Shown here piece by piece: positions 1-64,000 of a DNA stretch of 64,000 nucleotides. The translations under genes and the position numbers were made by a program. The DNA lies in NCBI GenBank assembly GCA_965243395.1, contig CBDEUS010000002.1, positions 352,001-416,000 on the forward strand, in the 5' to 3' direction. This DNA is from Gammaproteobacteria bacterium (GTDB taxonomy: Bacteria > Pseudomonadota > Gammaproteobacteria > UBA4575). Position 1 is the first letter of the stretch. Each line of letters starts with the position of its first letter. The notes beneath the pieces are model-generated. The model saw nothing but the letters and a program-made list of their open reading frames with translations. It did not search any database and was not told the DNA's origin.

Positions 1-674
1 CGAATATGTTCCAATACGTTATGTACATTGAGCAGTTTTTTTACTGGCGTGATATTTGGTCCAAACATACGATCAACTAATTTTCTCAAGCGATCGGCTT
101 CATTAATTATGACATCGGTGTATTCGGTCAAATTTCCATCGTTTAGTTCACCTGCTAATAATTGTGCGGCGCCACGTAATCCACCCAAGGGATTTTTAAT
201 TTCATGCGCCAAACCTCGCAACATATTTTGTGTAGCTTGAGTTTCCGACAATAAGTGTTCTTCACGACTAATGCGTACCATACGATCCACTTGAGTCACT
301 TCTAACATGCAAATATTTTGTTCATCTTTTGCAAGCATAGGCGTGATGACACAATCTATGGTGAGCACACTATTATTAAAACGTTTTATTTCAACTTCGC
401 GTTGCGTCATTGGATGGCTGGTTTGCACGCAAGTTTTAATATTATTAATCAGCTGACCTTCAGCATCGTGAATAAAATCTGTTATGGATTTGTCTAGCGC
501 ATGGCGTATACCCGTACCCACGACTTCTTCTGCGGCTGGATTTAAATACTTCACATGCAGGTTTTCATCGACCAAAAACACTGCCATGGCTAGATTATCT
601 AAAATCCGTTTATGTTCAGAAGCGTGCATAAGCGCAGGTATGTCCCCGAAAATATTCGTAAGTGTGTTCGTCAT
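1..674 (-). CDS. glnL: Nitrogen regulation sensor kinase NtrB/GlnL (C-terminus runs off the window)
   Basis: Manual translation of the minus strand from ATG at 674: PAS-like N-terminus, then H-box 'RGLAHEIKNPLGGLRGAAQLL'. RBS AGGA upstream; lies downstream of glnA. Confidence 0.93.
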   Translation of the reverse strand, partial: MTNTLTNIFGDIPALMHASEHKRILDNLAMAVFLVDENLHVKYLNPAAEEVVGTGIRHALDKSITDFIHDAEGQLINNIKTCVQTSHPMTQREVEIKRFNNSVLTIDCVITPMLAKDEQNICMLEVTQVDRMVRISREEHLLSETQATQNMLRGLAHEIKNPLGGLRGAAQLLAGELNDGNLTEYTDVIINEADRLRKLVDRMFGPNITPVKKLLNVHNVLEHI

Positions 675-695
675 AATCAATCCTTACTATTGGTT

Positions 696-711
696 TGCAA
701 TAATTGATCCA
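696..711 (-). promoter_or_regulatory. sigma54 -24/-12 promoter for glnL
   Basis: Minus strand TGGATCAATTATTGCA has GG-N10-GC spacing, 22 nt upstream of the ATG. Confidence 0.7.
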
Positions 712-738
712 ATAGCTTAGGTAGTTATTGATATGTAA

Positions 739-751
739 AATCAATGACTTA
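739..751. promoter_or_regulatory. IHF site
   Basis: AATCAATGACTTA matches WATCAANNNNTTR and lies between the NtrC boxes and the sigma54 promoter. Confidence 0.55.
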
Positions 752-772
752 ACAGATATGTGCAATTTTACA

Positions 773-831
773 TGCACTATTATAGTGCATTTCGATAAAA
801 ATTATTGTGCAGCATGCACTATTCTAGGGCT
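773..831. promoter_or_regulatory. Two NtrC-binding sites
   Basis: TGCACTATTATAGTGCA (773-789) is a perfect TGCAC-N7-GTGCA; TGCACTATTCTAGGGCT (815-831) is a weaker copy. Confidence 0.8.
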
Positions 832-878
832 TTTCTATCTATTTTGCCCTAAAACTAATCAAAGAATTTAAGATTTTG

Positions 879-1574
879 TTAGTTAGAGGGGTTACTAGGA
901 GGCGGGGGCGGCCGAGTAGGTAATTGAGTGTTATTGCCTGGAAATGTAAAACCATTTTGATTGATACCAGAATTATCTCCACCACCATCACTTCCTTCTC
1001 CGCCACCACCATCAGATGGATTATTTTGTGAAGGTGTATTGCCTTGCAGTGCGGAATAACGCTGTAACGTAAACTTCACCGGTGCTGCACTAATCTGGGT
1101 ACTGCCATCCGCCGCAACCACTTTTACACCAATGGTATGCGTACCGCGATCAACATTTTTTAAAGCGGTTATGGTACTTGTTCCGCTGTATACCTGGTTA
1201 CCGTCAAGCGTAACGACAAATTCATGCCCGTTTCTGGTTTTTAAATTTGGAGAAACCTGAAAATTAATCGTTACATTACCCTGGTTATCGCGAACACTAG
1301 AATCATTAGCAGGTGAGGTAATAGTTAGTGCGGTATAACTATTTTTTTCTTCAATTTCGTTATTGTTTGTACTATTTCGTGGGTTCGTTGCTAGCGGTTT
1401 AGTAGGGATAAGTGTTGGCAATGTATCCACTTTAACTTCTTCGGCATTGTTACAACCATCAGGCGAATCAGTGTAGATTGTGTTTCCATCTGCATCTTTA
1501 CAAGTATAAATATCTGCATACGCACTACTCATGCTTATGGCAATAAAAATACTCGTGATTAAAAAGTATCGCAT
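879..1574 (-). CDS. DUF4124-type exported protein with Ig-like domain and Gly/Pro-rich tail
   Basis: Signal peptide followed by 'ADIYTCKDADGNTIYTDSP' (DUF4124-like); position between glnA and glnL. Confidence 0.75.
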   Translation of the reverse strand: MRYFLITSIFIAISMSSAYADIYTCKDADGNTIYTDSPDGCNNAEEVKVDTLPTLIPTKPLATNPRNSTNNNEIEEKNSYTALTITSPANDSSVRDNQGNVTINFQVSPNLKTRNGHEFVVTLDGNQVYSGTSTITALKNVDRGTHTIGVKVVAADGSTQISAAPVKFTLQRYSALQGNTPSQNNPSDGGGGEGSDGGGDNSGINQNGFTFPGNNTQLPTRPPPPPSNPSN

Positions 1575-1664
1575 CTTGATTTACCCACTTCCTTCCAATA
1601 ACGAAAGTACGCTAATAATACTCTCAGATTATAAATAAGACTCCGGGAATGCGTCTCAAGTTGC

Positions 1665-1708
1665 AAAAAAAACGCCCCGGAGGCTGTAACTAGCCTCGGG
1701 GCGTTTTT
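1665..1708 (-). terminator. Intrinsic terminator after glnA (possibly bidirectional)
   Basis: AAAAAAAACGCCCCGGAGGCT-GTAACT-AGCCTCGGGGCGTTTTT hairpin with A/T tracts. Confidence 0.85.
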
Positions 1709-1732
1709 ACCTAGTTAGCTATAAACAGTAAC

Positions 1733-3142
1733 TTAACAGCTGTAATACAATTCGAATTCAATTGGGTGAGTTGCCTGACGGAAGGAAGTCACTTCATCCA
1801 TCTTCAATTCGATATAACCATCAATACAATCATCAGAGAAAACCCCGCCAGCTTTCAAGAAGTCGCGGTCGTTGTCCAATGCTTCTAATGCCTGATCTAA
1901 CGAAGAGCAAACAGTAGGAATATTGGCTTCTTCTTCCGGTGGCAAATCATAGAGGTCTTTATCATTTGAAGAGCCCGGATCGATTTGATTTTGAATGCCA
2001 TCAAGACCCGCCATCATCATCGCTGCAAAGGTTAAGTATGGGTTACCTGATGGATCTCCAAAACGTACTTCAATGCGTCGTGCTTTTGGATTTGCTTCAT
2101 ATGGAATACGTATCGAAGCAGAACGGTTGCGAGCAGAGTAAGCTAGCATTACAGGTGCTTCAAACCCTGGTACTAAACGTTTGTAGCTATTTGTACTCGC
2201 ATTTGAGAAAGCATTAATTGCACGTGCATGTTTAATGATTCCACCAATGTAGTACAACGCTGTCTGAGAAAGATTTCCGTATAAATCGCCTTGGAATAAA
2301 TTATTACCATCTTTAAATAATGATTGATGCACATGCATGCCACTACCGTTATCACCAACAATAGGCTTGGGCATGAAAGTGGCTGTTTTTCCATAATTAT
2401 GTGCAACGTTATGTACAACATATTTTAAAATTTGATTCCAATCAGCGCGCTTGGTGAGTGTGTCGAACTTTGTGCCGATCTCGCACTGTCCTGCAGTACC
2501 GACCTCGTGGTGATGCACTTCAACCGTAACACCCATTTCTTCCAGCACTTGGCACATAGCCGAGCGTAAATCTTGTAAGGAATCCACTGGAGGTACTGGG
2601 AAATAACCGCCTTTAACTCCAGGGCGGTGGCCAATGTTGCCATCTTCGAAATGTTTTTGTGAGTTCCAAGCAGACTCATCTGAGTCCGTTTTGTAAAATG
2701 CGCCTGACATGTCATTGCTCCATTTCACATCATCAAACACAAAAAACTCAGGCTCTGGTCCAAAGTAGGCCGTATCAGCTACGCCAGTAGAAGTAAGATA
2801 AGCCTCCGCTCGTTTAGCAACAGAGCGTGGGTCTCTTCCATAACCTTCCATAGTAGAGGGCTCTAAAATATCGCAACGTAGAATTAGGGTTGAGTCGGCA
2901 AAGAAAGGGTCTATTACTGCACTCTCAGCATCAGGCATTAATATCATGTCTGATTCATTAATTCCTTTCCAACCGGCTATAGAAGAGCCGTCAAACATTT
3001 TACCTTTTTCGAAAATATCTTCTTCAACTACTGAAGCTGGCACAGATACATGCTGCTCTTTTCCTCTTGTATCAGTAAATCGAAAGTCAACGAATCTCAC
3101 ATCGTTTTCACTCATCATTTTCATTACATCACTTGCAGACAT
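1733..3142 (-). CDS. glnA: Glutamine synthetase type I
   Basis: 469 aa with [26 protein letters not shown] and adenylylation motif DLYDLPPEE. Confidence 0.99.
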
Positions 3143-3250
3143 TGGACTTCTCCTTAGCTTCGACTCTTACGTTTTTAATGTGTAATTCTTACGGTGTTAT
3201 TCTTATGGTTGCGACTAGTTGCTAGTCACATTCATATCTAGATCTACTAA

Positions 3251-3266
3251 AGCACAATTTGTGCCA
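3251..3266 (-). promoter_or_regulatory. sigma54 promoter of glnA
   Basis: Minus strand TGGCACAAATTGTGCT (GG-N10-GC). Confidence 0.8.
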
Positions 3267-3352
3267 TTGCACTCAATTGAGGCCAGTAGCTATGCAATTG
3301 CGGCATTATACGCAGCTTTTTTAAAAGATGTGAGGCGAGCAAAGCTTTTTTA

Positions 3353-3390
3353 TGCACTAATACAGTGCTTTAGAGCACCAAGATGGTGCT
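3353..3390. promoter_or_regulatory. Tandem NtrC enhancer sites of glnA
   Basis: TGCACTAATACAGTGCT (3353-3369) and AGCACCAAGATGGTGCT (3374-3390), about 100 bp upstream of the sigma54 promoter. Confidence 0.8.
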
Positions 3391-3674
3391 CAAATTATAT
3401 TAATGATTATTGTGGAAAGGGCTGAACAAAAATTTATCTAGCTTTAGCAAATTTCACAGACCCATCTAATTTCATTAGTAACACCATGGTTTAACCGCTA
3501 TTAAGACAATCTGCTATACACATCTCATTCTGCCGAGATTTGTCACCAACAGTCCAAAATTGCAGACAAATTTTGTCCAATCGCCCATTTTGAAGTATTC
3601 GTAAATCCATCTTTTTTTATGTAACTGACATGCCATCAATGAGTTATTGCATACGCTTTATGTGATGAGCGATC

Positions 3675-3690
3675 TGGCACAACGCTTGCT
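3675..3690 (+). promoter_or_regulatory. sigma54 promoter for the GGA-rich RNA
   Basis: TGGCACAACGCTTGCT is near consensus. IHF-like CATCAATGAGTTA lies at 3634-3646. Confidence 0.8.
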
Positions 3691-3751
3691 CTATTGATAT
3701 TAGAAAATTTGAATGGCTCAAGGTGAGCTGAGTAAAGATGGCATGGAGGTC

Positions 3752-3883
3752 ATGATGGACGTATCAACTGATGTATTAACAACTGTGTATGTCGTGTGGA
3801 TCGTCGCAAGTTTGGCAGCGTTAGCTTGGGCATACCGAGACACTGTTAAAGAAAAATTGTGTGGCGATAAGCGACACAATTAA
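3752..3883 (+). CDS. 43-aa single-TM small protein MMDVSTDVLTTVYVVWIVASLAALAWAYRDTVKEKLCGDKRHN
   Basis: Strong SD GGAGG just upstream; hydrophobic helix followed by a charged tail. Below the ORF-track cutoff. Confidence 0.55.
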   Translation: MMDVSTDVLTTVYVVWIVASLAALAWAYRDTVKEKLCGDKRHN

Positions 3884-4159
3884 AAGCGGGACGGATTCAT
3901 TTTTTAAGCAAGGATGCTTTTACACATACGGAAATGTGTGCAATGAACTGTAGAGTGGTGCGAGGCGGATAACAATTCGCACAGTAAGGAACACTTAAGA
4001 CAAGGACTGTCGCCTCTACAATTTAAATATATGTTGTCACTCAGGATGAGTACAACAAGCAAGGACGCAAAACTAGATAGCTCATCAGGAGAGTTTTATC
4101 TAAACCGACTTAGGGAAGAGGGCTGCGTGACATGGATGTCTTTTTCGCAGCACCAATAT

Positions 4160-4190
4160 AAAGGCAAGCTAACTAGCTTGCCTTTTTTAT
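4160..4190 (+). terminator. Intrinsic terminator
   Basis: AAAGGCAAGCTA-AC-TAGCTTGCCTTTTTT. Confidence 0.85.
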
Positions 4191-4281
4191 TGCGCAATAA
4201 TTTACCAGGAAATACTGGTCATTTGCTGGTAGCCAAAGCGGTGCCTCGTTATACTCATGCGGCAACCGTTCCAGCAGTATC

Positions 4282-5193
4282 ATGTCAGACACCCAAACTA
4301 ATAAACGTCTAATTACCTTTCAACAACTCATTCACAAACTAGAGCAGTTTTGGGCTGCGCAAGGCTGTGTGATCGAGCAGCCTTATGACTTAGAAATGGG
4401 GGCCGCAACTTTTCATCCCAGTACTTTTTTGCGTGCCATCGGTCCTGAAACGTGGAAATCGGCCTATCCACAGGCATGTCGTCGCCCAACAGATGGACGA
4501 TATGGCGATAACCCTAATCGTTTACAACGTTATTTTCAGTTTCAAGTTGTATTGAAACCCTCGCCCGACAATATTCAAGACTTATATATAGAGTCACTCA
4601 CTTCACTCGATATTGATCCATTGATTCATGATATTCGATTTGTAGAAGATAATTGGGAATCGCCAACTCTTGGTGCTTGGGGTTTAGGCTGGGAAGTCTG
4701 GTTAGATGGAATGGAAATTTCACAGTTTACTTATTTTCAGCAAATAGGCGGCTTAGATTGCAAGCCGGTTACCGGCGAAATTACCTATGGTTTAGAACGT
4801 ATCGCAATGTATTTGCAAAATGTCGATAGTGTGTACGATTTAGTTTGGACACAACATGGGAGTCAAAAAACTTATTATCGTGATGTATATCATCAAAATG
4901 AAGTTGAGCAATCTGCCTATAATTTTGAATATGCAGACACGGATACTTTATTTAAATCATTCAATGCAAGTGAAAAAGAGTGTCAAAAGCTAATAGACCA
5001 CGAAATTCCAGTAGCTGCGTATGACCATGTGCTTAAGTGTTCACATACGTTTAATTTACTCGATGCACGACAGGTTATTTCGGTAACCGAGCGTCAACAA
5101 TATATTTTACGCATTCGCAAACTCGCACAAAGTGTTTCCAATAGCTATTTTGAAAGCCGTGAAAAATTAGGCTTTCCTCTATTCAGCGATTAA
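4282..5193 (+). CDS. glyQ: Glycine--tRNA ligase alpha subunit
   Basis: [41 protein letters not shown]. Confidence 0.98.
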
Positions 5194-5208
5194 AGCTATT
5201 TAAAGCAC

Positions 5209-7284
5209 ATGAGTACAAAAGAAGATTTATTGATTGAGATTGGTACAGAGGATTTACCTGCGCGTCTTCAATTAGGCCTATGCGATGAGTTTGGTCAATT
5301 AATCTGTAATCAATTGCAAACTGTAGACTTGTCATTCGAACAGCATGAATTGTTTTGCACCCCGCGTCGCTTGGCAATCATCGTAAACAAGCTAGACACC
5401 AAACAAAAAGATCAAGAAATCGAACGCAAAGGCCCAAAGGCACAAGCTGCTTTTGATAAAGAAGGCAAACCTACTCAAGCGGCTATAGGTTTTGCGCGTT
5501 CTTGTGGAATAGAAGCTGATCAACTTAAACTGGATAATGATCCAAACAATCCAAGATTGTTTTATCGTGAAAATCGCATTGGTAAAAGTATCCAGGAATT
5601 ATTACCAGCGATAATTGAGTCTTCGATTAAAAAACTTAATGTTCCAAAAAGAATGCGTTGGAATGAATCCGAGGCTGAGTTTATTCGCCCGATTCGTTGG
5701 TTGTTGGTTATATTAGGTTCTGAAACGGTCAACTCGAATGTGTTCGGTATTCAAGCCAGTAACACAACACGTGGACATCGTTTTCACCATGCACAGGAAA
5801 TTGTGATTAAACACCCTTCTGAGTATAAAGAATTATTGAGTAGCAAAGGCCATGTTTTAGCAAGTATTGAAGAAAGGCAAAATAATATTATTAAACAAGT
5901 GAACAAGCTTGCAGATCAAGTAAAGGGCAAACCTTATTACACCCAAGAGTTACTCGATGAAATTACAGGATTAGTAGAATGGCCTTGCGCGATGTTAGGT
6001 GAATTTGATAGCAAATTTTTAGAAGTACATAAGGAATTGCTTATCAGCACTATGCAAGACAATCAAAAATATATTCCGTTGCTTAGTCAAGAAAGCAAAC
6101 TGCTTTCTAAATTCATTATTGTCAGTAATATTGACAGCCAGAAACCAGAGACCATCAAGCACGGTAACGAAAAAGTAATCGTGCCCAGGTTTGAAGATGC
6201 TATGTTTTTCTGGCAACGAGACAAAGCAGTCCCGTTAGAGAATCACTTAACAAAATTAGAAAGCGTTGTTTATGAAAAACAGCTTGGCACACTTAAAGAA
6301 AAAACGAATCGCATTGCAAAACTCGCTGCTTACTTATCTAAATTTACTAATGCGGATAATAAACAGAGTCAACGTGCAGCAACTTTAAGTAAATGTGATT
6401 TACTAACTGAGACGGTTGGTGAGTTTCCTAAATTGCAGGGTGTAATTGGTCGCAACCTGGCCATGTTGAACAATGAGGGCTCACAAGTGAGTGCTGCGCT
6501 TGAAGAGCAATATTTTCCTAAGCAGGCTGGTGGTGAGCTGCCCAAATCTGCAGTGGGGATCACCTTAGCGTTGGCAGATCGAATCGATACCTTAATCGGA
6601 ATATTTGCTATTGGTAAAAAGCCCACTGGTTTAAAGGATCCTTATGGTTTACGGCGTGCATCATTAGCACTACTACGCATTATTATTGAGACTCCGCTAA
6701 ATATAAATTTACGCGAGAGTTTAGAAACTGCTGCAGCGCTTTTCCCAGATAACTTACAAGCTGATAAAACCGTGGATGAAGTTAGTGAATATATTAATGA
6801 GCGCTATCGTGCCTATTTTTCAGATCGTGGTATACCTGTAGATGTCATCGATTCTGTATTAGCTAATAAACCAACTCATCCAAGTGATGTAGCTGCAAAA
6901 GTGAATGCACTGGTTAACTTCCGCAAACTTCCAAATGCACAAGCGCTGGCTGTTGCGAACAAGCGTATTCGTAATATTTTAAAGAAAATTGATCACAGTA
7001 ATATCAACCAAGTTGACGCATCACTATTTAAAGAGGAAGCTGAAAATAGCTTGCATACAGCAATTGAAAAAATGTCCAGCGATGTTGAAGGCTTATTCGC
7101 TAAACATGAATATGAACAAGCATTAAATAAATTAGCCGATTTGCGTCAACCAGTGGATCATTTTTTCGATGATGTAATGGTAATGGACAAAGATGAAGCA
7201 CTCAAAACAAATCGAATTGCTTTGCTTGCCAAGATCGATTCACTGTTTATGCAAGTAGCAGACTTTTCCAGACTGCAGTCCTGA
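5209..7284 (+). CDS. glyS: Glycine--tRNA ligase beta subunit
   Basis: LLIEIGTEDLP, TPRRLA, KDPYGLRR, C-terminal DALR-like domain; follows glyQ. Confidence 0.97.
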   Translation: MSTKEDLLIEIGTEDLPARLQLGLCDEFGQLICNQLQTVDLSFEQHELFCTPRRLAIIVNKLDTKQKDQEIERKGPKAQAAFDKEGKPTQAAIGFARSCGIEADQLKLDNDPNNPRLFYRENRIGKSIQELLPAIIESSIKKLNVPKRMRWNESEAEFIRPIRWLLVILGSETVNSNVFGIQASNTTRGHRFHHAQEIVIKHPSEYKELLSSKGHVLASIEERQNNIIKQVNKLADQVKGKPYYTQELLDEITGLVEWPCAMLGEFDSKFLEVHKELLISTMQDNQKYIPLLSQESKLLSKFIIVSNIDSQKPETIKHGNEKVIVPRFEDAMFFWQRDKAVPLENHLTKLESVVYEKQLGTLKEKTNRIAKLAAYLSKFTNADNKQSQRAATLSKCDLLTETVGEFPKLQGVIGRNLAMLNNEGSQVSAALEEQYFPKQAGGELPKSAVGITLALADRIDTLIGIFAIGKKPTGLKDPYGLRRASLALLRIIIETPLNINLRESLETAAALFPDNLQADKTVDEVSEYINERYRAYFSDRGIPVDVIDSVLANKPTHPSDVAAKVNALVNFRKLPNAQALAVANKRIRNILKKIDHSNINQVDASLFKEEAENSLHTAIEKMSSDVEGLFAKHEYEQALNKLADLRQPVDHFFDDVMVMDKDEALKTNRIALLAKIDSLFMQVADFSRLQS

Positions 7285-7296
7285 GGTTTAAAAGTT

Positions 7297-7833
7297 ATGA
7301 CTGAAATAAAAGCGGTAGTTTTAGATCGAGACGGTGTCATTAATGAAGAGTCAGATGAATTCATTAAGTCACCAGAGGAGTGGATTGCAATTGATGGCAG
7401 TCTTAAGGCCATTGCAAAATTAAATCATGCAAAAGTAAAAGTGTTTGTAGCATCGAATCAATCTGGAATTGCACGGGAATTATTTGATTACAGCATGCTA
7501 AATCAAATACATCAGAAAATGCTTGCTGAACTTGCACAACATGGTGGACATTTAGATGGCATATTTATTTGTCCGGATCTGGAAGGTGAATGTCGCAAAC
7601 CAAAAACAGGCATGTTAGTAGAAATTGAAAAACGCGCGCATATATCACTACAAAAAGCACCTTTCATTGGAGATTCGCTCCGTGATGTGCAAGCGGCGAT
7701 CACGCATGGATCACAACCCATTTTAGTGCGCACTGGCAATGGTTCTGTCACTGCTCAAAGCGAACAACTACCACGCAATATTCCTATTTACGATGATCTC
7801 TCTGATGCTGTAGATACACTACTCGCTGAGTAA
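7297..7833 (+). CDS. gmhB: D,D-heptose 1,7-bisphosphate phosphatase
   Basis: HAD motifs LDRDGVIN, SNQSGIAR, CRKPKTGM; usual glyS-gmhB-plsC order. Confidence 0.9.
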   Translation: MTEIKAVVLDRDGVINEESDEFIKSPEEWIAIDGSLKAIAKLNHAKVKVFVASNQSGIARELFDYSMLNQIHQKMLAELAQHGGHLDGIFICPDLEGECRKPKTGMLVEIEKRAHISLQKAPFIGDSLRDVQAAITHGSQPILVRTGNGSVTAQSEQLPRNIPIYDDLSDAVDTLLAE

Positions 7834-7847
7834 AACTTAGTTTTTCA

Positions 7848-8561
7848 ATGCTGCAAACTTTTAGGTCTCTGCTATTTTTGTTGGGTATGGCAATACTCAC
7901 TTTAATATTTGGCGTTCTATGTTTATTTACAGTTTTCATTCCATACAAACTTCGATATCGTTTTATTACCTATTGGAGTGCTTACAATCTTTGGTGGTTA
8001 CGAGTCACATGCGGGTTACACTACACCATCACGGGTGAAGAAAATATTCCTGATTACCCATGTATCGTAATGTCTAATCATCAATCCACGTGGGAAACTC
8101 TGGTACTTGGAATTATTTTTCCACCTTTAACATGGGTAGTTAAAAGAGAATTATTCTTTGTTCCTATATTTGGTTGGGGTCTGGCATTAACACATCCTAT
8201 TGCTCTAAATAGAAATGCGGGCCGCAAAGCAGTAGATCAACTTGTTGAGCAAGGTATAAAAAAAATCAACAACGGACATTGGATATTAATCTTTCCTGAA
8301 GGAACGCGTACACCGCCCAACACGAAGCGTAAATTTAAAATTGGTGGGGCACTATTAGCTGAAAAGAGCGGTGCACCTATTATTCCCGTAGCACACAATT
8401 CGGGAAATTTCTGGGCACGCAAACAGTTCACTAAAAAACCTGGCACTATTCAAATGATGATAGGTGAACCCATAAAAACACAGGGAAAATCTGCTGAGCA
8501 AATCAATCAGCAAGTATATGACTGGATTTGTGCCCAACGAGAAACCATTGAGAACAAGTAA
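7848..8561 (+). CDS. plsC: 1-acyl-sn-glycerol-3-phosphate acyltransferase
   Basis: NHQSTWE and FPEGTR motifs. Confidence 0.9.
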   Translation: MLQTFRSLLFLLGMAILTLIFGVLCLFTVFIPYKLRYRFITYWSAYNLWWLRVTCGLHYTITGEENIPDYPCIVMSNHQSTWETLVLGIIFPPLTWVVKRELFFVPIFGWGLALTHPIALNRNAGRKAVDQLVEQGIKKINNGHWILIFPEGTRTPPNTKRKFKIGGALLAEKSGAPIIPVAHNSGNFWARKQFTKKPGTIQMMIGEPIKTQGKSAEQINQQVYDWICAQRETIENK

Positions 8562-8593
8562 CTATGATAATTTTTAGTTTGCCAAGTATGTTC

Positions 8594-8995
8594 TTATAAC
8601 TTATCTGTATAAACTGAAAAGTATTCTCTCGTAGCTTTAATTGAAAGAAATAAAACTGCTAACACTGCGATAAATATATAAAGCAAACAAAAATATTCAA
8701 TCGTTCCAATATTTTTAATTTGAGTATTTGGATTGTATTGATAGAGAAAAAGCCACATCAAGCAACCAATGCTTGAAACCACTAAAACAAGATATGCGCC
8801 TATACGTGCAACCGCATGTCTTTTAATCAACCCAAGGGCAATTAAAACGATGATTGCGCCAATAAAAATAGAAGTGAACCCACTTAGTGAATAAATGGCT
8901 ATGTAGCCATAAAAAATACTCGCCAAACCTGTCAAGGCACATAGTATTGCAGTGAACCACACACCTATACGAATAAAAGATTCACTCATGGGCAC
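8594..8995 (-). CDS. Hypothetical 4-TM membrane protein
   Basis: Four hydrophobic segments; overlaps the tas stop. Confidence 0.65.
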   Translation of the reverse strand: MPMSESFIRIGVWFTAILCALTGLASIFYGYIAIYSLSGFTSIFIGAIIVLIALGLIKRHAVARIGAYLVLVVSSIGCLMWLFLYQYNPNTQIKNIGTIEYFCLLYIFIAVLAVLFLSIKATREYFSVYTDKL

Positions 8996-10026
8996 GGATT
9001 GGGTTGTTGTTGATGGATTTGTTCAATTTTGTTAAGCACATTTTCATTAAGTTCTATGTTGATACTTTGAATATTTTCTTTTAATTGTTGCATAGTGGTA
9101 GCACCAATAATATTTGACGTAACAAAAGGACGCGTATTTACAAATGCTAATGCCATTTGACTGGGTGAGTAATCATATTCTTGAGCAAGGTTTACATATG
9201 CTTCAGTTGCGCACTTACCTTCTGAATTTGTATAACGCGTGAAACGTTCAAACAAAGTAATTCGTGCGTTTGCTGGACTTGCATTAATATATTTACCACT
9301 TAGAACGCCAAATCCTAAAGGTGAATAAGCGAGTAAACCCATAGATTCTCGATGGGATACTTCAGCTAATCCAATTTCATAACTTCGGTTCAATAAATTA
9401 TATGGATTTTGGATGCTCACTATTTCTGGCCAGGTATTTTTTTGGGCAAACAACTGATATTGCATTGCACCCCAAGGGGTTTCATTACTAATTCCCAAAT
9501 AACGCACTTTTCCTTGCTCCACTGCATTGACTAAACATGCATACGCATCCTCCATTTCTGTCAAGGTTGCAGAATTTTCCGATTCATTATGCTGATACCC
9601 TAAAGACCCAAAATAATTGGTATTTCTAGCCGGCCAATGAATTTGATATAAATCTATGTAGTCTGTTTGTAGGCGCTTGAGGCTTTCGTGTAAGGCAGCA
9701 TTGATTTGTGTGGGAATTAATTTTGCACCGCCACGTAAATAAGTCATCATGCCGGGCCCCGCAACCTTAGTCGCTAAAATGATTTCGTCACGTTTACCTG
9801 TTTTTTTCAGCCAACTGCCAATGTATTGTTCGGTTTTACCCTGAGTTTCCTGTTTTGGAGGTACAGGATACATTTCTGCAGTGTCAATAAAATTCACTCC
9901 TTGTGAAATCGCATAATCCATTTGTTCATGCGCCTCAGCTTCGGTGTTTTGTTCCCCATAGGTCATGGTTCCAAGACAAATCTTGCTGACACGTAGTCCC
10001 GTATTACCTAATTCACTAAATTGCAT
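8986..10026 (-). CDS. tas: NADP(H)-dependent aldo-keto reductase (Tas-like)
   Basis: LGTMTYGEQN, DTAEMYPVP, DLYQIHWP, AYSPLGFG. Start likely at MQFSELG (10026); the ORF extends to 10047. Confidence 0.88.
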   Translation of the reverse strand: MQFSELGNTGLRVSKICLGTMTYGEQNTEAEAHEQMDYAISQGVNFIDTAEMYPVPPKQETQGKTEQYIGSWLKKTGKRDEIILATKVAGPGMMTYLRGGAKLIPTQINAALHESLKRLQTDYIDLYQIHWPARNTNYFGSLGYQHNESENSATLTEMEDAYACLVNAVEQGKVRYLGISNETPWGAMQYQLFAQKNTWPEIVSIQNPYNLLNRSYEIGLAEVSHRESMGLLAYSPLGFGVLSGKYINASPANARITLFERFTRYTNSEGKCATEAYVNLAQEYDYSPSQMALAFVNTRPFVTSNIIGATTMQQLKENIQSINIELNENVLNKIEQIHQQQPNPCP

Positions 10027-10039
10027 TTCGAAATATTTA

Positions 10040-11161
10040 TTAAACAAACAAAATTAAAACACCTGTGTAGCCATATAAACGGTTATTAAATATTTCGCCA
10101 TTTGCAAAAAACCCGACCAAAGGAAAATCACCTATTTCATCCTGAATCATTTTCAATTCTTCAGAATTATCGCCAAACTGGTAACGACCTCGCCCAAGGC
10201 ATGTATAGTAAAGACCGCCACGCGGCTGACCTTGGATACGAGATTTCATGGTACCTAACATTCTCAACATATCATCACGAGCACTGTTTCCATCTCGTCT
10301 GCAAAACATAAATTTACTTCCTTCATATAAATAGTCCCCAACTGCGATGATTTTTTCTTGTTCATCTATGCCGATAATATTTCTTACTAAATAATCTCCA
10401 GTATCTGAAAACTCAATGGGTAAACCAGCGAAAATATAACCGGCAATCTTGTTTAAATCTTTGGCAAGAACTTCACCTACATCATCCCGCAATACATCCA
10501 AAGCTGGTTGATTATCCAATTCAATTAGTAAATTTCGCTCAGCTTTAGTAATAACGTGCTGTTCATCAAGCGGAGTGCAGCCTTGAGTGTGGCCGATTAC
10601 AGTTTTAACTTCAGGAGAAAAGAATATCCCCGATACGCTACCTTGAACAATTTCGTTTGCAACTTGATAGTTTTCAGAATTTGATGAAGTCAATCCTCCA
10701 ACTAAATAAGCAGAGGGTACCGTTTCAGAAATTTTTTCAATAATAGTTGGGGTTGCAGGATTACTCGGATCTCCATGAATAATTCCTACATGAGGCAGGT
10801 CTTGCTTACAGTAGCTAGATACGTCTTCCAATAACTTTTCTGCGTCACCGTTATTAGCGCCAACAATTGAAAACTGTTGCGCATCAATATCCATTAACAT
10901 TACAACTAAGGTTGGTTGGTCATAAAACTCTGCACCGGTACTACACACTCCTATGCCTAGTGTACCTAACCAGTTATCTACACCAGTTTCTTGCTTAAGT
11001 CGGCCTATAATATTTTTCAAATCCTCAGCTAAAGAATCACTTGCGTAAACAAACCCCAGTTGATATTTGCTACGTACATTTCCCAATTGTTGTAGGCAAT
11101 CATTTACTAATTTGCGTGAATTAGTTCCAGACGCGACACCTATTTGAAAAGCTTCTGACAT
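10040..11161 (-). CDS. Stand-alone FIST (FIST_N/FIST_C) signal protein
   Basis: TQGCTP, ELDNQPAL, DYLVRNIIG, CLGRG, GFFANGEI, YGYTGVL. Confidence 0.85.
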   Translation of the reverse strand: MSEAFQIGVASGTNSRKLVNDCLQQLGNVRSKYQLGFVYASDSLAEDLKNIIGRLKQETGVDNWLGTLGIGVCSTGAEFYDQPTLVVMLMDIDAQQFSIVGANNGDAEKLLEDVSSYCKQDLPHVGIIHGDPSNPATPTIIEKISETVPSAYLVGGLTSSNSENYQVANEIVQGSVSGIFFSPEVKTVIGHTQGCTPLDEQHVITKAERNLLIELDNQPALDVLRDDVGEVLAKDLNKIAGYIFAGLPIEFSDTGDYLVRNIIGIDEQEKIIAVGDYLYEGSKFMFCRRDGNSARDDMLRMLGTMKSRIQGQPRGGLYYTCLGRGRYQFGDNSEELKMIQDEIGDFPLVGFFANGEIFNNRLYGYTGVLILFV

Positions 11162-11167
11162 AAATTT

Positions 11168-12067
11168 CTAAAGTTGGCTTGCTTTTGGTTTAACAATTGA
11201 ATGTTTTTCAACGAGCATCTTTATAATGGGTGTTAATAAAGTTTCCATTGCAAATACCATTTTTTCGGCAGGCATAACAAGCTGATTTGGTTTAATGTTG
11301 AAAGAATTCTCAATTCTTTCTCGAAGTTCATCGATACTTAACGTAAATTTTTCAGGTCTGCGTATATTCACGATTACCAAGCTTTCATTGAATGATGGTA
11401 TCTCCTGAATCTCGAATGGGTTTGCAGTATCAACGATGGGTACACGCTGAAAGTTAACATCAGTACGTGAAAATTGTGGTGAAATGTACATTGCATAATC
11501 GGGCATGCGGCGAACAATTGTGGTCACTACCTCTTCGTGCGAATAACCACGCTCTGAACTATCGCGATGAATTTTCTGAATCCATTCTAAATTTGTTGTG
11601 GGAACAACCCCTACTAATAAATCTACATGTTGTGCAATATTATATTGTTCGGTAACCAACCCTCCATGCAAACCTTCATAAAATAATAAATCGCTTGTTT
11701 CTGGTATCGGTTCCCATTCGGTAAATTCTCCACGCTTGTATCCAGGATAAGGCGCTGCTTCCTCATCAGTATGAAGGTAGATTCGTTTCTCTCCAGTACC
11801 TGTTTTTGAGTACTCACAAAACAACTGTTCAAGACGATCAAGATAGTTGCCATCAGGAGAAAAGTGCGTCATTCGACGACCAAATAAGTCAGGTACCTTT
11901 ATTCGGTCATACATTTCTGCGCGTGTGAATTTATGGAAACTATCCCCCTCGATAACGACTGGGTTCACACTTATATTGGTGAAAATATATTCAAAGGCTT
12001 CTCGAACGGTAGAGGTGCCTGCACCTGAAGATCCGGTTACCGCAACGATGGGGTGTTCAATAGACAT
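11168..12067 (-). CDS. prk: Phosphoribulokinase (proteobacterial CbbP/PrkB type)
   Basis: HPIVAVTGSSGAGT, IEGDSFH, FYEGLHG, NLEWIQKIHRD, NFQRVPIVDT. Confidence 0.9.
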   Translation of the reverse strand: MSIEHPIVAVTGSSGAGTSTVREAFEYIFTNISVNPVVIEGDSFHKFTRAEMYDRIKVPDLFGRRMTHFSPDGNYLDRLEQLFCEYSKTGTGEKRIYLHTDEEAAPYPGYKRGEFTEWEPIPETSDLLFYEGLHGGLVTEQYNIAQHVDLLVGVVPTTNLEWIQKIHRDSSERGYSHEEVVTTIVRRMPDYAMYISPQFSRTDVNFQRVPIVDTANPFEIQEIPSFNESLVIVNIRRPEKFTLSIDELRERIENSFNIKPNQLVMPAEKMVFAMETLLTPIIKMLVEKHSIVKPKASQL

Positions 12068-12405
12068 CAGTTTTTAATATATGCAGTGGTTGCTGGCTTC
12101 ATGCTTTTACTCATTGTGCAGAAATAAGCGCCTGCCTATGAGCTCTCACTTTACCGTTTTCCGAAGATAAAACGTAGTGTGCACTGCATCTGTGCAAAAA
12201 TATCTATAACTCTATATATTAGTAGTAATTAGATTTGTGGCTTAATAGTATCTATCAAGAGAGTTAGATAACTGCATGTAATCCCTTTGTGGACACATCA
12301 TGATCTAAAATCTGGCGCTTGGTCCTGCTTAACTTAAGCAAAATCAATGTTTGAAGCATATCCGTCGCTATCGTGAATGGCTTATAGCGTGATTAGGAGT
12401 ATTAG

Positions 12406-14211
12406 TTGATCACTGCGAGACAATATACACGTGAATTTTTCAGTCGATTCATTCCCTATCTGAATTGGCTGGGGGAATTAAAAAACCCTGACACCATAAT
12501 AAAAGATTGTCTTGCAGGTTTAACCGTTGCACTGGTTTTAATACCTCAGTCAATGGCTTATGCACAACTTGCAAACTTGCCCGCCTACTACGGTTTATAC
12601 GCTTCATTCTTACCCGTAATTATTGCTTCATTATTTGGCTCCTCAAGACAACTTCAGACCGGGCCTGTCGCCGTCGTTTCTCTAATGACTGCGGCCGCAC
12701 TAGAACCACTTGCTACAGCTAACCCTGAAGGCTACTTAGTCTATGCCGGAGTACTGGCAATCATCGTAGGCGTATTTCAATTATCGCTGGGTTTATTACG
12801 GCTTGGTGTTTTAGTCGAATTTCTATCTCATTCCGTGGTGATTGGTTTTACTAATGCGGCTGCAATAATAATTGGCACCTCTCAACTATCTAAATTATTT
12901 GGTGTAACTGCCGAACGTGGTAACCATTTCTATGAAACTATTTGGAATGTGCTTGTTGAGGCTAGCAAGCATACACACATGCCAACATTGGCAATGGGCA
13001 TTGCTGCGCTGGCAATAATTTTTGCTTTAAAAAAGTATGCGCCAAAAATTCCAGGTGTTCTGACGGCTGTAGTTGTAACGAGTATTATTTCTTATGTGAT
13101 TGGCTTTGAATCACTCGGCGGTAAAGTAGTTGGAAATGTACCCGCTGGTTTGCCCAGCATTGGCTGGCCAACATTTGATATGGCTATCGCATTTGATTTA
13201 ATTTCAAAAGGCATAGTGATTGCCGTTGTTGGTTATATGGAAGCCATATCTATTGCTAAGGCCATTGCGGTACAAACCCGACAACGTATCGATGCCAATC
13301 AAGGACTGGTAGGACAAGGGTTAGGAAATATTGCTTCAGGTTTATCAGGCGCTTATCCCGTTGCAGGTTCTTTTTCACGTTCAGCAGTGAACATGTCAGC
13401 AGGTGCTAGAACAGGGTTTGCAGCAATTTTTACCGGTATCCTCGTCGCAATTTCATTGGTACTACTCTACTTTAGTCAATATCTTTACCATCTTCCGCAA
13501 GCAACCTTAGCAGCGGTAATTATCTCTGCGGTAATTAATTTAATTAGAATTAAACAAATTAAATATGCCTTCCGTGTACATAGTCATGATGGTTTTATTG
13601 CGATACTTACTTTTATATTGACACTTATATTAGCGCCTCATTTGGAACAAAGTATTATCGTAGGTGTTGTGCTATCACTTGGTCTATTTATGTACCGAAC
13701 CATGCATCCACATATTACTATTTTATCGCGCGCGTCAAACGGTGATCTACGTGATGCTGAAGTAAACATCTTAAAAACCTGTCCTCATATCACGCTAATG
13801 CGTTTTGAAGGGCCATTATTTTTTGCCAGCGCAATGTACTTTGAAGAAAAAGTATTAGAACGGGTGGCTGCTAAACCGGATTTGAAATTTATTATTGTAG
13901 ATGCAGAAGCGATAACTGAAATTGATGCAACGGGTGAGGATATGCTGCATCAACTATCATTGCGCTTAGCGGCATTACACATTGAATTTGTGTTTGCACG
14001 TACTAAGCGGCAAGTTATGGATATATTTATACGCACTGGATTCGCTGGACCTGATTGGTTAGATCATTTTTATCGCCATGATGAAAGTGCGATAGAGTTT
14101 GCTTGGCAAAATATCGAAAATTGTGAAGAGGAAGTTTGCCCATTAGCAAAAGCACACGAGTGTCCAGCTAGGCGTTTAAGTCCAATCAAGTTAGACCCCC
14201 AAGAAAATTAA
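12406..14211 (+). CDS. SulP/SLC26 anion transporter with STAS domain
   Basis: AGLTVALVLIPQSMAYA, GSSRQL, GSFSRSAVN and STAS 'GPLFFA...IDATG'. Confidence 0.93.
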   Translation: MITARQYTREFFSRFIPYLNWLGELKNPDTIIKDCLAGLTVALVLIPQSMAYAQLANLPAYYGLYASFLPVIIASLFGSSRQLQTGPVAVVSLMTAAALEPLATANPEGYLVYAGVLAIIVGVFQLSLGLLRLGVLVEFLSHSVVIGFTNAAAIIIGTSQLSKLFGVTAERGNHFYETIWNVLVEASKHTHMPTLAMGIAALAIIFALKKYAPKIPGVLTAVVVTSIISYVIGFESLGGKVVGNVPAGLPSIGWPTFDMAIAFDLISKGIVIAVVGYMEAISIAKAIAVQTRQRIDANQGLVGQGLGNIASGLSGAYPVAGSFSRSAVNMSAGARTGFAAIFTGILVAISLVLLYFSQYLYHLPQATLAAVIISAVINLIRIKQIKYAFRVHSHDGFIAILTFILTLILAPHLEQSIIVGVVLSLGLFMYRTMHPHITILSRASNGDLRDAEVNILKTCPHITLMRFEGPLFFASAMYFEEKVLERVAAKPDLKFIIVDAEAITEIDATGEDMLHQLSLRLAALHIEFVFARTKRQVMDIFIRTGFAGPDWLDHFYRHDESAIEFAWQNIENCEEEVCPLAKAHECPARRLSPIKLDPQEN

Positions 14212-14215
14212 TTAT

Positions 14216-14884
14216 TTATTTCTTAGTATATGTTTGGGCAAACACCTCATGACCCAATTTCATGCCGCGTCTTTCAAACTTGGTTTGCGGACGCTGTTTT
14301 ATAATTTCTGAAACCTGGCATTTTTCAAATAGTCCGCATTCTTGAATTCTTTCTTGGATATGTTCTGCGTAGGGCTGCCAATCCGTCGCGATATTGAGCT
14401 CACCTCCGTTTACTAATTTATTTGCGAGTAATTCTAAAAAATGAACTTGGATAAGACGGCGTTTATGGTGACGTTTTTTTGGCCAGGGATCAGGAAACCA
14501 GATTAATGCAGCACTTATGCTATTCGCTAAAATATTATTTTGCAGTAGTTCAACTACATCTTTATTAATCACGCGAATATTTTCAATTTTTTCCAAATAA
14601 ATATTTCTTAATAAATTACCAATTCCTGGTCGATATACTTCAACACCTAAAAAATTTAAATTGGTATGTTGTTTGGCAAGGTAAAGTAAGGATTCACCAT
14701 TACCAAAACCGATGTCTATTACGATAGGCTGTTTTTTTATAAATAGTTTATCCAGGTCAAGGATTTGTTGATGGGTATCAATGCCATAATGCGGCCAATG
14801 TTCTTTTAGTGCGGAACGTTGAGCTTTCGTAAAACGTCCCTCACGTCGAACAAAGCTGCGAATAAAAGAAGCGGTCTGCTGCAA
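14216..14884 (-). CDS. trmB: tRNA (guanine-N7)-methyltransferase
   Basis: IRSFVRREGR, DIGFGNG, FPDPWPKKRHHKRR, ATDW, TKFERRG. Confidence 0.96.
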   Translation of the reverse strand: MQQTASFIRSFVRREGRFTKAQRSALKEHWPHYGIDTHQQILDLDKLFIKKQPIVIDIGFGNGESLLYLAKQHTNLNFLGVEVYRPGIGNLLRNIYLEKIENIRVINKDVVELLQNNILANSISAALIWFPDPWPKKRHHKRRLIQVHFLELLANKLVNGGELNIATDWQPYAEHIQERIQECGLFEKCQVSEIIKQRPQTKFERRGMKLGHEVFAQTYTKK

Positions 14885-14891
14885 AGGCTAG

Positions 14892-15713
14892 TTAACTAAA
14901 AAACGAACCATCTACTGGAGAAGAAGCGGATGCATAACGACGCCGTGGCATGCGCCCGGCAAGAAAAGCTTCGCGCCCTGCGGCAACCGCTTTATTCATC
15001 GCAGCTGCCATTAATATCGGATTCTTGGCTTCTGCGATTGCCGTATTCATTAACACACCATCGCAACCAAGTTCCATGGCAACGGCTGCATCTGATGCTG
15101 TACCCACTCCCGCATCGACTAGAATGGGTACCGATGCATTTTCTACAATGGTAAAAATATTATGCGGATTACGTACACCCAATCCTGAACCAATTGGCGC
15201 AGCTAAGGGCATCACGGCTACACAACCTATCTCCTCTAACTCCTTGGCCACGATTGGGTCATCATTAGTATAGACCATAACTTGAAAGTCTTCTGCAACA
15301 AGTATTTTTGCAGCTTCAATGGTTTGAATAATATCTGGATACAATGTTTTTTGATCTCCTAATACTTCAAGCTTTACTAACGAGTGACCATCTAATAATT
15401 CGCGTGCGAGTCTGCAAGTACGCACAGCATCATTTGCAGTAAAACATCCGGCTGTATTAGGAAGAATAGTAAATTCATTGGGTGGTATAACATCAAGTAG
15501 ATTGGGTTGGTCCTTTTCTTGGCCTATGTTCGTTCTACGAATTGCCACCGTTACGATTTCTGCGCCACTGGCCAAAATAGCAGACCTTGTTTGACTTAAA
15601 TCTTTGTACTTACCAGTACCGACTAATAGCCGTGAAGAATACTTAGTACCAGCAACCAATAATGAATCTTGGTGATCTTCGCTAATAGGATGTGAAATCG
15701 GGTTTACTGCCAT
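14892..15713 (-). CDS. thiG: Thiazole synthase
   Basis: [37 protein letters not shown]. Confidence 0.97.
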
Positions 15714-15776
15714 AATGTTACATTTATGTTACATTTCTCATCTAATTGTACATGTGCTGAGTATTAAATAACTTCT

Positions 15777-16454
15777 ATGAGCAAGAATCTCTCAGATAAC
15801 TTGGTCAATTTACTCGTTTTAGCAATTTTACCGGTATCTATTTTAGCGCATGCCAGTTGGCTGCCACTATCTATAAGCATGCCTGCTATAGAAGACTCAG
15901 GCTATGTGTCCATCATAACCCTAACATTTGTAGCCTGCGTATTCGTATCTCTACTGACTCTTATTTTTAATAGTAATTTAGCCTCATCAAAGTTGACTGC
16001 TGGCATTTCTGCTTATGTGATAGCAATTTATTTTTTACGTGAAGCTGATTTTCATCGTTTATTCACAATTGAGCATGTAACCCGTGGGAAATTTTACACC
16101 ATGGATGTCGTTCCACTTTGGCAAAAAATTTTTGCAGCCACCATATTTATAATACTTGCTATTTGTATACTGTACTTAATCGTAAAATATATCCGCTTAG
16201 TTTGGTCTAAAATTAAAAGTTTAGAACCATGGGCAATATCTTTGCTTTTATGGCTTATTGTATTAGTTATATCTCAACTATGTGACAGATCTGGGCTCAA
16301 CCATACACATTTTGGCAGAGTGGTTGAGGAAAACTCTGAATGTTGGGCTGCCATATTTTTATTTCTTACAGTAGTACAATTAATACCAACACTTAAATTA
16401 AAAAACATGAGCAGCGGCGCCAAGTATTCGATGCAAAATAATATGCAAATCTGA
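15777..16454 (+). CDS. Hypothetical multi-pass membrane protein
   Basis: About 6 TM segments with FLREAD and EENSE motifs; antisense between thiS and thiG. Confidence 0.7.
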   Translation: MSKNLSDNLVNLLVLAILPVSILAHASWLPLSISMPAIEDSGYVSIITLTFVACVFVSLLTLIFNSNLASSKLTAGISAYVIAIYFLREADFHRLFTIEHVTRGKFYTMDVVPLWQKIFAATIFIILAICILYLIVKYIRLVWSKIKSLEPWAISLLLWLIVLVISQLCDRSGLNHTHFGRVVEENSECWAAIFLFLTVVQLIPTLKLKNMSSGAKYSMQNNMQI

Positions 16455-16455
16455 T

Positions 16456-16656
16456 TTAGCCCCCACCAATAGCATGGATTATTTCAACAGTATCGCCTGG
16501 ATAAATAATGTATTCGCTTAGAGCGCTTCTATGTACAATTTCTTGATTTACCTCAATCGCCAGTTTCTGTTCTGCGATACCCAGCTCTTGCAATAATTTT
16601 TCTGCAGTAAGTTGGTCACTCACATTTTTCTCTTTGCCGTTTATAATAATTTGCAT
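16456..16656 (-). CDS. thiS: Sulfur carrier ThiS
   Basis: 66 aa, AIEVNQEIV, ends in IGGG. Confidence 0.93.
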   Translation of the reverse strand: MQIIINGKEKNVSDQLTAEKLLQELGIAEQKLAIEVNQEIVHRSALSEYIIYPGDTVEIIHAIGGG

Positions 16657-16735
16657 GGCTATTTATCCTATCGATCTCACTTGTTAGGATCTTCTTTATT
16701 AATGCTTAAGTTTTAATTATATAACGTAATAAACA

Positions 16736-17833
16736 GTGATGAGTAATTGCAAAGAACACTTTGATGTAATCGTTGTTGGTGGTGGCATTATCGGCATGCT
16801 GACTGCGCGTCAATTACAATGTCATGGACTAAGTGTTGCAATTTTTGATAAGGCTCGTCTAGGCGGCGCAGCGACATGGGCTGCCGGAGGAATATTAGCG
16901 TCACTCAATCCATCACAACAAAATACTATAGCGCAGAAATTAATTCTTGAAGGCAGGCAAAAGTTTGCTGCATTAGCCGATGAGCTTAAACGCGAAACTG
17001 GTGTGGATCCTGAGTATCTTCAATCAGGATTATTGGTATTGCCCGTATCGAGCGATGAACAACATGCTGCATGTATGTGGGCTGAACAAACCCATGAGCC
17101 TATTCAGTATTTATCACAAACTGATTTACTAAAATATGAGCCGAACGTTTTGAATACTTTTCAAAACGCACTATATTTTTCGAATGTCGCTCAAATACGC
17201 CCGCCTAAGTTAATTGACGCGTTGAAAAAATCTTTAGTACAAAGAAAAGTTCAAATTTATGAGCATACTGCGGTAAAAGAACTTATTTTTAGTTCGAGTA
17301 ATGTAACAGGTGTACATACCGAAATTGAAAAATGTTATGCGGACAAGGTAATCGTGTGCGGCGGAGCATGGACAAAATATGTGTCTCAACGAAATATGCA
17401 AATTGACGTCGAACCCGTACGCGGGCAAATGCTTTTGTTTAAACCAAACAAAAAACTTTTATCGCATATTATTTTGAAGGAAAAGGCATATTTAATTCCA
17501 AGAAAAGATGGGCACGTATTATGCGGAAGTACATTGGAACATGTCGGTTTTGAAAACCATGTAACGGAACAAGCACGCCAAGACTTAACATCTTTCGCCT
17601 ACAAATTATTACCTGAACTTGCAGAACATCCGATTAAACGACAATGGTCGGCTTTACGCCCAGGTACAAAACGCGAAGCACCATATATATGCAAACACCC
17701 TAAAATTAATGGGCTATATATAAACAGCGGTCATTATCGATATGGCATCGTGATGAGTATTGCCTCGGCTAGAATAATGACAGATTTGATTGTCAATTCG
17801 CTGAATGAGTCACAAATAGCGGCGTTTGCTTAA
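16736..17833 (+). CDS. thiO: Glycine oxidase ThiO (FAD-dependent)
   Basis: GGGIIG, ATWAAGGIL, PVRGQM, YLIPRKDG, GHYRYG; divergent from thiS. Confidence 0.85.
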   Translation: MMSNCKEHFDVIVVGGGIIGMLTARQLQCHGLSVAIFDKARLGGAATWAAGGILASLNPSQQNTIAQKLILEGRQKFAALADELKRETGVDPEYLQSGLLVLPVSSDEQHAACMWAEQTHEPIQYLSQTDLLKYEPNVLNTFQNALYFSNVAQIRPPKLIDALKKSLVQRKVQIYEHTAVKELIFSSSNVTGVHTEIEKCYADKVIVCGGAWTKYVSQRNMQIDVEPVRGQMLLFKPNKKLLSHIILKEKAYLIPRKDGHVLCGSTLEHVGFENHVTEQARQDLTSFAYKLLPELAEHPIKRQWSALRPGTKREAPYICKHPKINGLYINSGHYRYGIVMSIASARIMTDLIVNSLNESQIAAFA

Positions 17834-17868
17834 TAGATAATTGTACACTTACAAGGTGTTAGGAGCTG

Positions 17869-17899
17869 AAATAGACTTTGTCTAATTTATGTCTATAAT
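17869..17899 (+). promoter_or_regulatory. sigma70 promoter with overlapping palindromic operator
   Basis: TAGACT-16 nt-TATAAT, with palindrome AATAGAC-TTT-GTCTAAT over the -35 element. Confidence 0.5.
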
Positions 17900-17906
17900 T
17901 CTTACT

Positions 17907-18332
17907 ATGAGCGAATTAGAAAAATTCCCTAAAACACGTGCGGATCTAGTCGCTATGCTGCGAAATGCAGACATTACCCCAACCCATCAACGCATCAAAA
18001 TCGGCGAGGTTTTATTTTCTCGCAAACAACATTTATCTGCGGAACAAGTACTCGCGGCAGTTAATCAAGATGATGATGAGGTTTCTAAAGCTACCGTATA
18101 CAACACCTTAGGGGCTTTTGCGCAACATGGTCTATTACGTGAAGTAATTGTTGATCCTTCAAAAGTTTTCTATGACTCTAACTTAAGCAAACATCATCAC
18201 TTATATTATTTAGATACTGGTGAGCTTGAAGATATCGCAGATGAAAATATAGAAGTTTCTAAACTCCCTAATCTACCTAGTGATCTTCAAATTGAAGAAG
18301 TAGATGTCATCATCCGCGTCCATCGCAACTAA
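17907..18332 (+). CDS. Fur-family regulator, Irr-like
   Basis: THQR, HLSAE, VSKATVYNTL, FYDSN..HHH; no CxxC. The ORF track starts at 17889. Confidence 0.85.
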   Translation: MSELEKFPKTRADLVAMLRNADITPTHQRIKIGEVLFSRKQHLSAEQVLAAVNQDDDEVSKATVYNTLGAFAQHGLLREVIVDPSKVFYDSNLSKHHHLYYLDTGELEDIADENIEVSKLPNLPSDLQIEEVDVIIRVHRN

Positions 18333-18589
18333 CTATTAACCTTCCTGCAAGACGCTGTTATTTCTCTGGCTGAGTAGCTCAGCTTTAAACAAGTTAATAG
18401 ATAGGGTTATTATTGACTAAGGAAGTTTGCATATATTGCAAATACAGTTTTTGTAAATCACATTTTGCTTAATATTCAAATAAGTATTCCTTTCATCCCG
18501 AAATTAGTACCGTTCAATTCCATCAGCTTCGCCATACATACTCAAATTTCCTAACCTCCTCAACTTCAAGAGAGAGTCAAGGATGACAA

Positions 18590-18802
18590 ATGAGTGAAGT
18601 AAAAGAGGAGCGCCGCTCGAATGTTGAGCGGAGACAAAACGCGCCTATTGAACATTTCCCCATATTAGATTCAGACGGTAACTTCATCGAAAGTGATCGC
18701 AGAAGTGGTGGAGATCGAAGAACCGACCCACGCACAACTCTGCAGTTTATACGTGTAAATGATGTTTTAGCTAAATTTGCGGAGCTAGATACTAAAGATT
18801 AA
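18590..18802 (+). CDS. Small protein with (D/E)RR repeats
   Basis: EERRSNVERR and DRRSGGDRR; SD AAGGA. Confidence 0.7.
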   Translation: MSEVKEERRSNVERRQNAPIEHFPILDSDGNFIESDRRSGGDRRTDPRTTLQFIRVNDVLAKFAELDTKD

Positions 18803-19474
18803 TTAGTTTGAGTTTAGGTGTCCTGTTTTCACATAAATCACGCAGCCCTCTTTTGTAAAAGGAGTGTGAAAACTATTTGGCGGGTTTCTTAACCATGTAC
18901 CTTCAGGATAACTACCAAACTCATCTTCAAAGGTTCCTTCAAGTACAAATATTTCTTCGCCGCCTATATGTTGATGTGGTTGGAATATAGTATTTGCTTC
19001 CCATTTCACTAAATCAACATGTTCATGCAAGTGTTCATGCAGAGGCATCACACTTAATCCTGGTACAAGTCCAGGTAACCAAGCTTGTTGCTTAGTTTGC
19101 AGATAAAGCTGCTTGGTATCACTCTCTTGAAACTGCTGTAATTTTACAAAAATTGTGCAACCTTCTTTACTAAAAGGTGCATGCGATGTTCCACCTGGAT
19201 TTCTTAAATAACTGCCAGCTTCATAGCTGCCATGGTTATCTGAAAAAGTGCCTTCAAGTACAAATATTTCTTCTCCATATACATGCCGATGGGGTCGAAA
19301 GGCGCTGCCGGCTACATATCGCACTACAGTAGTAACAGGCTCTGGATCCGCATCAATTCTTTCCAGGCGTTTGCGTAACACACCTTCTGCTTCTGAGGCT
19401 TCCCATGGCATGCTTGCCGTTTCTATAACTGCGCGCAAACTATGATCAGCGTTGAGTTCTTGTATGCTTTCCAT
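18803..19474 (-). CDS. ChrR-like tandem cupin protein
   Basis: Two repeats of HxH.GGEEIFVLEGTF.D..G.Y..G..LRNP...H.P. Confidence 0.9.
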   Translation of the reverse strand: MESIQELNADHSLRAVIETASMPWEASEAEGVLRKRLERIDADPEPVTTVVRYVAGSAFRPHRHVYGEEIFVLEGTFSDNHGSYEAGSYLRNPGGTSHAPFSKEGCTIFVKLQQFQESDTKQLYLQTKQQAWLPGLVPGLSVMPLHEHLHEHVDLVKWEANTIFQPHQHIGGEEIFVLEGTFEDEFGSYPEGTWLRNPPNSFHTPFTKEGCVIYVKTGHLNSN

Positions 19475-19507
19475 GTTTAAATAACAAATTAAGAAACTAT
19501 CTAGCCC

Positions 19508-19987
19508 ATGCAGTTGACCGAAAACAAATCAATTCTATTACTTTTATTAGGTCTTGCCACTATATTACTCACCATTGGGCTTGTTGCGCCTATTATTACC
19601 TTCACAAAATTTATGTTTATACATAATACTTTTTCCATTCTAAGTGCTTGCTGGAATTTACTGCTACAAGGACAAGTATTTTTATTTTTAATCATTTTCT
19701 TATTTAGCGTCATCTTGCCTATTCTTAAATTGGGCTTATTAGCAAAATTGATTCTAAGTCCCTTGTTAAGCGAAAGTACAAAAAAGCTTCTGGAATGGAT
19801 ACACCGCTTTGGGAGATGGTCAATGTTAGATGTTTTTGTCGTAGCGATTTTGGTAGTAGTGGTTAAGCTAGGCGCAATTGGTAATGTTGAAAAGCATTAT
19901 GGATTATATGCTTATGCTGGTGCAGCGATTTTAATTATGTGGCTCACCCAACAAATCATTCTATTTGTTAAAAATAATCAAAATTAA
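19508..19987 (+). CDS. Paraquat-inducible protein A (PqiA) single-domain membrane protein
   Basis: FSVILPILK and GRWSMLDVFVVAILV. Confidence 0.85.
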   Translation: MQLTENKSILLLLLGLATILLTIGLVAPIITFTKFMFIHNTFSILSACWNLLLQGQVFLFLIIFLFSVILPILKLGLLAKLILSPLLSESTKKLLEWIHRFGRWSMLDVFVVAILVVVVKLGAIGNVEKHYGLYAYAGAAILIMWLTQQIILFVKNNQN

Positions 19988-20826
19988 TTTGCGTTCCTAA
20001 ACGGCTGTAACAATAAACGATCAAGCCAAAGTTCGCGTTTATCTCTAAAACTTTCGATACCTATTGTCATTTTTAAATGACCCATTTTAGGTTGAGCACG
20101 ATAAGTTCTAAAAATATAGTCCCACCAAGGTAAATTAAAACCAAAATTGCTATCAGTCTCTTTTTGAATAATAGAATGATGCACACGATGCATCTCCGGC
20201 GTAACTACAAATAGTCTCATTATTTTCTCAATAGACTTAGGTATGCGGATATTTGAATGATTGAATAATGAGGTGGCATTAAGCAAGACCTCAAATATTA
20301 ATACTGCAATTACAGGTGCACCTATCAAGGTCACCATGCAAAGTTTTATCCCTAATGACAGGATTATTTCTATCGGGTGAAATCGAACTGCAGTAGTTAC
20401 ATCAAACTCTAAATCAGCATGATGCATGCGATGTAACCGCCACAAAAAACCTACTTTATGAAAAATGACATGTTGTACATATATTGCAAAATCAAGAAAC
20501 AAAACAGCCACAATAATTGAAATCCAATGTGGCATATCAATCATATTTAACAAGCCATAACCTGATGATTGTACAGAAGCGGCTACAAACAGAACCGTTA
20601 CAGGAACGAAAAGCCATGTGATTAATGCATTGATCGTGCTTATTGAAAGATTGTTAACCCAACGGACAGCCTTTGGATATATTTGCATGCGTCGTGGTGC
20701 AATAAGTTCCCATAGGGCAAATACGATAAATAGAGCCAAAAAAATACTAAAACGTATTAATGCTCCGTCGCTTATCATAGATTCAATCATTACAACGCTC
20801 CTAACAAACACTGTAAGGGAAATCAA
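19984..20826 (-). CDS. Sterol desaturase / fatty acid hydroxylase family protein
   Basis: His boxes HVIFH, HRMHH, FNHSN, HRVHH. True start may be internal (~20790). Confidence 0.9.
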   Translation of the reverse strand: MISLTVFVRSVVMIESMISDGALIRFSIFLALFIVFALWELIAPRRMQIYPKAVRWVNNLSISTINALITWLFVPVTVLFVAASVQSSGYGLLNMIDMPHWISIIVAVLFLDFAIYVQHVIFHKVGFLWRLHRMHHADLEFDVTTAVRFHPIEIILSLGIKLCMVTLIGAPVIAVLIFEVLLNATSLFNHSNIRIPKSIEKIMRLFVVTPEMHRVHHSIIQKETDSNFGFNLPWWDYIFRTYRAQPKMGHLKMTIGIESFRDKRELWLDRLLLQPFRNAN

Positions 20827-20871
20827 TTAGCAAGGCCATTATGTAACGCTAATATACTGATGGAAGTCAAA

Positions 20872-20960
20872 TAAGAATTACTTGACCAAGTGATTAAGCC
20901 ATCCGTGGCTTGGGGACTTCCTTATAGTATTAAGACTCTCAATCGACTAAATAGTTCCAG
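20872..20960. repeat. Degenerate MITE/REP-like element
   Basis: Imperfect terminal inverted repeats TAAGAATTACTTGACCA / TCGACTAAATAGTTCCAG around the central hairpin AAGCCATCCGTGGCTT. Confidence 0.4.
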
Positions 20961-21303
20961 CCTATAGAAGCAAACATTTAAAGCTAAGCGATTTAATTTG
21001 ACCACATGCTTGTGACAATGCATGAACTTTTCAATCTATTTGTGTCACTTTTCTTCTGCAAACAATTACTCGCAGTATCTAATTTAGCTGAACCAATATG
21101 GCACTAATTATAGGGTTTATATCTTTAGCCAAGCCTAGTTTTTAAGCATTAAGCTCAGGAACTAAGACAGATATAAAAATGTCATAGAGTTACAGCATTT
21201 TTGAGCTAGATTTTCTCAATTGCAGTATAGTAATTGCTGTAGTTTTCATAGATATTTTAGCTTCAATCTATTAATAAAGGCTAAGTACGGTTTACATTCC
21301 GCT

Positions 21304-22074
21304 ATGGGCATTGTTGTCAATCTGTTGCTGGTTTTAATCTTTTGCGCTTTCATCAGTGCCTGCAGCACTTCGTCTTCCAGCGGCATGCCTTCTATACCTT
21401 CCACAAATTCTGAGCCTGAAACTGAATCGGAAGCAAGTTCTTCTAATGAACAAAGTTCTAGCGAACAAAAACAAGCAAGTAAAAATAGTGAATCCACTGG
21501 TGCTTCATCAGATGGACAACAAGAACAAGCTGGCGCTGAAAATGATAATGAGCTAGAACAACCCAGTGCACAAACAGATGAAGAAAAGGTTGCAGTACTG
21601 GATGCGCAACTTGAAAAAGAATTACGTGACTATGATGAACAATTACATAAAGAACTTGAAAAAGCTGAAGAGCAAAAACAAGCACAAGAAAAAGAACATG
21701 AGGCAAAAGAAGCTGCAGAAGCAGGTCTAGATGAAGGAGATGAATTTTCTGCAGGGGGAGAAGATACAGAACAAGCAGGTTCAGAAGATGAGCAAATGGC
21801 TAAGGCCGATTCTCAACAGACACCCAAAGGATCAGCAGAAACGACAGAAAATAATTCTAGCCAAGGAAATAAAGGTAAAGGAAATAGCGGAACTGCGCCT
21901 AAAAATATTCCAAGTGGTGATGATGATGACGTTGTCGCCAGGCAACTGCGAGAAGCTGCTGAAAAAGAACAAGACCCCGAGCTAAGAGAAAAACTTTGGG
22001 AAGAATATCGAAAATATAAGCAGCAACAAAGCACTGCAAGTGCACCGCCTTCGAGTGCTACTGATAAACAATAG
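21304..22074 (+). CDS. Acidic, largely disordered lipoprotein
   Basis: Start MGIVVNLL with lipobox ISA-C; Ser/Glu-rich; C-terminal helical motif DDDVVARQLREAAEKEQDPELREKLWEEYRKYK. Confidence 0.8.
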   Translation: MGIVVNLLLVLIFCAFISACSTSSSSGMPSIPSTNSEPETESEASSSNEQSSSEQKQASKNSESTGASSDGQQEQAGAENDNELEQPSAQTDEEKVAVLDAQLEKELRDYDEQLHKELEKAEEQKQAQEKEHEAKEAAEAGLDEGDEFSAGGEDTEQAGSEDEQMAKADSQQTPKGSAETTENNSSQGNKGKGNSGTAPKNIPSGDDDDVVARQLREAAEKEQDPELREKLWEEYRKYKQQQSTASAPPSSATDKQ

Positions 22075-22102
22075 ACAATAGAGCTAACAATTAAAACAGT
22101 TT

Positions 22103-23281
22103 ATGAATAAAAATAATAACTACTACTTTTTTAGTTTACTCCTAATTTTAATTCTTACCGGATGCTCGACTACAGCCGTTAAGGTCAGCGACACCGAAGA
22201 CATTGAAGCTGAAACTGTTCAGTTACAGGAAAGCAAGTTACTGGACGTTGGTATATTGTTATTTGAAGGTGAAATCAGTGAAGAGCAGGTAGAAAAAGAA
22301 GGTGTGCACTATAGCATACGTCAAGCTGAATCGCGTTACATGGCATATCATTTAAAAGAGACTATGCAGCGCTCAAACGGCTGGGGAGCTATACGTGTAT
22401 TACCTGAAAGATCCTACATCGCGGATGTTGTTGTTGCTGGCACCATCATGGCTTCAAACGGTGAAGAAATGATTCTTAAGATCAATGTAGGGGACAGCAC
22501 GGGTGCACAATGGTTTGAGAAAACTTATAAAACTGAAGCGGACGAGGAAGCTTATCGCTATTCAAAGCGTGGTAGAGATGTCTACCAGTATATGTATAAC
22601 CGTATTGCAAATGACATTCGCAAGCACCGAAAAAAACTACCTGAAGATGAGTTAATTACCATACGTAATACTTCTGAACTTCGCTACGCAGCAGGTATTT
22701 CCCCTCAGCCATTTGCTAGCTATGTAAGTACAGGGCCAAATGGACAAAGTAGCATCACGCGTCTACCAGCAAATGATGATCCTATGTTGAACAGGGTGCG
22801 AAAAGTTCGTGATCGTGAGTTTTTATTCATAGATACCATAAACGAACATTACTCGAATTTTTACGGTGCAATGTGGGAGCCGTATGAAAATTGGCGTTAT
22901 TACTACATGATCGAAGCGGAGCAACGCCGCGAAATTGAAAGGCGTGCGAAACAAACCAAGTTTGTTGCAGCACTTATAATGATTGCAGGGGTGATGCGCG
23001 GACCGGGCTTATTTACCACAGGCGCTCTTTTATATAAGAATGGAACAGACATCAGTGAACAAGCAGAGATTCATAATGAAGCCATTCGAGAACTTGGGGA
23101 TTCTTTAGAAGCAGAAGTAAGTCCAATGGTTGTCGAAGTTCAAGGTCGAACCGTTGAGCTAACGGGTTCTATAGAAGAACAGTATCAACAATGGCGTAAG
23201 TTGCTACGCGAAATTTATGTAAATGAAACTGGATTTGCTTATGAAGATACTGTTACAGATACAGAAAGTGCACAACTATAA
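22103..23281 (+). CDS. Hypothetical lipoprotein
   Basis: Lipobox LTG-C; 392 aa; glycine-rich hydrophobic hairpin near the C-terminus. Confidence 0.85.
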   Translation: MNKNNNYYFFSLLLILILTGCSTTAVKVSDTEDIEAETVQLQESKLLDVGILLFEGEISEEQVEKEGVHYSIRQAESRYMAYHLKETMQRSNGWGAIRVLPERSYIADVVVAGTIMASNGEEMILKINVGDSTGAQWFEKTYKTEADEEAYRYSKRGRDVYQYMYNRIANDIRKHRKKLPEDELITIRNTSELRYAAGISPQPFASYVSTGPNGQSSITRLPANDDPMLNRVRKVRDREFLFIDTINEHYSNFYGAMWEPYENWRYYYMIEAEQRREIERRAKQTKFVAALIMIAGVMRGPGLFTTGALLYKNGTDISEQAEIHNEAIRELGDSLEAEVSPMVVEVQGRTVELTGSIEEQYQQWRKLLREIYVNETGFAYEDTVTDTESAQL

Positions 23282-23354
23282 TGATTAATAAACTAAGCTC
23301 GCCTCCTGCATAGCTTTTTGTAGTGACAAGGACGTCGAAAGATCTTAAAAAGCT

Positions 23355-24893
23355 ATGTCTGATAAAGATGTCACTCCGATTGAAGCAATCGATTATGAGT
23401 CATTGCAAAAACCCGCGGAGCAAAATCAAGACTCAGAACAAAATGTAAAAAACAAATCTATATTCTGGATTGTTTTAGTACTACTAATTTTATGCGTGTT
23501 GATGGTGTTTTTATTCTTACCGGAATATGTTGCTGAAAAACGTCAAATTAATAGTTCAGACCTGCAAACACAAAGCGATACTCCGCCAACAGTAGATGTA
23601 GCTGATCCTGAACCTTCATCAGAAACTTCTGTTGAACCTACAAAAAGTTTAACTGCTGAGGAACTAAGTGCGCTTAGACAGGAAGCTGAAATCCTTTTGC
23701 TTCAAATAATCGAAAAACAAAAATTTTTAGAAAGTAAAGCAGTTAAAAAATGGGGTCTAGAAGAATTTAGAAATGCTATATCTTTAGGCGCGAGCGGCGA
23801 CGAACACTATCGCAAACAAGAATACAAACAAGCAATAACAAGCTATAACGACACAGTTAATTTGTTAAGTAAACTAGAGAAACAAGTCGCTCCTACACTT
23901 ACGATGCACTTAGAAAAAGGAGAGCTAGCACTCATACAAGCGGAAAAAATAATTGCTATTCAGCATTTTGAATTGGCCAAGTCTATTGATGAAAAAAATA
24001 CTCAAGCGATTAATGGTTTGAAACGCGCCTCGACTATAGAAGAATTATATTCCTTACTTGAAAAAGGCGGTAAATTAGAAGCAGCAAATAGATTTAGTGA
24101 TGCAAAAAATACTTATGCGCAAGCAACTGAGCTTGACCCTCTATCTCTAGAAGCCAAAGAAGCGCTCAATAGAGTAAAGAGCCGTTTGGCAGAACTAGAA
24201 TTTACTCGCATGATCAATCAAGGTTATGCGTCACTAAAACTTCGCCAATATGGAGATGCAAGGGCAGCGTTTAAAACTGCACAAGAATTGTTTCCAAACT
24301 CTGACAAACCTAAACAGGGCTTGGCTCGCATAGAGCGAGCTATTTTGGAAGAAAAAATAGCTTCACTAACAGCTGAAGCACAGCATTTTGAAAATGCGCA
24401 AAATTGGACTAACGCAGCAAATAGCTACCAACAACTTCTTGCATTAAATCCAAATTCTGCATCAGCGCAACAAGGCTTGCAGCGCAACCAAGAGCGCGAA
24501 CAAATTCTTTCAAGTTTAACTAACCACATCGAAAATAAATTGCGCTTAAGTTCTGATTCTGTTGCGAACGATGCTAAGAAACTTTTGAATAAAATAGAAT
24601 TGCTGGATAACCCTGGTAGTAAAATAGAACAAGGGGCTTTGACCTTACAAGAGCTTTTAGTATTAGCAAACAGACCTATATTAATTACTTTACATTCTGA
24701 CAACCAAACGGATGTTGCTATTTATAAAGTGGGCAAGTTCGGAAAATTTGACAGTCGTGAAGTCGAACTAAAGCCAGGAAAATATACGATTGTCGGCTCT
24801 CGTTCCGGTTTTCGCGATGTGCGCAAAGTAGTAACTATAATGGCAGAAATGACGGATACAACGATTCAAGTGCGCTGTGAAGAGCCGATTTAA
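23355..24893 (+). CDS. Single-TM TPR protein with C-terminal PEGA-like beta domain
   Basis: TM at aa ~36-56; TPR-like repeats (YAQATELDP, YQQLLALNPNSASAQQGL); 'LKPGKYTIVGSRSGFRD'. Confidence 0.85.
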   Translation: MSDKDVTPIEAIDYESLQKPAEQNQDSEQNVKNKSIFWIVLVLLILCVLMVFLFLPEYVAEKRQINSSDLQTQSDTPPTVDVADPEPSSETSVEPTKSLTAEELSALRQEAEILLLQIIEKQKFLESKAVKKWGLEEFRNAISLGASGDEHYRKQEYKQAITSYNDTVNLLSKLEKQVAPTLTMHLEKGELALIQAEKIIAIQHFELAKSIDEKNTQAINGLKRASTIEELYSLLEKGGKLEAANRFSDAKNTYAQATELDPLSLEAKEALNRVKSRLAELEFTRMINQGYASLKLRQYGDARAAFKTAQELFPNSDKPKQGLARIERAILEEKIASLTAEAQHFENAQNWTNAANSYQQLLALNPNSASAQQGLQRNQEREQILSSLTNHIENKLRLSSDSVANDAKKLLNKIELLDNPGSKIEQGALTLQELLVLANRPILITLHSDNQTDVAIYKVGKFGKFDSREVELKPGKYTIVGSRSGFRDVRKVVTIMAEMTDTTIQVRCEEPI

Positions 24894-24911
24894 TTAAAAA
24901 TTACAAAACAT

Positions 24912-27329
24912 ATGATTGAACAAGTTTGTATAACTGATCATAAAGGGCCTAGGTTTTATACCCATGCAGACTTTCCTTTATCTATAGGATCGGATGCAAA
25001 TGCGGATTTAGAGGTGCCTGTCATTGATGAAAATTCCAGGCAAAAACAAAAGCCTGCTTTCTTAATTATTATTGTTAACCGAACTTATATTGATGCCGAT
25101 AATTCAAATATTAAAATTCTTCTCAACAACGAACCTGTTTCTGGACAAAAAGAACTCCAACATGATGATATTTTAGAAATAGAAGGTTCAGCCTTTCACT
25201 GTGAACATATTGGTGACACGCTCTCTATTTCTTTGTATGAAAATGATGCTCATTTAGTTAGCCAAAATGAAGCAATTGCCTCTGATGGGGAAATAATCGA
25301 ACCTATTGAAATATCAGAACCTATTAAAGAAAAAAAATCTAATCGAAGATTTAAAAGTTTTTTTGTTGTTATTGGAATATTGATATTTGGTTTACTAGTA
25401 GTTGTTATAGGCTATATTTTTACTGCTAAAACTTTATTAATTGAAATAGAGCCTGCTCCTGATCGACTTGCGTTACATGGAAATGTTTGGCCGATCAAAA
25501 TTCGAGATCGTTATCTTGTACAACCTGGAAATTATTTTATTGAAGCAAGCAAAGATGGTTACCGGCCTTTAGAAAAAGAAATTAAAGTTAGTAATCATCA
25601 ATCGCAAACTTTATCGTTTACTTTAGAAAAAAAACCAGGCTATCTAAATATTACGAGTCAACCTGAGAAAGAAGTCGAAATTACTATTGATAGTCTAAAG
25701 ATAGGCGCAACTCCGATACAATCTTTAGAGCTCGAAGCTGGAACTTATAACTTAGAAGCCACAGCTGAGCGTTATCAACCTTATAGCACTCAATTAATCA
25801 TTGAGGGAAAAGAGCTGGAACAAAATTTAAATGTTGAACTACTTCCAGACTGGGCGGAAGTATTAATCGATTCACAACCCGCAGGCGCCGAAATTTGGTT
25901 AGATGGAGAAAAAAAGGGGGTTACACCCCAATCTTTCGAGTTGGATTCAGGACAATACAGTTTAGAACTTAGACACAAAGATTTTTTGCCTTATGAAAAA
26001 GAATTCTTCGTTGATGCCAACCAACCTATAAATCTCCCCGTAGCCGAATTATTTACTAACCCAAGCCATTTGGTCATTACTAGCACTCCCTCAAAAGCAA
26101 TTGTTGAAATTGCGGGTGAAGAACAAGGGATAACACCATTTACTTTACGATTAAGCCCTAACATCGAACACAGCATTACTCTCAGCAAACCTGGGTTTAG
26201 ATCAAATCAGCAAACCGTAACTTTAAAGCCGGGAGAACAACAGAATATTTCTGCTACTTTGGAAGCGATATTAGGCACGGTGGTTCTTAACATCGAACCA
26301 CAAGATGCCGAAATTTTTATTAACGGTAAATTTATGGGAAGTGGAAACGTAAAATTATCCTTACCTAGCGCAAGTCAACGCCTAGAAATAAGAAAGTCTG
26401 GCTATCAAGTTTTTGAAAGAATGATTTCTCCAGCAGCTGACTCTCCTCAAGTACTAGATGTAACTTTATCGCGCATCACTAGTACATCCGATATTAGTAA
26501 ACCTAAGACTTTGCGTACTTCCGAAGGACAAGAGCTAAAATTAATTTTTGGAGGTAAATTTTCTATGGGTGCTGCACGCCGTGAACAAGGACGGCGCTCT
26601 AATGAAACCTTACATACTGTAGAATTAGTTAAACCGTTCTATGTCAGTGTGCATGAAATTACCAACCAGCAATATTTAGTCTTTAATAGTTCGCATAGCT
26701 CGGGTTCATATAAAGGTCATGATCTATCTACGGGAAAATTGCCAGTAGTAAATATTAGTTGGGAAGAGGCTGCACGTTACTGTAATTGGTTAAGCATTAA
26801 AGATGGGCTAGAACCCGTTTACCGTGAAAATAATGGTAAGTTAATTGCTAAAAATCCTATACCTTCTGGTTATCGTCTGCTTACGGAAAGCGAGTGGGAA
26901 TGGGTTGCGCGGGTTAAAAGCAATAATCAAGTATATCGATATGAATGGGGAAACAGTTTTCCTCCCGATAAAGTTACCGGGAATTATGCGGATCAATCTG
27001 CTAAAGATTTATTAGACCCCATACTACCTGATTATCAGGACAGTTTTATTGTTGCAGCACCTGTAGGAAGTTTTGCCGCTAATCATTTCGGAATTTTTGA
27101 TATGGGCGGTAATGTTGCAGAATGGTGTCATGATTATCATAGTATCTACCCTAGTTTAAGTGATGAAATCTTCACGGACCCGGTTGGTCCAAATACAGGT
27201 GATAAGCATGTAATTCGTGGTGCATCATGGATGCGGGGGGATTTGAGCAGTACACGTTTAAGCTACCGTGATCGAGATAACACTAAACGCACTGATGTTG
27301 GCTTTCGAATTGCGAGATATATAGACTAA
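24912..27329 (+). CDS. FHA-like / TM / multi-PEGA / FGE-sulfatase (SUMF1) domain protein
   Basis: 'ITSQPE..I.IDG...G.TP' repeats; FGE motifs FSMG, HEITNQQY, LPVVNISWEEA..YCNWLS, DMGGNVAEW, RGASW, GFR. Confidence 0.9.
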   Translation: MIEQVCITDHKGPRFYTHADFPLSIGSDANADLEVPVIDENSRQKQKPAFLIIIVNRTYIDADNSNIKILLNNEPVSGQKELQHDDILEIEGSAFHCEHIGDTLSISLYENDAHLVSQNEAIASDGEIIEPIEISEPIKEKKSNRRFKSFFVVIGILIFGLLVVVIGYIFTAKTLLIEIEPAPDRLALHGNVWPIKIRDRYLVQPGNYFIEASKDGYRPLEKEIKVSNHQSQTLSFTLEKKPGYLNITSQPEKEVEITIDSLKIGATPIQSLELEAGTYNLEATAERYQPYSTQLIIEGKELEQNLNVELLPDWAEVLIDSQPAGAEIWLDGEKKGVTPQSFELDSGQYSLELRHKDFLPYEKEFFVDANQPINLPVAELFTNPSHLVITSTPSKAIVEIAGEEQGITPFTLRLSPNIEHSITLSKPGFRSNQQTVTLKPGEQQNISATLEAILGTVVLNIEPQDAEIFINGKFMGSGNVKLSLPSASQRLEIRKSGYQVFERMISPAADSPQVLDVTLSRITSTSDISKPKTLRTSEGQELKLIFGGKFSMGAARREQGRRSNETLHTVELVKPFYVSVHEITNQQYLVFNSSHSSGSYKGHDLSTGKLPVVNISWEEAARYCNWLSIKDGLEPVYRENNGKLIAKNPIPSGYRLLTESEWEWVARVKSNNQVYRYEWGNSFPPDKVTGNYADQSAKDLLDPILPDYQDSFIVAAPVGSFAANHFGIFDMGGNVAEWCHDYHSIYPSLSDEIFTDPVGPNTGDKHVIRGASWMRGDLSSTRLSYRDRDNTKRTDVGFRIARYID

Positions 27330-27342
27330 GTGAGTAAACGTT

Positions 27343-27597
27343 ATGATGAATTTGTGTAAATTATTTATTTATATCGTTACTCTGCTTGCATTTACTTTCA
27401 CGATAGTTAACGCAGAAGAAAACGATGGGAATCAAGATGATCAAACTAAAGAAGAACAAGTAACTGAAACAGCTAACAAGGAAAAATCTGTTAAACAAAA
27501 TGCTAATAAACGCAGTCAGGTAAAAACACTAGAAAAATTCATTCCTTCAGAAGAAGTCTCAGCGGATAAGCCTGTAGCATTTCCTGCTGATATCTAA
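27343..27597 (+). CDS. Small secreted protein
   Basis: Signal peptide, charged linker, C-terminal FIPSEEVSADKPVAFPADI. Confidence 0.75.
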   Translation: MMNLCKLFIYIVTLLAFTFTIVNAEENDGNQDDQTKEEQVTETANKEKSVKQNANKRSQVKTLEKFIPSEEVSADKPVAFPADI

Positions 27598-27616
27598 TCA
27601 TCATCAATAATAAAAT

Positions 27617-28414
27617 ATGAAAAAAAATTTTCCATTCGAGTTTATATATCAAATTTTTAGTTTGTTAATAATAATTATCATTGTCCACGCAGCGTATGTT
27701 GCTGTAATCCGGCCTAATGCAGAAGCTGAGCTTGAGCAACAAGCAGCACAAATTAATATTGATAAAGACTATGTGCCTAAACGATCTATTTATGTACTGA
27801 TCCGTGACTATGAACAAGAAGCCTGCTTTATTCTAATGTTTTGGGCTTTATGTATTATGGCCTTCAAAAGTATGAACCTATTTCGCGAGCGCAGCTTATT
27901 AGACAAAGATTTGCTGCATGCAAAAGAAGGAATAAAGTTTTTACCTCAAGATACTCGAGAATTATCGAGGCAAATTCAAAATCTGCCTGAAGACGAACAA
28001 AAATATTTATTGCCCAGAGCACTGAACGTTGCATTGCATCGCTTCAGTTCAACACAAAATATCCAGGATGTGTCTTCAGCAACCACTAATGTATGTGAGT
28101 CTGAATCAGAGCGCCTCGATTCTGAGCTTTCTATTATTCGATACATTACTTGGGCTATTCCATCAATAGGCTTTCTTGGCACTGTGCGAGGTATTGGTGA
28201 TGCATTAGGCCAAGCCCATAAAGCAGTCGAAGGTGACATCGCTGGAGTTACAGAAAGCCTGGGTGTTGCATTTAATTCAACGCTTATTGCATTGTGTATC
28301 AGTATTGTACTGATGTTTATTGTGCATCAATTACAGCTTCTGCAAGAAAGGTTTATCTTAGATACACAGAACTATTGTAATAACAATTTAATTCGGCACT
28401 TACAGGTTAGTTAG
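27617..28414 (+). CDS. MotA/TolQ/ExbB proton-channel family protein
   Basis: WAIPSIGFLGTVRGI and LGVAFNSTLIAL TM hairpin with both conserved Thr. Confidence 0.92.
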   Translation: MKKNFPFEFIYQIFSLLIIIIIVHAAYVAVIRPNAEAELEQQAAQINIDKDYVPKRSIYVLIRDYEQEACFILMFWALCIMAFKSMNLFRERSLLDKDLLHAKEGIKFLPQDTRELSRQIQNLPEDEQKYLLPRALNVALHRFSSTQNIQDVSSATTNVCESESERLDSELSIIRYITWAIPSIGFLGTVRGIGDALGQAHKAVEGDIAGVTESLGVAFNSTLIALCISIVLMFIVHQLQLLQERFILDTQNYCNNNLIRHLQVS

Positions 28415-28423
28415 GTCGCTGAT

Positions 28424-29785
28424 GTGTTCACTATCAATCCCATTATCATTGAATGTTATGACAATGGAATACGCATCTGTGATGATGAGAAAATTCTTGC
28501 TGATAGCGCAAGCTTTGCATTAATTGAAACAAGTCGACACGTTACCGTAGGTCCTTCTGCTCAACAACAAGCTCATCTTCGTCCTCGTGAAGTCAGCACA
28601 ACATTTTGGAGCGACTTATCAGCTAACAGCACTACTAAGCATGTTGTAAGTAATGCCGAGCTCGCACTTAATCATTTACATTATGTTTTACAGCAAGCCA
28701 ATTGCTCGGATCAAGATGCCATAGTTATCACTCCCGCAACATTTGATAAACATCACTTAGGTTTACTGCTTGGCATTTGTGAAAAACTGCCCATCAAAAT
28801 TGTCGGTATCGTCTGCAACGCTACGCTTGCGATGCAAGGATTTATTGATGATTGCAAAGCTGTATATTTAGATTTATTACAACGAAAATTAGTCTTGACA
28901 GAACTTATTCATAGTAATTCTGGTGTCGAATTAAAAACACCCAGTCGAATTTTTGATTATGGCTTACAGGACTTTGTGCATAACATCGCAAAATTAATTG
29001 CTGACAAATTTGTTGCAGAAACGCGCTTTGATCCTTTGCATATTGCAAAACATGAGCAACAACTTTTTGATAAATTGCCACTTTGGTTGAATATGTTAAA
29101 AAACACGGATAGCACTGAGTGCAATTTATCCACTGAGGACGAATCATTTTCCATAAATATAAGCCAACAACAACTGCAACAAGCTAATCACCAGCAATTT
29201 GATAAAATTGCAGCTTATCTTAATGTGCTTTTCCACAACCATGATGCGATAGCCATTTATTGTTCATCAAGTTGTCAGCAAGTATTTGGTATGCAAAATT
29301 TCTTTTCGAACTTGCCAGGTTGTGCAGTAATACAGCTTGAAGATGATTCTTTAGCTAAAAATGCTTTGCTTAATAAAGATGAAATTATAAGCAAGGAGCA
29401 GGTTTTATACGTAAATAGTTTACCTTGGCATTCTAAATTTAAGCCCGACACTTTATCTTTTAATCCTGGGAAAATATCTAACCTTTCAAGTTTACCTACA
29501 CATATCTTGATTGATGGTCATGCATATGGCTTACAACAAGATATTTATATTGCGCATGACAGGTCTTCAAAATTGTTAATCACACTTGAACAGACATCTG
29601 AGAGCTTATGCAAAATTTCATCTAATAACTTAAGTGTAGATGTTGAGATTTTAAATTCTATAAAAATACAAATGAATTCGATTTCAGTAGAAAATAATGT
29701 GCACGCAAAAATAGGCGACACATTAGCTGTTCAGGACTGTTTGACACATTGTCGGTTTATAAAAGTGGTAGAGCATGAAGCGTAG
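28424..29785 (+). CDS. Degenerate actin/Hsp70-fold protein with C-terminal FHA-like beta domain
   Basis: N-terminus resembles the DnaK/MreB lobe (SASFAL...VTVGPSAQQQAHLRP; AIVITPATF; LLLGI; KFVAETRFDP). C-terminal 'MNSISV...KIGDTL'. Confidence 0.6.
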   Translation: MFTINPIIIECYDNGIRICDDEKILADSASFALIETSRHVTVGPSAQQQAHLRPREVSTTFWSDLSANSTTKHVVSNAELALNHLHYVLQQANCSDQDAIVITPATFDKHHLGLLLGICEKLPIKIVGIVCNATLAMQGFIDDCKAVYLDLLQRKLVLTELIHSNSGVELKTPSRIFDYGLQDFVHNIAKLIADKFVAETRFDPLHIAKHEQQLFDKLPLWLNMLKNTDSTECNLSTEDESFSINISQQQLQQANHQQFDKIAAYLNVLFHNHDAIAIYCSSSCQQVFGMQNFFSNLPGCAVIQLEDDSLAKNALLNKDEIISKEQVLYVNSLPWHSKFKPDTLSFNPGKISNLSSLPTHILIDGHAYGLQQDIYIAHDRSSKLLITLEQTSESLCKISSNNLSVDVEILNSIKIQMNSISVENNVHAKIGDTLAVQDCLTHCRFIKVVEHEA

Positions 29786-30863
29786 ATCCGTAAATGCTTT
29801 TAATTTAGCTTTTTTGGATGTCATGTTTTGTGGTTTTGGTGCTGTGATACTATTTTTTATGATCATTAATGCTAATACACATGAAAGAAGAGATAAAATA
29901 AATTACGAAGTCACAGGTGAAGTAAATAAACTAGATAAGGAGGTTATAGGCGCACAAAAATTTTTAGTGGAATTGAAAAATTCTTTACAAGAAACAAATG
30001 ATGAGCTGATTCAAGCACAAGGTAAGTCACATGAAGTTATCGAAAATATTAAAAAGAATAAAGATCAGCTTGCAAAATTAGACAAAAACACATTAGCCAA
30101 GTTAGAAAGCATAGAAAAACTAAAGGCGGATTTAAAATCGATTGAAGAAGAGAATCAACGTCTTGAAGGTGGTGCAGAAAAGCTATTAGAAGGTGAGCGT
30201 CTAAGGCAATTTTCTGGTACAGGGCATCGTCAATACTTAACTGGACTAAAAATGGGAGGTGAACGAATATTGATTCTAGTGGACACTTCCGCCAGCATGC
30301 TAGCAGATCGAATTGTTAATGTTCTACGTTTTCGAAATTTGCCTCCTGATGAACGCGTACGCGCAGCCAAATGGCAACAGGTACTTTATACCGTAGATTG
30401 GATTACCACACGCATACCAACTACAAGTAAATTTCAAATTTACAGTTTTAATGAAACGACTTCTGCAACATATGAAGTGGAAGGAGAGCAGTGGTTAGAT
30501 GGAGGAAATATAAAACACCTCGACACTGCAGTACATAATTTATTTCAAATAGCACCTGAAAAAGGTACCAATCTTTATAAAGCATTTGAAAGTATTAACC
30601 AGTTCTCTCCTCCGCCTGACAATATTTATTTGCTAACAGATGGCTTGCCTACAAAAGGTCCCTCGATAAGCTTTGGAAATAAAGTAAGCTCAAAACAGCG
30701 TAAAAAATTATATTCTAAAGCTATACAAGAACTACCAGGTGGCATCCCTGTAAATATCATTTTATTTCACATGGAGGGGGATCCGTTGGCTGCTAGTGAA
30801 TTTTGGAAATTGGCGCAAAATTCTAATGGTGCCTTCTTCAGTCCTGCAAGAGATTGGCCCTAA
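29775..30863 (+). CDS. ExbD-like TM + coiled coil + vWA protein
   Basis: N-terminal TM 'LAFLDVMFCGFGAVILFF'; MIDAS DTSAS...GT...TDG. Confidence 0.88.
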   Translation: MKRRSVNAFNLAFLDVMFCGFGAVILFFMIINANTHERRDKINYEVTGEVNKLDKEVIGAQKFLVELKNSLQETNDELIQAQGKSHEVIENIKKNKDQLAKLDKNTLAKLESIEKLKADLKSIEEENQRLEGGAEKLLEGERLRQFSGTGHRQYLTGLKMGGERILILVDTSASMLADRIVNVLRFRNLPPDERVRAAKWQQVLYTVDWITTRIPTTSKFQIYSFNETTSATYEVEGEQWLDGGNIKHLDTAVHNLFQIAPEKGTNLYKAFESINQFSPPPDNIYLLTDGLPTKGPSISFGNKVSSKQRKKLYSKAIQELPGGIPVNIILFHMEGDPLAASEFWKLAQNSNGAFFSPARDWP

Positions 30864-30887
30864 GACATTGGTTTTGACATTATTACT

Positions 30888-31895
30888 ATGAAACGACGTC
30901 GAAATATTGAAATATTTAGTTTGTCTTTTTTAGACTGCGTTTGTTGCGGCTTTGGTGCACTGATCTTATTGCTAGTGTTATCCAAAACTGCGGAACCAGT
31001 AATTTTTGAAGAGTATTCGCTCGATCTAGAAAACATATTAGCCAAGTTACAAACCGAGCTGTTTGAAATTCGTGGTGAAACTCATATTTTAAATCGTGAT
31101 TTAGTCACAAAAAAACAACAGCTTTCCGAAGAAGTTGAAAAAATTGCATTACTTCAAGCAGATTTATCTTCTATTCTTGGAAAATTCGCTGCTTCAAAAG
31201 ATAGTTCAAATATACAAAACAAAATTGAACAGCAACTGGCAACTGCCAAACAAGACCTCACGGAAGAGATGCGTCGATTACAAGAACAACAAAGCAGGCC
31301 CAGAACAGAATTTGACGATACAGTTGGAGGAATTCCGGTAGATAGCGAATACATTATTTTTATAATTGATACCTCAGGAAGTATGTTTAACCATGGCTGG
31401 GGTTCCGTTATACAAAAACTCTCTGAAGTTTTAGACATCTACCCCAAGGTTAAAGGTATTCAAGTAATGAATGATATGGGTGAATATATGTTCGCCCAAT
31501 ACACAGGAAAATGGATCCCAGATACACCAGCAAGACGTAAAGCAATTATTAAACGCATGCGTAAATGGCAAGCTTTTAGTAATAGCAGTCCTGTTGAAGG
31601 TATCACAGCCGCGATTAATACATTCTATTCAAAAAATAAAAAAATCAGTTTATATGTGTTCGGTGATGAATTTACCGGTCCTTCGATTCAATCCGTGTTA
31701 CACGAAGTGAGTCAACTTAATCCTAAAAATACTAATGGTAAGCGTCGAGTTCGTATTCATGCAGTAGGGTTTCCGATTCAGTTCAGTCGCCCCGATAGTG
31801 AGCAGGGTACCGGAGTTAGATTTGCCACTTTAATGCGAGCATTATGCGAGCAAAATGGCGGTACATTTGTAGGTCTAAATTCTCATTATCCCTGA
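30888..31895 (+). CDS. ExbD-like TM + coiled coil + vWA protein (paralog)
   Basis: N-terminal TM 'LSFLDCVCCGFGALILLL'; DTSGSM; VFGDE; RIHAVGFP. Confidence 0.88.
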   Translation: MKRRRNIEIFSLSFLDCVCCGFGALILLLVLSKTAEPVIFEEYSLDLENILAKLQTELFEIRGETHILNRDLVTKKQQLSEEVEKIALLQADLSSILGKFAASKDSSNIQNKIEQQLATAKQDLTEEMRRLQEQQSRPRTEFDDTVGGIPVDSEYIIFIIDTSGSMFNHGWGSVIQKLSEVLDIYPKVKGIQVMNDMGEYMFAQYTGKWIPDTPARRKAIIKRMRKWQAFSNSSPVEGITAAINTFYSKNKKISLYVFGDEFTGPSIQSVLHEVSQLNPKNTNGKRRVRIHAVGFPIQFSRPDSEQGTGVRFATLMRALCEQNGGTFVGLNSHYP

Positions 31896-32109
31896 ATTTT
31901 TGATTATACTATTCCACTGGTTGGCCTTATTCGTGCACTCTGCCCAGTAGGCGATGAGGAGTTGTCACATACTGTGCTTAACTAACTGAATCAGATAGGC
32001 TTTTAAGTAAATTTTTAACTCGCACACAGAATTTTGATCGTTACACTTTGTCGTGAGAAAACTACCGCTCATAGCCTCAATTTAAGCTTAGATCCTAAAG
32101 GAGCTCAAA

Positions 32110-32682
32110 ATGTCATTTCCTAATTCACATGCAACATTCAATTCAATTTATTTGCGGAGTTTATTCAAGTACACCTTAATTTTCATTGCCAGCAGCCTGC
32201 TGATTAGCGCCTGCAGCGGTGATAAAGAAGATGTACCTGTTGAAAAAGAAGTAACTGAAACTGTTGTTCCGGAAAGCACAAAAGCTACTTCAAACGACAT
32301 TGCTTCTGAAATTCAAGTGAATAGAGAAAAATGGATGGCGCATGAAATTAGTAGTTACCAGATTGAGATGCAGAAAATCTGCTATTGCGTTCCTGAAGTT
32401 GTACGCATGATGGTGTTTGAAGTTGACGAAAATGAAGTGGTATCTGTGCGTTATGCAGACACTGGTGAAGATGTCGATCCACAACACTACGGTGACTTTA
32501 ATACGATTGAAAGCATGTTTACGTTTGTTGAAAAGGCCTTGGAAAAAGATCCAGCCGATCTGTCCATCGCATATCACGATAAGTATGGATACATAAAGGA
32601 AATGAGTGTGGATTTTAAAAAGAACATTGCTGACGATGAGATTTCAATTATCGCCTCAAATATGAGGCCAAAAGAAAATTAG
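32110..32682 (+). CDS. Lipoprotein, DUF6174-like
   Basis: Lipobox ISA-C; W...ISSY......CYC; Y...YGY....VD....IADDE. Confidence 0.7.
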   Translation: MSFPNSHATFNSIYLRSLFKYTLIFIASSLLISACSGDKEDVPVEKEVTETVVPESTKATSNDIASEIQVNREKWMAHEISSYQIEMQKICYCVPEVVRMMVFEVDENEVVSVRYADTGEDVDPQHYGDFNTIESMFTFVEKALEKDPADLSIAYHDKYGYIKEMSVDFKKNIADDEISIIASNMRPKEN

Positions 32683-32688
32683 GTATTT

Positions 32689-34638
32689 ATGCGATTAGGA
32701 GTTGGAACACTAATCTTTTTACTTTCGAGCTTAATTACAAACTTTGCATATGCAGCTCCTGAAGTAAACGATTTAACCATCAATGTAGATGGTATCGATT
32801 ATGCTATTGAACTTAAAAAAAGTTCTTTCGCAAAGCGTATACAGGTCAATCTAGATACTGAAAGTGACGAAAACCAACCGAGTATAGAACTCTACCAAGG
32901 CGATGTGCCAGAAGTACCTGATAGTTGGGTAGCCGCTTCCTACTATGATGGTGAATGGCAAGGACTTGCATCCATTCACGATAAATTATACGAGCTAAAA
33001 GGTTTTGGAATGTCGGGAACAGCGCTTGCCGTTCTTGATGGTGATGAATCTGTTTCCATGCAAGCAGATGAACTTGATCTCTCTGGTGATTTTGATATTC
33101 ATACAATGTGCGCGATGCCACATGCTTATAACGATGCGGCGGCTAGCACTTTAGCTTCTATTCTTCCTAACGCTAACGCGGTTAACAATAATGGCACAGG
33201 ACAAGGTAATGTAGCTTTTGCCGTAGGCGCTATTACACAAGCCGTCAACGTAGTGTTAGCACTCGATCAATTTCACACGGCACAGTATGCAGATTCTGTA
33301 CAACGCGCCATGCGTATTATCAATAATGTTGATGCTATTTATCGTAATAGCTTGGGTATCGCTATTAATAACACTGCGATACTAAGCTTTGATAACAACA
33401 ATCCATTATTTGCTGGTATAACCGACGCGGAAGTTATTTTAGACCAAGCTATTCTTAATCAAGGCAATGTATTTGGAAATAATCCACGCACACTAGGTGC
33501 ACTGCTCACTGCGAGAGATATACAAGTACCTTTGATAGGTAACGGCGTTGCAGGCATTGCACCTTTAAATGCCACATGTACTATCATCAATGGATTCGAT
33601 ATTGCGGTGAGTGTAAATGAAGATCGTGCATCTGAAGGTGTAGCATCTGTCATATTGGCGCATGAAATGGGCCATAACTTTGGCGCCGAACATGATGGCC
33701 CTCCTAACAATGCGGCATGCCCCGTCAGCACTTTTATTATGTCGCCGGTGGTAGCAAATGGGCTAAATGCATTTTCACAATGTTCGAGAGATGAGATCAA
33801 TGCACATATTGCAAATGGAACTTGTTATAAAGAACCTATCGATATTGCTTTAGCTCGCTTTGGAGCACCACCACCTGATAACTTGGCTCAGTTACAAGAA
33901 ATTACACGTCAAATATCCATATCAAATAACGGTACTGTGGCTGTCGCCAATGTGCAAATTGATGGGGATATCGACAATGTAGCCCTTGCCAGATTTACCG
34001 AAGTTACCGTAAATGGTGCAGCGTGCACTTTGTTAGCTGCAGGCAAATCCTATCAATGCAACCTTGCTTCGATTGCTGCAGCCACGCAACAAATTATCAA
34101 CGAAAAAGTTCAGGTAGTTGGGTTAGGCACATTTAATTTCAGTGCAAACTTTGATAGCTCGGATGTCACGCAACGCATCGATATCGTTACTAACAATCAA
34201 TTTGTTACCGATAGTCGTACCGCGAACCAAGCAGCCGTAGCGCCTGTTGCACCTTCTGGTTTAAGTGCCAGCGCACAAAATACAGGTGACATTGCATTAA
34301 CATGGGCTGACAATAGTAACAACGAACTAAATTTCCAAGTACAACGTTCGACTGGGGGCGGCGCATTTGCAGTTATTGCAAATCTAGCCGCAAACGCAAC
34401 ATCCTATACTGACAGTAATAGCAACTTAACAGTGGGTACAGCTTACACCTATCAAGTAATTGCCACGAATGCGATAGGCAGTTCGCCTTCAAATCAATCC
34501 ACTGCAACAGCATTAGAACCTACTGTAGCGGCAAGCCCTGCACCTTCATCAGATGACAGTGGTGGTGGCGGCGGCGGTGCCATCTATTTATTTTCAGCAA
34601 TTCTGTTACTTGCAAGATTAGTGCGACTCGCTCGTTAA
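32689..34638 (+). CDS. M12B/reprolysin-like zinc metalloprotease with FN3 domain and GlyGly-CTERM anchor
   Basis: HEMGHNFGAEHD, Met-turn FIMSP, FN3 'LTWADNSNNE..FQVQRS', C-terminal SGGGGGG-TM-RLVRLAR. Confidence 0.9.
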   Translation: MRLGVGTLIFLLSSLITNFAYAAPEVNDLTINVDGIDYAIELKKSSFAKRIQVNLDTESDENQPSIELYQGDVPEVPDSWVAASYYDGEWQGLASIHDKLYELKGFGMSGTALAVLDGDESVSMQADELDLSGDFDIHTMCAMPHAYNDAAASTLASILPNANAVNNNGTGQGNVAFAVGAITQAVNVVLALDQFHTAQYADSVQRAMRIINNVDAIYRNSLGIAINNTAILSFDNNNPLFAGITDAEVILDQAILNQGNVFGNNPRTLGALLTARDIQVPLIGNGVAGIAPLNATCTIINGFDIAVSVNEDRASEGVASVILAHEMGHNFGAEHDGPPNNAACPVSTFIMSPVVANGLNAFSQCSRDEINAHIANGTCYKEPIDIALARFGAPPPDNLAQLQEITRQISISNNGTVAVANVQIDGDIDNVALARFTEVTVNGAACTLLAAGKSYQCNLASIAAATQQIINEKVQVVGLGTFNFSANFDSSDVTQRIDIVTNNQFVTDSRTANQAAVAPVAPSGLSASAQNTGDIALTWADNSNNELNFQVQRSTGGGAFAVIANLAANATSYTDSNSNLTVGTAYTYQVIATNAIGSSPSNQSTATALEPTVAASPAPSSDDSGGGGGGAIYLFSAILLLARLVRLAR

Positions 34639-34738
34639 TTTACATTTGATGAAATTTTCAATATTGGAGAATTGATATTCGTTAAGACAAAATAAATTCA
34701 TCACCTATTTATACCACGTAGTATTTGTAGAGATTTTT

Positions 34739-34981
34739 TTGAAAGGACTCAATATGAAATCGATCACTATACTTATCCTCTCACTCTTGGCTTGCATTTG
34801 TTTTGCCTCTGAAAGTGAAGAACAAATAAAACCTATCCTAACTGAACCCGTAGAAATCGTTTTGGTTTGCCCTGAAGGCAGCAAACACGAAGGCGAAGAA
34901 TTACCTGAATGGGTCACCACGCAAGAAGCCTCTGACTTCTACTGTAATGAAGCTGTAGAAGAAACAGAAATCGCTGAATGA
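34739..34981 (+). CDS. Small exported acidic protein
   Basis: SD AAGGA before ATG ~34754; signal peptide; two Cys in the mature part. Confidence 0.6.
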   Translation: MKGLNMKSITILILSLLACICFASESEEQIKPILTEPVEIVLVCPEGSKHEGEELPEWVTTQEASDFYCNEAVEETEIAE

Positions 34982-35131
34982 TTGAGTGAGTACAAGGATG
35001 TACGAATAAGAGCCGCGTCTTGGATGACGCGAATAGATTAGAGTTAATTTATCTAAAATTGTCCGCTATCAGACATAAGTGATCATATTAATGTAGAGGT
35101 TGCTTCTTCCAGGTATTTAAACAGATTGCAT

Positions 35132-35596
35132 TTATAGTGTTTCACACTTGCCACGAACCATTACAACATCATCTTTTGATTTCTCACTTAAAAAAGCATT
35201 GACATAAGTATAGACAAATCTCTTTCTTGCGGGCTCATAATAAAAGCTCTCATTAAGTCGATCATAATGCCCGGAATAAACACCACGAAAATAACTTGGA
35301 TATCCATACGGGGTCGGCTCTTCGTCAAACGGACCAAAGTCGAATCTATTTTTCCCATCCTGTACTGTAATATATAACATGTATTTTTCTACATGCGCTT
35401 GAGTAAGAGAGTCATCTTCATCTTTATTCCATCCGGTAACCGCACTTGGTATACAAAGCCACTTACCCACAATGTTTGGATCTAGTTTTTCATCTGCTGC
35501 AATTGCATGACCTGCAAATAAATAAAATATTAATACCCATCTCATACTTTTCTCTATCTCATTGATCAAGGTAATCATGTAAGACTTTTCCTTCAT
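35132..35596 (-). CDS. Hypothetical exported protein
   Basis: Signal peptide MRWVLIFYLFAGHAIA suggests an internal start (~35545). Confidence 0.55.
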   Translation of the reverse strand: MKEKSYMITLINEIEKSMRWVLIFYLFAGHAIAADEKLDPNIVGKWLCIPSAVTGWNKDEDDSLTQAHVEKYMLYITVQDGKNRFDFGPFDEEPTPYGYPSYFRGVYSGHYDRLNESFYYEPARKRFVYTYVNAFLSEKSKDDVVMVRGKCETL

Positions 35597-36404
35597 TAAT
35601 TCTCATATTTTCTACTCTATAAAACGGATTTGAAGTATTCACAACAGTAATGGCGCCTAATGGATTTTTATCAATTGAATACAAGCTTAACGTAGCATTT
35701 GCTAAATGCATTTCATGTATCACAATTCCATTTTGAGGTGCAGATATTATTTGTTTGACTGCATAACCATCTTTTAAGTTAGGTTTAGGTATACGTTTCA
35801 GTGATAACATATTCCAGTTAGGAAGTTGGCCATTCTCCACTTTAGTTGTAATCTCAAATTTGACATCTACTAGCAATTCACCATCGATCTCAACAGTACC
35901 CATTAGAGAATTACCATCTCGTATAAATGTAATATCAGCTAGAAACTTTGGATATCCGTAAATTTCTCTTCCTCCAATGATGCCATCTATATGGTCAAGA
36001 TATAGAACCGGAAAATAGCTACCATGTTCGGTAATATTTCCATCTTTATAGGTAACGGGAATAAGTAAACCTGCTTCACGATAGTTAAGCTCTTGAGGAT
36101 TCTTTAAATTAAATTCTCCAATGTAGAAATAAATTGTGTTGCCACTATTTGGTATTAAAGGCTCTGGAACAAGATTTCGTAATGTTTTTGAATCTGATGT
36201 GATTGTAATTACTGCAACTTTATTATTTTCATACATATATGGTTGTGTGATATGAGCAACATCATTAGAAGACAGATATGAGTTATCAAATTCATTAGCA
36301 AATAAATAAGTTGTAGCAAAAAACAAAATTAGAAATCTAATTAATAACACGATAACCCCTGAGCATTGAACGATTGTAAATTTCATGCTCAAAAAGATAC
36401 TCAT
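35559..36404 (-). CDS. Acetoacetate decarboxylase family protein, apparently with signal peptide
   Basis: LVPEPL, YREAGLLIPV, GGREIYGYPKFLA. Confidence 0.8.
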   Translation of the reverse strand: MSIFLSMKFTIVQCSGVIVLLIRFLILFFATTYLFANEFDNSYLSSNDVAHITQPYMYENNKVAVITITSDSKTLRNLVPEPLIPNSGNTIYFYIGEFNLKNPQELNYREAGLLIPVTYKDGNITEHGSYFPVLYLDHIDGIIGGREIYGYPKFLADITFIRDGNSLMGTVEIDGELLVDVKFEITTKVENGQLPNWNMLSLKRIPKPNLKDGYAVKQIISAPQNGIVIHEMHLANATLSLYSIDKNPLGAITVVNTSNPFYRVENMRINEGKVLHDYLDQ

Positions 36405-36443
36405 TCATCTAATTATTATCAGTAATAAAAACACACCTAATAT

Positions 36444-36459
36444 TGTGATATTTGTCACT
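36444..36459. promoter_or_regulatory. CRP-like site
   Basis: TGTGA-TATTTG-TCACT. Confidence 0.45.
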
Positions 36460-36577
36460 CATATGTTTAGTTGCGTAGTTTAGATAACGTCCGCATTTTG
36501 TTAGATACCAAACATAATAAGGAATTGCAGATTGTTAATTCATCCATATAACTATAAAACCTTAAAAGTAATAGTGT

Positions 36578-36600
36578 ATAATGTTATGTTATAACGTAAT
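36578..36600. promoter_or_regulatory. Zur box
   Basis: ATAATGTTATGTTATAACGTAAT versus gammaproteobacterial consensus GAAATGTTATA-N-TATAACATTTC. Confidence 0.65.
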
Positions 36601-36651
36601 ATACTTCAGGCTATTATCTCTAGGCACTAATAAATCTTTTCTTCGGCAGAG

Positions 36652-37077
36652 ATGACAATGTTAAATTTACAAGCAATTTCAGATAAGACGGCTATTAGCT
36701 TATCTTTGCTTTGCACCATTCACTGTTTGGCGTTACCCCTGTTAGCCGTTTCACTCCCGTCAATTGCAGCACTGCCATTAACTGATGAAATTTTTCATAT
36801 ATGGATGGTCATTGCAGTAGTACCAATTTCTGCTTACGCCCTCACTATGGGCTGCAAGAATCACAAACGTTACCAAGTATTATTTATAGGCAGCATCGGC
36901 TTATTAATTTTGAGTATTGTTGCTTTTTTTGGTCATGATTTGTTTGGTGAAGTATTAGAAAAAGCCTTTACCGTCATTGGCGCAACGGTGATTGCTATCG
37001 CACATATATGGAACTATCGCCTATGCCGACATCAAAATCTGTGTGTATGCCCAGAACAAAGCAAAATGACTAATTAA
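36652..37077 (+). CDS. MerC-domain membrane protein
   Basis: DKTAISLSLLCTIHCLALP, EIFH, AHIWN; 4 TM. Confidence 0.85.
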   Translation: MTMLNLQAISDKTAISLSLLCTIHCLALPLLAVSLPSIAALPLTDEIFHIWMVIAVVPISAYALTMGCKNHKRYQVLFIGSIGLLILSIVAFFGHDLFGEVLEKAFTVIGATVIAIAHIWNYRLCRHQNLCVCPEQSKMTN

Positions 37078-37126
37078 CTTAGTCATTACTTATTCATCAT
37101 AATTATTTTTAGATTTTATTATTGCG

Positions 37127-37765
37127 CTATGCATCCGCTTTGGTTTTGTCAGAAGTCAAACGTAAATCTTGCCAGGCGATTTGAAATACTCGTGCTGCTG
37201 ATCGTGAAAACATAATTAAAAGTCCAAATGCAATTATTAAATCTGGCCAGCCAGAATTAAATATCCACACCGCTAATGCAGCTAGAATAACTGCAAAGCC
37301 TTCTGCAACATCGTTGCGTGAGCACTCCCAAGCGGATGCCATGTTTACATCTTTATGCCGGTATGGCGTTAATAACAAGAGACAGCTTAGATTGGCAACT
37401 AAATTTACAAGTGCTGCAAGACCCATCGTCTCGAAGATAGGAGTTTCAGGGTGTAACAACCGCAAGATAATCACATACGCAACCACCAAAGCCGAACTGA
37501 GAATTAACAACCCCTTAAACATAGCAACCCGGGCTTTTACATATGGAGCTGCTCCTATCACCATCAAACTTATAACATAGGTTAATGCATCCCCCAAGTT
37601 GTCAAGCGCACCCGACAATAAAGATGCAGAGCCACTGATTTTGGCTGCAATAACCATCATAAGAAAAGTACAAGCATTAATAATAAGAACAACTATGAGA
37701 ACAAGGCGTTGTTTCTGATTTAATGCAGAGCTATCAAAATTATTATGGCAACAAATATCTTTCAT
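37127..37765 (-). CDS. Cation diffusion facilitator (CDF), TM domain only
   Basis: SASLLSGALDNLGDA, SAWECSRND, WPDLI. Confidence 0.8.
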   Translation of the reverse strand: MKDICCHNNFDSSALNQKQRLVLIVVLIINACTFLMMVIAAKISGSASLLSGALDNLGDALTYVISLMVIGAAPYVKARVAMFKGLLILSSALVVAYVIILRLLHPETPIFETMGLAALVNLVANLSCLLLLTPYRHKDVNMASAWECSRNDVAEGFAVILAALAVWIFNSGWPDLIIAFGLLIMFSRSAARVFQIAWQDLRLTSDKTKADA

Positions 37766-37815
37766 TTAATTTGAATATAGGTTTGCTCCTGCACTTCATC
37801 CATCCTTTGCAATCG

Positions 37816-38133
37816 CTAGCGGGTATTCATTTTTTTAAATTCTTTTTTTATTACTTTATTGTAATCATGCTCAATTTCGCAGACATGCCGGTTAAAAGAA
37901 CCACCATGTATAGTAATGTATTTTTGACCTTTATTAGATCTAGCTTCGGTTGTCCTTAAATTAAATTCTTTAGCTTTTGTAAAAACATCACTTATTGATG
38001 ATCCAACATTGATTTTTTTACATACATGATCAATTGTTTCAGGCTGTAAAATCCACGAATCTACTAGAATACTCCCTACAAATATTGCGATGAACACCGT
38101 GACAACTTTCCATAATGTGCTGGGTTTTTTCAT
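37816..38133 (-). CDS. Hypothetical membrane-anchored protein
   Basis: 105-aa ORF with N-terminal TM and two Cys. Confidence 0.55.
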   Translation of the reverse strand: MKKPSTLWKVVTVFIAIFVGSILVDSWILQPETIDHVCKKINVGSSISDVFTKAKEFNLRTTEARSNKGQKYITIHGGSFNRHVCEIEHDYNKVIKKEFKKMNTR

Positions 38134-38283
38134 TTAAATTAATTTCATCAGCTTGCATTTCATGTGTATGTTTGTAGAGCACTCGCCTTTAATCAGTGAG
38201 TTAATTTAACTTCTGCAGACAACAATAATTAATTATAGAATATTCAGTATATAAAGATAATAAATGTAGGGTTAGGAGGAACT

Positions 38284-38607
38284 ATGTTGCGAATTATTTA
38301 TGTCTCTATTCTTTCAGTAATTTTATGTGGTTGCGCTTCAAGAGCTAACCTAGAATGGAATTTAAATAGCTGGGTTGGTCAAGATGTTGATGGGTTAGTT
38401 CAACACTGGGGTAAACCATCAGATATTGGTGCACTTGCTAATGGCAATGTGTCATATTCATGGATGTTTGATGAAGGTTTAACAAATGCTCCTATTAACG
38501 GTGTTGTCTCGGGGTATGCGAAATTTTGCAAAATCACATTAGCAGTTTCTAGCAACGATCGCCTAGTGCAATCGTGGCAATTAGAAGGTAATAATTGTAA
38601 AGCGTAA
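38284..38607 (+). CDS. Hypothetical lipoprotein
   Basis: SD AGGAGG, lipobox LCG-C, SWVG....LV..WGKP. Confidence 0.75.
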   Translation: MLRIIYVSILSVILCGCASRANLEWNLNSWVGQDVDGLVQHWGKPSDIGALANGNVSYSWMFDEGLTNAPINGVVSGYAKFCKITLAVSSNDRLVQSWQLEGNNCKA

Positions 38608-38650
38608 TGTCTTAGATTGTTCTTAATTGCTCGCCCTAGGATTTTTTAAT

Positions 38651-39055
38651 TCAAATTTGCGATCGTAGTTCAACAGTGTTTCCTTCGGGATCCTTAATAT
38701 AAATAGAACGTCCGGTTCCCTGTGCACCGTAACGGTCCGCGAATTCACCGACTTTAATGTTATGTGTTTCTAAGTGGTTTCTTATTTCTTCTTCGCTGAT
38801 TTTTTCCAGCTGTAAACAAAAGTGGTCCATATTATTATCGCATTTACTCGGCGGCCCACCACCCATTTTGCCGATTTTGCTATCAACATTAACTAGATCA
38901 ATTAATGCATTTCCTGCACGTAATTGTGTGATGCCAAACTCCGCCGAGGTTTCTCTTTCGACTTTACAATTTAATACTCCACAATAGAACTCTAGCATTT
39001 CACTTACTTTTGATGTTCTTAAAACAACATGATCTATTCCAGCTACCTCAATCAT
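38651..39055 (-). CDS. VOC/glyoxalase family protein
   Basis: IDHVVLR, FYCGVL, DHFCL, SIYIKDPEGNTVEL. Confidence 0.9.
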   Translation of the reverse strand: MIEVAGIDHVVLRTSKVSEMLEFYCGVLNCKVERETSAEFGITQLRAGNALIDLVNVDSKIGKMGGGPPSKCDNNMDHFCLQLEKISEEEIRNHLETHNIKVGEFADRYGAQGTGRSIYIKDPEGNTVELRSQI

Positions 39056-39083
39056 TATTAATCCTACTTAATACTTATTTATT

Positions 39084-39419
39084 TTATGCATGAACACCAA
39101 GAAGAACTTTTTTTGCATTTCCCTTCGCTTTATATATTGCATAAAGTATATATGGAAACCCAAACATACCGCCCATAAAAATACTTAAGAACCCAAAAAC
39201 GATACCTTTATTCGAGAACCCCTCACGCCAGGAAATCCATGTCGCTAGTAAAACAAGGTGAATTAAAAAATCAATATTAAACTGCGAACGCCAATCGAAA
39301 CACAAAATATCGCCAAAAAATACTGCAGGCCAGTTTAGGCCATTGTTATAAAGTGCAAAAACAGTAGCCATGTAGATCGCTAATGTTGCAACGACTAAGA
39401 ACAACTTTATTTCTCTCAA
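39084..39419 (-). CDS. Hypothetical membrane protein
   Basis: SD GGAGG with TTG start; 3 TM; WRSQFNIDF, WISWRE. Confidence 0.7.
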   Translation of the reverse strand: MREIKLFLVVATLAIYMATVFALYNNGLNWPAVFFGDILCFDWRSQFNIDFLIHLVLLATWISWREGFSNKGIVFGFLSIFMGGMFGFPYILYAIYKAKGNAKKVLLGVHA

Positions 39420-39724
39420 TTTGCACCTCCTAAATTTATATTAGAAACCAGTATATTTGTTATTTATAAATTCACTTTATTAATTAAATTAAATTTTTCG
39501 AGATTAAGCCTACCAAATTAGTCCTTTTTCCTTATTATAATCTTAGACTTGAACCAGCCACGTTAATAACGATAAATTTGGGAAAGCTTATGTATGAACT
39601 TATTTATTTAGTATTCCTCGCAATCGCAGTTTTGATCATCTGGAGCAATCTTGGTAAGTCGGATTGAGTTTATTCATTCAACCTCATAAATAAATCACTG
39701 TGCTAAGAATTTCTGTGGCACATT

Positions 39725-39770
39725 AAAAAAGGCGGCGATTCAATTCACATTGAATGCACCGCCTTATTTT
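39725..39770 (-). terminator. Intrinsic terminator after katG
   Basis: AAAAAAGGCGG...ATTCAA/TTGAAT...CCGCCTT hairpin with A tract. Confidence 0.7.
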
Positions 39771-39779
39771 CAGTTACGC

Positions 39780-41996
<2,217 letters not shown>

Positions 41997-42045
41997 TTAA
42001 AATTTCATTGGATGTAATAATACGTACCCCTCTATCATTTATAAA

Positions 42046-42082
42046 TTATATTATTTATATTGTAATAATCGAATATTTCAAT
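42046..42082 (-). promoter_or_regulatory. OxyR-binding site upstream of katG
   Basis: ATTG-N7-CGAT-N7-ATAT-N7-ATAA tetrad spacing; near copy sits at the oxyR start. Confidence 0.65.
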
Positions 42083-42308
42083 CATATAGACTACTGAACA
42101 GTTTGCACTTTATTATGCACACACTACGCACTATAGGTGTTTCAATTCGGCTACACCTAAGCGTTAAGAAATGACTTTAGAAAGCTAATAAAATACTAGC
42201 TAGAGTAAGTTTGAATTTAATTGCAGGAAGTGCGGTTAATTTAAGTTAGGAAGCAAGGGAATAGCGTTCAGACTTAGAGAAAGTGGGAGTTGTTGGAGAG
42301 AGAGGTTC

Positions 42309-42402
42309 ACTATCTGGCAATTCCGCTGTCCTAGAATCCTTGCTTCCTTAGACCGGTAATTTTGCGCCCCTAGCTTTCACTAGGTTTGCCCTTTTCAGTA
42401 GT
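42309..42402 (-). ncRNA. Cyclic di-GMP-I (GEMM-I) riboswitch aptamer
   Basis: Minus strand AAAAGGGCAAACCTAGTGAAAGCTAGGGGCGCAAAATTACCGGTCTAAGG...GACAGCGGAATTGCCAG: GGCAAACC, GAAA tetraloop, GCAAA, CCGGTCTAA receptor and P1 pairing. Confidence 0.9.
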
Positions 42403-42706
42403 AAAATTACTCCTCAGTAATCAACTAACAAATACAGTGTAGTAACTATCTCAGTAAAATTAGTTGAGCCTTCTCACAGTTTTTCTCAACTACCGCTCAT
42501 CTCAACGGTTAAAAATTCATTTTTAATCAGAGCCTTATATGCATTCACGAATGAGTGGTGCAATATGCCCGATGAAAATAAATTGTATAACTGTAGTTTT
42601 TAACCATCTGAAAATTAGATTGCTATCATGAAAACAATCAAATTTACTTGTGGATATCAAAGCTGCAAAATTTGTGAATAATTTAATTTACATTGTGGCG
42701 GGAACA

Positions 42707-43114
42707 ATGAAAAAAATACTTTACAACTCTATAGGTGGAATCTCGCTTAGTTTAGGTATTGTAGGTGCTTTTTTACCATTGTTACCTTCTACTTGTTTTG
42801 TTTTATTAGCCGCGTGGGCATTTGCTAAATCTTCGCCCGCATTTCATGCTTGGCTAATGTATAAGTCGCCCTTTGCACAGTCAATTCAAGATTGGCAACA
42901 ACATCGGCTTATCCCTATAAGAGTGAAATGGATAGTAACAATTTCAATTGTTGCCTCTTATTCCATTACCCTTGTATTAATTGAAAATGTATATGTGTTA
43001 GCAGCACTGGGTGCAGGTTTGCTTGCTTTATTGGGATACTTACTTTCTAAGCCTGCAAGTATTGAGTCAACTACTTACCAGCACACTCCAGAATTACATC
43101 GGCCAGTAATTTAA
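42707..43114 (+). CDS. YbaN/DUF454 family membrane protein
   Basis: LGIVGAFLPLLPSTCFVLLAAWAFAKSSP; likely start MKKILY. Confidence 0.88.
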   Translation: MKKILYNSIGGISLSLGIVGAFLPLLPSTCFVLLAAWAFAKSSPAFHAWLMYKSPFAQSIQDWQQHRLIPIRVKWIVTISIVASYSITLVLIENVYVLAALGAGLLALLGYLLSKPASIESTTYQHTPELHRPVI

Positions 43115-43970
43115 ATTCATGTTTTCTAACACTAGACTTACGCCAGGCAAGACCAATTTCGCGATATGATTTATCTTTTAAAACCTTCGTTTGAACTTTA
43201 GTGTTCTTTAACAAGCCACTATCGATTGCCATTTGTGGAATAAATGTTACGCCTAGGTCACTATCCACCATCTGTATAAGACTGTATAGACCACTGGCGG
43301 AAAATTTACTTATCTTTGCTTTGCGTCCCAAACTGCAGGCACTCAATGCATGATCACGCAAGCAATGCCCATCTTCTAATAATAATATCGCTTCTTTATT
43401 AAGTTTGTTTGGTGAAAAATTATCTGGGTCAATCAATACTGTATCTTTTTTATATGCGAGCTTGAATGGGTCATTATAAATTGATGTGGTTTCGGTATTC
43501 TTAAGATCGAATGGAAGAGCAAGTAAAAGTAAATCTAGTTCGCCATCTAGTAATAATTCGTGAATTTTTTTTGTTTGTTCTTCTTTTAGGTAAAGCTCTA
43601 ATTTAGGAAATTTCTTGCGAATTTTTGGCAAAATCTTGGGTAATAAGAAAGGTGCAATAGTCGGTATTACACCCATTTTAAGCACTCCGCTTAGAGGTTC
43701 TTGTACAGATTTTGCGATATCGACGATTCCTTCAATATCAAAAATAGCTAACCGCGCTTGTTGTGCTACCAGCTTTCCTGCAGAGGTAAACACCACGCTA
43801 CGGTTGGTGCGATCAACCAAGCAAACATTCAATAATTCCTCTAGATCCTTAATGGCTACACTAAATGCTGACTGGGTAACAAAACACGCCTCGGCTGCCC
43901 GGCCAAAATGCAAGTGCTTTTCCAGAGCAATCAAGTAGCGAAGTTGTTTAACAGTGGGGAGATTAGCCAT
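43071..43970 (-). CDS. oxyR: Hydrogen peroxide-inducible genes activator OxyR
   Basis: LysR HTH HFGRAAEACFVTQ; GVIPTIAPFLLP; LLEDGHCLRDHALSAC with both redox Cys. Confidence 0.92.
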   Translation of the reverse strand: MANLPTVKQLRYLIALEKHLHFGRAAEACFVTQSAFSVAIKDLEELLNVCLVDRTNRSVVFTSAGKLVAQQARLAIFDIEGIVDIAKSVQEPLSGVLKMGVIPTIAPFLLPKILPKIRKKFPKLELYLKEEQTKKIHELLLDGELDLLLLALPFDLKNTETTSIYNDPFKLAYKKDTVLIDPDNFSPNKLNKEAILLLEDGHCLRDHALSACSLGRKAKISKFSASGLYSLIQMVDSDLGVTFIPQMAIDSGLLKNTKVQTKVLKDKSYREIGLAWRKSSVRKHEFKLLADVILECAGK

Positions 43971-44033
43971 CTATAAAAACGATTACTATCATATAAATAA
44001 TGAAATTTACTTATAGCAAGAATTGCTTAAGAT
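43969..44033 (+). promoter_or_regulatory. OxyR site plus divergent sigma70 promoter
   Basis: ATCT-N7-CGAT-N7-ATAT-N7-GAAA, followed directly by TTTACT-16 nt-TAAGAT. Confidence 0.55.
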
Positions 44034-44039
44034 AGCTAG

Positions 44040-44165
44040 CCATAGAAACTAGGTTAAAGGATTTTCATTGCTCTGATGTGTAATTTATAAAACTCTGAAG
44101 ATACTCCTCCCTCCCAACTCCCTATTTTCTTTAGATATTACATCCATCAGAGCAATGTTTTTTTA
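44040..44165 (+). ncRNA. Candidate OxyR-activated sRNA (OxyS-like position)
   Basis: Long hairpin CATTGCTCTGATG...CATCAGAGCAATG with a U tract; apical loop CTCCTCCCTCCCAACTCCC. Confidence 0.6.
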
Positions 44166-44170
44166 AGCCT

Positions 44171-44728
44171 TTACTGTTGAGACTCCATGACTTGCTGTGC
44201 TCGTTCAACGTAATCTTGATAAGCGGGAATCGCAATTGCGGCCAATATTCCAATCAAGAATAATGGAACAATCAGTCCTGTAATAATCAACAGTGGTGAA
44301 TTCTTTTCAGGTTGCAAGCCATAGTTATTTGATCCCTTTGTACCAGGCCATAAAAGAACATAAAGGCCAAAGATGATTCCAACAATAGGTATAAATATAA
44401 ATAACTGCCACCAACCGCTCTTATCTAAATCATTTAACCTGCGCTTCATTAAAATGATGGAGAAAATTAGTAAGGGTAAATAGAAAACTAGTACAAGTAA
44501 CACGCCCGCAGTTTCTGAGCCCCCAGTACTGGACGCGAAAATAGGAATCAAGATCGCAGCCGCTATACCTATAATGACCACCGAAACCATTGTGGCAAGC
44601 ATTCCATAGGCCAAGTATCTTAATCTGCCAATTCTGCCATTTACGGCGAATATTTTTGGTTGGTAGGTATCTGATGACGAGGTTGTAGTGACAGACTTCG
44701 GGCTTTCATAAGGATTTACAGCTTCCAT
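44171..44728 (-). CDS. DUF805 membrane protein with C-terminal pilin-like helix
   Basis: GRIGRLRY, KRRLNDLDKSGW, PGTKGSNNYG; tail GILAAIAIPAYQDYVERAQ. Confidence 0.85.
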   Translation of the reverse strand: MEAVNPYESPKSVTTTSSSDTYQPKIFAVNGRIGRLRYLAYGMLATMVSVVIIGIAAAILIPIFASSTGGSETAGVLLVLVFYLPLLIFSIILMKRRLNDLDKSGWWQLFIFIPIVGIIFGLYVLLWPGTKGSNNYGLQPEKNSPLLIITGLIVPLFLIGILAAIAIPAYQDYVERAQQVMESQQ

Positions 44729-44820
44729 AAATCTCTCCTTTTAAATTGGAATGAGAATTTGTTCTAGTTACCTAGAACAAAAGGAATAATACCCTGATTA
44801 ATCTGCCAACGATGTAATGA

Positions 44821-45405
44821 TCAGTGAATAATATCCAAAAATTCTAATACTTCATCAGCTGTTGCCCGATCTCCGTGATTATCACTTACTTTTGCAAACT
44901 GTATATAGCCATCATGGTCAATAACAAACGCCGCGGGATACGCTGTTTCATTTGGATCATTCCATCTAAGTTTTAACTGATTAGTAATTTTATAATCCTG
45001 GTCTAAAACAAAAATTAAATTATTTGGTAAATCAACTTTTTCTTCTAACGGCGCAGTAAATTCTTTGGCGCGTTTTTCTAAGTTTTTTACTTTACCTGGA
45101 TAAATAAATACAACCGGTGTATTTCTTTGTGCTTCAAATGCTTCAGCTTTGGCAATATACCCAGCAACTTGGGTAGAACAAATTGGGCACTGACTACCAG
45201 GAAAGCCGCGCAACATTATTAATACGACGGATCCTTTTTCAACTAATTTAGATAACTTGAATTCTGCACCATAGATGGTGGTCCCGGTAATTTCGCCTAT
45301 TTTGCTGCCTTCTTCAGGACCTATCTTTAAGTCTTTTGTGTGTGCAATGCTAGACGATAATAGTAATGCGCTTAAAAATATAAAAATATGCATGATTTTT
45401 TTCAT
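44821..45405 (-). CDS. Exported AhpC/TSA (peroxiredoxin-like) redoxin
   Basis: Signal peptide; LRGFPGSQCPIC; AYPAAFVIDHDG. Confidence 0.8.
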   Translation of the reverse strand: MKKIMHIFIFLSALLLSSSIAHTKDLKIGPEEGSKIGEITGTTIYGAEFKLSKLVEKGSVVLIMLRGFPGSQCPICSTQVAGYIAKAEAFEAQRNTPVVFIYPGKVKNLEKRAKEFTAPLEEKVDLPNNLIFVLDQDYKITNQLKLRWNDPNETAYPAAFVIDHDGYIQFAKVSDNHGDRATADEVLEFLDIIH

Positions 45406-45465
45406 AGGATTACCTTAAATTGTTTACCAATAATCTGATGGCCTTAATCGACAATGGTTCTACCG

Positions 45466-45843
45466 CTAATCAAATCTTTTCAGCTTTTCAATGTTTTGCT
45501 CCCAGTTTTTGCCGTCGAACTGTTCTACTGGGTACGAACTAACATCAAAATCATCTAAACAACGTGCATTTACACTTACACCATTTGGGTGAGATCTTGG
45601 AATATAAAAAGACTTAACACCACAGATTTTACAAAAATGATGTTTTGCCTCATGTGTGTCAAATGTATATGTAGAATAACTTCCTTCGCCAGTTAACAGT
45701 TTAAATTTTTCTTTTGGAACAATTAAATGCAGGTAAGCTGTTTTTGAGCAAATGGAACAATTACACTCAACCAAATTAGTGCCCTCAGGTACATCAATTT
45801 CAAATTTAATTGCACCACAGTGACAACCACCTGTATTAATCAT
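45466..45843 (-). CDS. GFA/CENP-V family protein
   Basis: GGCHCG, CNCSIC, HHFCKICG. Confidence 0.9.
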   Translation of the reverse strand: MINTGGCHCGAIKFEIDVPEGTNLVECNCSICSKTAYLHLIVPKEKFKLLTGEGSYSTYTFDTHEAKHHFCKICGVKSFYIPRSHPNGVSVNARCLDDFDVSSYPVEQFDGKNWEQNIEKLKRFD

Positions 45844-46430
45844 GATGCATCTACAGTCATTTTACGCAAAGTTCGATCTTTCTTAACAAAGTGATGATAT
45901 AAAGCCGCAAGTATATGACCAAACACTAATAATAGAACGATTAGCTCACCCCCCAGTTCTTTGTGTATATAATCTATCGGTTCTTCAAATTCCTTGAAAG
46001 TCATATTCAAACCATTTGTTACAAGAGCAGTAAATAATTGAGTACTCTCGAACTTAGTAATATCAAAAAGAAAGAAATATTCTGTATTCACGCCGGTGCC
46101 AATATATCCGGTCAACGGCATAATAATTATCATGGCATATAACAAATAATGTCCTAATTTCACTGCTATGTGTGCCATTCTGCTACCAGGTTCTTTATCA
46201 GGAACACGGTTCATAATGCGCCAAAGGACACGTAAGGTAACTAACACTCCTATAGTAATACCAACAGAAAGATGTAGTTGTAATGCAGTCCAGTTTTCAG
46301 GAGTGTCTTCTACGGTAAACCAATGACGGTATTTTACCGACGCATATGAACATAAAAATAATACTGCGATGCTCCAATGCAACCATTTTGCAATTGAACC
46401 ATATGCAAATTGTGAATTTTTCAGTGCCAC
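45840..46430 (-). CDS. Cytochrome b561 (CybB/YceJ family)
   Basis: KWLHW, LHLSVG, GHYLLY...PLTGY, HILAALYHH; GTG start. Confidence 0.88.
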   Translation of the reverse strand: MALKNSQFAYGSIAKWLHWSIAVLFLCSYASVKYRHWFTVEDTPENWTALQLHLSVGITIGVLVTLRVLWRIMNRVPDKEPGSRMAHIAVKLGHYLLYAMIIIMPLTGYIGTGVNTEYFFLFDITKFESTQLFTALVTNGLNMTFKEFEEPIDYIHKELGGELIVLLLVFGHILAALYHHFVKKDRTLRKMTVDAS

Positions 46431-46475
46431 AGGAGAATTATAAACTCTTGTGTTAGAAATAATACTAAGCGTTTG

Positions 46476-48305
46476 TTATTCGACGGTTACAGACTTTGCA
46501 AGGTTTCGAGGTTGATCCACATCCGTATCTTTTAGAATTGCAACATGGTAAGCAAGAATTTGTAGTGGGATAGTAAAAATGATGGGCGCTACTGCATTAT
46601 CAGGCGCATCTACTTCAATCACTATGGTATCGGGTTCAGAAACGAATCCTGAACTTACATCCGCGAACACATGTAATACTCCTCCACGCGCACGAACCTC
46701 TTCAAGATTTGATTTTAGTTTTTCAAGTAATTCATCATTGGGCGCAACCGTTATTACAGGTATTTTATCGTCTACTAAGGCAATAGGCCCATGCTTCAAT
46801 TCACCGGCTGGATAGGCTTCTGCATGAATATAAGAAATTTCTTTTAACTTTAAAGCACCTTCCATCGCAACAGGGTGATGAATACCTCTGCCTAAAAATA
46901 AAGAATGGTTTTTATCTCCATAGTGTTTGGCAAGTTTTTTAATGGTCGGGTCAAGCTGAAGTACTTTATTAATACGTGCAGGCAGGTTCATTAGCTGCTC
47001 GACAAGAATCTTTTCCAATTCATCATGCATACCATGACGTCGCCCAGCGGTAATTACTATGAGTAAGAGTGCCACAAGCTGTGTTGTGAACGCCTTAGTC
47101 GATGCAACGCCAATCTCTGGTCCGGCATGTGTCATAAGGACAAGATCAGATTCACGCACTAATGAGCTTTCTGGCACATTACAAATGGCTAGTGTTCCTA
47201 TGTAGTCTTCATGTTTTGCCTGTTGCAATGCTGCAAGTGTATCCGCGGTTTCGCCTGACTGTGAAATCGTCACAAACAAAGTGTTTGCTTGCACTACATG
47301 TTTACGATATCGAAACTCACTGGCCACATCTACATAACATGGAATTCCCGCAAGTTCTTCAAACCAAAATTTCGCGATCAATCCAGCATGATAACTGGTA
47401 CCGCACGCGACAATTTGGACCATTTTAGTTTTGTCTAAAATTTCTTTTGCCTGTGGTCCAAGAATTTGTTCCGCTACCCTTCCACTAATGAGCCTGCCTT
47501 CCAAAGTGTCCGAAATGGCTTGCGGTTGCTCATAGATTTCCTTGAGCATGTAATGCGGGTAGCCACCTTTTTCAGCTGCTTCTGCAGATAGCTTACTTGT
47601 TGTAATTTTCCGCTCTGTTTTTGATCCAGTTTGATCATACACATGAATCGCTTCGCGACTGATCTCTGCTATATCGCCGTTCTCCAAAAAAATAAATTTA
47701 TTTGTTTCTTTTATTAAAGCTTGTACATCCGAAGCAATGAAATTCTCTTTTTCACCTATGCCAATCACAAGCGGACTGCCATGTCTTGCCGCAATTAATT
47801 TTTCGGGATCATTTTTATCGATCACCCCCAACGCGTATGCGCCTTTAATATCGTTTATTGTTTTTTGAACCGATTCAAATAAAGATAAGCCTTGATCCAA
47901 ATAAAATACAATTTGGTGCGCAATGACTTCAGTATCTGTGTCAGAAGAAAAATTAAAGCCTTTTTCGATTTGTTGTGCTTTTAATTCTTCAAAGTTTTCA
48001 ATAATACCGTTGTGCACAATAGCAACTTGGTTATTAGAGATATGTGGGTGAGCATTGTTTTCTGCCGGCGCTCCATGTGTGGCCCACCGCGTGTGTGCAA
48101 TGCCAAGCTGGCCAATTAAAGCGGATTCATCAAGTGCTAAACCTAATTCATTTACTTTACCGGTTTTGCGAATTCGTTTTAGTTCGCCATCCATTAATAT
48201 CGCCATTCCGGCAGAATCATAGCCGCGATATTCCAGTCGACGCAGCCCTTCTAGTAATACTGGCGATACATCTCGATTAGATATGGCTCCAACAATTCCA
48301 CACAT
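46476..48305 (-). CDS. glmS: Glutamine--fructose-6-phosphate aminotransferase
   Basis: MCGIVG, HTRWATHG, PRNLAKSVTVE. Confidence 0.99.
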   Translation of the reverse strand: MCGIVGAISNRDVSPVLLEGLRRLEYRGYDSAGMAILMDGELKRIRKTGKVNELGLALDESALIGQLGIAHTRWATHGAPAENNAHPHISNNQVAIVHNGIIENFEELKAQQIEKGFNFSSDTDTEVIAHQIVFYLDQGLSLFESVQKTINDIKGAYALGVIDKNDPEKLIAARHGSPLVIGIGEKENFIASDVQALIKETNKFIFLENGDIAEISREAIHVYDQTGSKTERKITTSKLSAEAAEKGGYPHYMLKEIYEQPQAISDTLEGRLISGRVAEQILGPQAKEILDKTKMVQIVACGTSYHAGLIAKFWFEELAGIPCYVDVASEFRYRKHVVQANTLFVTISQSGETADTLAALQQAKHEDYIGTLAICNVPESSLVRESDLVLMTHAGPEIGVASTKAFTTQLVALLLIVITAGRRHGMHDELEKILVEQLMNLPARINKVLQLDPTIKKLAKHYGDKNHSLFLGRGIHHPVAMEGALKLKEISYIHAEAYPAGELKHGPIALVDDKIPVITVAPNDELLEKLKSNLEEVRARGGVLHVFADVSSGFVSEPDTIVIEVDAPDNAVAPIIFTIPLQILAYHVAILKDTDVDQPRNLAKSVTVE

Positions 48306-48330
48306 GATTCAATAAGTATACTCGCTTAGT

Positions 48331-49692
48331 TTAATTATTTTTTTTAGGGCGCTGCCAACTATCAATGGTAATTTGTTTGCTGCGCGACAAGGTTAATTTT
48401 TCTTTAGGAGTATCTTTAGTAATGGTAGATCCCGCTCCTATCGTTGCGCCATCGCCTATATTTACTGGAGCAACAAATTGCGTATCTGAACCTACAAATA
48501 CATTGTTGCCAATCGTGGTGCGATATTTGTTTGCTCCATCATAATTACAGGTAATAGTACCGGCACCAATGTTTACGCCTTTACCAATTTCACTATCGCC
48601 TATGTAGCTCAGGTGGTTAATTTTGCTGCCAGATTTTACCTCGGATTTTTTCATCTCAACAAAATTGCCTACTTTAACCTGTTCAGCTAATACGGTTTCA
48701 GGGCGAATACGCGCAAACGGACCAAGTTCGCATCGTTCACCTATAATGGAGTTTTCAATATGGCAATTTGCATGAATTTTAGTGGCTGCTTTTATCTTTG
48801 AATTAATTATCACAGCATTTGCACCAATATAAACACCATCCCCCAATTCATTGTCACCAATAAATACTGTATTGACATCGATTTCGACGTCTTTCCCTGT
48901 AGATAATTTACCCCGCACATCAATACGCGTGGGATCAATAAGAGTTACTCCATTATGCATGAGTTGATTGGCTATTTGACTTTGTAAAACTCTTTCGACA
49001 TACGCAAGATGTTGTTTGTTATTTACACCAAGAACTTCTTCCTCATTATCGCAAATAATTGCTTCAACCGAAGCTTGGTCACTTATAGCCCGTTCAACAC
49101 AATCTGTTAAATAAAATTCTTTTTGAGCGTTTTGATTATTAATATTCGATAACCAATGTTTCAATTTAGCTGCATTGCTCGCAAGTATGCCGCTGTTGAT
49201 TTCATTAATCTTTAATATCTCATCATTTGCATCTTTTTGCTCAACTATACATTTTAGTTTACCGTCTTTGCGCACTATGCGTCCGTAACCTGTTGGATCA
49301 TTTAGTTTGGCAGATAAAATTGACAATTGATGTTTCGATAAACTATCAATAAGCATTTGCAAAGTTTCTGTTCTTAATAAGGGGACATCACCATATAAAA
49401 TTAAAATATTTTGCTTATCGTCAATACTTGGTAATGCTTGTTGCACAGCGTGACCCGTTCCCAATTGTTCACTTTGCAAACACCAATTTATTTTTTCATC
49501 GGAAAATGCAGTTTGCACCAGATCAGCTCCATGCCCTACAACAACATGAATAGTATTTGGTGTTAATTGCTTTGCAGTATTAATTACATATTCGAGCATA
49601 GGCTTACCGGATACTTTATGTAGCACTTTTGGTAAGTCGCTATGCATACGTATGCCTGCACCGGCAGCAAGAATGATGACTTCTAGTCCCAT
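48331..49692 (-). CDS. glmU: Bifunctional GlmU
   Basis: LAAGAG.RM.S.LPKVLH, QLGTGHA, hexapeptide repeats, GAGTITCNYDG. Confidence 0.98.
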   Translation of the reverse strand: MGLEVIILAAGAGIRMHSDLPKVLHKVSGKPMLEYVINTAKQLTPNTIHVVVGHGADLVQTAFSDEKINWCLQSEQLGTGHAVQQALPSIDDKQNILILYGDVPLLRTETLQMLIDSLSKHQLSILSAKLNDPTGYGRIVRKDGKLKCIVEQKDANDEILKINEINSGILASNAAKLKHWLSNINNQNAQKEFYLTDCVERAISDQASVEAIICDNEEEVLGVNNKQHLAYVERVLQSQIANQLMHNGVTLIDPTRIDVRGKLSTGKDVEIDVNTVFIGDNELGDGVYIGANAVIINSKIKAATKIHANCHIENSIIGERCELGPFARIRPETVLAEQVKVGNFVEMKKSEVKSGSKINHLSYIGDSEIGKGVNIGAGTITCNYDGANKYRTTIGNNVFVGSDTQFVAPVNIGDGATIGAGSTITKDTPKEKLTLSRSKQITIDSWQRPKKNN

Positions 49693-49863
49693 ATTGGCTC
49701 TAATTTTTTTCCAAGAATTGTTTCTTTATAAACCGTAACATTACTTACTGTTATTAGAGTGTATGCTAGCGCAGTATATAAAGGGAAAGCTTTATTTGAA
49801 CAGCTGTGGAATTCAGCGGATAGAATTCCCTGTAAAGTCGTAAGAAGTTGTTTTAATTGAAAA

Positions 49864-50286
49864 TTATTTGCGAATCTTGCGCATGCGTTCAATCATGCGT
49901 AATTGCTCTGCGGCTCTGATCAACTCAGCTTGCGCTTTAGCTGCATCAAAGTCCCCTTTCTGGTCTTTCAATGCCTCTTCGGCACGCTGCTTGGCTTCTA
50001 GTGCTTTGGCTTCATCAAGATCTTCTGCACGGATAGCGGTATCGGAAAGCACTGTAACGACATGCGGTTGCACTTCGAGTATGCCACCTGATACATACAA
50101 ATATTGGTCTTCTTGACCATCGATTTCAATTTTCAATTCACCAGGTCGCAATCCAGTTACTAATGGTGTGTGTCTTGGATATATCCCAACATCGCCCATC
50201 TGGGCCGGTGCAAATACAGCATTGATCGTGCCGGAGAAAAGTTCTTTCTCGGCACTTACCACATCTAAATGCATGGTCATGGACAT
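49864..50286 (-). CDS. atpC: ATP synthase epsilon subunit
   Basis: [19 protein letters not shown]. Confidence 0.97.
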
Positions 50287-50288
50287 AT

Positions 50289-51671
<1,383 letters not shown>

Positions 51672-51705
51672 TTATCCTCTTTAACTGTATTTTAAAAATA
51701 AACTA

Positions 51706-52569
51706 TTAAACCGCAGCAGCACCGCCAACGATTTCTGAAATTTCTTGTGTAATTGCCGCTTGGCGTGCTTTGTTATAGGCAAGTTGCAACTCGGAAATAA
51801 GTTCGCCTGCATTGTCTGAAGCACTTTTCATCGCAATCATTCTCGCTGCCATCTCGCATGCAACATTTTCTACTACACTTTGATAAACAATCGACTCTGT
51901 ATAGCGTGTTAGTAATCCATCTAATACTTCTTTTGCATCAGGTTCATAAATGTAATCCCAATGATGCTTCAGCTCGTCATTATCTTCAGGTTCTAAAGGT
52001 AACAAAGTAGAAACTTTTGGTTTTTGTGTCATGGTATTTACAAATTCATTTTCAACCAAAAATACACGGTCCAGATTACCTTCCGTATAAGCGTCTAACA
52101 CTGCTTTAATAGTGCCAATCAACTCATTCAAGTGAACCTCATCACCAAGATGTGATACCTGAGAAAGTACGTGCGAACCAAACTTTTTAAAGAACTGTGT
52201 ACTCTTTGCACCAATTAAACAAAAATCGATTTCAATATTTTTTTCCTGCCATTGCTGCATATGCTTTATTGCTGCTTTAAAGGCATTGATATTGAGTCCG
52301 CCACATAAACCTCGATCAGTAGACACAATAATATAGCCGACTCTTTTTACATCAGTATGCTCTATTAGAAACGGGTGACTGTATTCAGTATTTGCATTGG
52401 CGAGGTGTCCGATTACATTCAGCATTTTTTGGGAATAGGGCCGTGTTGCATTCATACGATCTTGCGCACGACGCATTTTACTCGCGGCAACCATTTCCAT
52501 GGCTTTAGTGATCTTTTGAGTATTTTTAATACTCGCAATCTGTGTTCGTATTTCTTTTTCGTTAGCCAT
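51706..52569 (-). CDS. atpG: ATP synthase gamma subunit
   Basis: [28 protein letters not shown]. Confidence 0.98.
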
Positions 52570-52602
52570 ACTGTTAAATTAAATAATTATTTCGCAGATG
52601 AT

Positions 52603-54144
52603 TTACCAAGTCCCTTTGGCTTTGAAGTCTTCAACTGCATTCTTTAGTGCAGCTTCAATTTCATCACTGTAATCACCCGTATCATTAATATTATCAAGCA
52701 TGTCTTTATGTTGTGATCGCATAAAATCGTGCATGGCTTTTTCAAAGTCCACTACCTTAGTTACTTCAACATCATCAACATAGCCTTGGTCTACAGCAAA
52801 TAAAGAAACAGCCATTTCAGCAATGGTTAAAGGTGAGTACTGCAATTGCTTCATTAATTCCATTACGCGCTCACCACGCTCTAACTGTTTACGTGTTTGC
52901 TCATCAAGGTCAGATGCAAACTGCGAGAATGCCGCAAGCTCACGATATTGGGCTAGGGCGAGTCGCACACCACCGCCAAGCTTTTTAATAATTTTTGTTT
53001 GTGCTGCACCACCTACTCGGGATACGGATAAACCTGCATTAATCGCTGGACGAAAACCTGAATTAAACAAATCCGATTCCAAAAAGATTTGTCCGTCGGT
53101 AATTGAAATTACATTTGTTGGTACAAAGGCTGATACGTCACCCGCTTGCGTTTCAATAATGGGTAGTGCAGTGAGTGACCCTGTTTGTCCTTTAACTTCT
53201 CCGTTAGTAAACGCTTCTACATATTCTGCATTCACACGGGAAGCGCGCTCTAATAAACGAGAATGTAAATAGAAGACGTCACCTGGATAAGCTTCTCGAC
53301 CCGGCGGTCGTCTTAACAATAAAGATACTTGTCGATACGCCCATGCTTGCTTAGTTAAATCATCATAAATAATCAAAGCATCTTCGCCACGGTCGCGGAA
53401 ATATTCGCCCATGGAACAACCCGAGTAAGGCGCAATGTATTGCATCGCTGCAGATTCTGAGGCACTGGCGGAGACAATAATTGTGTGCTCCATTGCGCCG
53501 TGTTCTTCAAGTTTGCGTACTACGTTGGCAACTGATGAATTTTTCTGGCCAATAGCAACGTAAATACATTTAATGCCAGTGCCTTTTTGGTTAATGATGG
53601 CATCAATAGCTACGGCAGTTTTACCGGTTTGACGATCACCAATAATCAATTCGCGTTGGCCGCGACCAATAGGCACCATGGAGTCAATGGATTTCAAGCC
53701 GGTTTGCACAGGCTGGCTTACAGACTGACGTTCGATTACACCCGGTGCAATTTTTTCTATCGGGGAACTAAGTGATGCATTGACTGGACCTTTACCATCA
53801 ATCGGTTCACCAAGCGAGTTCACAACCCGGCCTAACATCTCGGGACCTACGGGCACTTCAAGAATACGGCCGGTGCAAGAAACTTTGTCGCCTTCAACAA
53901 TATGTTTGTAATCACCTAATACAACGGCACCGACCGAATCACGTTCTAAGTTAAGCGCCATTCCAAAAGTGTTTTGTGGAAATTCCAACATCTCGCCCGC
54001 CATAACATCTGCAAGACCATGAATACGTACAATACCGTCGGTCACACCAACAACTGTGCCTTCAGTTCGCGCTTCAGCTACCGCTTCAAAATTTTCAATG
54101 CGGCTTTTTATAAGTTCACTAATTTCAGTTGGGTTAAGTTGCAT
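52603..54144 (-). CDS. atpA: ATP synthase alpha subunit
   Basis: GDRQTGKT and [21 protein letters not shown]. Confidence 0.99.
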
Positions 54145-54196
54145 TTCTTTGTTCCTCTTTTGTACCCAAGTACTAAATAAATTATTTAATGTTTAA

Positions 54197-54733
54197 TTAA
54201 TTTGTAAGCGCAGTAGATAGTTTTTCTAAACGACCACTAACAGATCCATCAATTACTAAGTCTCCAGCACGAATTATCGCGCCACCAATAAGTGATGCAT
54301 CAATTTTAGAGGTAAGCCGTACCTCTTTGCCTAAACGATTTTTAAGTGAGGCAGTAATTTTAGCTAGTTGTGACTCACTTACTTCACTTGCAGAAATAAC
54401 TTCTGCCTCTATAGTTCCTTCAGCTTCAGCGCGGTAGTGTTCATACAACGCGGTAATTTCGGGTAATAATTTTAGACGATCATTCTCCGCCAACAGCTTG
54501 ATAAAATTTTTGCCACGTTGATCAATTTTTTCTTCACAAACAGAGATAAACATTTCAGCTGCTTGGTTTTGTGAAAGTCTTGGGCTATCTAATAAAGCCG
54601 TCATTGTAGGGTCATGTGCTACTGCTGCCATAAAGCCCAACATGTCTGTCCATTTTTGTTGCTCACCATTAGCCTTGGCAATATCAAATGCCGCTCTTGC
54701 ATACGGTCTAGCTGCTGTAGTGAGTTCTGACAT
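54197..54733 (-). CDS. atpH: ATP synthase delta subunit
   Basis: ARPYARAAF and IGGAIIRAGDLVIDGS. Confidence 0.97.
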   Translation of the reverse strand: MSELTTAARPYARAAFDIAKANGEQQKWTDMLGFMAAVAHDPTMTALLDSPRLSQNQAAEMFISVCEEKIDQRGKNFIKLLAENDRLKLLPEITALYEHYRAEAEGTIEAEVISASEVSESQLAKITASLKNRLGKEVRLTSKIDASLIGGAIIRAGDLVIDGSVSGRLEKLSTALTN

Positions 54734-54742
54734 ATCGCTTAT

Positions 54743-55213
54743 TTAAATTTGTGTAGCTAAGTCATCAAGAATGTCTTGATGCGTATCAGCATTAATCTCT
54801 TTCTTCAAAATTCGCTCAGCACCCGCAACTGCAATGGTAGAAACCTGTGCGCGCAATTGTTCTTTGGCACGGTTTACTTCTTTTTCTACTTCGGCATGTG
54901 CAGCTTCTTTAATGCGATTACCTTCTTCAACGGCAACAGATTTAGCGCCTTCAACTATTTCAGTCGCACGCTTTTGTGCTTGGCCAAGAATATCGGATGC
55001 TTGTTGTTTTGCTTCAGCAAGTTGTTTTGCGGCATTTTCTTCTGCAAGTTCTTGCTGTTTCATGCCACGTTCAGCTTCAGCTAAACCATCAGCGATTTTC
55101 TTTTTGCGTTCATCTAATGCGGCCATGATAGGAGGCCAAACAACTTTCATACAAAAAATAACGAACACCGCAAATGCTATCGATTGGCCAATAAGAGTTA
55201 AGTTAATGTTCAT
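54743..55213 (-). CDS. atpF: ATP synthase b subunit
   Basis: [14 protein letters not shown]...VWPP followed by a coiled coil. Confidence 0.97.
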
Positions 55214-55249
55214 TTGACTGCCTTAATTTCTTAATGTCTGCGTTCTAAG

Positions 55250-56410
<1,161 letters not shown>

Positions 56411-56413
56411 TTA

Positions 56414-56815
56414 TTAAGTTTGCTTGAGTGTTGGTTTGCTAAAAAAATGTGTAACAAGAGGCACGACCCACATGCATGAATGCACAATAAAGTACGTGGT
56501 AAATAATGTTATTGGATGTACGTCCTTATAATTTATTAATACAATTGCAAGTAATGCGATGGCTAAAATTAGCTTAATAAACTCCGCTACATAAATGGAA
56601 CGAAGCAAAGCACCAGCTTCCGCAATTCTACGTTTCGTAAACAACTGGCGCGCAAAATACATATTTGGTAATGCACAGATTGCACCGCCTAAAAATGCAG
56701 ATAATGCCAGATTAGGTTTAGCGACAAATAAAAATGCTGCTATACAAAATGTGATTAGCCATTGCCAAACCAGAATGTGATTTATTTGCGCAGGTATTGT
56801 TAATTTTTGAACCAA
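56414..56815 (-). CDS. atpI: ATP synthase protein I
   Basis: 4 TM; SAFLGG...LPN.YFA; E..K; first gene of the atp operon. Confidence 0.85.
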   Translation of the reverse strand: MVQKLTIPAQINHILVWQWLITFCIAAFLFVAKPNLALSAFLGGAICALPNMYFARQLFTKRRIAEAGALLRSIYVAEFIKLILAIALLAIVLINYKDVHPITLFTTYFIVHSCMWVVPLVTHFFSKPTLKQT

Positions 56816-56929
56816 TTTTTTAAATTATTAATTATACGGTTCATGCCTTCATCTCAAGCAACAGTATTTTTAAACCGCTATCGGCAACCGATTTTACGCA
56901 ACTCATCTTATGCTTTGACAGAGGCGCGA

Positions 56930-56958
56930 AGTATAAAATTTAGGCCATAAAATCTCAA
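56930..56958 (-). promoter_or_regulatory. sigma70 promoter of the atp operon
   Basis: TTGAGA-17 nt-TATACT followed by GC-rich discriminator TCGCGCC. Confidence 0.65.
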
Positions 56959-57000
56959 TAGAAACTAATGAATATGAGATCGTAACTATACGGATCTAAA

Positions 57001-57888
57001 TTATTTTGATTTGCCGATTAATTTTGCAACGATTCCCTCAAATTCATCGAGGTTGCTATATTTAATCTGCATGCGACCACTCCCATTTTGGCTATGTTGA
57101 ATCGATACGCTTGCACCTAAATGGTCAGATAAATTGTGCTCCATGCGAGAAACGTCCGGATCCTGGTGGCTCACTTTAGCATTTTTCTTTTTGCTACCTA
57201 CTTGTTGGTACTGTTTCACCAATGTTTCAGCGCCACGTACAGATAACTGGCGTTGAACAATAGCTTGGGCGCATTTAACTTGTTGTTTATCTTTTAGCGC
57301 CAACAACGCACGTGCATGCCCCATTTCTAAGTCGTTTTGATTTAGCATGGCCTTTACCGGTTCAGCTAATTCTAATAAGCGCAGGCTATTACTGACTGCA
57401 GAGCGGGAACGAGACACCACTTCACCCACTTCCTGGTGGGTCAGACCAAATTTATCGATCAAATTGGCGAATGCTTGTGCTTCTTCTAAGGGATTAAGAT
57501 CTTCACGTTGAAGGTTTTCAATAATCGCAATGGCTGCAGCTTCTTGATCATTAACACTCTTAATAACAGCGGGAATTTCTTGTAATCCTGCCTGCTGTGC
57601 TGCACGCCATCGACGTTCGCCTGCAATGAGTTCAAATTCATCGCCTGTTTTACGTACAACGATAGGTTGAACGACACCTTGTTGACGTATCGAACTCGCA
57701 AGGGCTTCAAGTGCTTCAGGCTCCATAGCCTGTCGTGGTTGATAAGGACTCTGATGAATTAAATCCACAGGTAAGGTTTGTAGTGATTTAGCCGATCCTG
57801 TGTTGTTGCTTATGGCGCTCTCGGTTTCCGCAGCACTTAGCAATACATCTACGCCTAGCGCTCCGAGACCTCGTTTTTTCTTAACCAT
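57001..57888 (-). CDS. parB: Chromosome partitioning protein ParB
   Basis: PYQPR, AGERRWRA, ENLQREDL, GHARALL. Confidence 0.96.
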   Translation of the reverse strand: MVKKKRGLGALGVDVLLSAAETESAISNNTGSAKSLQTLPVDLIHQSPYQPRQAMEPEALEALASSIRQQGVVQPIVVRKTGDEFELIAGERRWRAAQQAGLQEIPAVIKSVNDQEAAAIAIIENLQREDLNPLEEAQAFANLIDKFGLTHQEVGEVVSRSRSAVSNSLRLLELAEPVKAMLNQNDLEMGHARALLALKDKQQVKCAQAIVQRQLSVRGAETLVKQYQQVGSKKKNAKVSHQDPDVSRMEHNLSDHLGASVSIQHSQNGSGRMQIKYSNLDEFEGIVAKLIGKSK

Positions 57889-57902
57889 AATTTTACAATC
57901 GT

Positions 57903-58703
57903 TCAGTTAGCCATAGCTGAGGATATGGCATGGGTTTGTGCTTCGTCTCGACGTAACATCTCGCCCGCAAGTGCTAAATAAGCCAATGCACCACGCGAAC
58001 GCTTATCGTACAAAAGTACGGGTAAACCATGGCTAGGCGCTTCTGCTAATGTGACGTTACGCGGAATAATCGTGCGGTAGACACTTTCGCCAAAATGTGA
58101 TGTTAATTGGGCTGATACATCATTGGCTAAGTTATTGCGTGGATCATACATCGTGCGCAACAAGCCTTCGATTTTTAAATCCGGATTAGACGACATGCGG
58201 ATACGCTCGATCGTCTGTGTTAAGGCAGACAAACCTTCTAAAGCATAGTATTCACACTGGGTGGGAATAATAACGCTACTTGCCGCAACTAAGCCGTTTA
58301 CTGTGAGCATGTTTAATGAAGGCGGGCAGTCGATAAAAATATAGTCGTAGTCCTCGGTTACTTCCTGAAGGGCATTACGTAATTTAAATTCGCGCCTGTC
58401 TACGTCAAGTAATTGCACTTCGGCTATGGTTAACTGTTCATTGCCAGGTAATAAATCATAACCACCTTTGCTGCCATGAACTATACACTCGCTAATTGTT
58501 GCTTCATCCAGCAATACATTAGCAGTGCTTTTTTCGACCGTTCGCTTATCCACACCCGAACCCATTGTGGCATTACCTTGTGGATCTAGATCAATGAGCA
58601 ACACGCTGCGATTCGTCGCAGACATGGAGGCCGCTAAATTTACTGAGGTTGTAGTTTTACCTACGCCACCTTTTTGGTTAGTTACCGAAATAATTTTAGC
58701 CAT
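57903..58703 (-). CDS. parA: Chromosome partitioning ATPase ParA/Soj
   Basis: NQKGGVGKTT, DLDPQGNAT, DCPPSL, LAEAPSHG. Confidence 0.96.
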   Translation of the reverse strand: MAKIISVTNQKGGVGKTTTSVNLAASMSATNRSVLLIDLDPQGNATMGSGVDKRTVEKSTANVLLDEATISECIVHGSKGGYDLLPGNEQLTIAEVQLLDVDRREFKLRNALQEVTEDYDYIFIDCPPSLNMLTVNGLVAASSVIIPTQCEYYALEGLSALTQTIERIRMSSNPDLKIEGLLRTMYDPRNNLANDVSAQLTSHFGESVYRTIIPRNVTLAEAPSHGLPVLLYDKRSRGALAYLALAGEMLRRDEAQTHAISSAMAN

Positions 58704-58712
58704 GCGTTTTAA

Positions 58713-59339
58713 CTATACTTTTTCGACGATGACGATGTGTCGTTGTGCCTCGAGTTGTGGAATTTTTACGCGATGAGTTTTGAGTACATTATATCGTTTT
58801 GGCAACCCTTCGAGTCGATTTTGTTTGCCCAGCATAAAAATAATTCGTCCTGCCTGATCTAAGCTTTGCAGCATAGATTCGCAGCGCTCAAAAAGTTCAT
58901 TGCTATTGGCAAAAGCACGGCTGATGAGGGTATGGAATATCTGCTTGGGCAAATATTGTTCAGCTCGTTGATGCACAACCTGGATGTTTTTTAGCCCGAG
59001 TTCAATATTTGCCTGCAGAATAAAGTGGGTTTTTTTGGCGTTGCTATCGAGTAATACAAATTGCTTATCCAGGCAAATGATCGCCAGAGGTATGCCAGGT
59101 AAGCCTGCGCCGCTTCCCACATCGATAACATTTTTGCCTGTCAAGTAAACAGCAGCTGAAAGACTATCAAGAATATGCTTGCTAATAATCTCTTGCGTGT
59201 CATCGATTGCCGTTAGGTTATAGGTCTTATTCCATTTTTGCAGCAATTCAACGTAATGTTGTAATTGTTGAAGTTGAGTTTCACTAACTGTTAACCCTAA
59301 TTCCTGCACACCCCTGTTAAGTAGTTGTGTGGCATCCAT
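58713..59339 (-). CDS. rsmG: 16S rRNA m7G527 methyltransferase
   Basis: WNKTYNLT, HILDS, DVGSGAGLPG, SRAF. Confidence 0.95.
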   Translation of the reverse strand: MDATQLLNRGVQELGLTVSETQLQQLQHYVELLQKWNKTYNLTAIDDTQEIISKHILDSLSAAVYLTGKNVIDVGSGAGLPGIPLAIICLDKQFVLLDSNAKKTHFILQANIELGLKNIQVVHQRAEQYLPKQIFHTLISRAFANSNELFERCESMLQSLDQAGRIIFMLGKQNRLEGLPKRYNVLKTHRVKIPQLEAQRHIVIVEKV

Positions 59340-59350
59340 AGGAGTTATTG

Positions 59351-61240
59351 TTAAGCGCTTTTTCGGGAAGGCTTAGATTTTAAATGTACCAACAGTAATG
59401 AAATTGTAGAGGGTGTGATTCCAGAAATTCTCGCAGCTTGTCCAATCGTTAATGGTTTAATTTCGGAAAGTTTTTGCTTAGCTTCATTTGATAATCCAGA
59501 TATCGCTGCATAGTTAAAATCTTGCGGCAATTTTACTTCTTCTTGTTGCATTAAACGCTCAACCTGTACTTTTTGGCGTTCGATATAACCAGCATATTTG
59601 GCTTGAATTTCTAATTGCTCACAAATTTCTGCAGGGATATCACTTAAATCTTGTTTGCTAAGTTTTTGCAGGTTTTCAAAATCAACTTCAGGGCGGCGCA
59701 GTAATTCATACATGCTGTATTCGTGTTTGAGTGGAGCGTTTAAAATTTCTTGAGCAGTTCTCTGATCTACATCGTTTGCTTGCACATAGCTATTTTGTAA
59801 ACGTTGACGTTGTTGTTCTAATACTTGGCGTTTATTAGAGAATGACTCCCATTGTGTTTCGGTTAAACATCCCAACTCATGTGCAGTTTCGCTCAATCGT
59901 AAATCAGCATTGTCTTGTCGAAGTTGTAATCTAAATTCTGCGCGACTGGTAAACATTCGATACGGTTCTATAGTCCCTCGTGTGACGAGATCATCAATCA
60001 TCACGCCGATGTAAGCTTGGTCACGACGCGGCAACCAGGCCTCTTGCTGACGCATATGTTGCACGGCGTTAATGCCTGCAACCAAGCCTTGTGCTGCAGC
60101 TTCTTCATAGCCGGTAGTGCCATTGATTTGTCCTGCGAAAAATAATCCTTCGATCGATTTAGTTTCCAAACTTGGCTTTAAATCACGCGGATCAAAATAA
60201 TCATACTCAATTGCATAACCGGGGCGTGTGATATGTGCATCTTCAAATCCTTTTATAGTACGCACAAATTTTTGTTGGGTTGCAAACGGCAAACTTGTGG
60301 AAATGCCATTGGGATACACTTCTTGTGTTTGCAGGCCTTCGGGCTCTATAAAAATTTGGTGTTTGTCGCGCTCCGCAAAACGCGTGACCTTATCCTCAAT
60401 AGAAGGACAATAGCGTGGCCCGGTGCTATCGATATTGCCGTTATACATTGGCGAGAGATTTAAATCTTGTCTAATAATTTCATGAGTTTGTTCGTTGGTA
60501 TAAGTGATAGAGCAGTTCACTTGTTCAGGATGGTTTGCAGATTCACCCCAATAAGAAAATACGGGTGTCGGTTTGTCACCCGGTTGAATTTCGGTTTTTG
60601 AGTAATCGATTGTGCGGCCATCAATTCTCGGTGGCGTGCCTGTTTTTAAGCGCCCCACACGTAAATCTAAATCTCGTAGGCGCTTTGCCAAGGTAATTGC
60701 CGGGGGGTCTCCCGCACGACCCGCAGCATAATTATCATTACCAATATGAATTTTACCGCCCAGAAATGTTCCGGTCGTTAACACTACAGATTGGGCTTTA
60801 AATGTGAGCCCACTTTGAGTGACCACACCATCAATGCGATCATTTTTAATTAGCAAATCATCAACGGCTTGTTGAAACAGTTGTAAATTTTCCTGATTTT
60901 CAACCTGCTTGCGAATCGCAGCTTTGTATAAAACGCGATCGGCCTGTGCGCGTGTTGCGCGAACTGCTGGGCCTTTGCGTGAATTAAGCACCCGAAATTG
61001 AATACCGCCCATATCCGCCGCAATGGCCATCGCCCCGCCCATAGCATCTATTTCTTTTACTAAATGACTTTTACCAATGCCGCCAATTGCAGGATTACAA
61101 CTCATTTGGCCAATCGTTTCGATATTGTGAGTAATGAGTAAAGTGCTTGCACCCATGCGTGCAGAAGCTAAAGCAGCCTCGGTGCCAGCGTGACCGCCAC
61201 CGATAACGATGACGTTATAAGTTTGTTCCTTCGTGCTCAT
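59351..61240 (-). CDS. mnmG: tRNA uridine modification enzyme MnmG/GidA
   Basis: [42 protein letters not shown]. Start set at MSTKEQ (61240). Confidence 0.98.
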
Positions 61241-61302
61241 ATGCTCAGATATTGTACTGAAGGTCATCGAATTACTCGACTCCCCATAGGTGTCATAGCG
61301 GC

Positions 61303-62637
61303 TTATTTGCCTATGCAAAACTCACTGAATATTTTGCCGAGTAGCTCGTCTGAAGAGAATTCACCAGTGATCTCGTTTAAATGTTGTTGGGCGGAGCGTA
61401 AGTCTTCAGCTATTAGCTCTAATGCCGTTGTGTCATTTAACCGCTGTGCAGCTAATTGAATATTATGCTGTGTTTGTTGTAAGGCGATGACGTGTCGGCT
61501 TCTTGCTAAAAAGGGCGTGTCGCCACTTTCCTGACCACCAAGCCGTTGACCAATAACATCAAGCAATTCGGTAATTCCCTGTTGAGTGATGGTTGATATG
61601 TAAAGTTTATCTGTGTCGCTATCTATGGTGACTAAATCACTTTTGTTATGAATTGTTATAACTTTTTTTGTATCGAACTCATTGGGCAATTCATCAATCT
61701 CTTCATCGCTCGCATCAATCAACCACAAAATTAAATCCGCCTGTTGAAGAGCTTCTTGTGCGCGCTCTATTCCTTTGCTTTCAACAACGTCATTAGTCTT
61801 ACGTAAACCCGCGGTGTCAATTAAGCGTACAGGAATGCCACAGATTTGAATGTCTGCATTTAATGGATCACGTGTTGTTCCGGGGATCTCAGTAACAATG
61901 GCCACATCACTTTGTGCTAATACATTTAACAAACTTGATTTGCCTGCATTGGGTCGGCCGGCAATCGCAAGTGTTGCGCCTTGCTGTAAGCGCTCACCTA
62001 CTTTAGCTTGTTCTAATAATTCATCTAAAGTTTCATTTAAATCTTTTAGTTGGGATTGTATTTGCCCAAGCTGCTGTCGATCTATTTCCTCGTCCGGAAA
62101 ATCTAAATTAGCCTCAATATGCATTCGCGATTGAATTAACTTCTCTAGGATTGTTTGCACACGCTTTGAAAATGCGCCTTGTAATGATCTTGTTGCTGTA
62201 CGAGCAGATTGTTCTGTTGTGCTATTAATTAAATCCGCAATGGCTTCGGCTTGTGTTAAATCAATTTTATTATTTAAAAACGCGCGCAAGCTAAACTCAC
62301 CCGCAGTTGCAAGACGTGCGCCTTCAACACAAAGCGCCTTTAACAAAGATTCGGCTACGAGTGGATTACCATGGCAGTGAAATTCGACAACATCTTCGCC
62401 AGTAAAAGATGCGGGCGCCTGAAAAAAAATAGTTAGCCCTTGGTCAATTACACTTCCGTCCTGATTTAAAAAACTCGTAAAAACCGCTTGACGTGCAACC
62501 AATGATGTCTTTGTTATCTTTTCGGCAACCTCCCGGGCTTGCTTGCCTGACAGGCGAACAATGGCTAAAGCGCCGCGCCCTGGCGGGGTAGCAATGGCGC
62601 AGATCAGTTCTTTTTGTGAGATGTTCTCATCGGGCAT
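61303..62637 (-). CDS. mnmE: tRNA modification GTPase MnmE/TrmE
   Basis: [35 protein letters not shown]. Confidence 0.98.
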
Positions 62638-62676
62638 AGATGCGCCCTTTAAATATTGATTTATAGCAACTGAATT

Positions 62677-64000
62677 TTAATACGCTTCGTTCTCGATACG
62701 CTTTGTTATTACATATTGCTGAATAATTGAAAGAATATTATTCACCAACCAATACAACACCAAACCAGCCGGGAAAAAAGCCATAAAAATTGTCATCATA
62801 ATAGGCATCATGGCGAATATCTTTGCCTGCATGGGATCGGGTGGTGCAGGGTTTAATTTGAATTGCACATACATGCTTATTCCCATTAGTAATGGAAGAA
62901 TAAAAATTGGATCGCGCACAGACAAATCATTTATCCATAACATAAACGGCGCTTGACGTAGTTCAACACTTTCTATTAGCACCCAATATAACGCCAAGAA
63001 TACTGGCATTTGTATTAATATCGGCAAACAGCCTTTGGCAGGGTTTACTTTTTCTTTGCGATATAACTCCCAAGTTGCCTGACCTAGTTTCTGTTTATCC
63101 TCTGCATATCGCTCTTGTAAAGCTTTAACGCGCGGTTGTAGTTTGCGCATACGCGCCATAGATTTGTAACTGGTTTCTGATAATTTATAAAAAACAAGTT
63201 TGATTACAATCGTTACTAAAATGATAGACCATCCCCAATTACCGACCATGTTGTGAAACCACTGCATCAACCAAAACAATGGCTTGGACAAAATAGAAAA
63301 CATTCCGTAATCGACACTTAGATCTAGGCCTTTAGCAATGTCTTGCATGTCATCTTGTATTTTTGGTCCGGTATAAAGGCGTCGTTTAAACTCTGCGCTT
63401 GTGTTCGGAGCAATTGTTTTAGCTTCAGAAAGCATGCCTATCAAAAGTTGTTGCTCGTCGTTGGCAGCTTTAACTGCCTTGCTGTAAAAACGATTTTGCT
63501 CACTTTGCTCTGGCACCCAGGCAGAAACAAAATAATGCTGCAGCATGGCGACCCAGCCACCTTCCACAGACATGCTGATGGGTTCATCTACTACGTCTTC
63601 AAAAGAGTGTTTGTGGTAGGCGCCATCAAAATATGCAGTGCCCGTATACGTTGGCAAACGTAACCAGCTGCGGTTTTCTGGAACAGGGCTATGTCTGAGT
63701 TGTTGATACTGTCTTCCAACCCACGTGCGATCACTGCGGTTTGTTACACGATGAGTAACGTCGTAGACAAAAGCTCCGCGCTTGAACGTGTAAATTTTTT
63801 CTACTTCAATACCATTTAGACTTTTCCAAGTGAGGTTTACTTTTAACTCATCCTTACCTTCTGCCAGCTGATAGTTAGTTTTTTCTACGTTGTAAATTTC
63901 ATGGTGTGTGGGCGCCATGCCGGTAATCGATTGACCATTTATTTTGTCATGACGTAAGCCGGATTGTGCAATATACGTGCGTGCATCGCTGCGCATTAAA
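62677..64000 (-). CDS. yidC: Membrane protein insertase YidC (N-terminus outside the window)
   Basis: VDYG, GNWGWSII, NPAKGCLPILIQMP, WINDLS, GLVLYW. Confidence 0.97.
   Translation of the reverse strand, partial: LMRSDARTYIAQSGLRHDKINGQSITGMAPTHHEIYNVEKTNYQLAEGKDELKVNLTWKSLNGIEVEKIYTFKRGAFVYDVTHRVTNRSDRTWVGRQYQQLRHSPVPENRSWLRLPTYTGTAYFDGAYHKHSFEDVVDEPISMSVEGGWVAMLQHYFVSAWVPEQSEQNRFYSKAVKAANDEQQLLIGMLSEAKTIAPNTSAEFKRRLYTGPKIQDDMQDIAKGLDLSVDYGMFSILSKPLFWLMQWFHNMVGNWGWSIILVTIVIKLVFYKLSETSYKSMARMRKLQPRVKALQERYAEDKQKLGQATWELYRKEKVNPAKGCLPILIQMPVFLALYWVLIESVELRQAPFMLWINDLSVRDPIFILPLLMGISMYVQFKLNPAPPDPMQAKIFAMMPIMMTIFMAFFPAGLVLYWLVNNILSIIQQYVITKRIENEAY

What the first reader, a model, noticed from the sequence alone, without database searches (positions are those of the whole stretch)
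21304..31895. Nine-gene ion-motor envelope machine: ExbB-like channel + two ExbD-vWA subunits + actin-like, FHA, PEGA, FGE and TPR parts
Seen: nine co-directional genes with gaps under 75 bp. They encode two lipoproteins, a TM-TPR protein, an FHA-like-TM-PEGA-FGE protein, a small secreted protein, a MotA/TolQ/ExbB protein, an actin/Hsp70-like protein and two TM(Asp)-coiled-coil-vWA proteins. There is no TonB/TolA, TolB/Pal, TonB-dependent receptor or OmpA-like peptidoglycan anchor. Known: 5:2 MotAB/ExbBD/TolQR/ZorAB/AglRQS motors convert ion flux to work; the Myxococcus Agl-Glt system uses two TolR-like subunits, TPR/FHA proteins and MreB; non-catalytic FGE domains are structural in GldK/GldJ and TagR. 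Inference: an uncharacterised PMF-powered trans-envelope apparatus for motility/adhesion, export, envelope remodelling or defence.
Basis: partly seen in the sequence, partly recalled or inferred. Interest (0 to 1): 0.88.

Follow-up and report, generated by a model that had tools for sequence, protein, structure and literature searches.

The report
Proton-motor envelope machine with vWA axle
Nine neighbouring genes of an uncultured marine bacterium encode what looks like one machine spanning both cell membranes and driven by a proton channel; its core genes recur in hundreds of bacterial species, and nobody has yet tested what it does.

Summary
Nine co-directional genes (21304-31895, gaps of 73 bp or less) encode two lipoproteins, a TM-TPR protein, an FHA-TM-5xPEGA-FGE protein, a small secreted protein, a TolQ/ExbB-type channel, an Hsp70-fold protein that also carries a C-terminal FHA-like domain, and two paralogous TM(Asp)-coiled-coil-vWA proteins.

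They co-occur strongly. All seven core genes were found in 54 of 54 testable loci of one set (51 in the same order). In a second set, 39 of 53 had all seven in order. Carriers include Alpha-, Gamma- and Zetaproteobacteria, Nitrosomonadaceae, Desulfobacteraceae, Binatia and Acidobacteriota.

The channel keeps both ring threonines of TolQ. Both vWA proteins keep the membrane Asp and MIDAS motifs. No ExbD gene is adjacent.

The motor core (a tolQ-like gene plus a pair of Asp-bearing TM-vWA genes) was already predicted computationally in 2025 (PMC12204202), without a function.

Not in the passages I read:
- the seven-gene core;
- an optional cytoplasmic module, in which the Hsp70-like protein is modelled docking on a juxtamembrane peptide of the PEGA-FGE protein (0.71 vs best control 0.36). 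That peptide motif tracks the presence of the Hsp70-like gene.

Function remains unknown. I favour Tol-Pal-like force transduction to outer-membrane lipoproteins.

The parts
21304..22074 (+). g1: lipoprotein with a long acidic low-complexity linker and a short, highly conserved C-terminal acidic/helical motif
   Evidence: Lipobox read. Only the C-terminal ~45-75 residues match in distant loci. No Pfam family above cut-off.
22103..23281 (+). g2: lipoprotein. The N-terminal alpha/beta domain has the FlgT/PelC/TolB-N/CsgG/LptE-like fold; a long helical hairpin with a Gly-rich tip follows.
   Evidence: AF2 pLDDT 80.9. VIA Z 11.0 to FlgT in the LPHT ring (171 aligned, rmsd 5.1), Z 10.0 to PelC (113 aligned, rmsd 2.5), Z 9.6 to TolB (102 aligned, rmsd 2.7). 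Foldseek 1.8e-5. Present in every testable locus of set 1.
23355..24893 (+). g3: bitopic inner-membrane protein with a short cytoplasmic tail, one TM helix, a periplasmic helical/TPR region and a conserved C-terminal beta domain
   Evidence: TPR_2 4.4e-12. TM helix read. C-terminal conservation.
24912..27329 (+). g4: FHA-like domain, docking peptide, TM helix, 5 PEGA repeats and a non-catalytic FGE-type domain
24912..25211 (+). g4 residues 1-100: cytoplasmic FHA-like domain lacking the usual GR / SxxH residues
   Evidence: Profile A3 against PDB: the top hits (best E-values) are FHA domains (EmbR 3.8e-4, Ki-67 5e-4). Alignment. Present in 33 of 64 g7-bearing loci.
25254..25313 (+). g4 residues 115-134: juxtamembrane peptide (G-E-x-I-E-P type), modelled as docking on g7
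   Evidence: Interface. The motif is found before the TM helix in 68 of 72 g7-bearing loci and 2 of 55 g7-lacking loci (loose pattern), or 48 of 72 and 0 of 55 (strict pattern).
26541..27317 (+). g4 residues 544-802: FGE/C-type-lectin-like domain without the two catalytic cysteines
   Evidence: FGE-sulfatase 1e-40. GldK/PorK 7.9e-29, below its cut-off. In the alignment to Streptomyces FGE, the catalytic Cys pair falls on Arg and Ser.
27343..27597 (+). g5: 84-aa secreted protein, accessory
   Evidence: Signal peptide read. tblastn match in 30 of 80 loci of set 1 and 3 of 80 loci of set 2.
27617..28414 (+). g6: TolQ/ExbB/MotA-type proton channel subunit
   Evidence: PF01618, 54.8 bits (cut-off 22.9). 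T189 and T222 are invariant in A6 and align to TolQ T145 and T178. It is one of five paralogues in the genome and the only one without an ExbD or MotB gene beside it.
28424..29443 (+). g7 residues 1-340: Hsp70/actin-superfamily nucleotide-binding-domain fold. The glycine-rich phosphate loops are not conserved.
   Evidence: pLDDT 92.9. Foldseek hits are Hsp70/Hsp110 (E 3e-18; NBD-only chains rmsd about 4, TM-target 0.63-0.71). Loops.
29456..29758 (+). g7 residues 345-445: FHA-like beta sandwich. The phosphothreonine-binding residues are lost in the window's clade and kept in distant relatives.
   Evidence: (PF00498 on distant homologues).
29775..30863 (+). g8: TolR/ExbD-like TM helix with invariant Asp15, a heptad-rich stalk (about residues 35-145) and a vWA head with a MIDAS motif
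   Evidence: 38 heptad windows against a shuffle mean of 1.4 and maximum of 23. VWA_2 6.2e-5, below cut-off.
30888..31895 (+). g9: paralogue of g8 with invariant Asp16 in the TM helix, a stalk and a very conserved vWA-like head with a MIDAS motif
   Evidence: hhalign against g8: 99.8%, E 9.9e-30.. Atlas vWA clusters at 0.92. The heptad signal is weak.

Best explanation
The nine genes encode one envelope-spanning machine built round an ion-driven 5:2-type motor.

Motor (inferred). Five copies of the TolQ/ExbB-like g6 would form the channel ring in the inner membrane. Its axle would not be a TolR/ExbD protein but a heterodimer of g8 and g9. Each has an N-terminal transmembrane helix carrying the proton-binding Asp. 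Each continues into the periplasm as a long helical stalk that ends in a vWA head with an intact metal-ion adhesion site.

Periplasmic partners (inferred). Proton flow would turn or pull this axle and so move the vWA heads near the outer membrane. The likely partners there are the other conserved proteins:
- the FGE-type head of g4, held out on five PEGA domains;
- the ring-fold lipoprotein g2;
- the tethered lipoprotein g1, with its conserved acidic C-terminal motif;
- the TPR protein g3 as a scaffold.

Cytoplasmic module (modelled). In the window's variant, the Hsp70-fold/FHA protein g7 docks on a short juxtamembrane peptide of g4, much as PilM holds PilN. It probably acts as a regulator or localiser, not as an ATPase.

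Likely role (inferred). PMF-dependent force transduction to outer-membrane lipoproteins, that is Tol-Pal-like envelope maintenance or remodelling. A dedicated cargo system is less likely, because no cargo, pore or effector gene travels with the cluster.

Shown: gene content, conservation, motifs and folds. Inferred: the 5:2 stoichiometry, the periplasmic contacts and the physiological role.
For: Co-occurrence:
- Set 1 (relatives found through g7): 54 of 54 testable loci hold all seven core genes, 51 of them in the same order and strand.
- Set 2 (found through g9 of g7-lacking loci): 39 of 53 testable loci have all seven in order and 2 have them rearranged. Ten lack a g1 hit, one lacks g3 and one lacks g1-g3.
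- Carriers span Alpha-, Gamma- and Zetaproteobacteria, Nitrosomonadaceae, Desulfobacteraceae, Binatia and Acidobacteriota.

Motor:
- g6 passes the Pfam MotA_ExbB cut-off.
- Its invariant T189 and T222 align to TolQ T145 and T178.
- The genome has four other MotA/ExbB genes, each with ExbD or MotB genes beside it. g6 has none.
- F-L-D-x-x-x-C-G-[FL]-G-A is invariant in 28 of 28 g8/g9 N-termini and resembles the genome's own ExbD/TolR helices.
- g8 and g9 are full-length paralogues and always occur together.

Periplasmic parts:
- MIDAS residues are conserved in both g8 and g9.
- The FGE domain lacks both catalytic cysteines, and GldK/PorK is among its nearest families.
- The g2 fold is shared with ring-forming outer-membrane lipoproteins.

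Cytoplasmic module:
- Complex prediction of g4(1-160) with g7 scored 0.71 against a best control of 0.36. That mark was reached by 58 of 80 solved complexes and 2 of 110 mismatched pairs. The runs agree in at least 41% of contacts and partner pLDDT is at least 84.
- The interface uses the conserved g4 peptide and the conserved L-G-L-L-L-G helix of g7.
- The peptide motif tracks g7 presence.

Prior art: PMC12204202 (passages read) reports AF3 models of such vWA pairs inside a TolQ-like pentamer.
Against: - No experiment exists for any member, and no RNA run holding the locus was listed.
- The 5:2 assembly was not modelled here.
- Sequence searches did not link the g8/g9 TM helix to ExbD/TolR. 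The g6 profile reaches TolQ only at E 0.076, and single-sequence phmmer found nothing.
- The vWA assignment rests on a sub-threshold Pfam hit, motifs, language-model features and names that databases give to homologues. No vWA chain in the PDB was matched at E < 0.1.
- The heptad signal of g9 is no stronger than in shuffles.
- All periplasmic contacts (vWA with FGE, g1 or g2) are untested.
- The docking-peptide motif was defined after looking at g7-bearing sequences, and related loci are not independent.
- The distribution is patchy: g9 was found in 36 of 400 sampled genomes of the class. That pattern also fits an accessory or defence-type system.
Confidence: 0.7

Rival explanations
1. A trans-envelope sensor or signalling device, not a force-generating motor. 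The periplasmic FGE, vWA and lipoprotein parts would sense an envelope cue, as proposed for TagQ/TagR/PpkA of the Pseudomonas H1-T6SS (recalled, not checked here). FHA domains and the Hsp70-fold protein would relay the signal in the cytoplasm, with g6 acting as a scaffold or gated channel.
For: - There are two FHA-type domains.
- Distant g7 relatives keep canonical phosphothreonine-binding residues.
- The FGE + vWA + lipoprotein + FHA combination recalls the T6SS threonine-phosphorylation pathway.
- g7 lacks the phosphate-binding loops of Hsp70.
Against: - No kinase, phosphatase or output domain was seen in the cluster or among the flanking families that I named.
- The whole cytoplasmic module is absent from most of set 2, while the channel, the Asp and the Thr residues remain invariant. 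That fits ion-coupled work better than signalling.
Confidence: 0.1
2. An anti-phage defence system of the Zorya kind: a MotAB-like motor that senses envelope perturbation during infection.
For: - Patchy distribution.
- No conserved flanking genes: the most widespread flanking family is in 8 of 50 loci.
- Weak PADLOC hits to ZorA (1.2e-4) and ZorB (5.4e-3).
Against: - The PADLOC hits cover only the generic MotA region, or the signal peptide of g5.
- There is no ZorC/ZorD-like or other nuclease/effector gene, and g6 has no long cytoplasmic tail.
- Neighbours in the window and in L084 are housekeeping genes.
- Sequence conservation is high across phyla.
Confidence: 0.07
3. A surface-motility, adhesion or secretion engine analogous to GldLM-GldKN (T9SS/gliding) or Agl-Glt. 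The rotating axle would drive an outer-membrane ring containing the FGE protein.
For: - GldK/PorK is the best NCBIfam hit of the g4 FGE domain (7.9e-29), and PorK structures match it (5e-15).
- The architecture is similar: motor, long periplasmic shaft, FGE protein and lipoproteins.
- g2 shares a fold with ring lipoproteins.
Against: - All GldK/GldJ scores are far below their cut-offs (101 vs 350 bits).
- g4 is anchored in the inner membrane and is not a lipoprotein.
- No translocon, beta-barrel, adhesin or cargo gene is conserved with the cluster.
- Carriers include symbionts and planktonic lineages.
Confidence: 0.1

Closest known systems
tolQ-like gene plus paired 'TPH-vWA' genes, predicted in 'Origin and Evolution of Bacterial Periplasmic Force Transducers' (Mol Biol Evol 2025, PMC12204202; passages of section 8 and the Fig. 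4 legend read)
   Same: A TolQ-like gene with no tolR/exbD beside it. Two different vWA proteins, each with a TolR-like transpore helix carrying the conserved Asp. A conserved Thr ring. Predicted rotation of the vWA pair inside the pentamer. Function unknown.
   Different: The passages I read describe only the tolQ and vWA genes. Here five further genes are shown to be part of a conserved core (two lipoproteins, TPR, TM-PEGA-FGE) or of an optional module (Hsp70-fold/FHA protein, small secreted protein). In the window, g7 sits between the tolQ-like gene and the vWA pair. I could not confirm by sequence that the paper's seed (Idiomarina) belongs to the same family: no Idiomarina row was among the 80 kept. 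The figure and supplements were not visible.
Tol-Pal system (TolQ-TolR-TolA-TolB-Pal-CpoB)
   Same: A TolQ-type channel with both ring threonines. An Asp-bearing axle helix. A long periplasmic helical stalk. Outer-membrane lipoproteins. A TPR protein in the operon, as CpoB is. The g2 N-domain shares the fold of the TolB N-domain (Z 9.6).
   Different: There is no TolA, no TolB beta-propeller and no OmpA-like Pal. The axle and the stalk are one polypeptide, and the head is a vWA domain. The genome has a separate tolQ-tolR gene pair followed by a 328-aa TolA-like ORF, named TolA-like by its position and not checked against any family.
GldLM/PorLM with the GldK/PorK-PorN ring of the type IX secretion/gliding apparatus
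   Same: A 5:2-type motor whose dimeric partner itself spans the periplasm, and a non-catalytic FGE-fold protein near the outer membrane.
   Different: No GldL, GldM, GldN or SprA homology was found. g4 is an inner-membrane bitopic protein with PEGA repeats, not a lipoprotein. GldK scores are below the cut-off.
Zorya ZorAB
   Same: A MotAB-family channel used outside flagella. Weak PADLOC hits.
   Different: No ZorA tail, no peptidoglycan-binding ZorB domain, no ZorC/ZorD.
PilM-PilN of type IV pili (recalled from knowledge, not tested here)
   Same: An actin/Hsp70-superfamily protein held at the membrane by the short cytoplasmic peptide of a bitopic inner-membrane protein. The g7-g4 contact is modelled the same way.
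   Different: g7 is closest to Hsp70 nucleotide-binding domains, lacks their phosphate loops and carries an FHA-like domain.

Membership tests
TolQ-like + paired TPH-vWA motors (PMC12204202) | A tolQ-like gene with no tolR/exbD/motB gene beside it | tested here: met
   PF01618 on g6 only. No ExbD, MotB or OmpA family in g1-g9. The genome's four ExbD matches lie elsewhere.
TolQ-like + paired TPH-vWA motors (PMC12204202) | Two different vWA proteins, each with one N-terminal TM helix bearing a conserved Asp | tested here: met
   The Asp is invariant in 28 of 28 N-termini. g8 and g9 are paralogues. The vWA assignment rests on VWA_2 at 24 bits (below the cut-off of 27), conserved MIDAS residues and Atlas vWA clusters at 0.92. 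The fold was not modelled here.
TolQ-like + paired TPH-vWA motors (PMC12204202) | TM helices of the vWA pair modelled inside the pentamer, with Asp facing the Thr ring | not testable with these tools
   Seven chains exceed the six-chain limit of complex prediction. Only the conservation of T189 and T222 was checked.
MotA/TolQ/ExbB channel family | Pfam PF01618 above the gathering score, with conserved TM2/TM3 threonines | tested here: met
   54.8 bits against 22.9. T189 aligns to TolQ T145 and T222 to T178. Both are invariant in 24 of 24 sequences.
ExbD/TolR/MotB family (for g8 and g9) | Detectable homology of the TM helix region, or an ExbD/OmpA-like periplasmic domain | tested here: inconclusive
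   No Pfam ExbD hit. The profile of the N-termini found no ExbD/TolR chain. Only topology and the hydrophobic-L/I-D-V/I pattern are shared with the genome's own ExbD/TolR.
Tol-Pal system | TolA, the TolB beta-propeller and the OmpA-like Pal lipoprotein | tested here: not met
   None of these families was hit in g1-g9.
Zorya (ZorABCD) | ZorA with a long cytoplasmic tail, ZorB with a peptidoglycan-binding domain, and ZorC/ZorD effectors | tested here: not met
   PADLOC gave only 19 bits to the ZorA MotA region and 14 bits to ZorB on g5. g6 is 265 aa. No ZorC or ZorD hit.
T9SS GldK/PorK | NCBIfam TIGR03525 above its cut-off, and a lipoprotein | tested here: not met
   101.2 bits against a cut-off of 350. 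g4 has an internal TM helix and no lipobox.
Formylglycine-generating enzyme (catalytic) | The two active-site cysteines | tested here: not met
   In the alignment to Streptomyces FGE, the Cys pair falls on Arg and Ser of g4.
Hsp70 ATPases (for g7) | The nucleotide-binding-domain fold with glycine-rich phosphate-1 and phosphate-2 loops | tested here: inconclusive
   The fold test is met. In the family alignment the loops read E-x-Y-D-x-G and L-D-L-L-Q. The canonical Hsp70 motifs they are compared with are recalled from memory. No nucleotide docking was done.
FHA domains (g4 N-terminus, g7 C-terminus) | The FHA fold with phosphothreonine-binding Arg/Ser/His | tested here: inconclusive
   Profile hits to solved FHA domains and PF00498 on distant g7 homologues. 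In the window's clade the canonical residues are replaced or deleted.

The most novel reading that the evidence does not exclude
This is a further, widespread class of trans-envelope proton-driven machine alongside Ton, Tol, Mot, Gld/Por, Agl and Zor.

In it, the rotating axle is itself the periplasm-spanning shaft: a TolR-like heterodimer fused to coiled coils and MIDAS-bearing vWA heads. The shaft would work against a static column of PEGA domains capped by an FGE-fold head and against a ring of FlgT/PelC-fold lipoproteins. Its job would be to move or release a tethered acidic lipoprotein at the outer membrane.

In some lineages a catalytically dead Hsp70-fold/FHA protein, clamped to the column's cytoplasmic tail, would act as a phosphorylation-sensitive clutch.
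Probability: 0.3. Interest if true: 0.85.

Novelty: new variant of a known kind. Interest (0 to 1): 0.66.

Why it matters
Ion-driven 5:2 motors are the only known way for Gram-negative bacteria to do work at the outer membrane, which has no energy source of its own. Each class found so far (Ton, Tol, Mot, Gld, Agl, Zor) opened a field.

This cluster defines the full parts list of a class so far known only as 'tolQ plus two vWA genes'. That list has seven always-linked genes and an optional cytoplasmic module.

Several carriers are cultured, so the question 'what does it do?' can be tested directly. Examples are Litorivivens lipolytica CECT 8654, Glaciecola punicea ACAM 611, Alteromonas sediminis U0105, Sneathiella litorea and Magnetovibrio blakemorei MV-1.

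Tried and rejected
- A single-protein locus search with g7 found nothing. The full g7 alignment was too diverse to search with, so a closer alignment was used instead.
- PADLOC gave no credible defence family.
- phmmer of g6 against the PDB found nothing.
- The N-terminal profile of g8/g9 found no ExbD/TolR chain.
- Profiles of g9 and g8 against the PDB matched only coiled-coil proteins, plus a weak ITIH4 vWA row at E 0.29.
- The g2 profile found no solved relative by sequence, and the Atlas gave only unnamed clusters for g2.
- No RNA holder was listed for the locus.
- The promoter/terminator scan was uninformative: 22 promoter-like sites against 43 expected, 14 terminator-like against 11.
- Flanking genes of set 2 are not conserved: the most widespread family is in 8 of 50 loci.
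- Set 1 showed two extra lipoprotein genes (31 and 29 loci) and an upstream TPR gene (28 loci). These are absent from the window's cluster.
- My idea that the FHA domain of g4 and that of g7 co-occur was rejected: 31 of 64 g7-bearing loci have a g4 without the FHA domain.
- I tried to recover an Idiomarina locus to tie the family to the 2025 paper by sequence. None was among the 80 rows kept.
- Literature searches and passages of PMC7159879 and PMC12505986 gave nothing on this cluster beyond PMC12204202. That paper's figures and supplements (AF3 models, gene-neighbourhood figure) could not be seen and may already show some of the accessory genes.
- Pfam scans of some high-GC flanking ORFs gave nothing.

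Full report
**The observation**

One search shows nine + strand ORFs between 21220/21304 and 31895. The gaps are 28, 73, 18, 13, 19 and 9 bp, then an 11-nt overlap, then 24 bp. About 480 bp of divergent spacer lies upstream and 214 bp downstream.

The translations show directly:
- lipoboxes in g1 and g2;
- a cleavable signal peptide in g5;
- one TM helix after a basic stretch in g3 and in g4;
- a basic tail in g8 and g9, followed by a TM helix containing F-L-D.

Family scans (Pfam, NCBIfam, PADLOC) give:
- TPR on g3;
- five PEGA stretches (2.5e-52) plus FGE-sulfatase (1e-40) on g4;
- MotA_ExbB on g6 (54.8 bits, cut-off 22.9);
- a sub-threshold VWA_2 hit on g8 (24.0 vs 27 bits);
- nothing credible on g1, g2, g5, g7 or g9.

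No TonB, TolA, TolB, Pal/OmpA or TonB-dependent-receptor family appears. The neighbours on both sides are unrelated: a fatty-acid hydroxylase, a PqiA fragment, a cupin and Fur upstream; a DUF6174 lipoprotein and an M12B protease downstream.

**The unannotated proteins**

g7 has 116 detectable relatives, and the distant ones carry Pfam FHA.
- With an alignment of 71 of them it folds at pLDDT 92.9.
- Every top Foldseek hit is an Hsp70/Hsp110 chain (best E 3.3e-18; NBD-only chains rmsd about 4, TM-target 0.63-0.71).
- Residues 345-445 match FHA domains weakly (Ki-67, EmbR).
- In the window's clade the canonical FHA residues are deleted or replaced. Distant relatives keep them.
- The positions of the Hsp70 phosphate loops are not glycine-rich (the canonical motifs are recalled from memory). 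g7 is therefore probably not an ATPase.

The N-terminal 100 residues of g4 are an FHA domain by profile (EmbR 3.8e-4, Ki-67 5e-4). They lack the usual Arg and Ser/His residues.

The FGE domain of g4 aligns to solved FGEs (1.7e-17) and to PorK (5e-15). The two catalytic cysteines fall on Arg and Ser.

g2 folds at pLDDT 80.9.
- Its N-domain matches FlgT of the Vibrio LPHT ring (Z 11.0, 171 aligned, rmsd 5.1).
- It also matches PelC (Z 10.0, 113 aligned, rmsd 2.5), the TolB N-domain (Z 9.6, 102 aligned, rmsd 2.7), CsgG, PqiC, LptE and TraT (Foldseek 1.8e-5).
- This fold is typical of outer-membrane lipoproteins, and several of them form rings. These Z values are above the tool's stated background of 7-8, but a shared fold shows no function.

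g8 and g9 are full-length paralogues (hhalign 99.8%, E 9.9e-30). The nearest named Atlas clusters of the g9 head are vWA families (0.92). Databases name some g9 homologues 'VWA domain-containing protein'.

A crude heptad count supports a coiled coil in g8 (38 windows; shuffle mean 1.4, maximum 23). It does not clearly do so in g9 (5 windows).

**Motor residues**

Across 66 g6, 69 g8 and 53 g9 sequences, and in alignments A6 and A7:
- the TM2 and TM3 cores of g6 are invariant;
- Asp15 of g8 and Asp16 of g9 are invariant (28 of 28 N-termini);
- the MIDAS D-x-S-x-S and the later Thr/Asp positions are conserved in both heads.

The g6 profile reaches E. coli TolQ only at E 0.076. Even so, the alignment puts g6 T189 on TolQ T145 and T222 on T178.

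The genome (2.58 Mb, 2 contigs, 100% complete) has five MotA/ExbB genes. The other four sit beside ExbD- or MotB-type genes, and g6 does not. A profile of the g8/g9 N-termini did not find ExbD/TolR in the PDB. Homology of the axle helix is therefore inferred from topology and motif, not shown.

**Co-occurrence**

*Set 1.* A locus search with a g7 alignment found 163 relatives, and 80 loci were kept.
- Of the 54 loci with enough flank, all 54 hold g1, g2, g3, g4, g6, g8 and g9. In 51 the order and strand are the window's own; in three Lysobacterales loci g2 has moved behind g9.
- g5 was matched in 30 of 80 loci.

*Sample of the class.* In 400 genomes sampled from the class:
- the g7 profile matched 19 (16 strongly);
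- g9 matched 36. Both counts include one unpublished genome, G039.

*Loci with a weak or absent g7 hit.* Eight such loci were fetched.
- All eight show the same ordered cluster, although g1 or g3 went undetected in a few of them.
- Six have no g7 at all, and the channel gene is followed directly by the vWA pair.
- Two have a 307-308-aa g7 lacking the FHA domain.

Of the 53 testable loci among the 80 kept:
- 39 have all seven genes in order and 2 have them rearranged;
- 10 lack a detectable g1, 1 lacks g3 and 1 lacks g1-g3.

*Who carries it.* Named carriers include Methylophaga, Glaciecola, Agaribacter, Alteromonas, Pseudoalteromonas, Sneathiella, Magnetovibrio, Aestuariispira, Mariprofundus and Candidatus Endobugula. 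Nitrosomonadaceae, Desulfobacteraceae, Binatia and Acidobacteriota are also represented.

*Family size and surroundings.*
- An exhaustive HMMER search with g9 gave 339 clusters (50% identity) at E <= 1e-30.
- Nothing outside the cluster is conserved in set 2: at most 8 of 50 loci share any flanking family.

**The cytoplasmic module**

Complex prediction of g4(1-160) with g7 gave 0.71 against a best control of 0.36. That mark was reached by 58 of 80 solved complexes and 2 of 110 mismatched pairs. The runs agree in at least 41% of contacts, and partner pLDDT is at least 84. This supports binding; it does not show it.

The contact is not the FHA domain. It is g4 residues 115-134, a conserved G-E-x-I-E-P stretch just before the TM helix. 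This stretch lies against g7 residues 76-82, 108-121, 169-176 and 326-332, which include the most conserved helix of g7.

Across loci, the FHA domain of g4 is present in only 33 of 64 g7-bearing loci. A peptide of this type precedes the TM helix as follows:
- loose pattern: 68 of 72 g7-bearing loci, 2 of 55 g7-lacking loci;
- strict pattern: 48 of 72 and 0 of 55.

The pattern was written after seeing g7-bearing sequences, and the loci are related to one another. This is a descriptive contrast, not a statistic.

**What is known already**

Five full-text searches found one relevant paper, PMC12204202 (Mol Biol Evol 2025). I read passages of its section 8 and the Fig. 4 legend.

It describes a family of TM-tethered vWA genes, mostly in heterologous pairs, beside tolQ-like genes without tolR/exbD. 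The family has a conserved Asp and AF3 models inside the pentamer. It is 'predominantly throughout Proteobacteria and Verrucomicrobia', and its function is unknown.

The window's g6, g8 and g9 fit that description feature by feature. I could not tie the two by sequence. The passages do not mention lipoprotein, PEGA, FGE, FHA or Hsp70-like partners. The figure and supplements were not visible to me.

**Interpretation**

The best reading is one PMF-driven trans-envelope machine. The axle is a TolR-like heterodimer that continues as stalk and vWA heads. g4, g3, g2 and g1 are the fixed or moved partners near the outer membrane. g7 is an optional cytoplasmic regulator clamped to the tail of g4.

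The absence of any conserved cargo, pore or effector gene leads me to favour Tol-Pal-like work on the envelope itself. I rank that above secretion, gliding or defence, but this last step is inference. Confidence is 0.7 for the motor-machine reading and much lower for the physiological role.

**Verdict**

The finding is real and its interpretation holds. Its novelty is reduced by the 2025 prediction of the core. It is restored in part by the seven-gene core, the variants with and without g7, and the docking model. Interest is 0.66.

Noticed in passing
window 32110-34638: A DUF6174 lipoprotein gene and an M12B reprolysin-like metalloprotease gene with an fn3 domain follow g9 on the same strand. 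tblastn finds both behind the cluster in 13 of the 20 nearest loci (L001-L020) and in none of the more distant ones.
   Followed up: partly
L021:13512-14868, and L023:10494-11282: More distant g7-bearing loci carry two extra lipoprotein genes with no Pfam family (in 29 and 31 loci) and an upstream TPR protein with a weak TonB_C match (28 loci). In L023, L026, L027, L032 and L047 extra DNA of about 2 kb lies between g7 and the channel gene; in L023 it holds a copy of the 262-aa lipoprotein gene.
   Followed up: partly
G000 contigs C1 and C2 (L169-L172): The 2.58-Mb genome has five MotA/ExbB paralogues: an ExbB-ExbD pair, a tolQ-tolR pair followed by a 328-aa TolA-like ORF (named by position only), an ExbB with two ExbD genes, a MotA-MotB pair, and g6.
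   Followed up: partly
window 16736-20826: Upstream genes are a DAO-type FAD oxidoreductase, a Fur-family regulator, a ChrR-like cupin, a 159-aa PqiA-family ORF (much shorter than the usual PqiA) and a fatty-acid hydroxylase on the opposite strand. The hydroxylase is kept next to the cluster in 12 of the 20 nearest loci.
   Followed up: no
window 40001-42000 and 50001-52000: Two 2-kb bins have G+C of 0.45 and 0.44, against about 0.38 for most of the window. I did not look at them.
   Followed up: no
window 35559-37077: An acetoacetate decarboxylase family gene (- strand) and a MerC-family mercury-transport gene.
   Followed up: no
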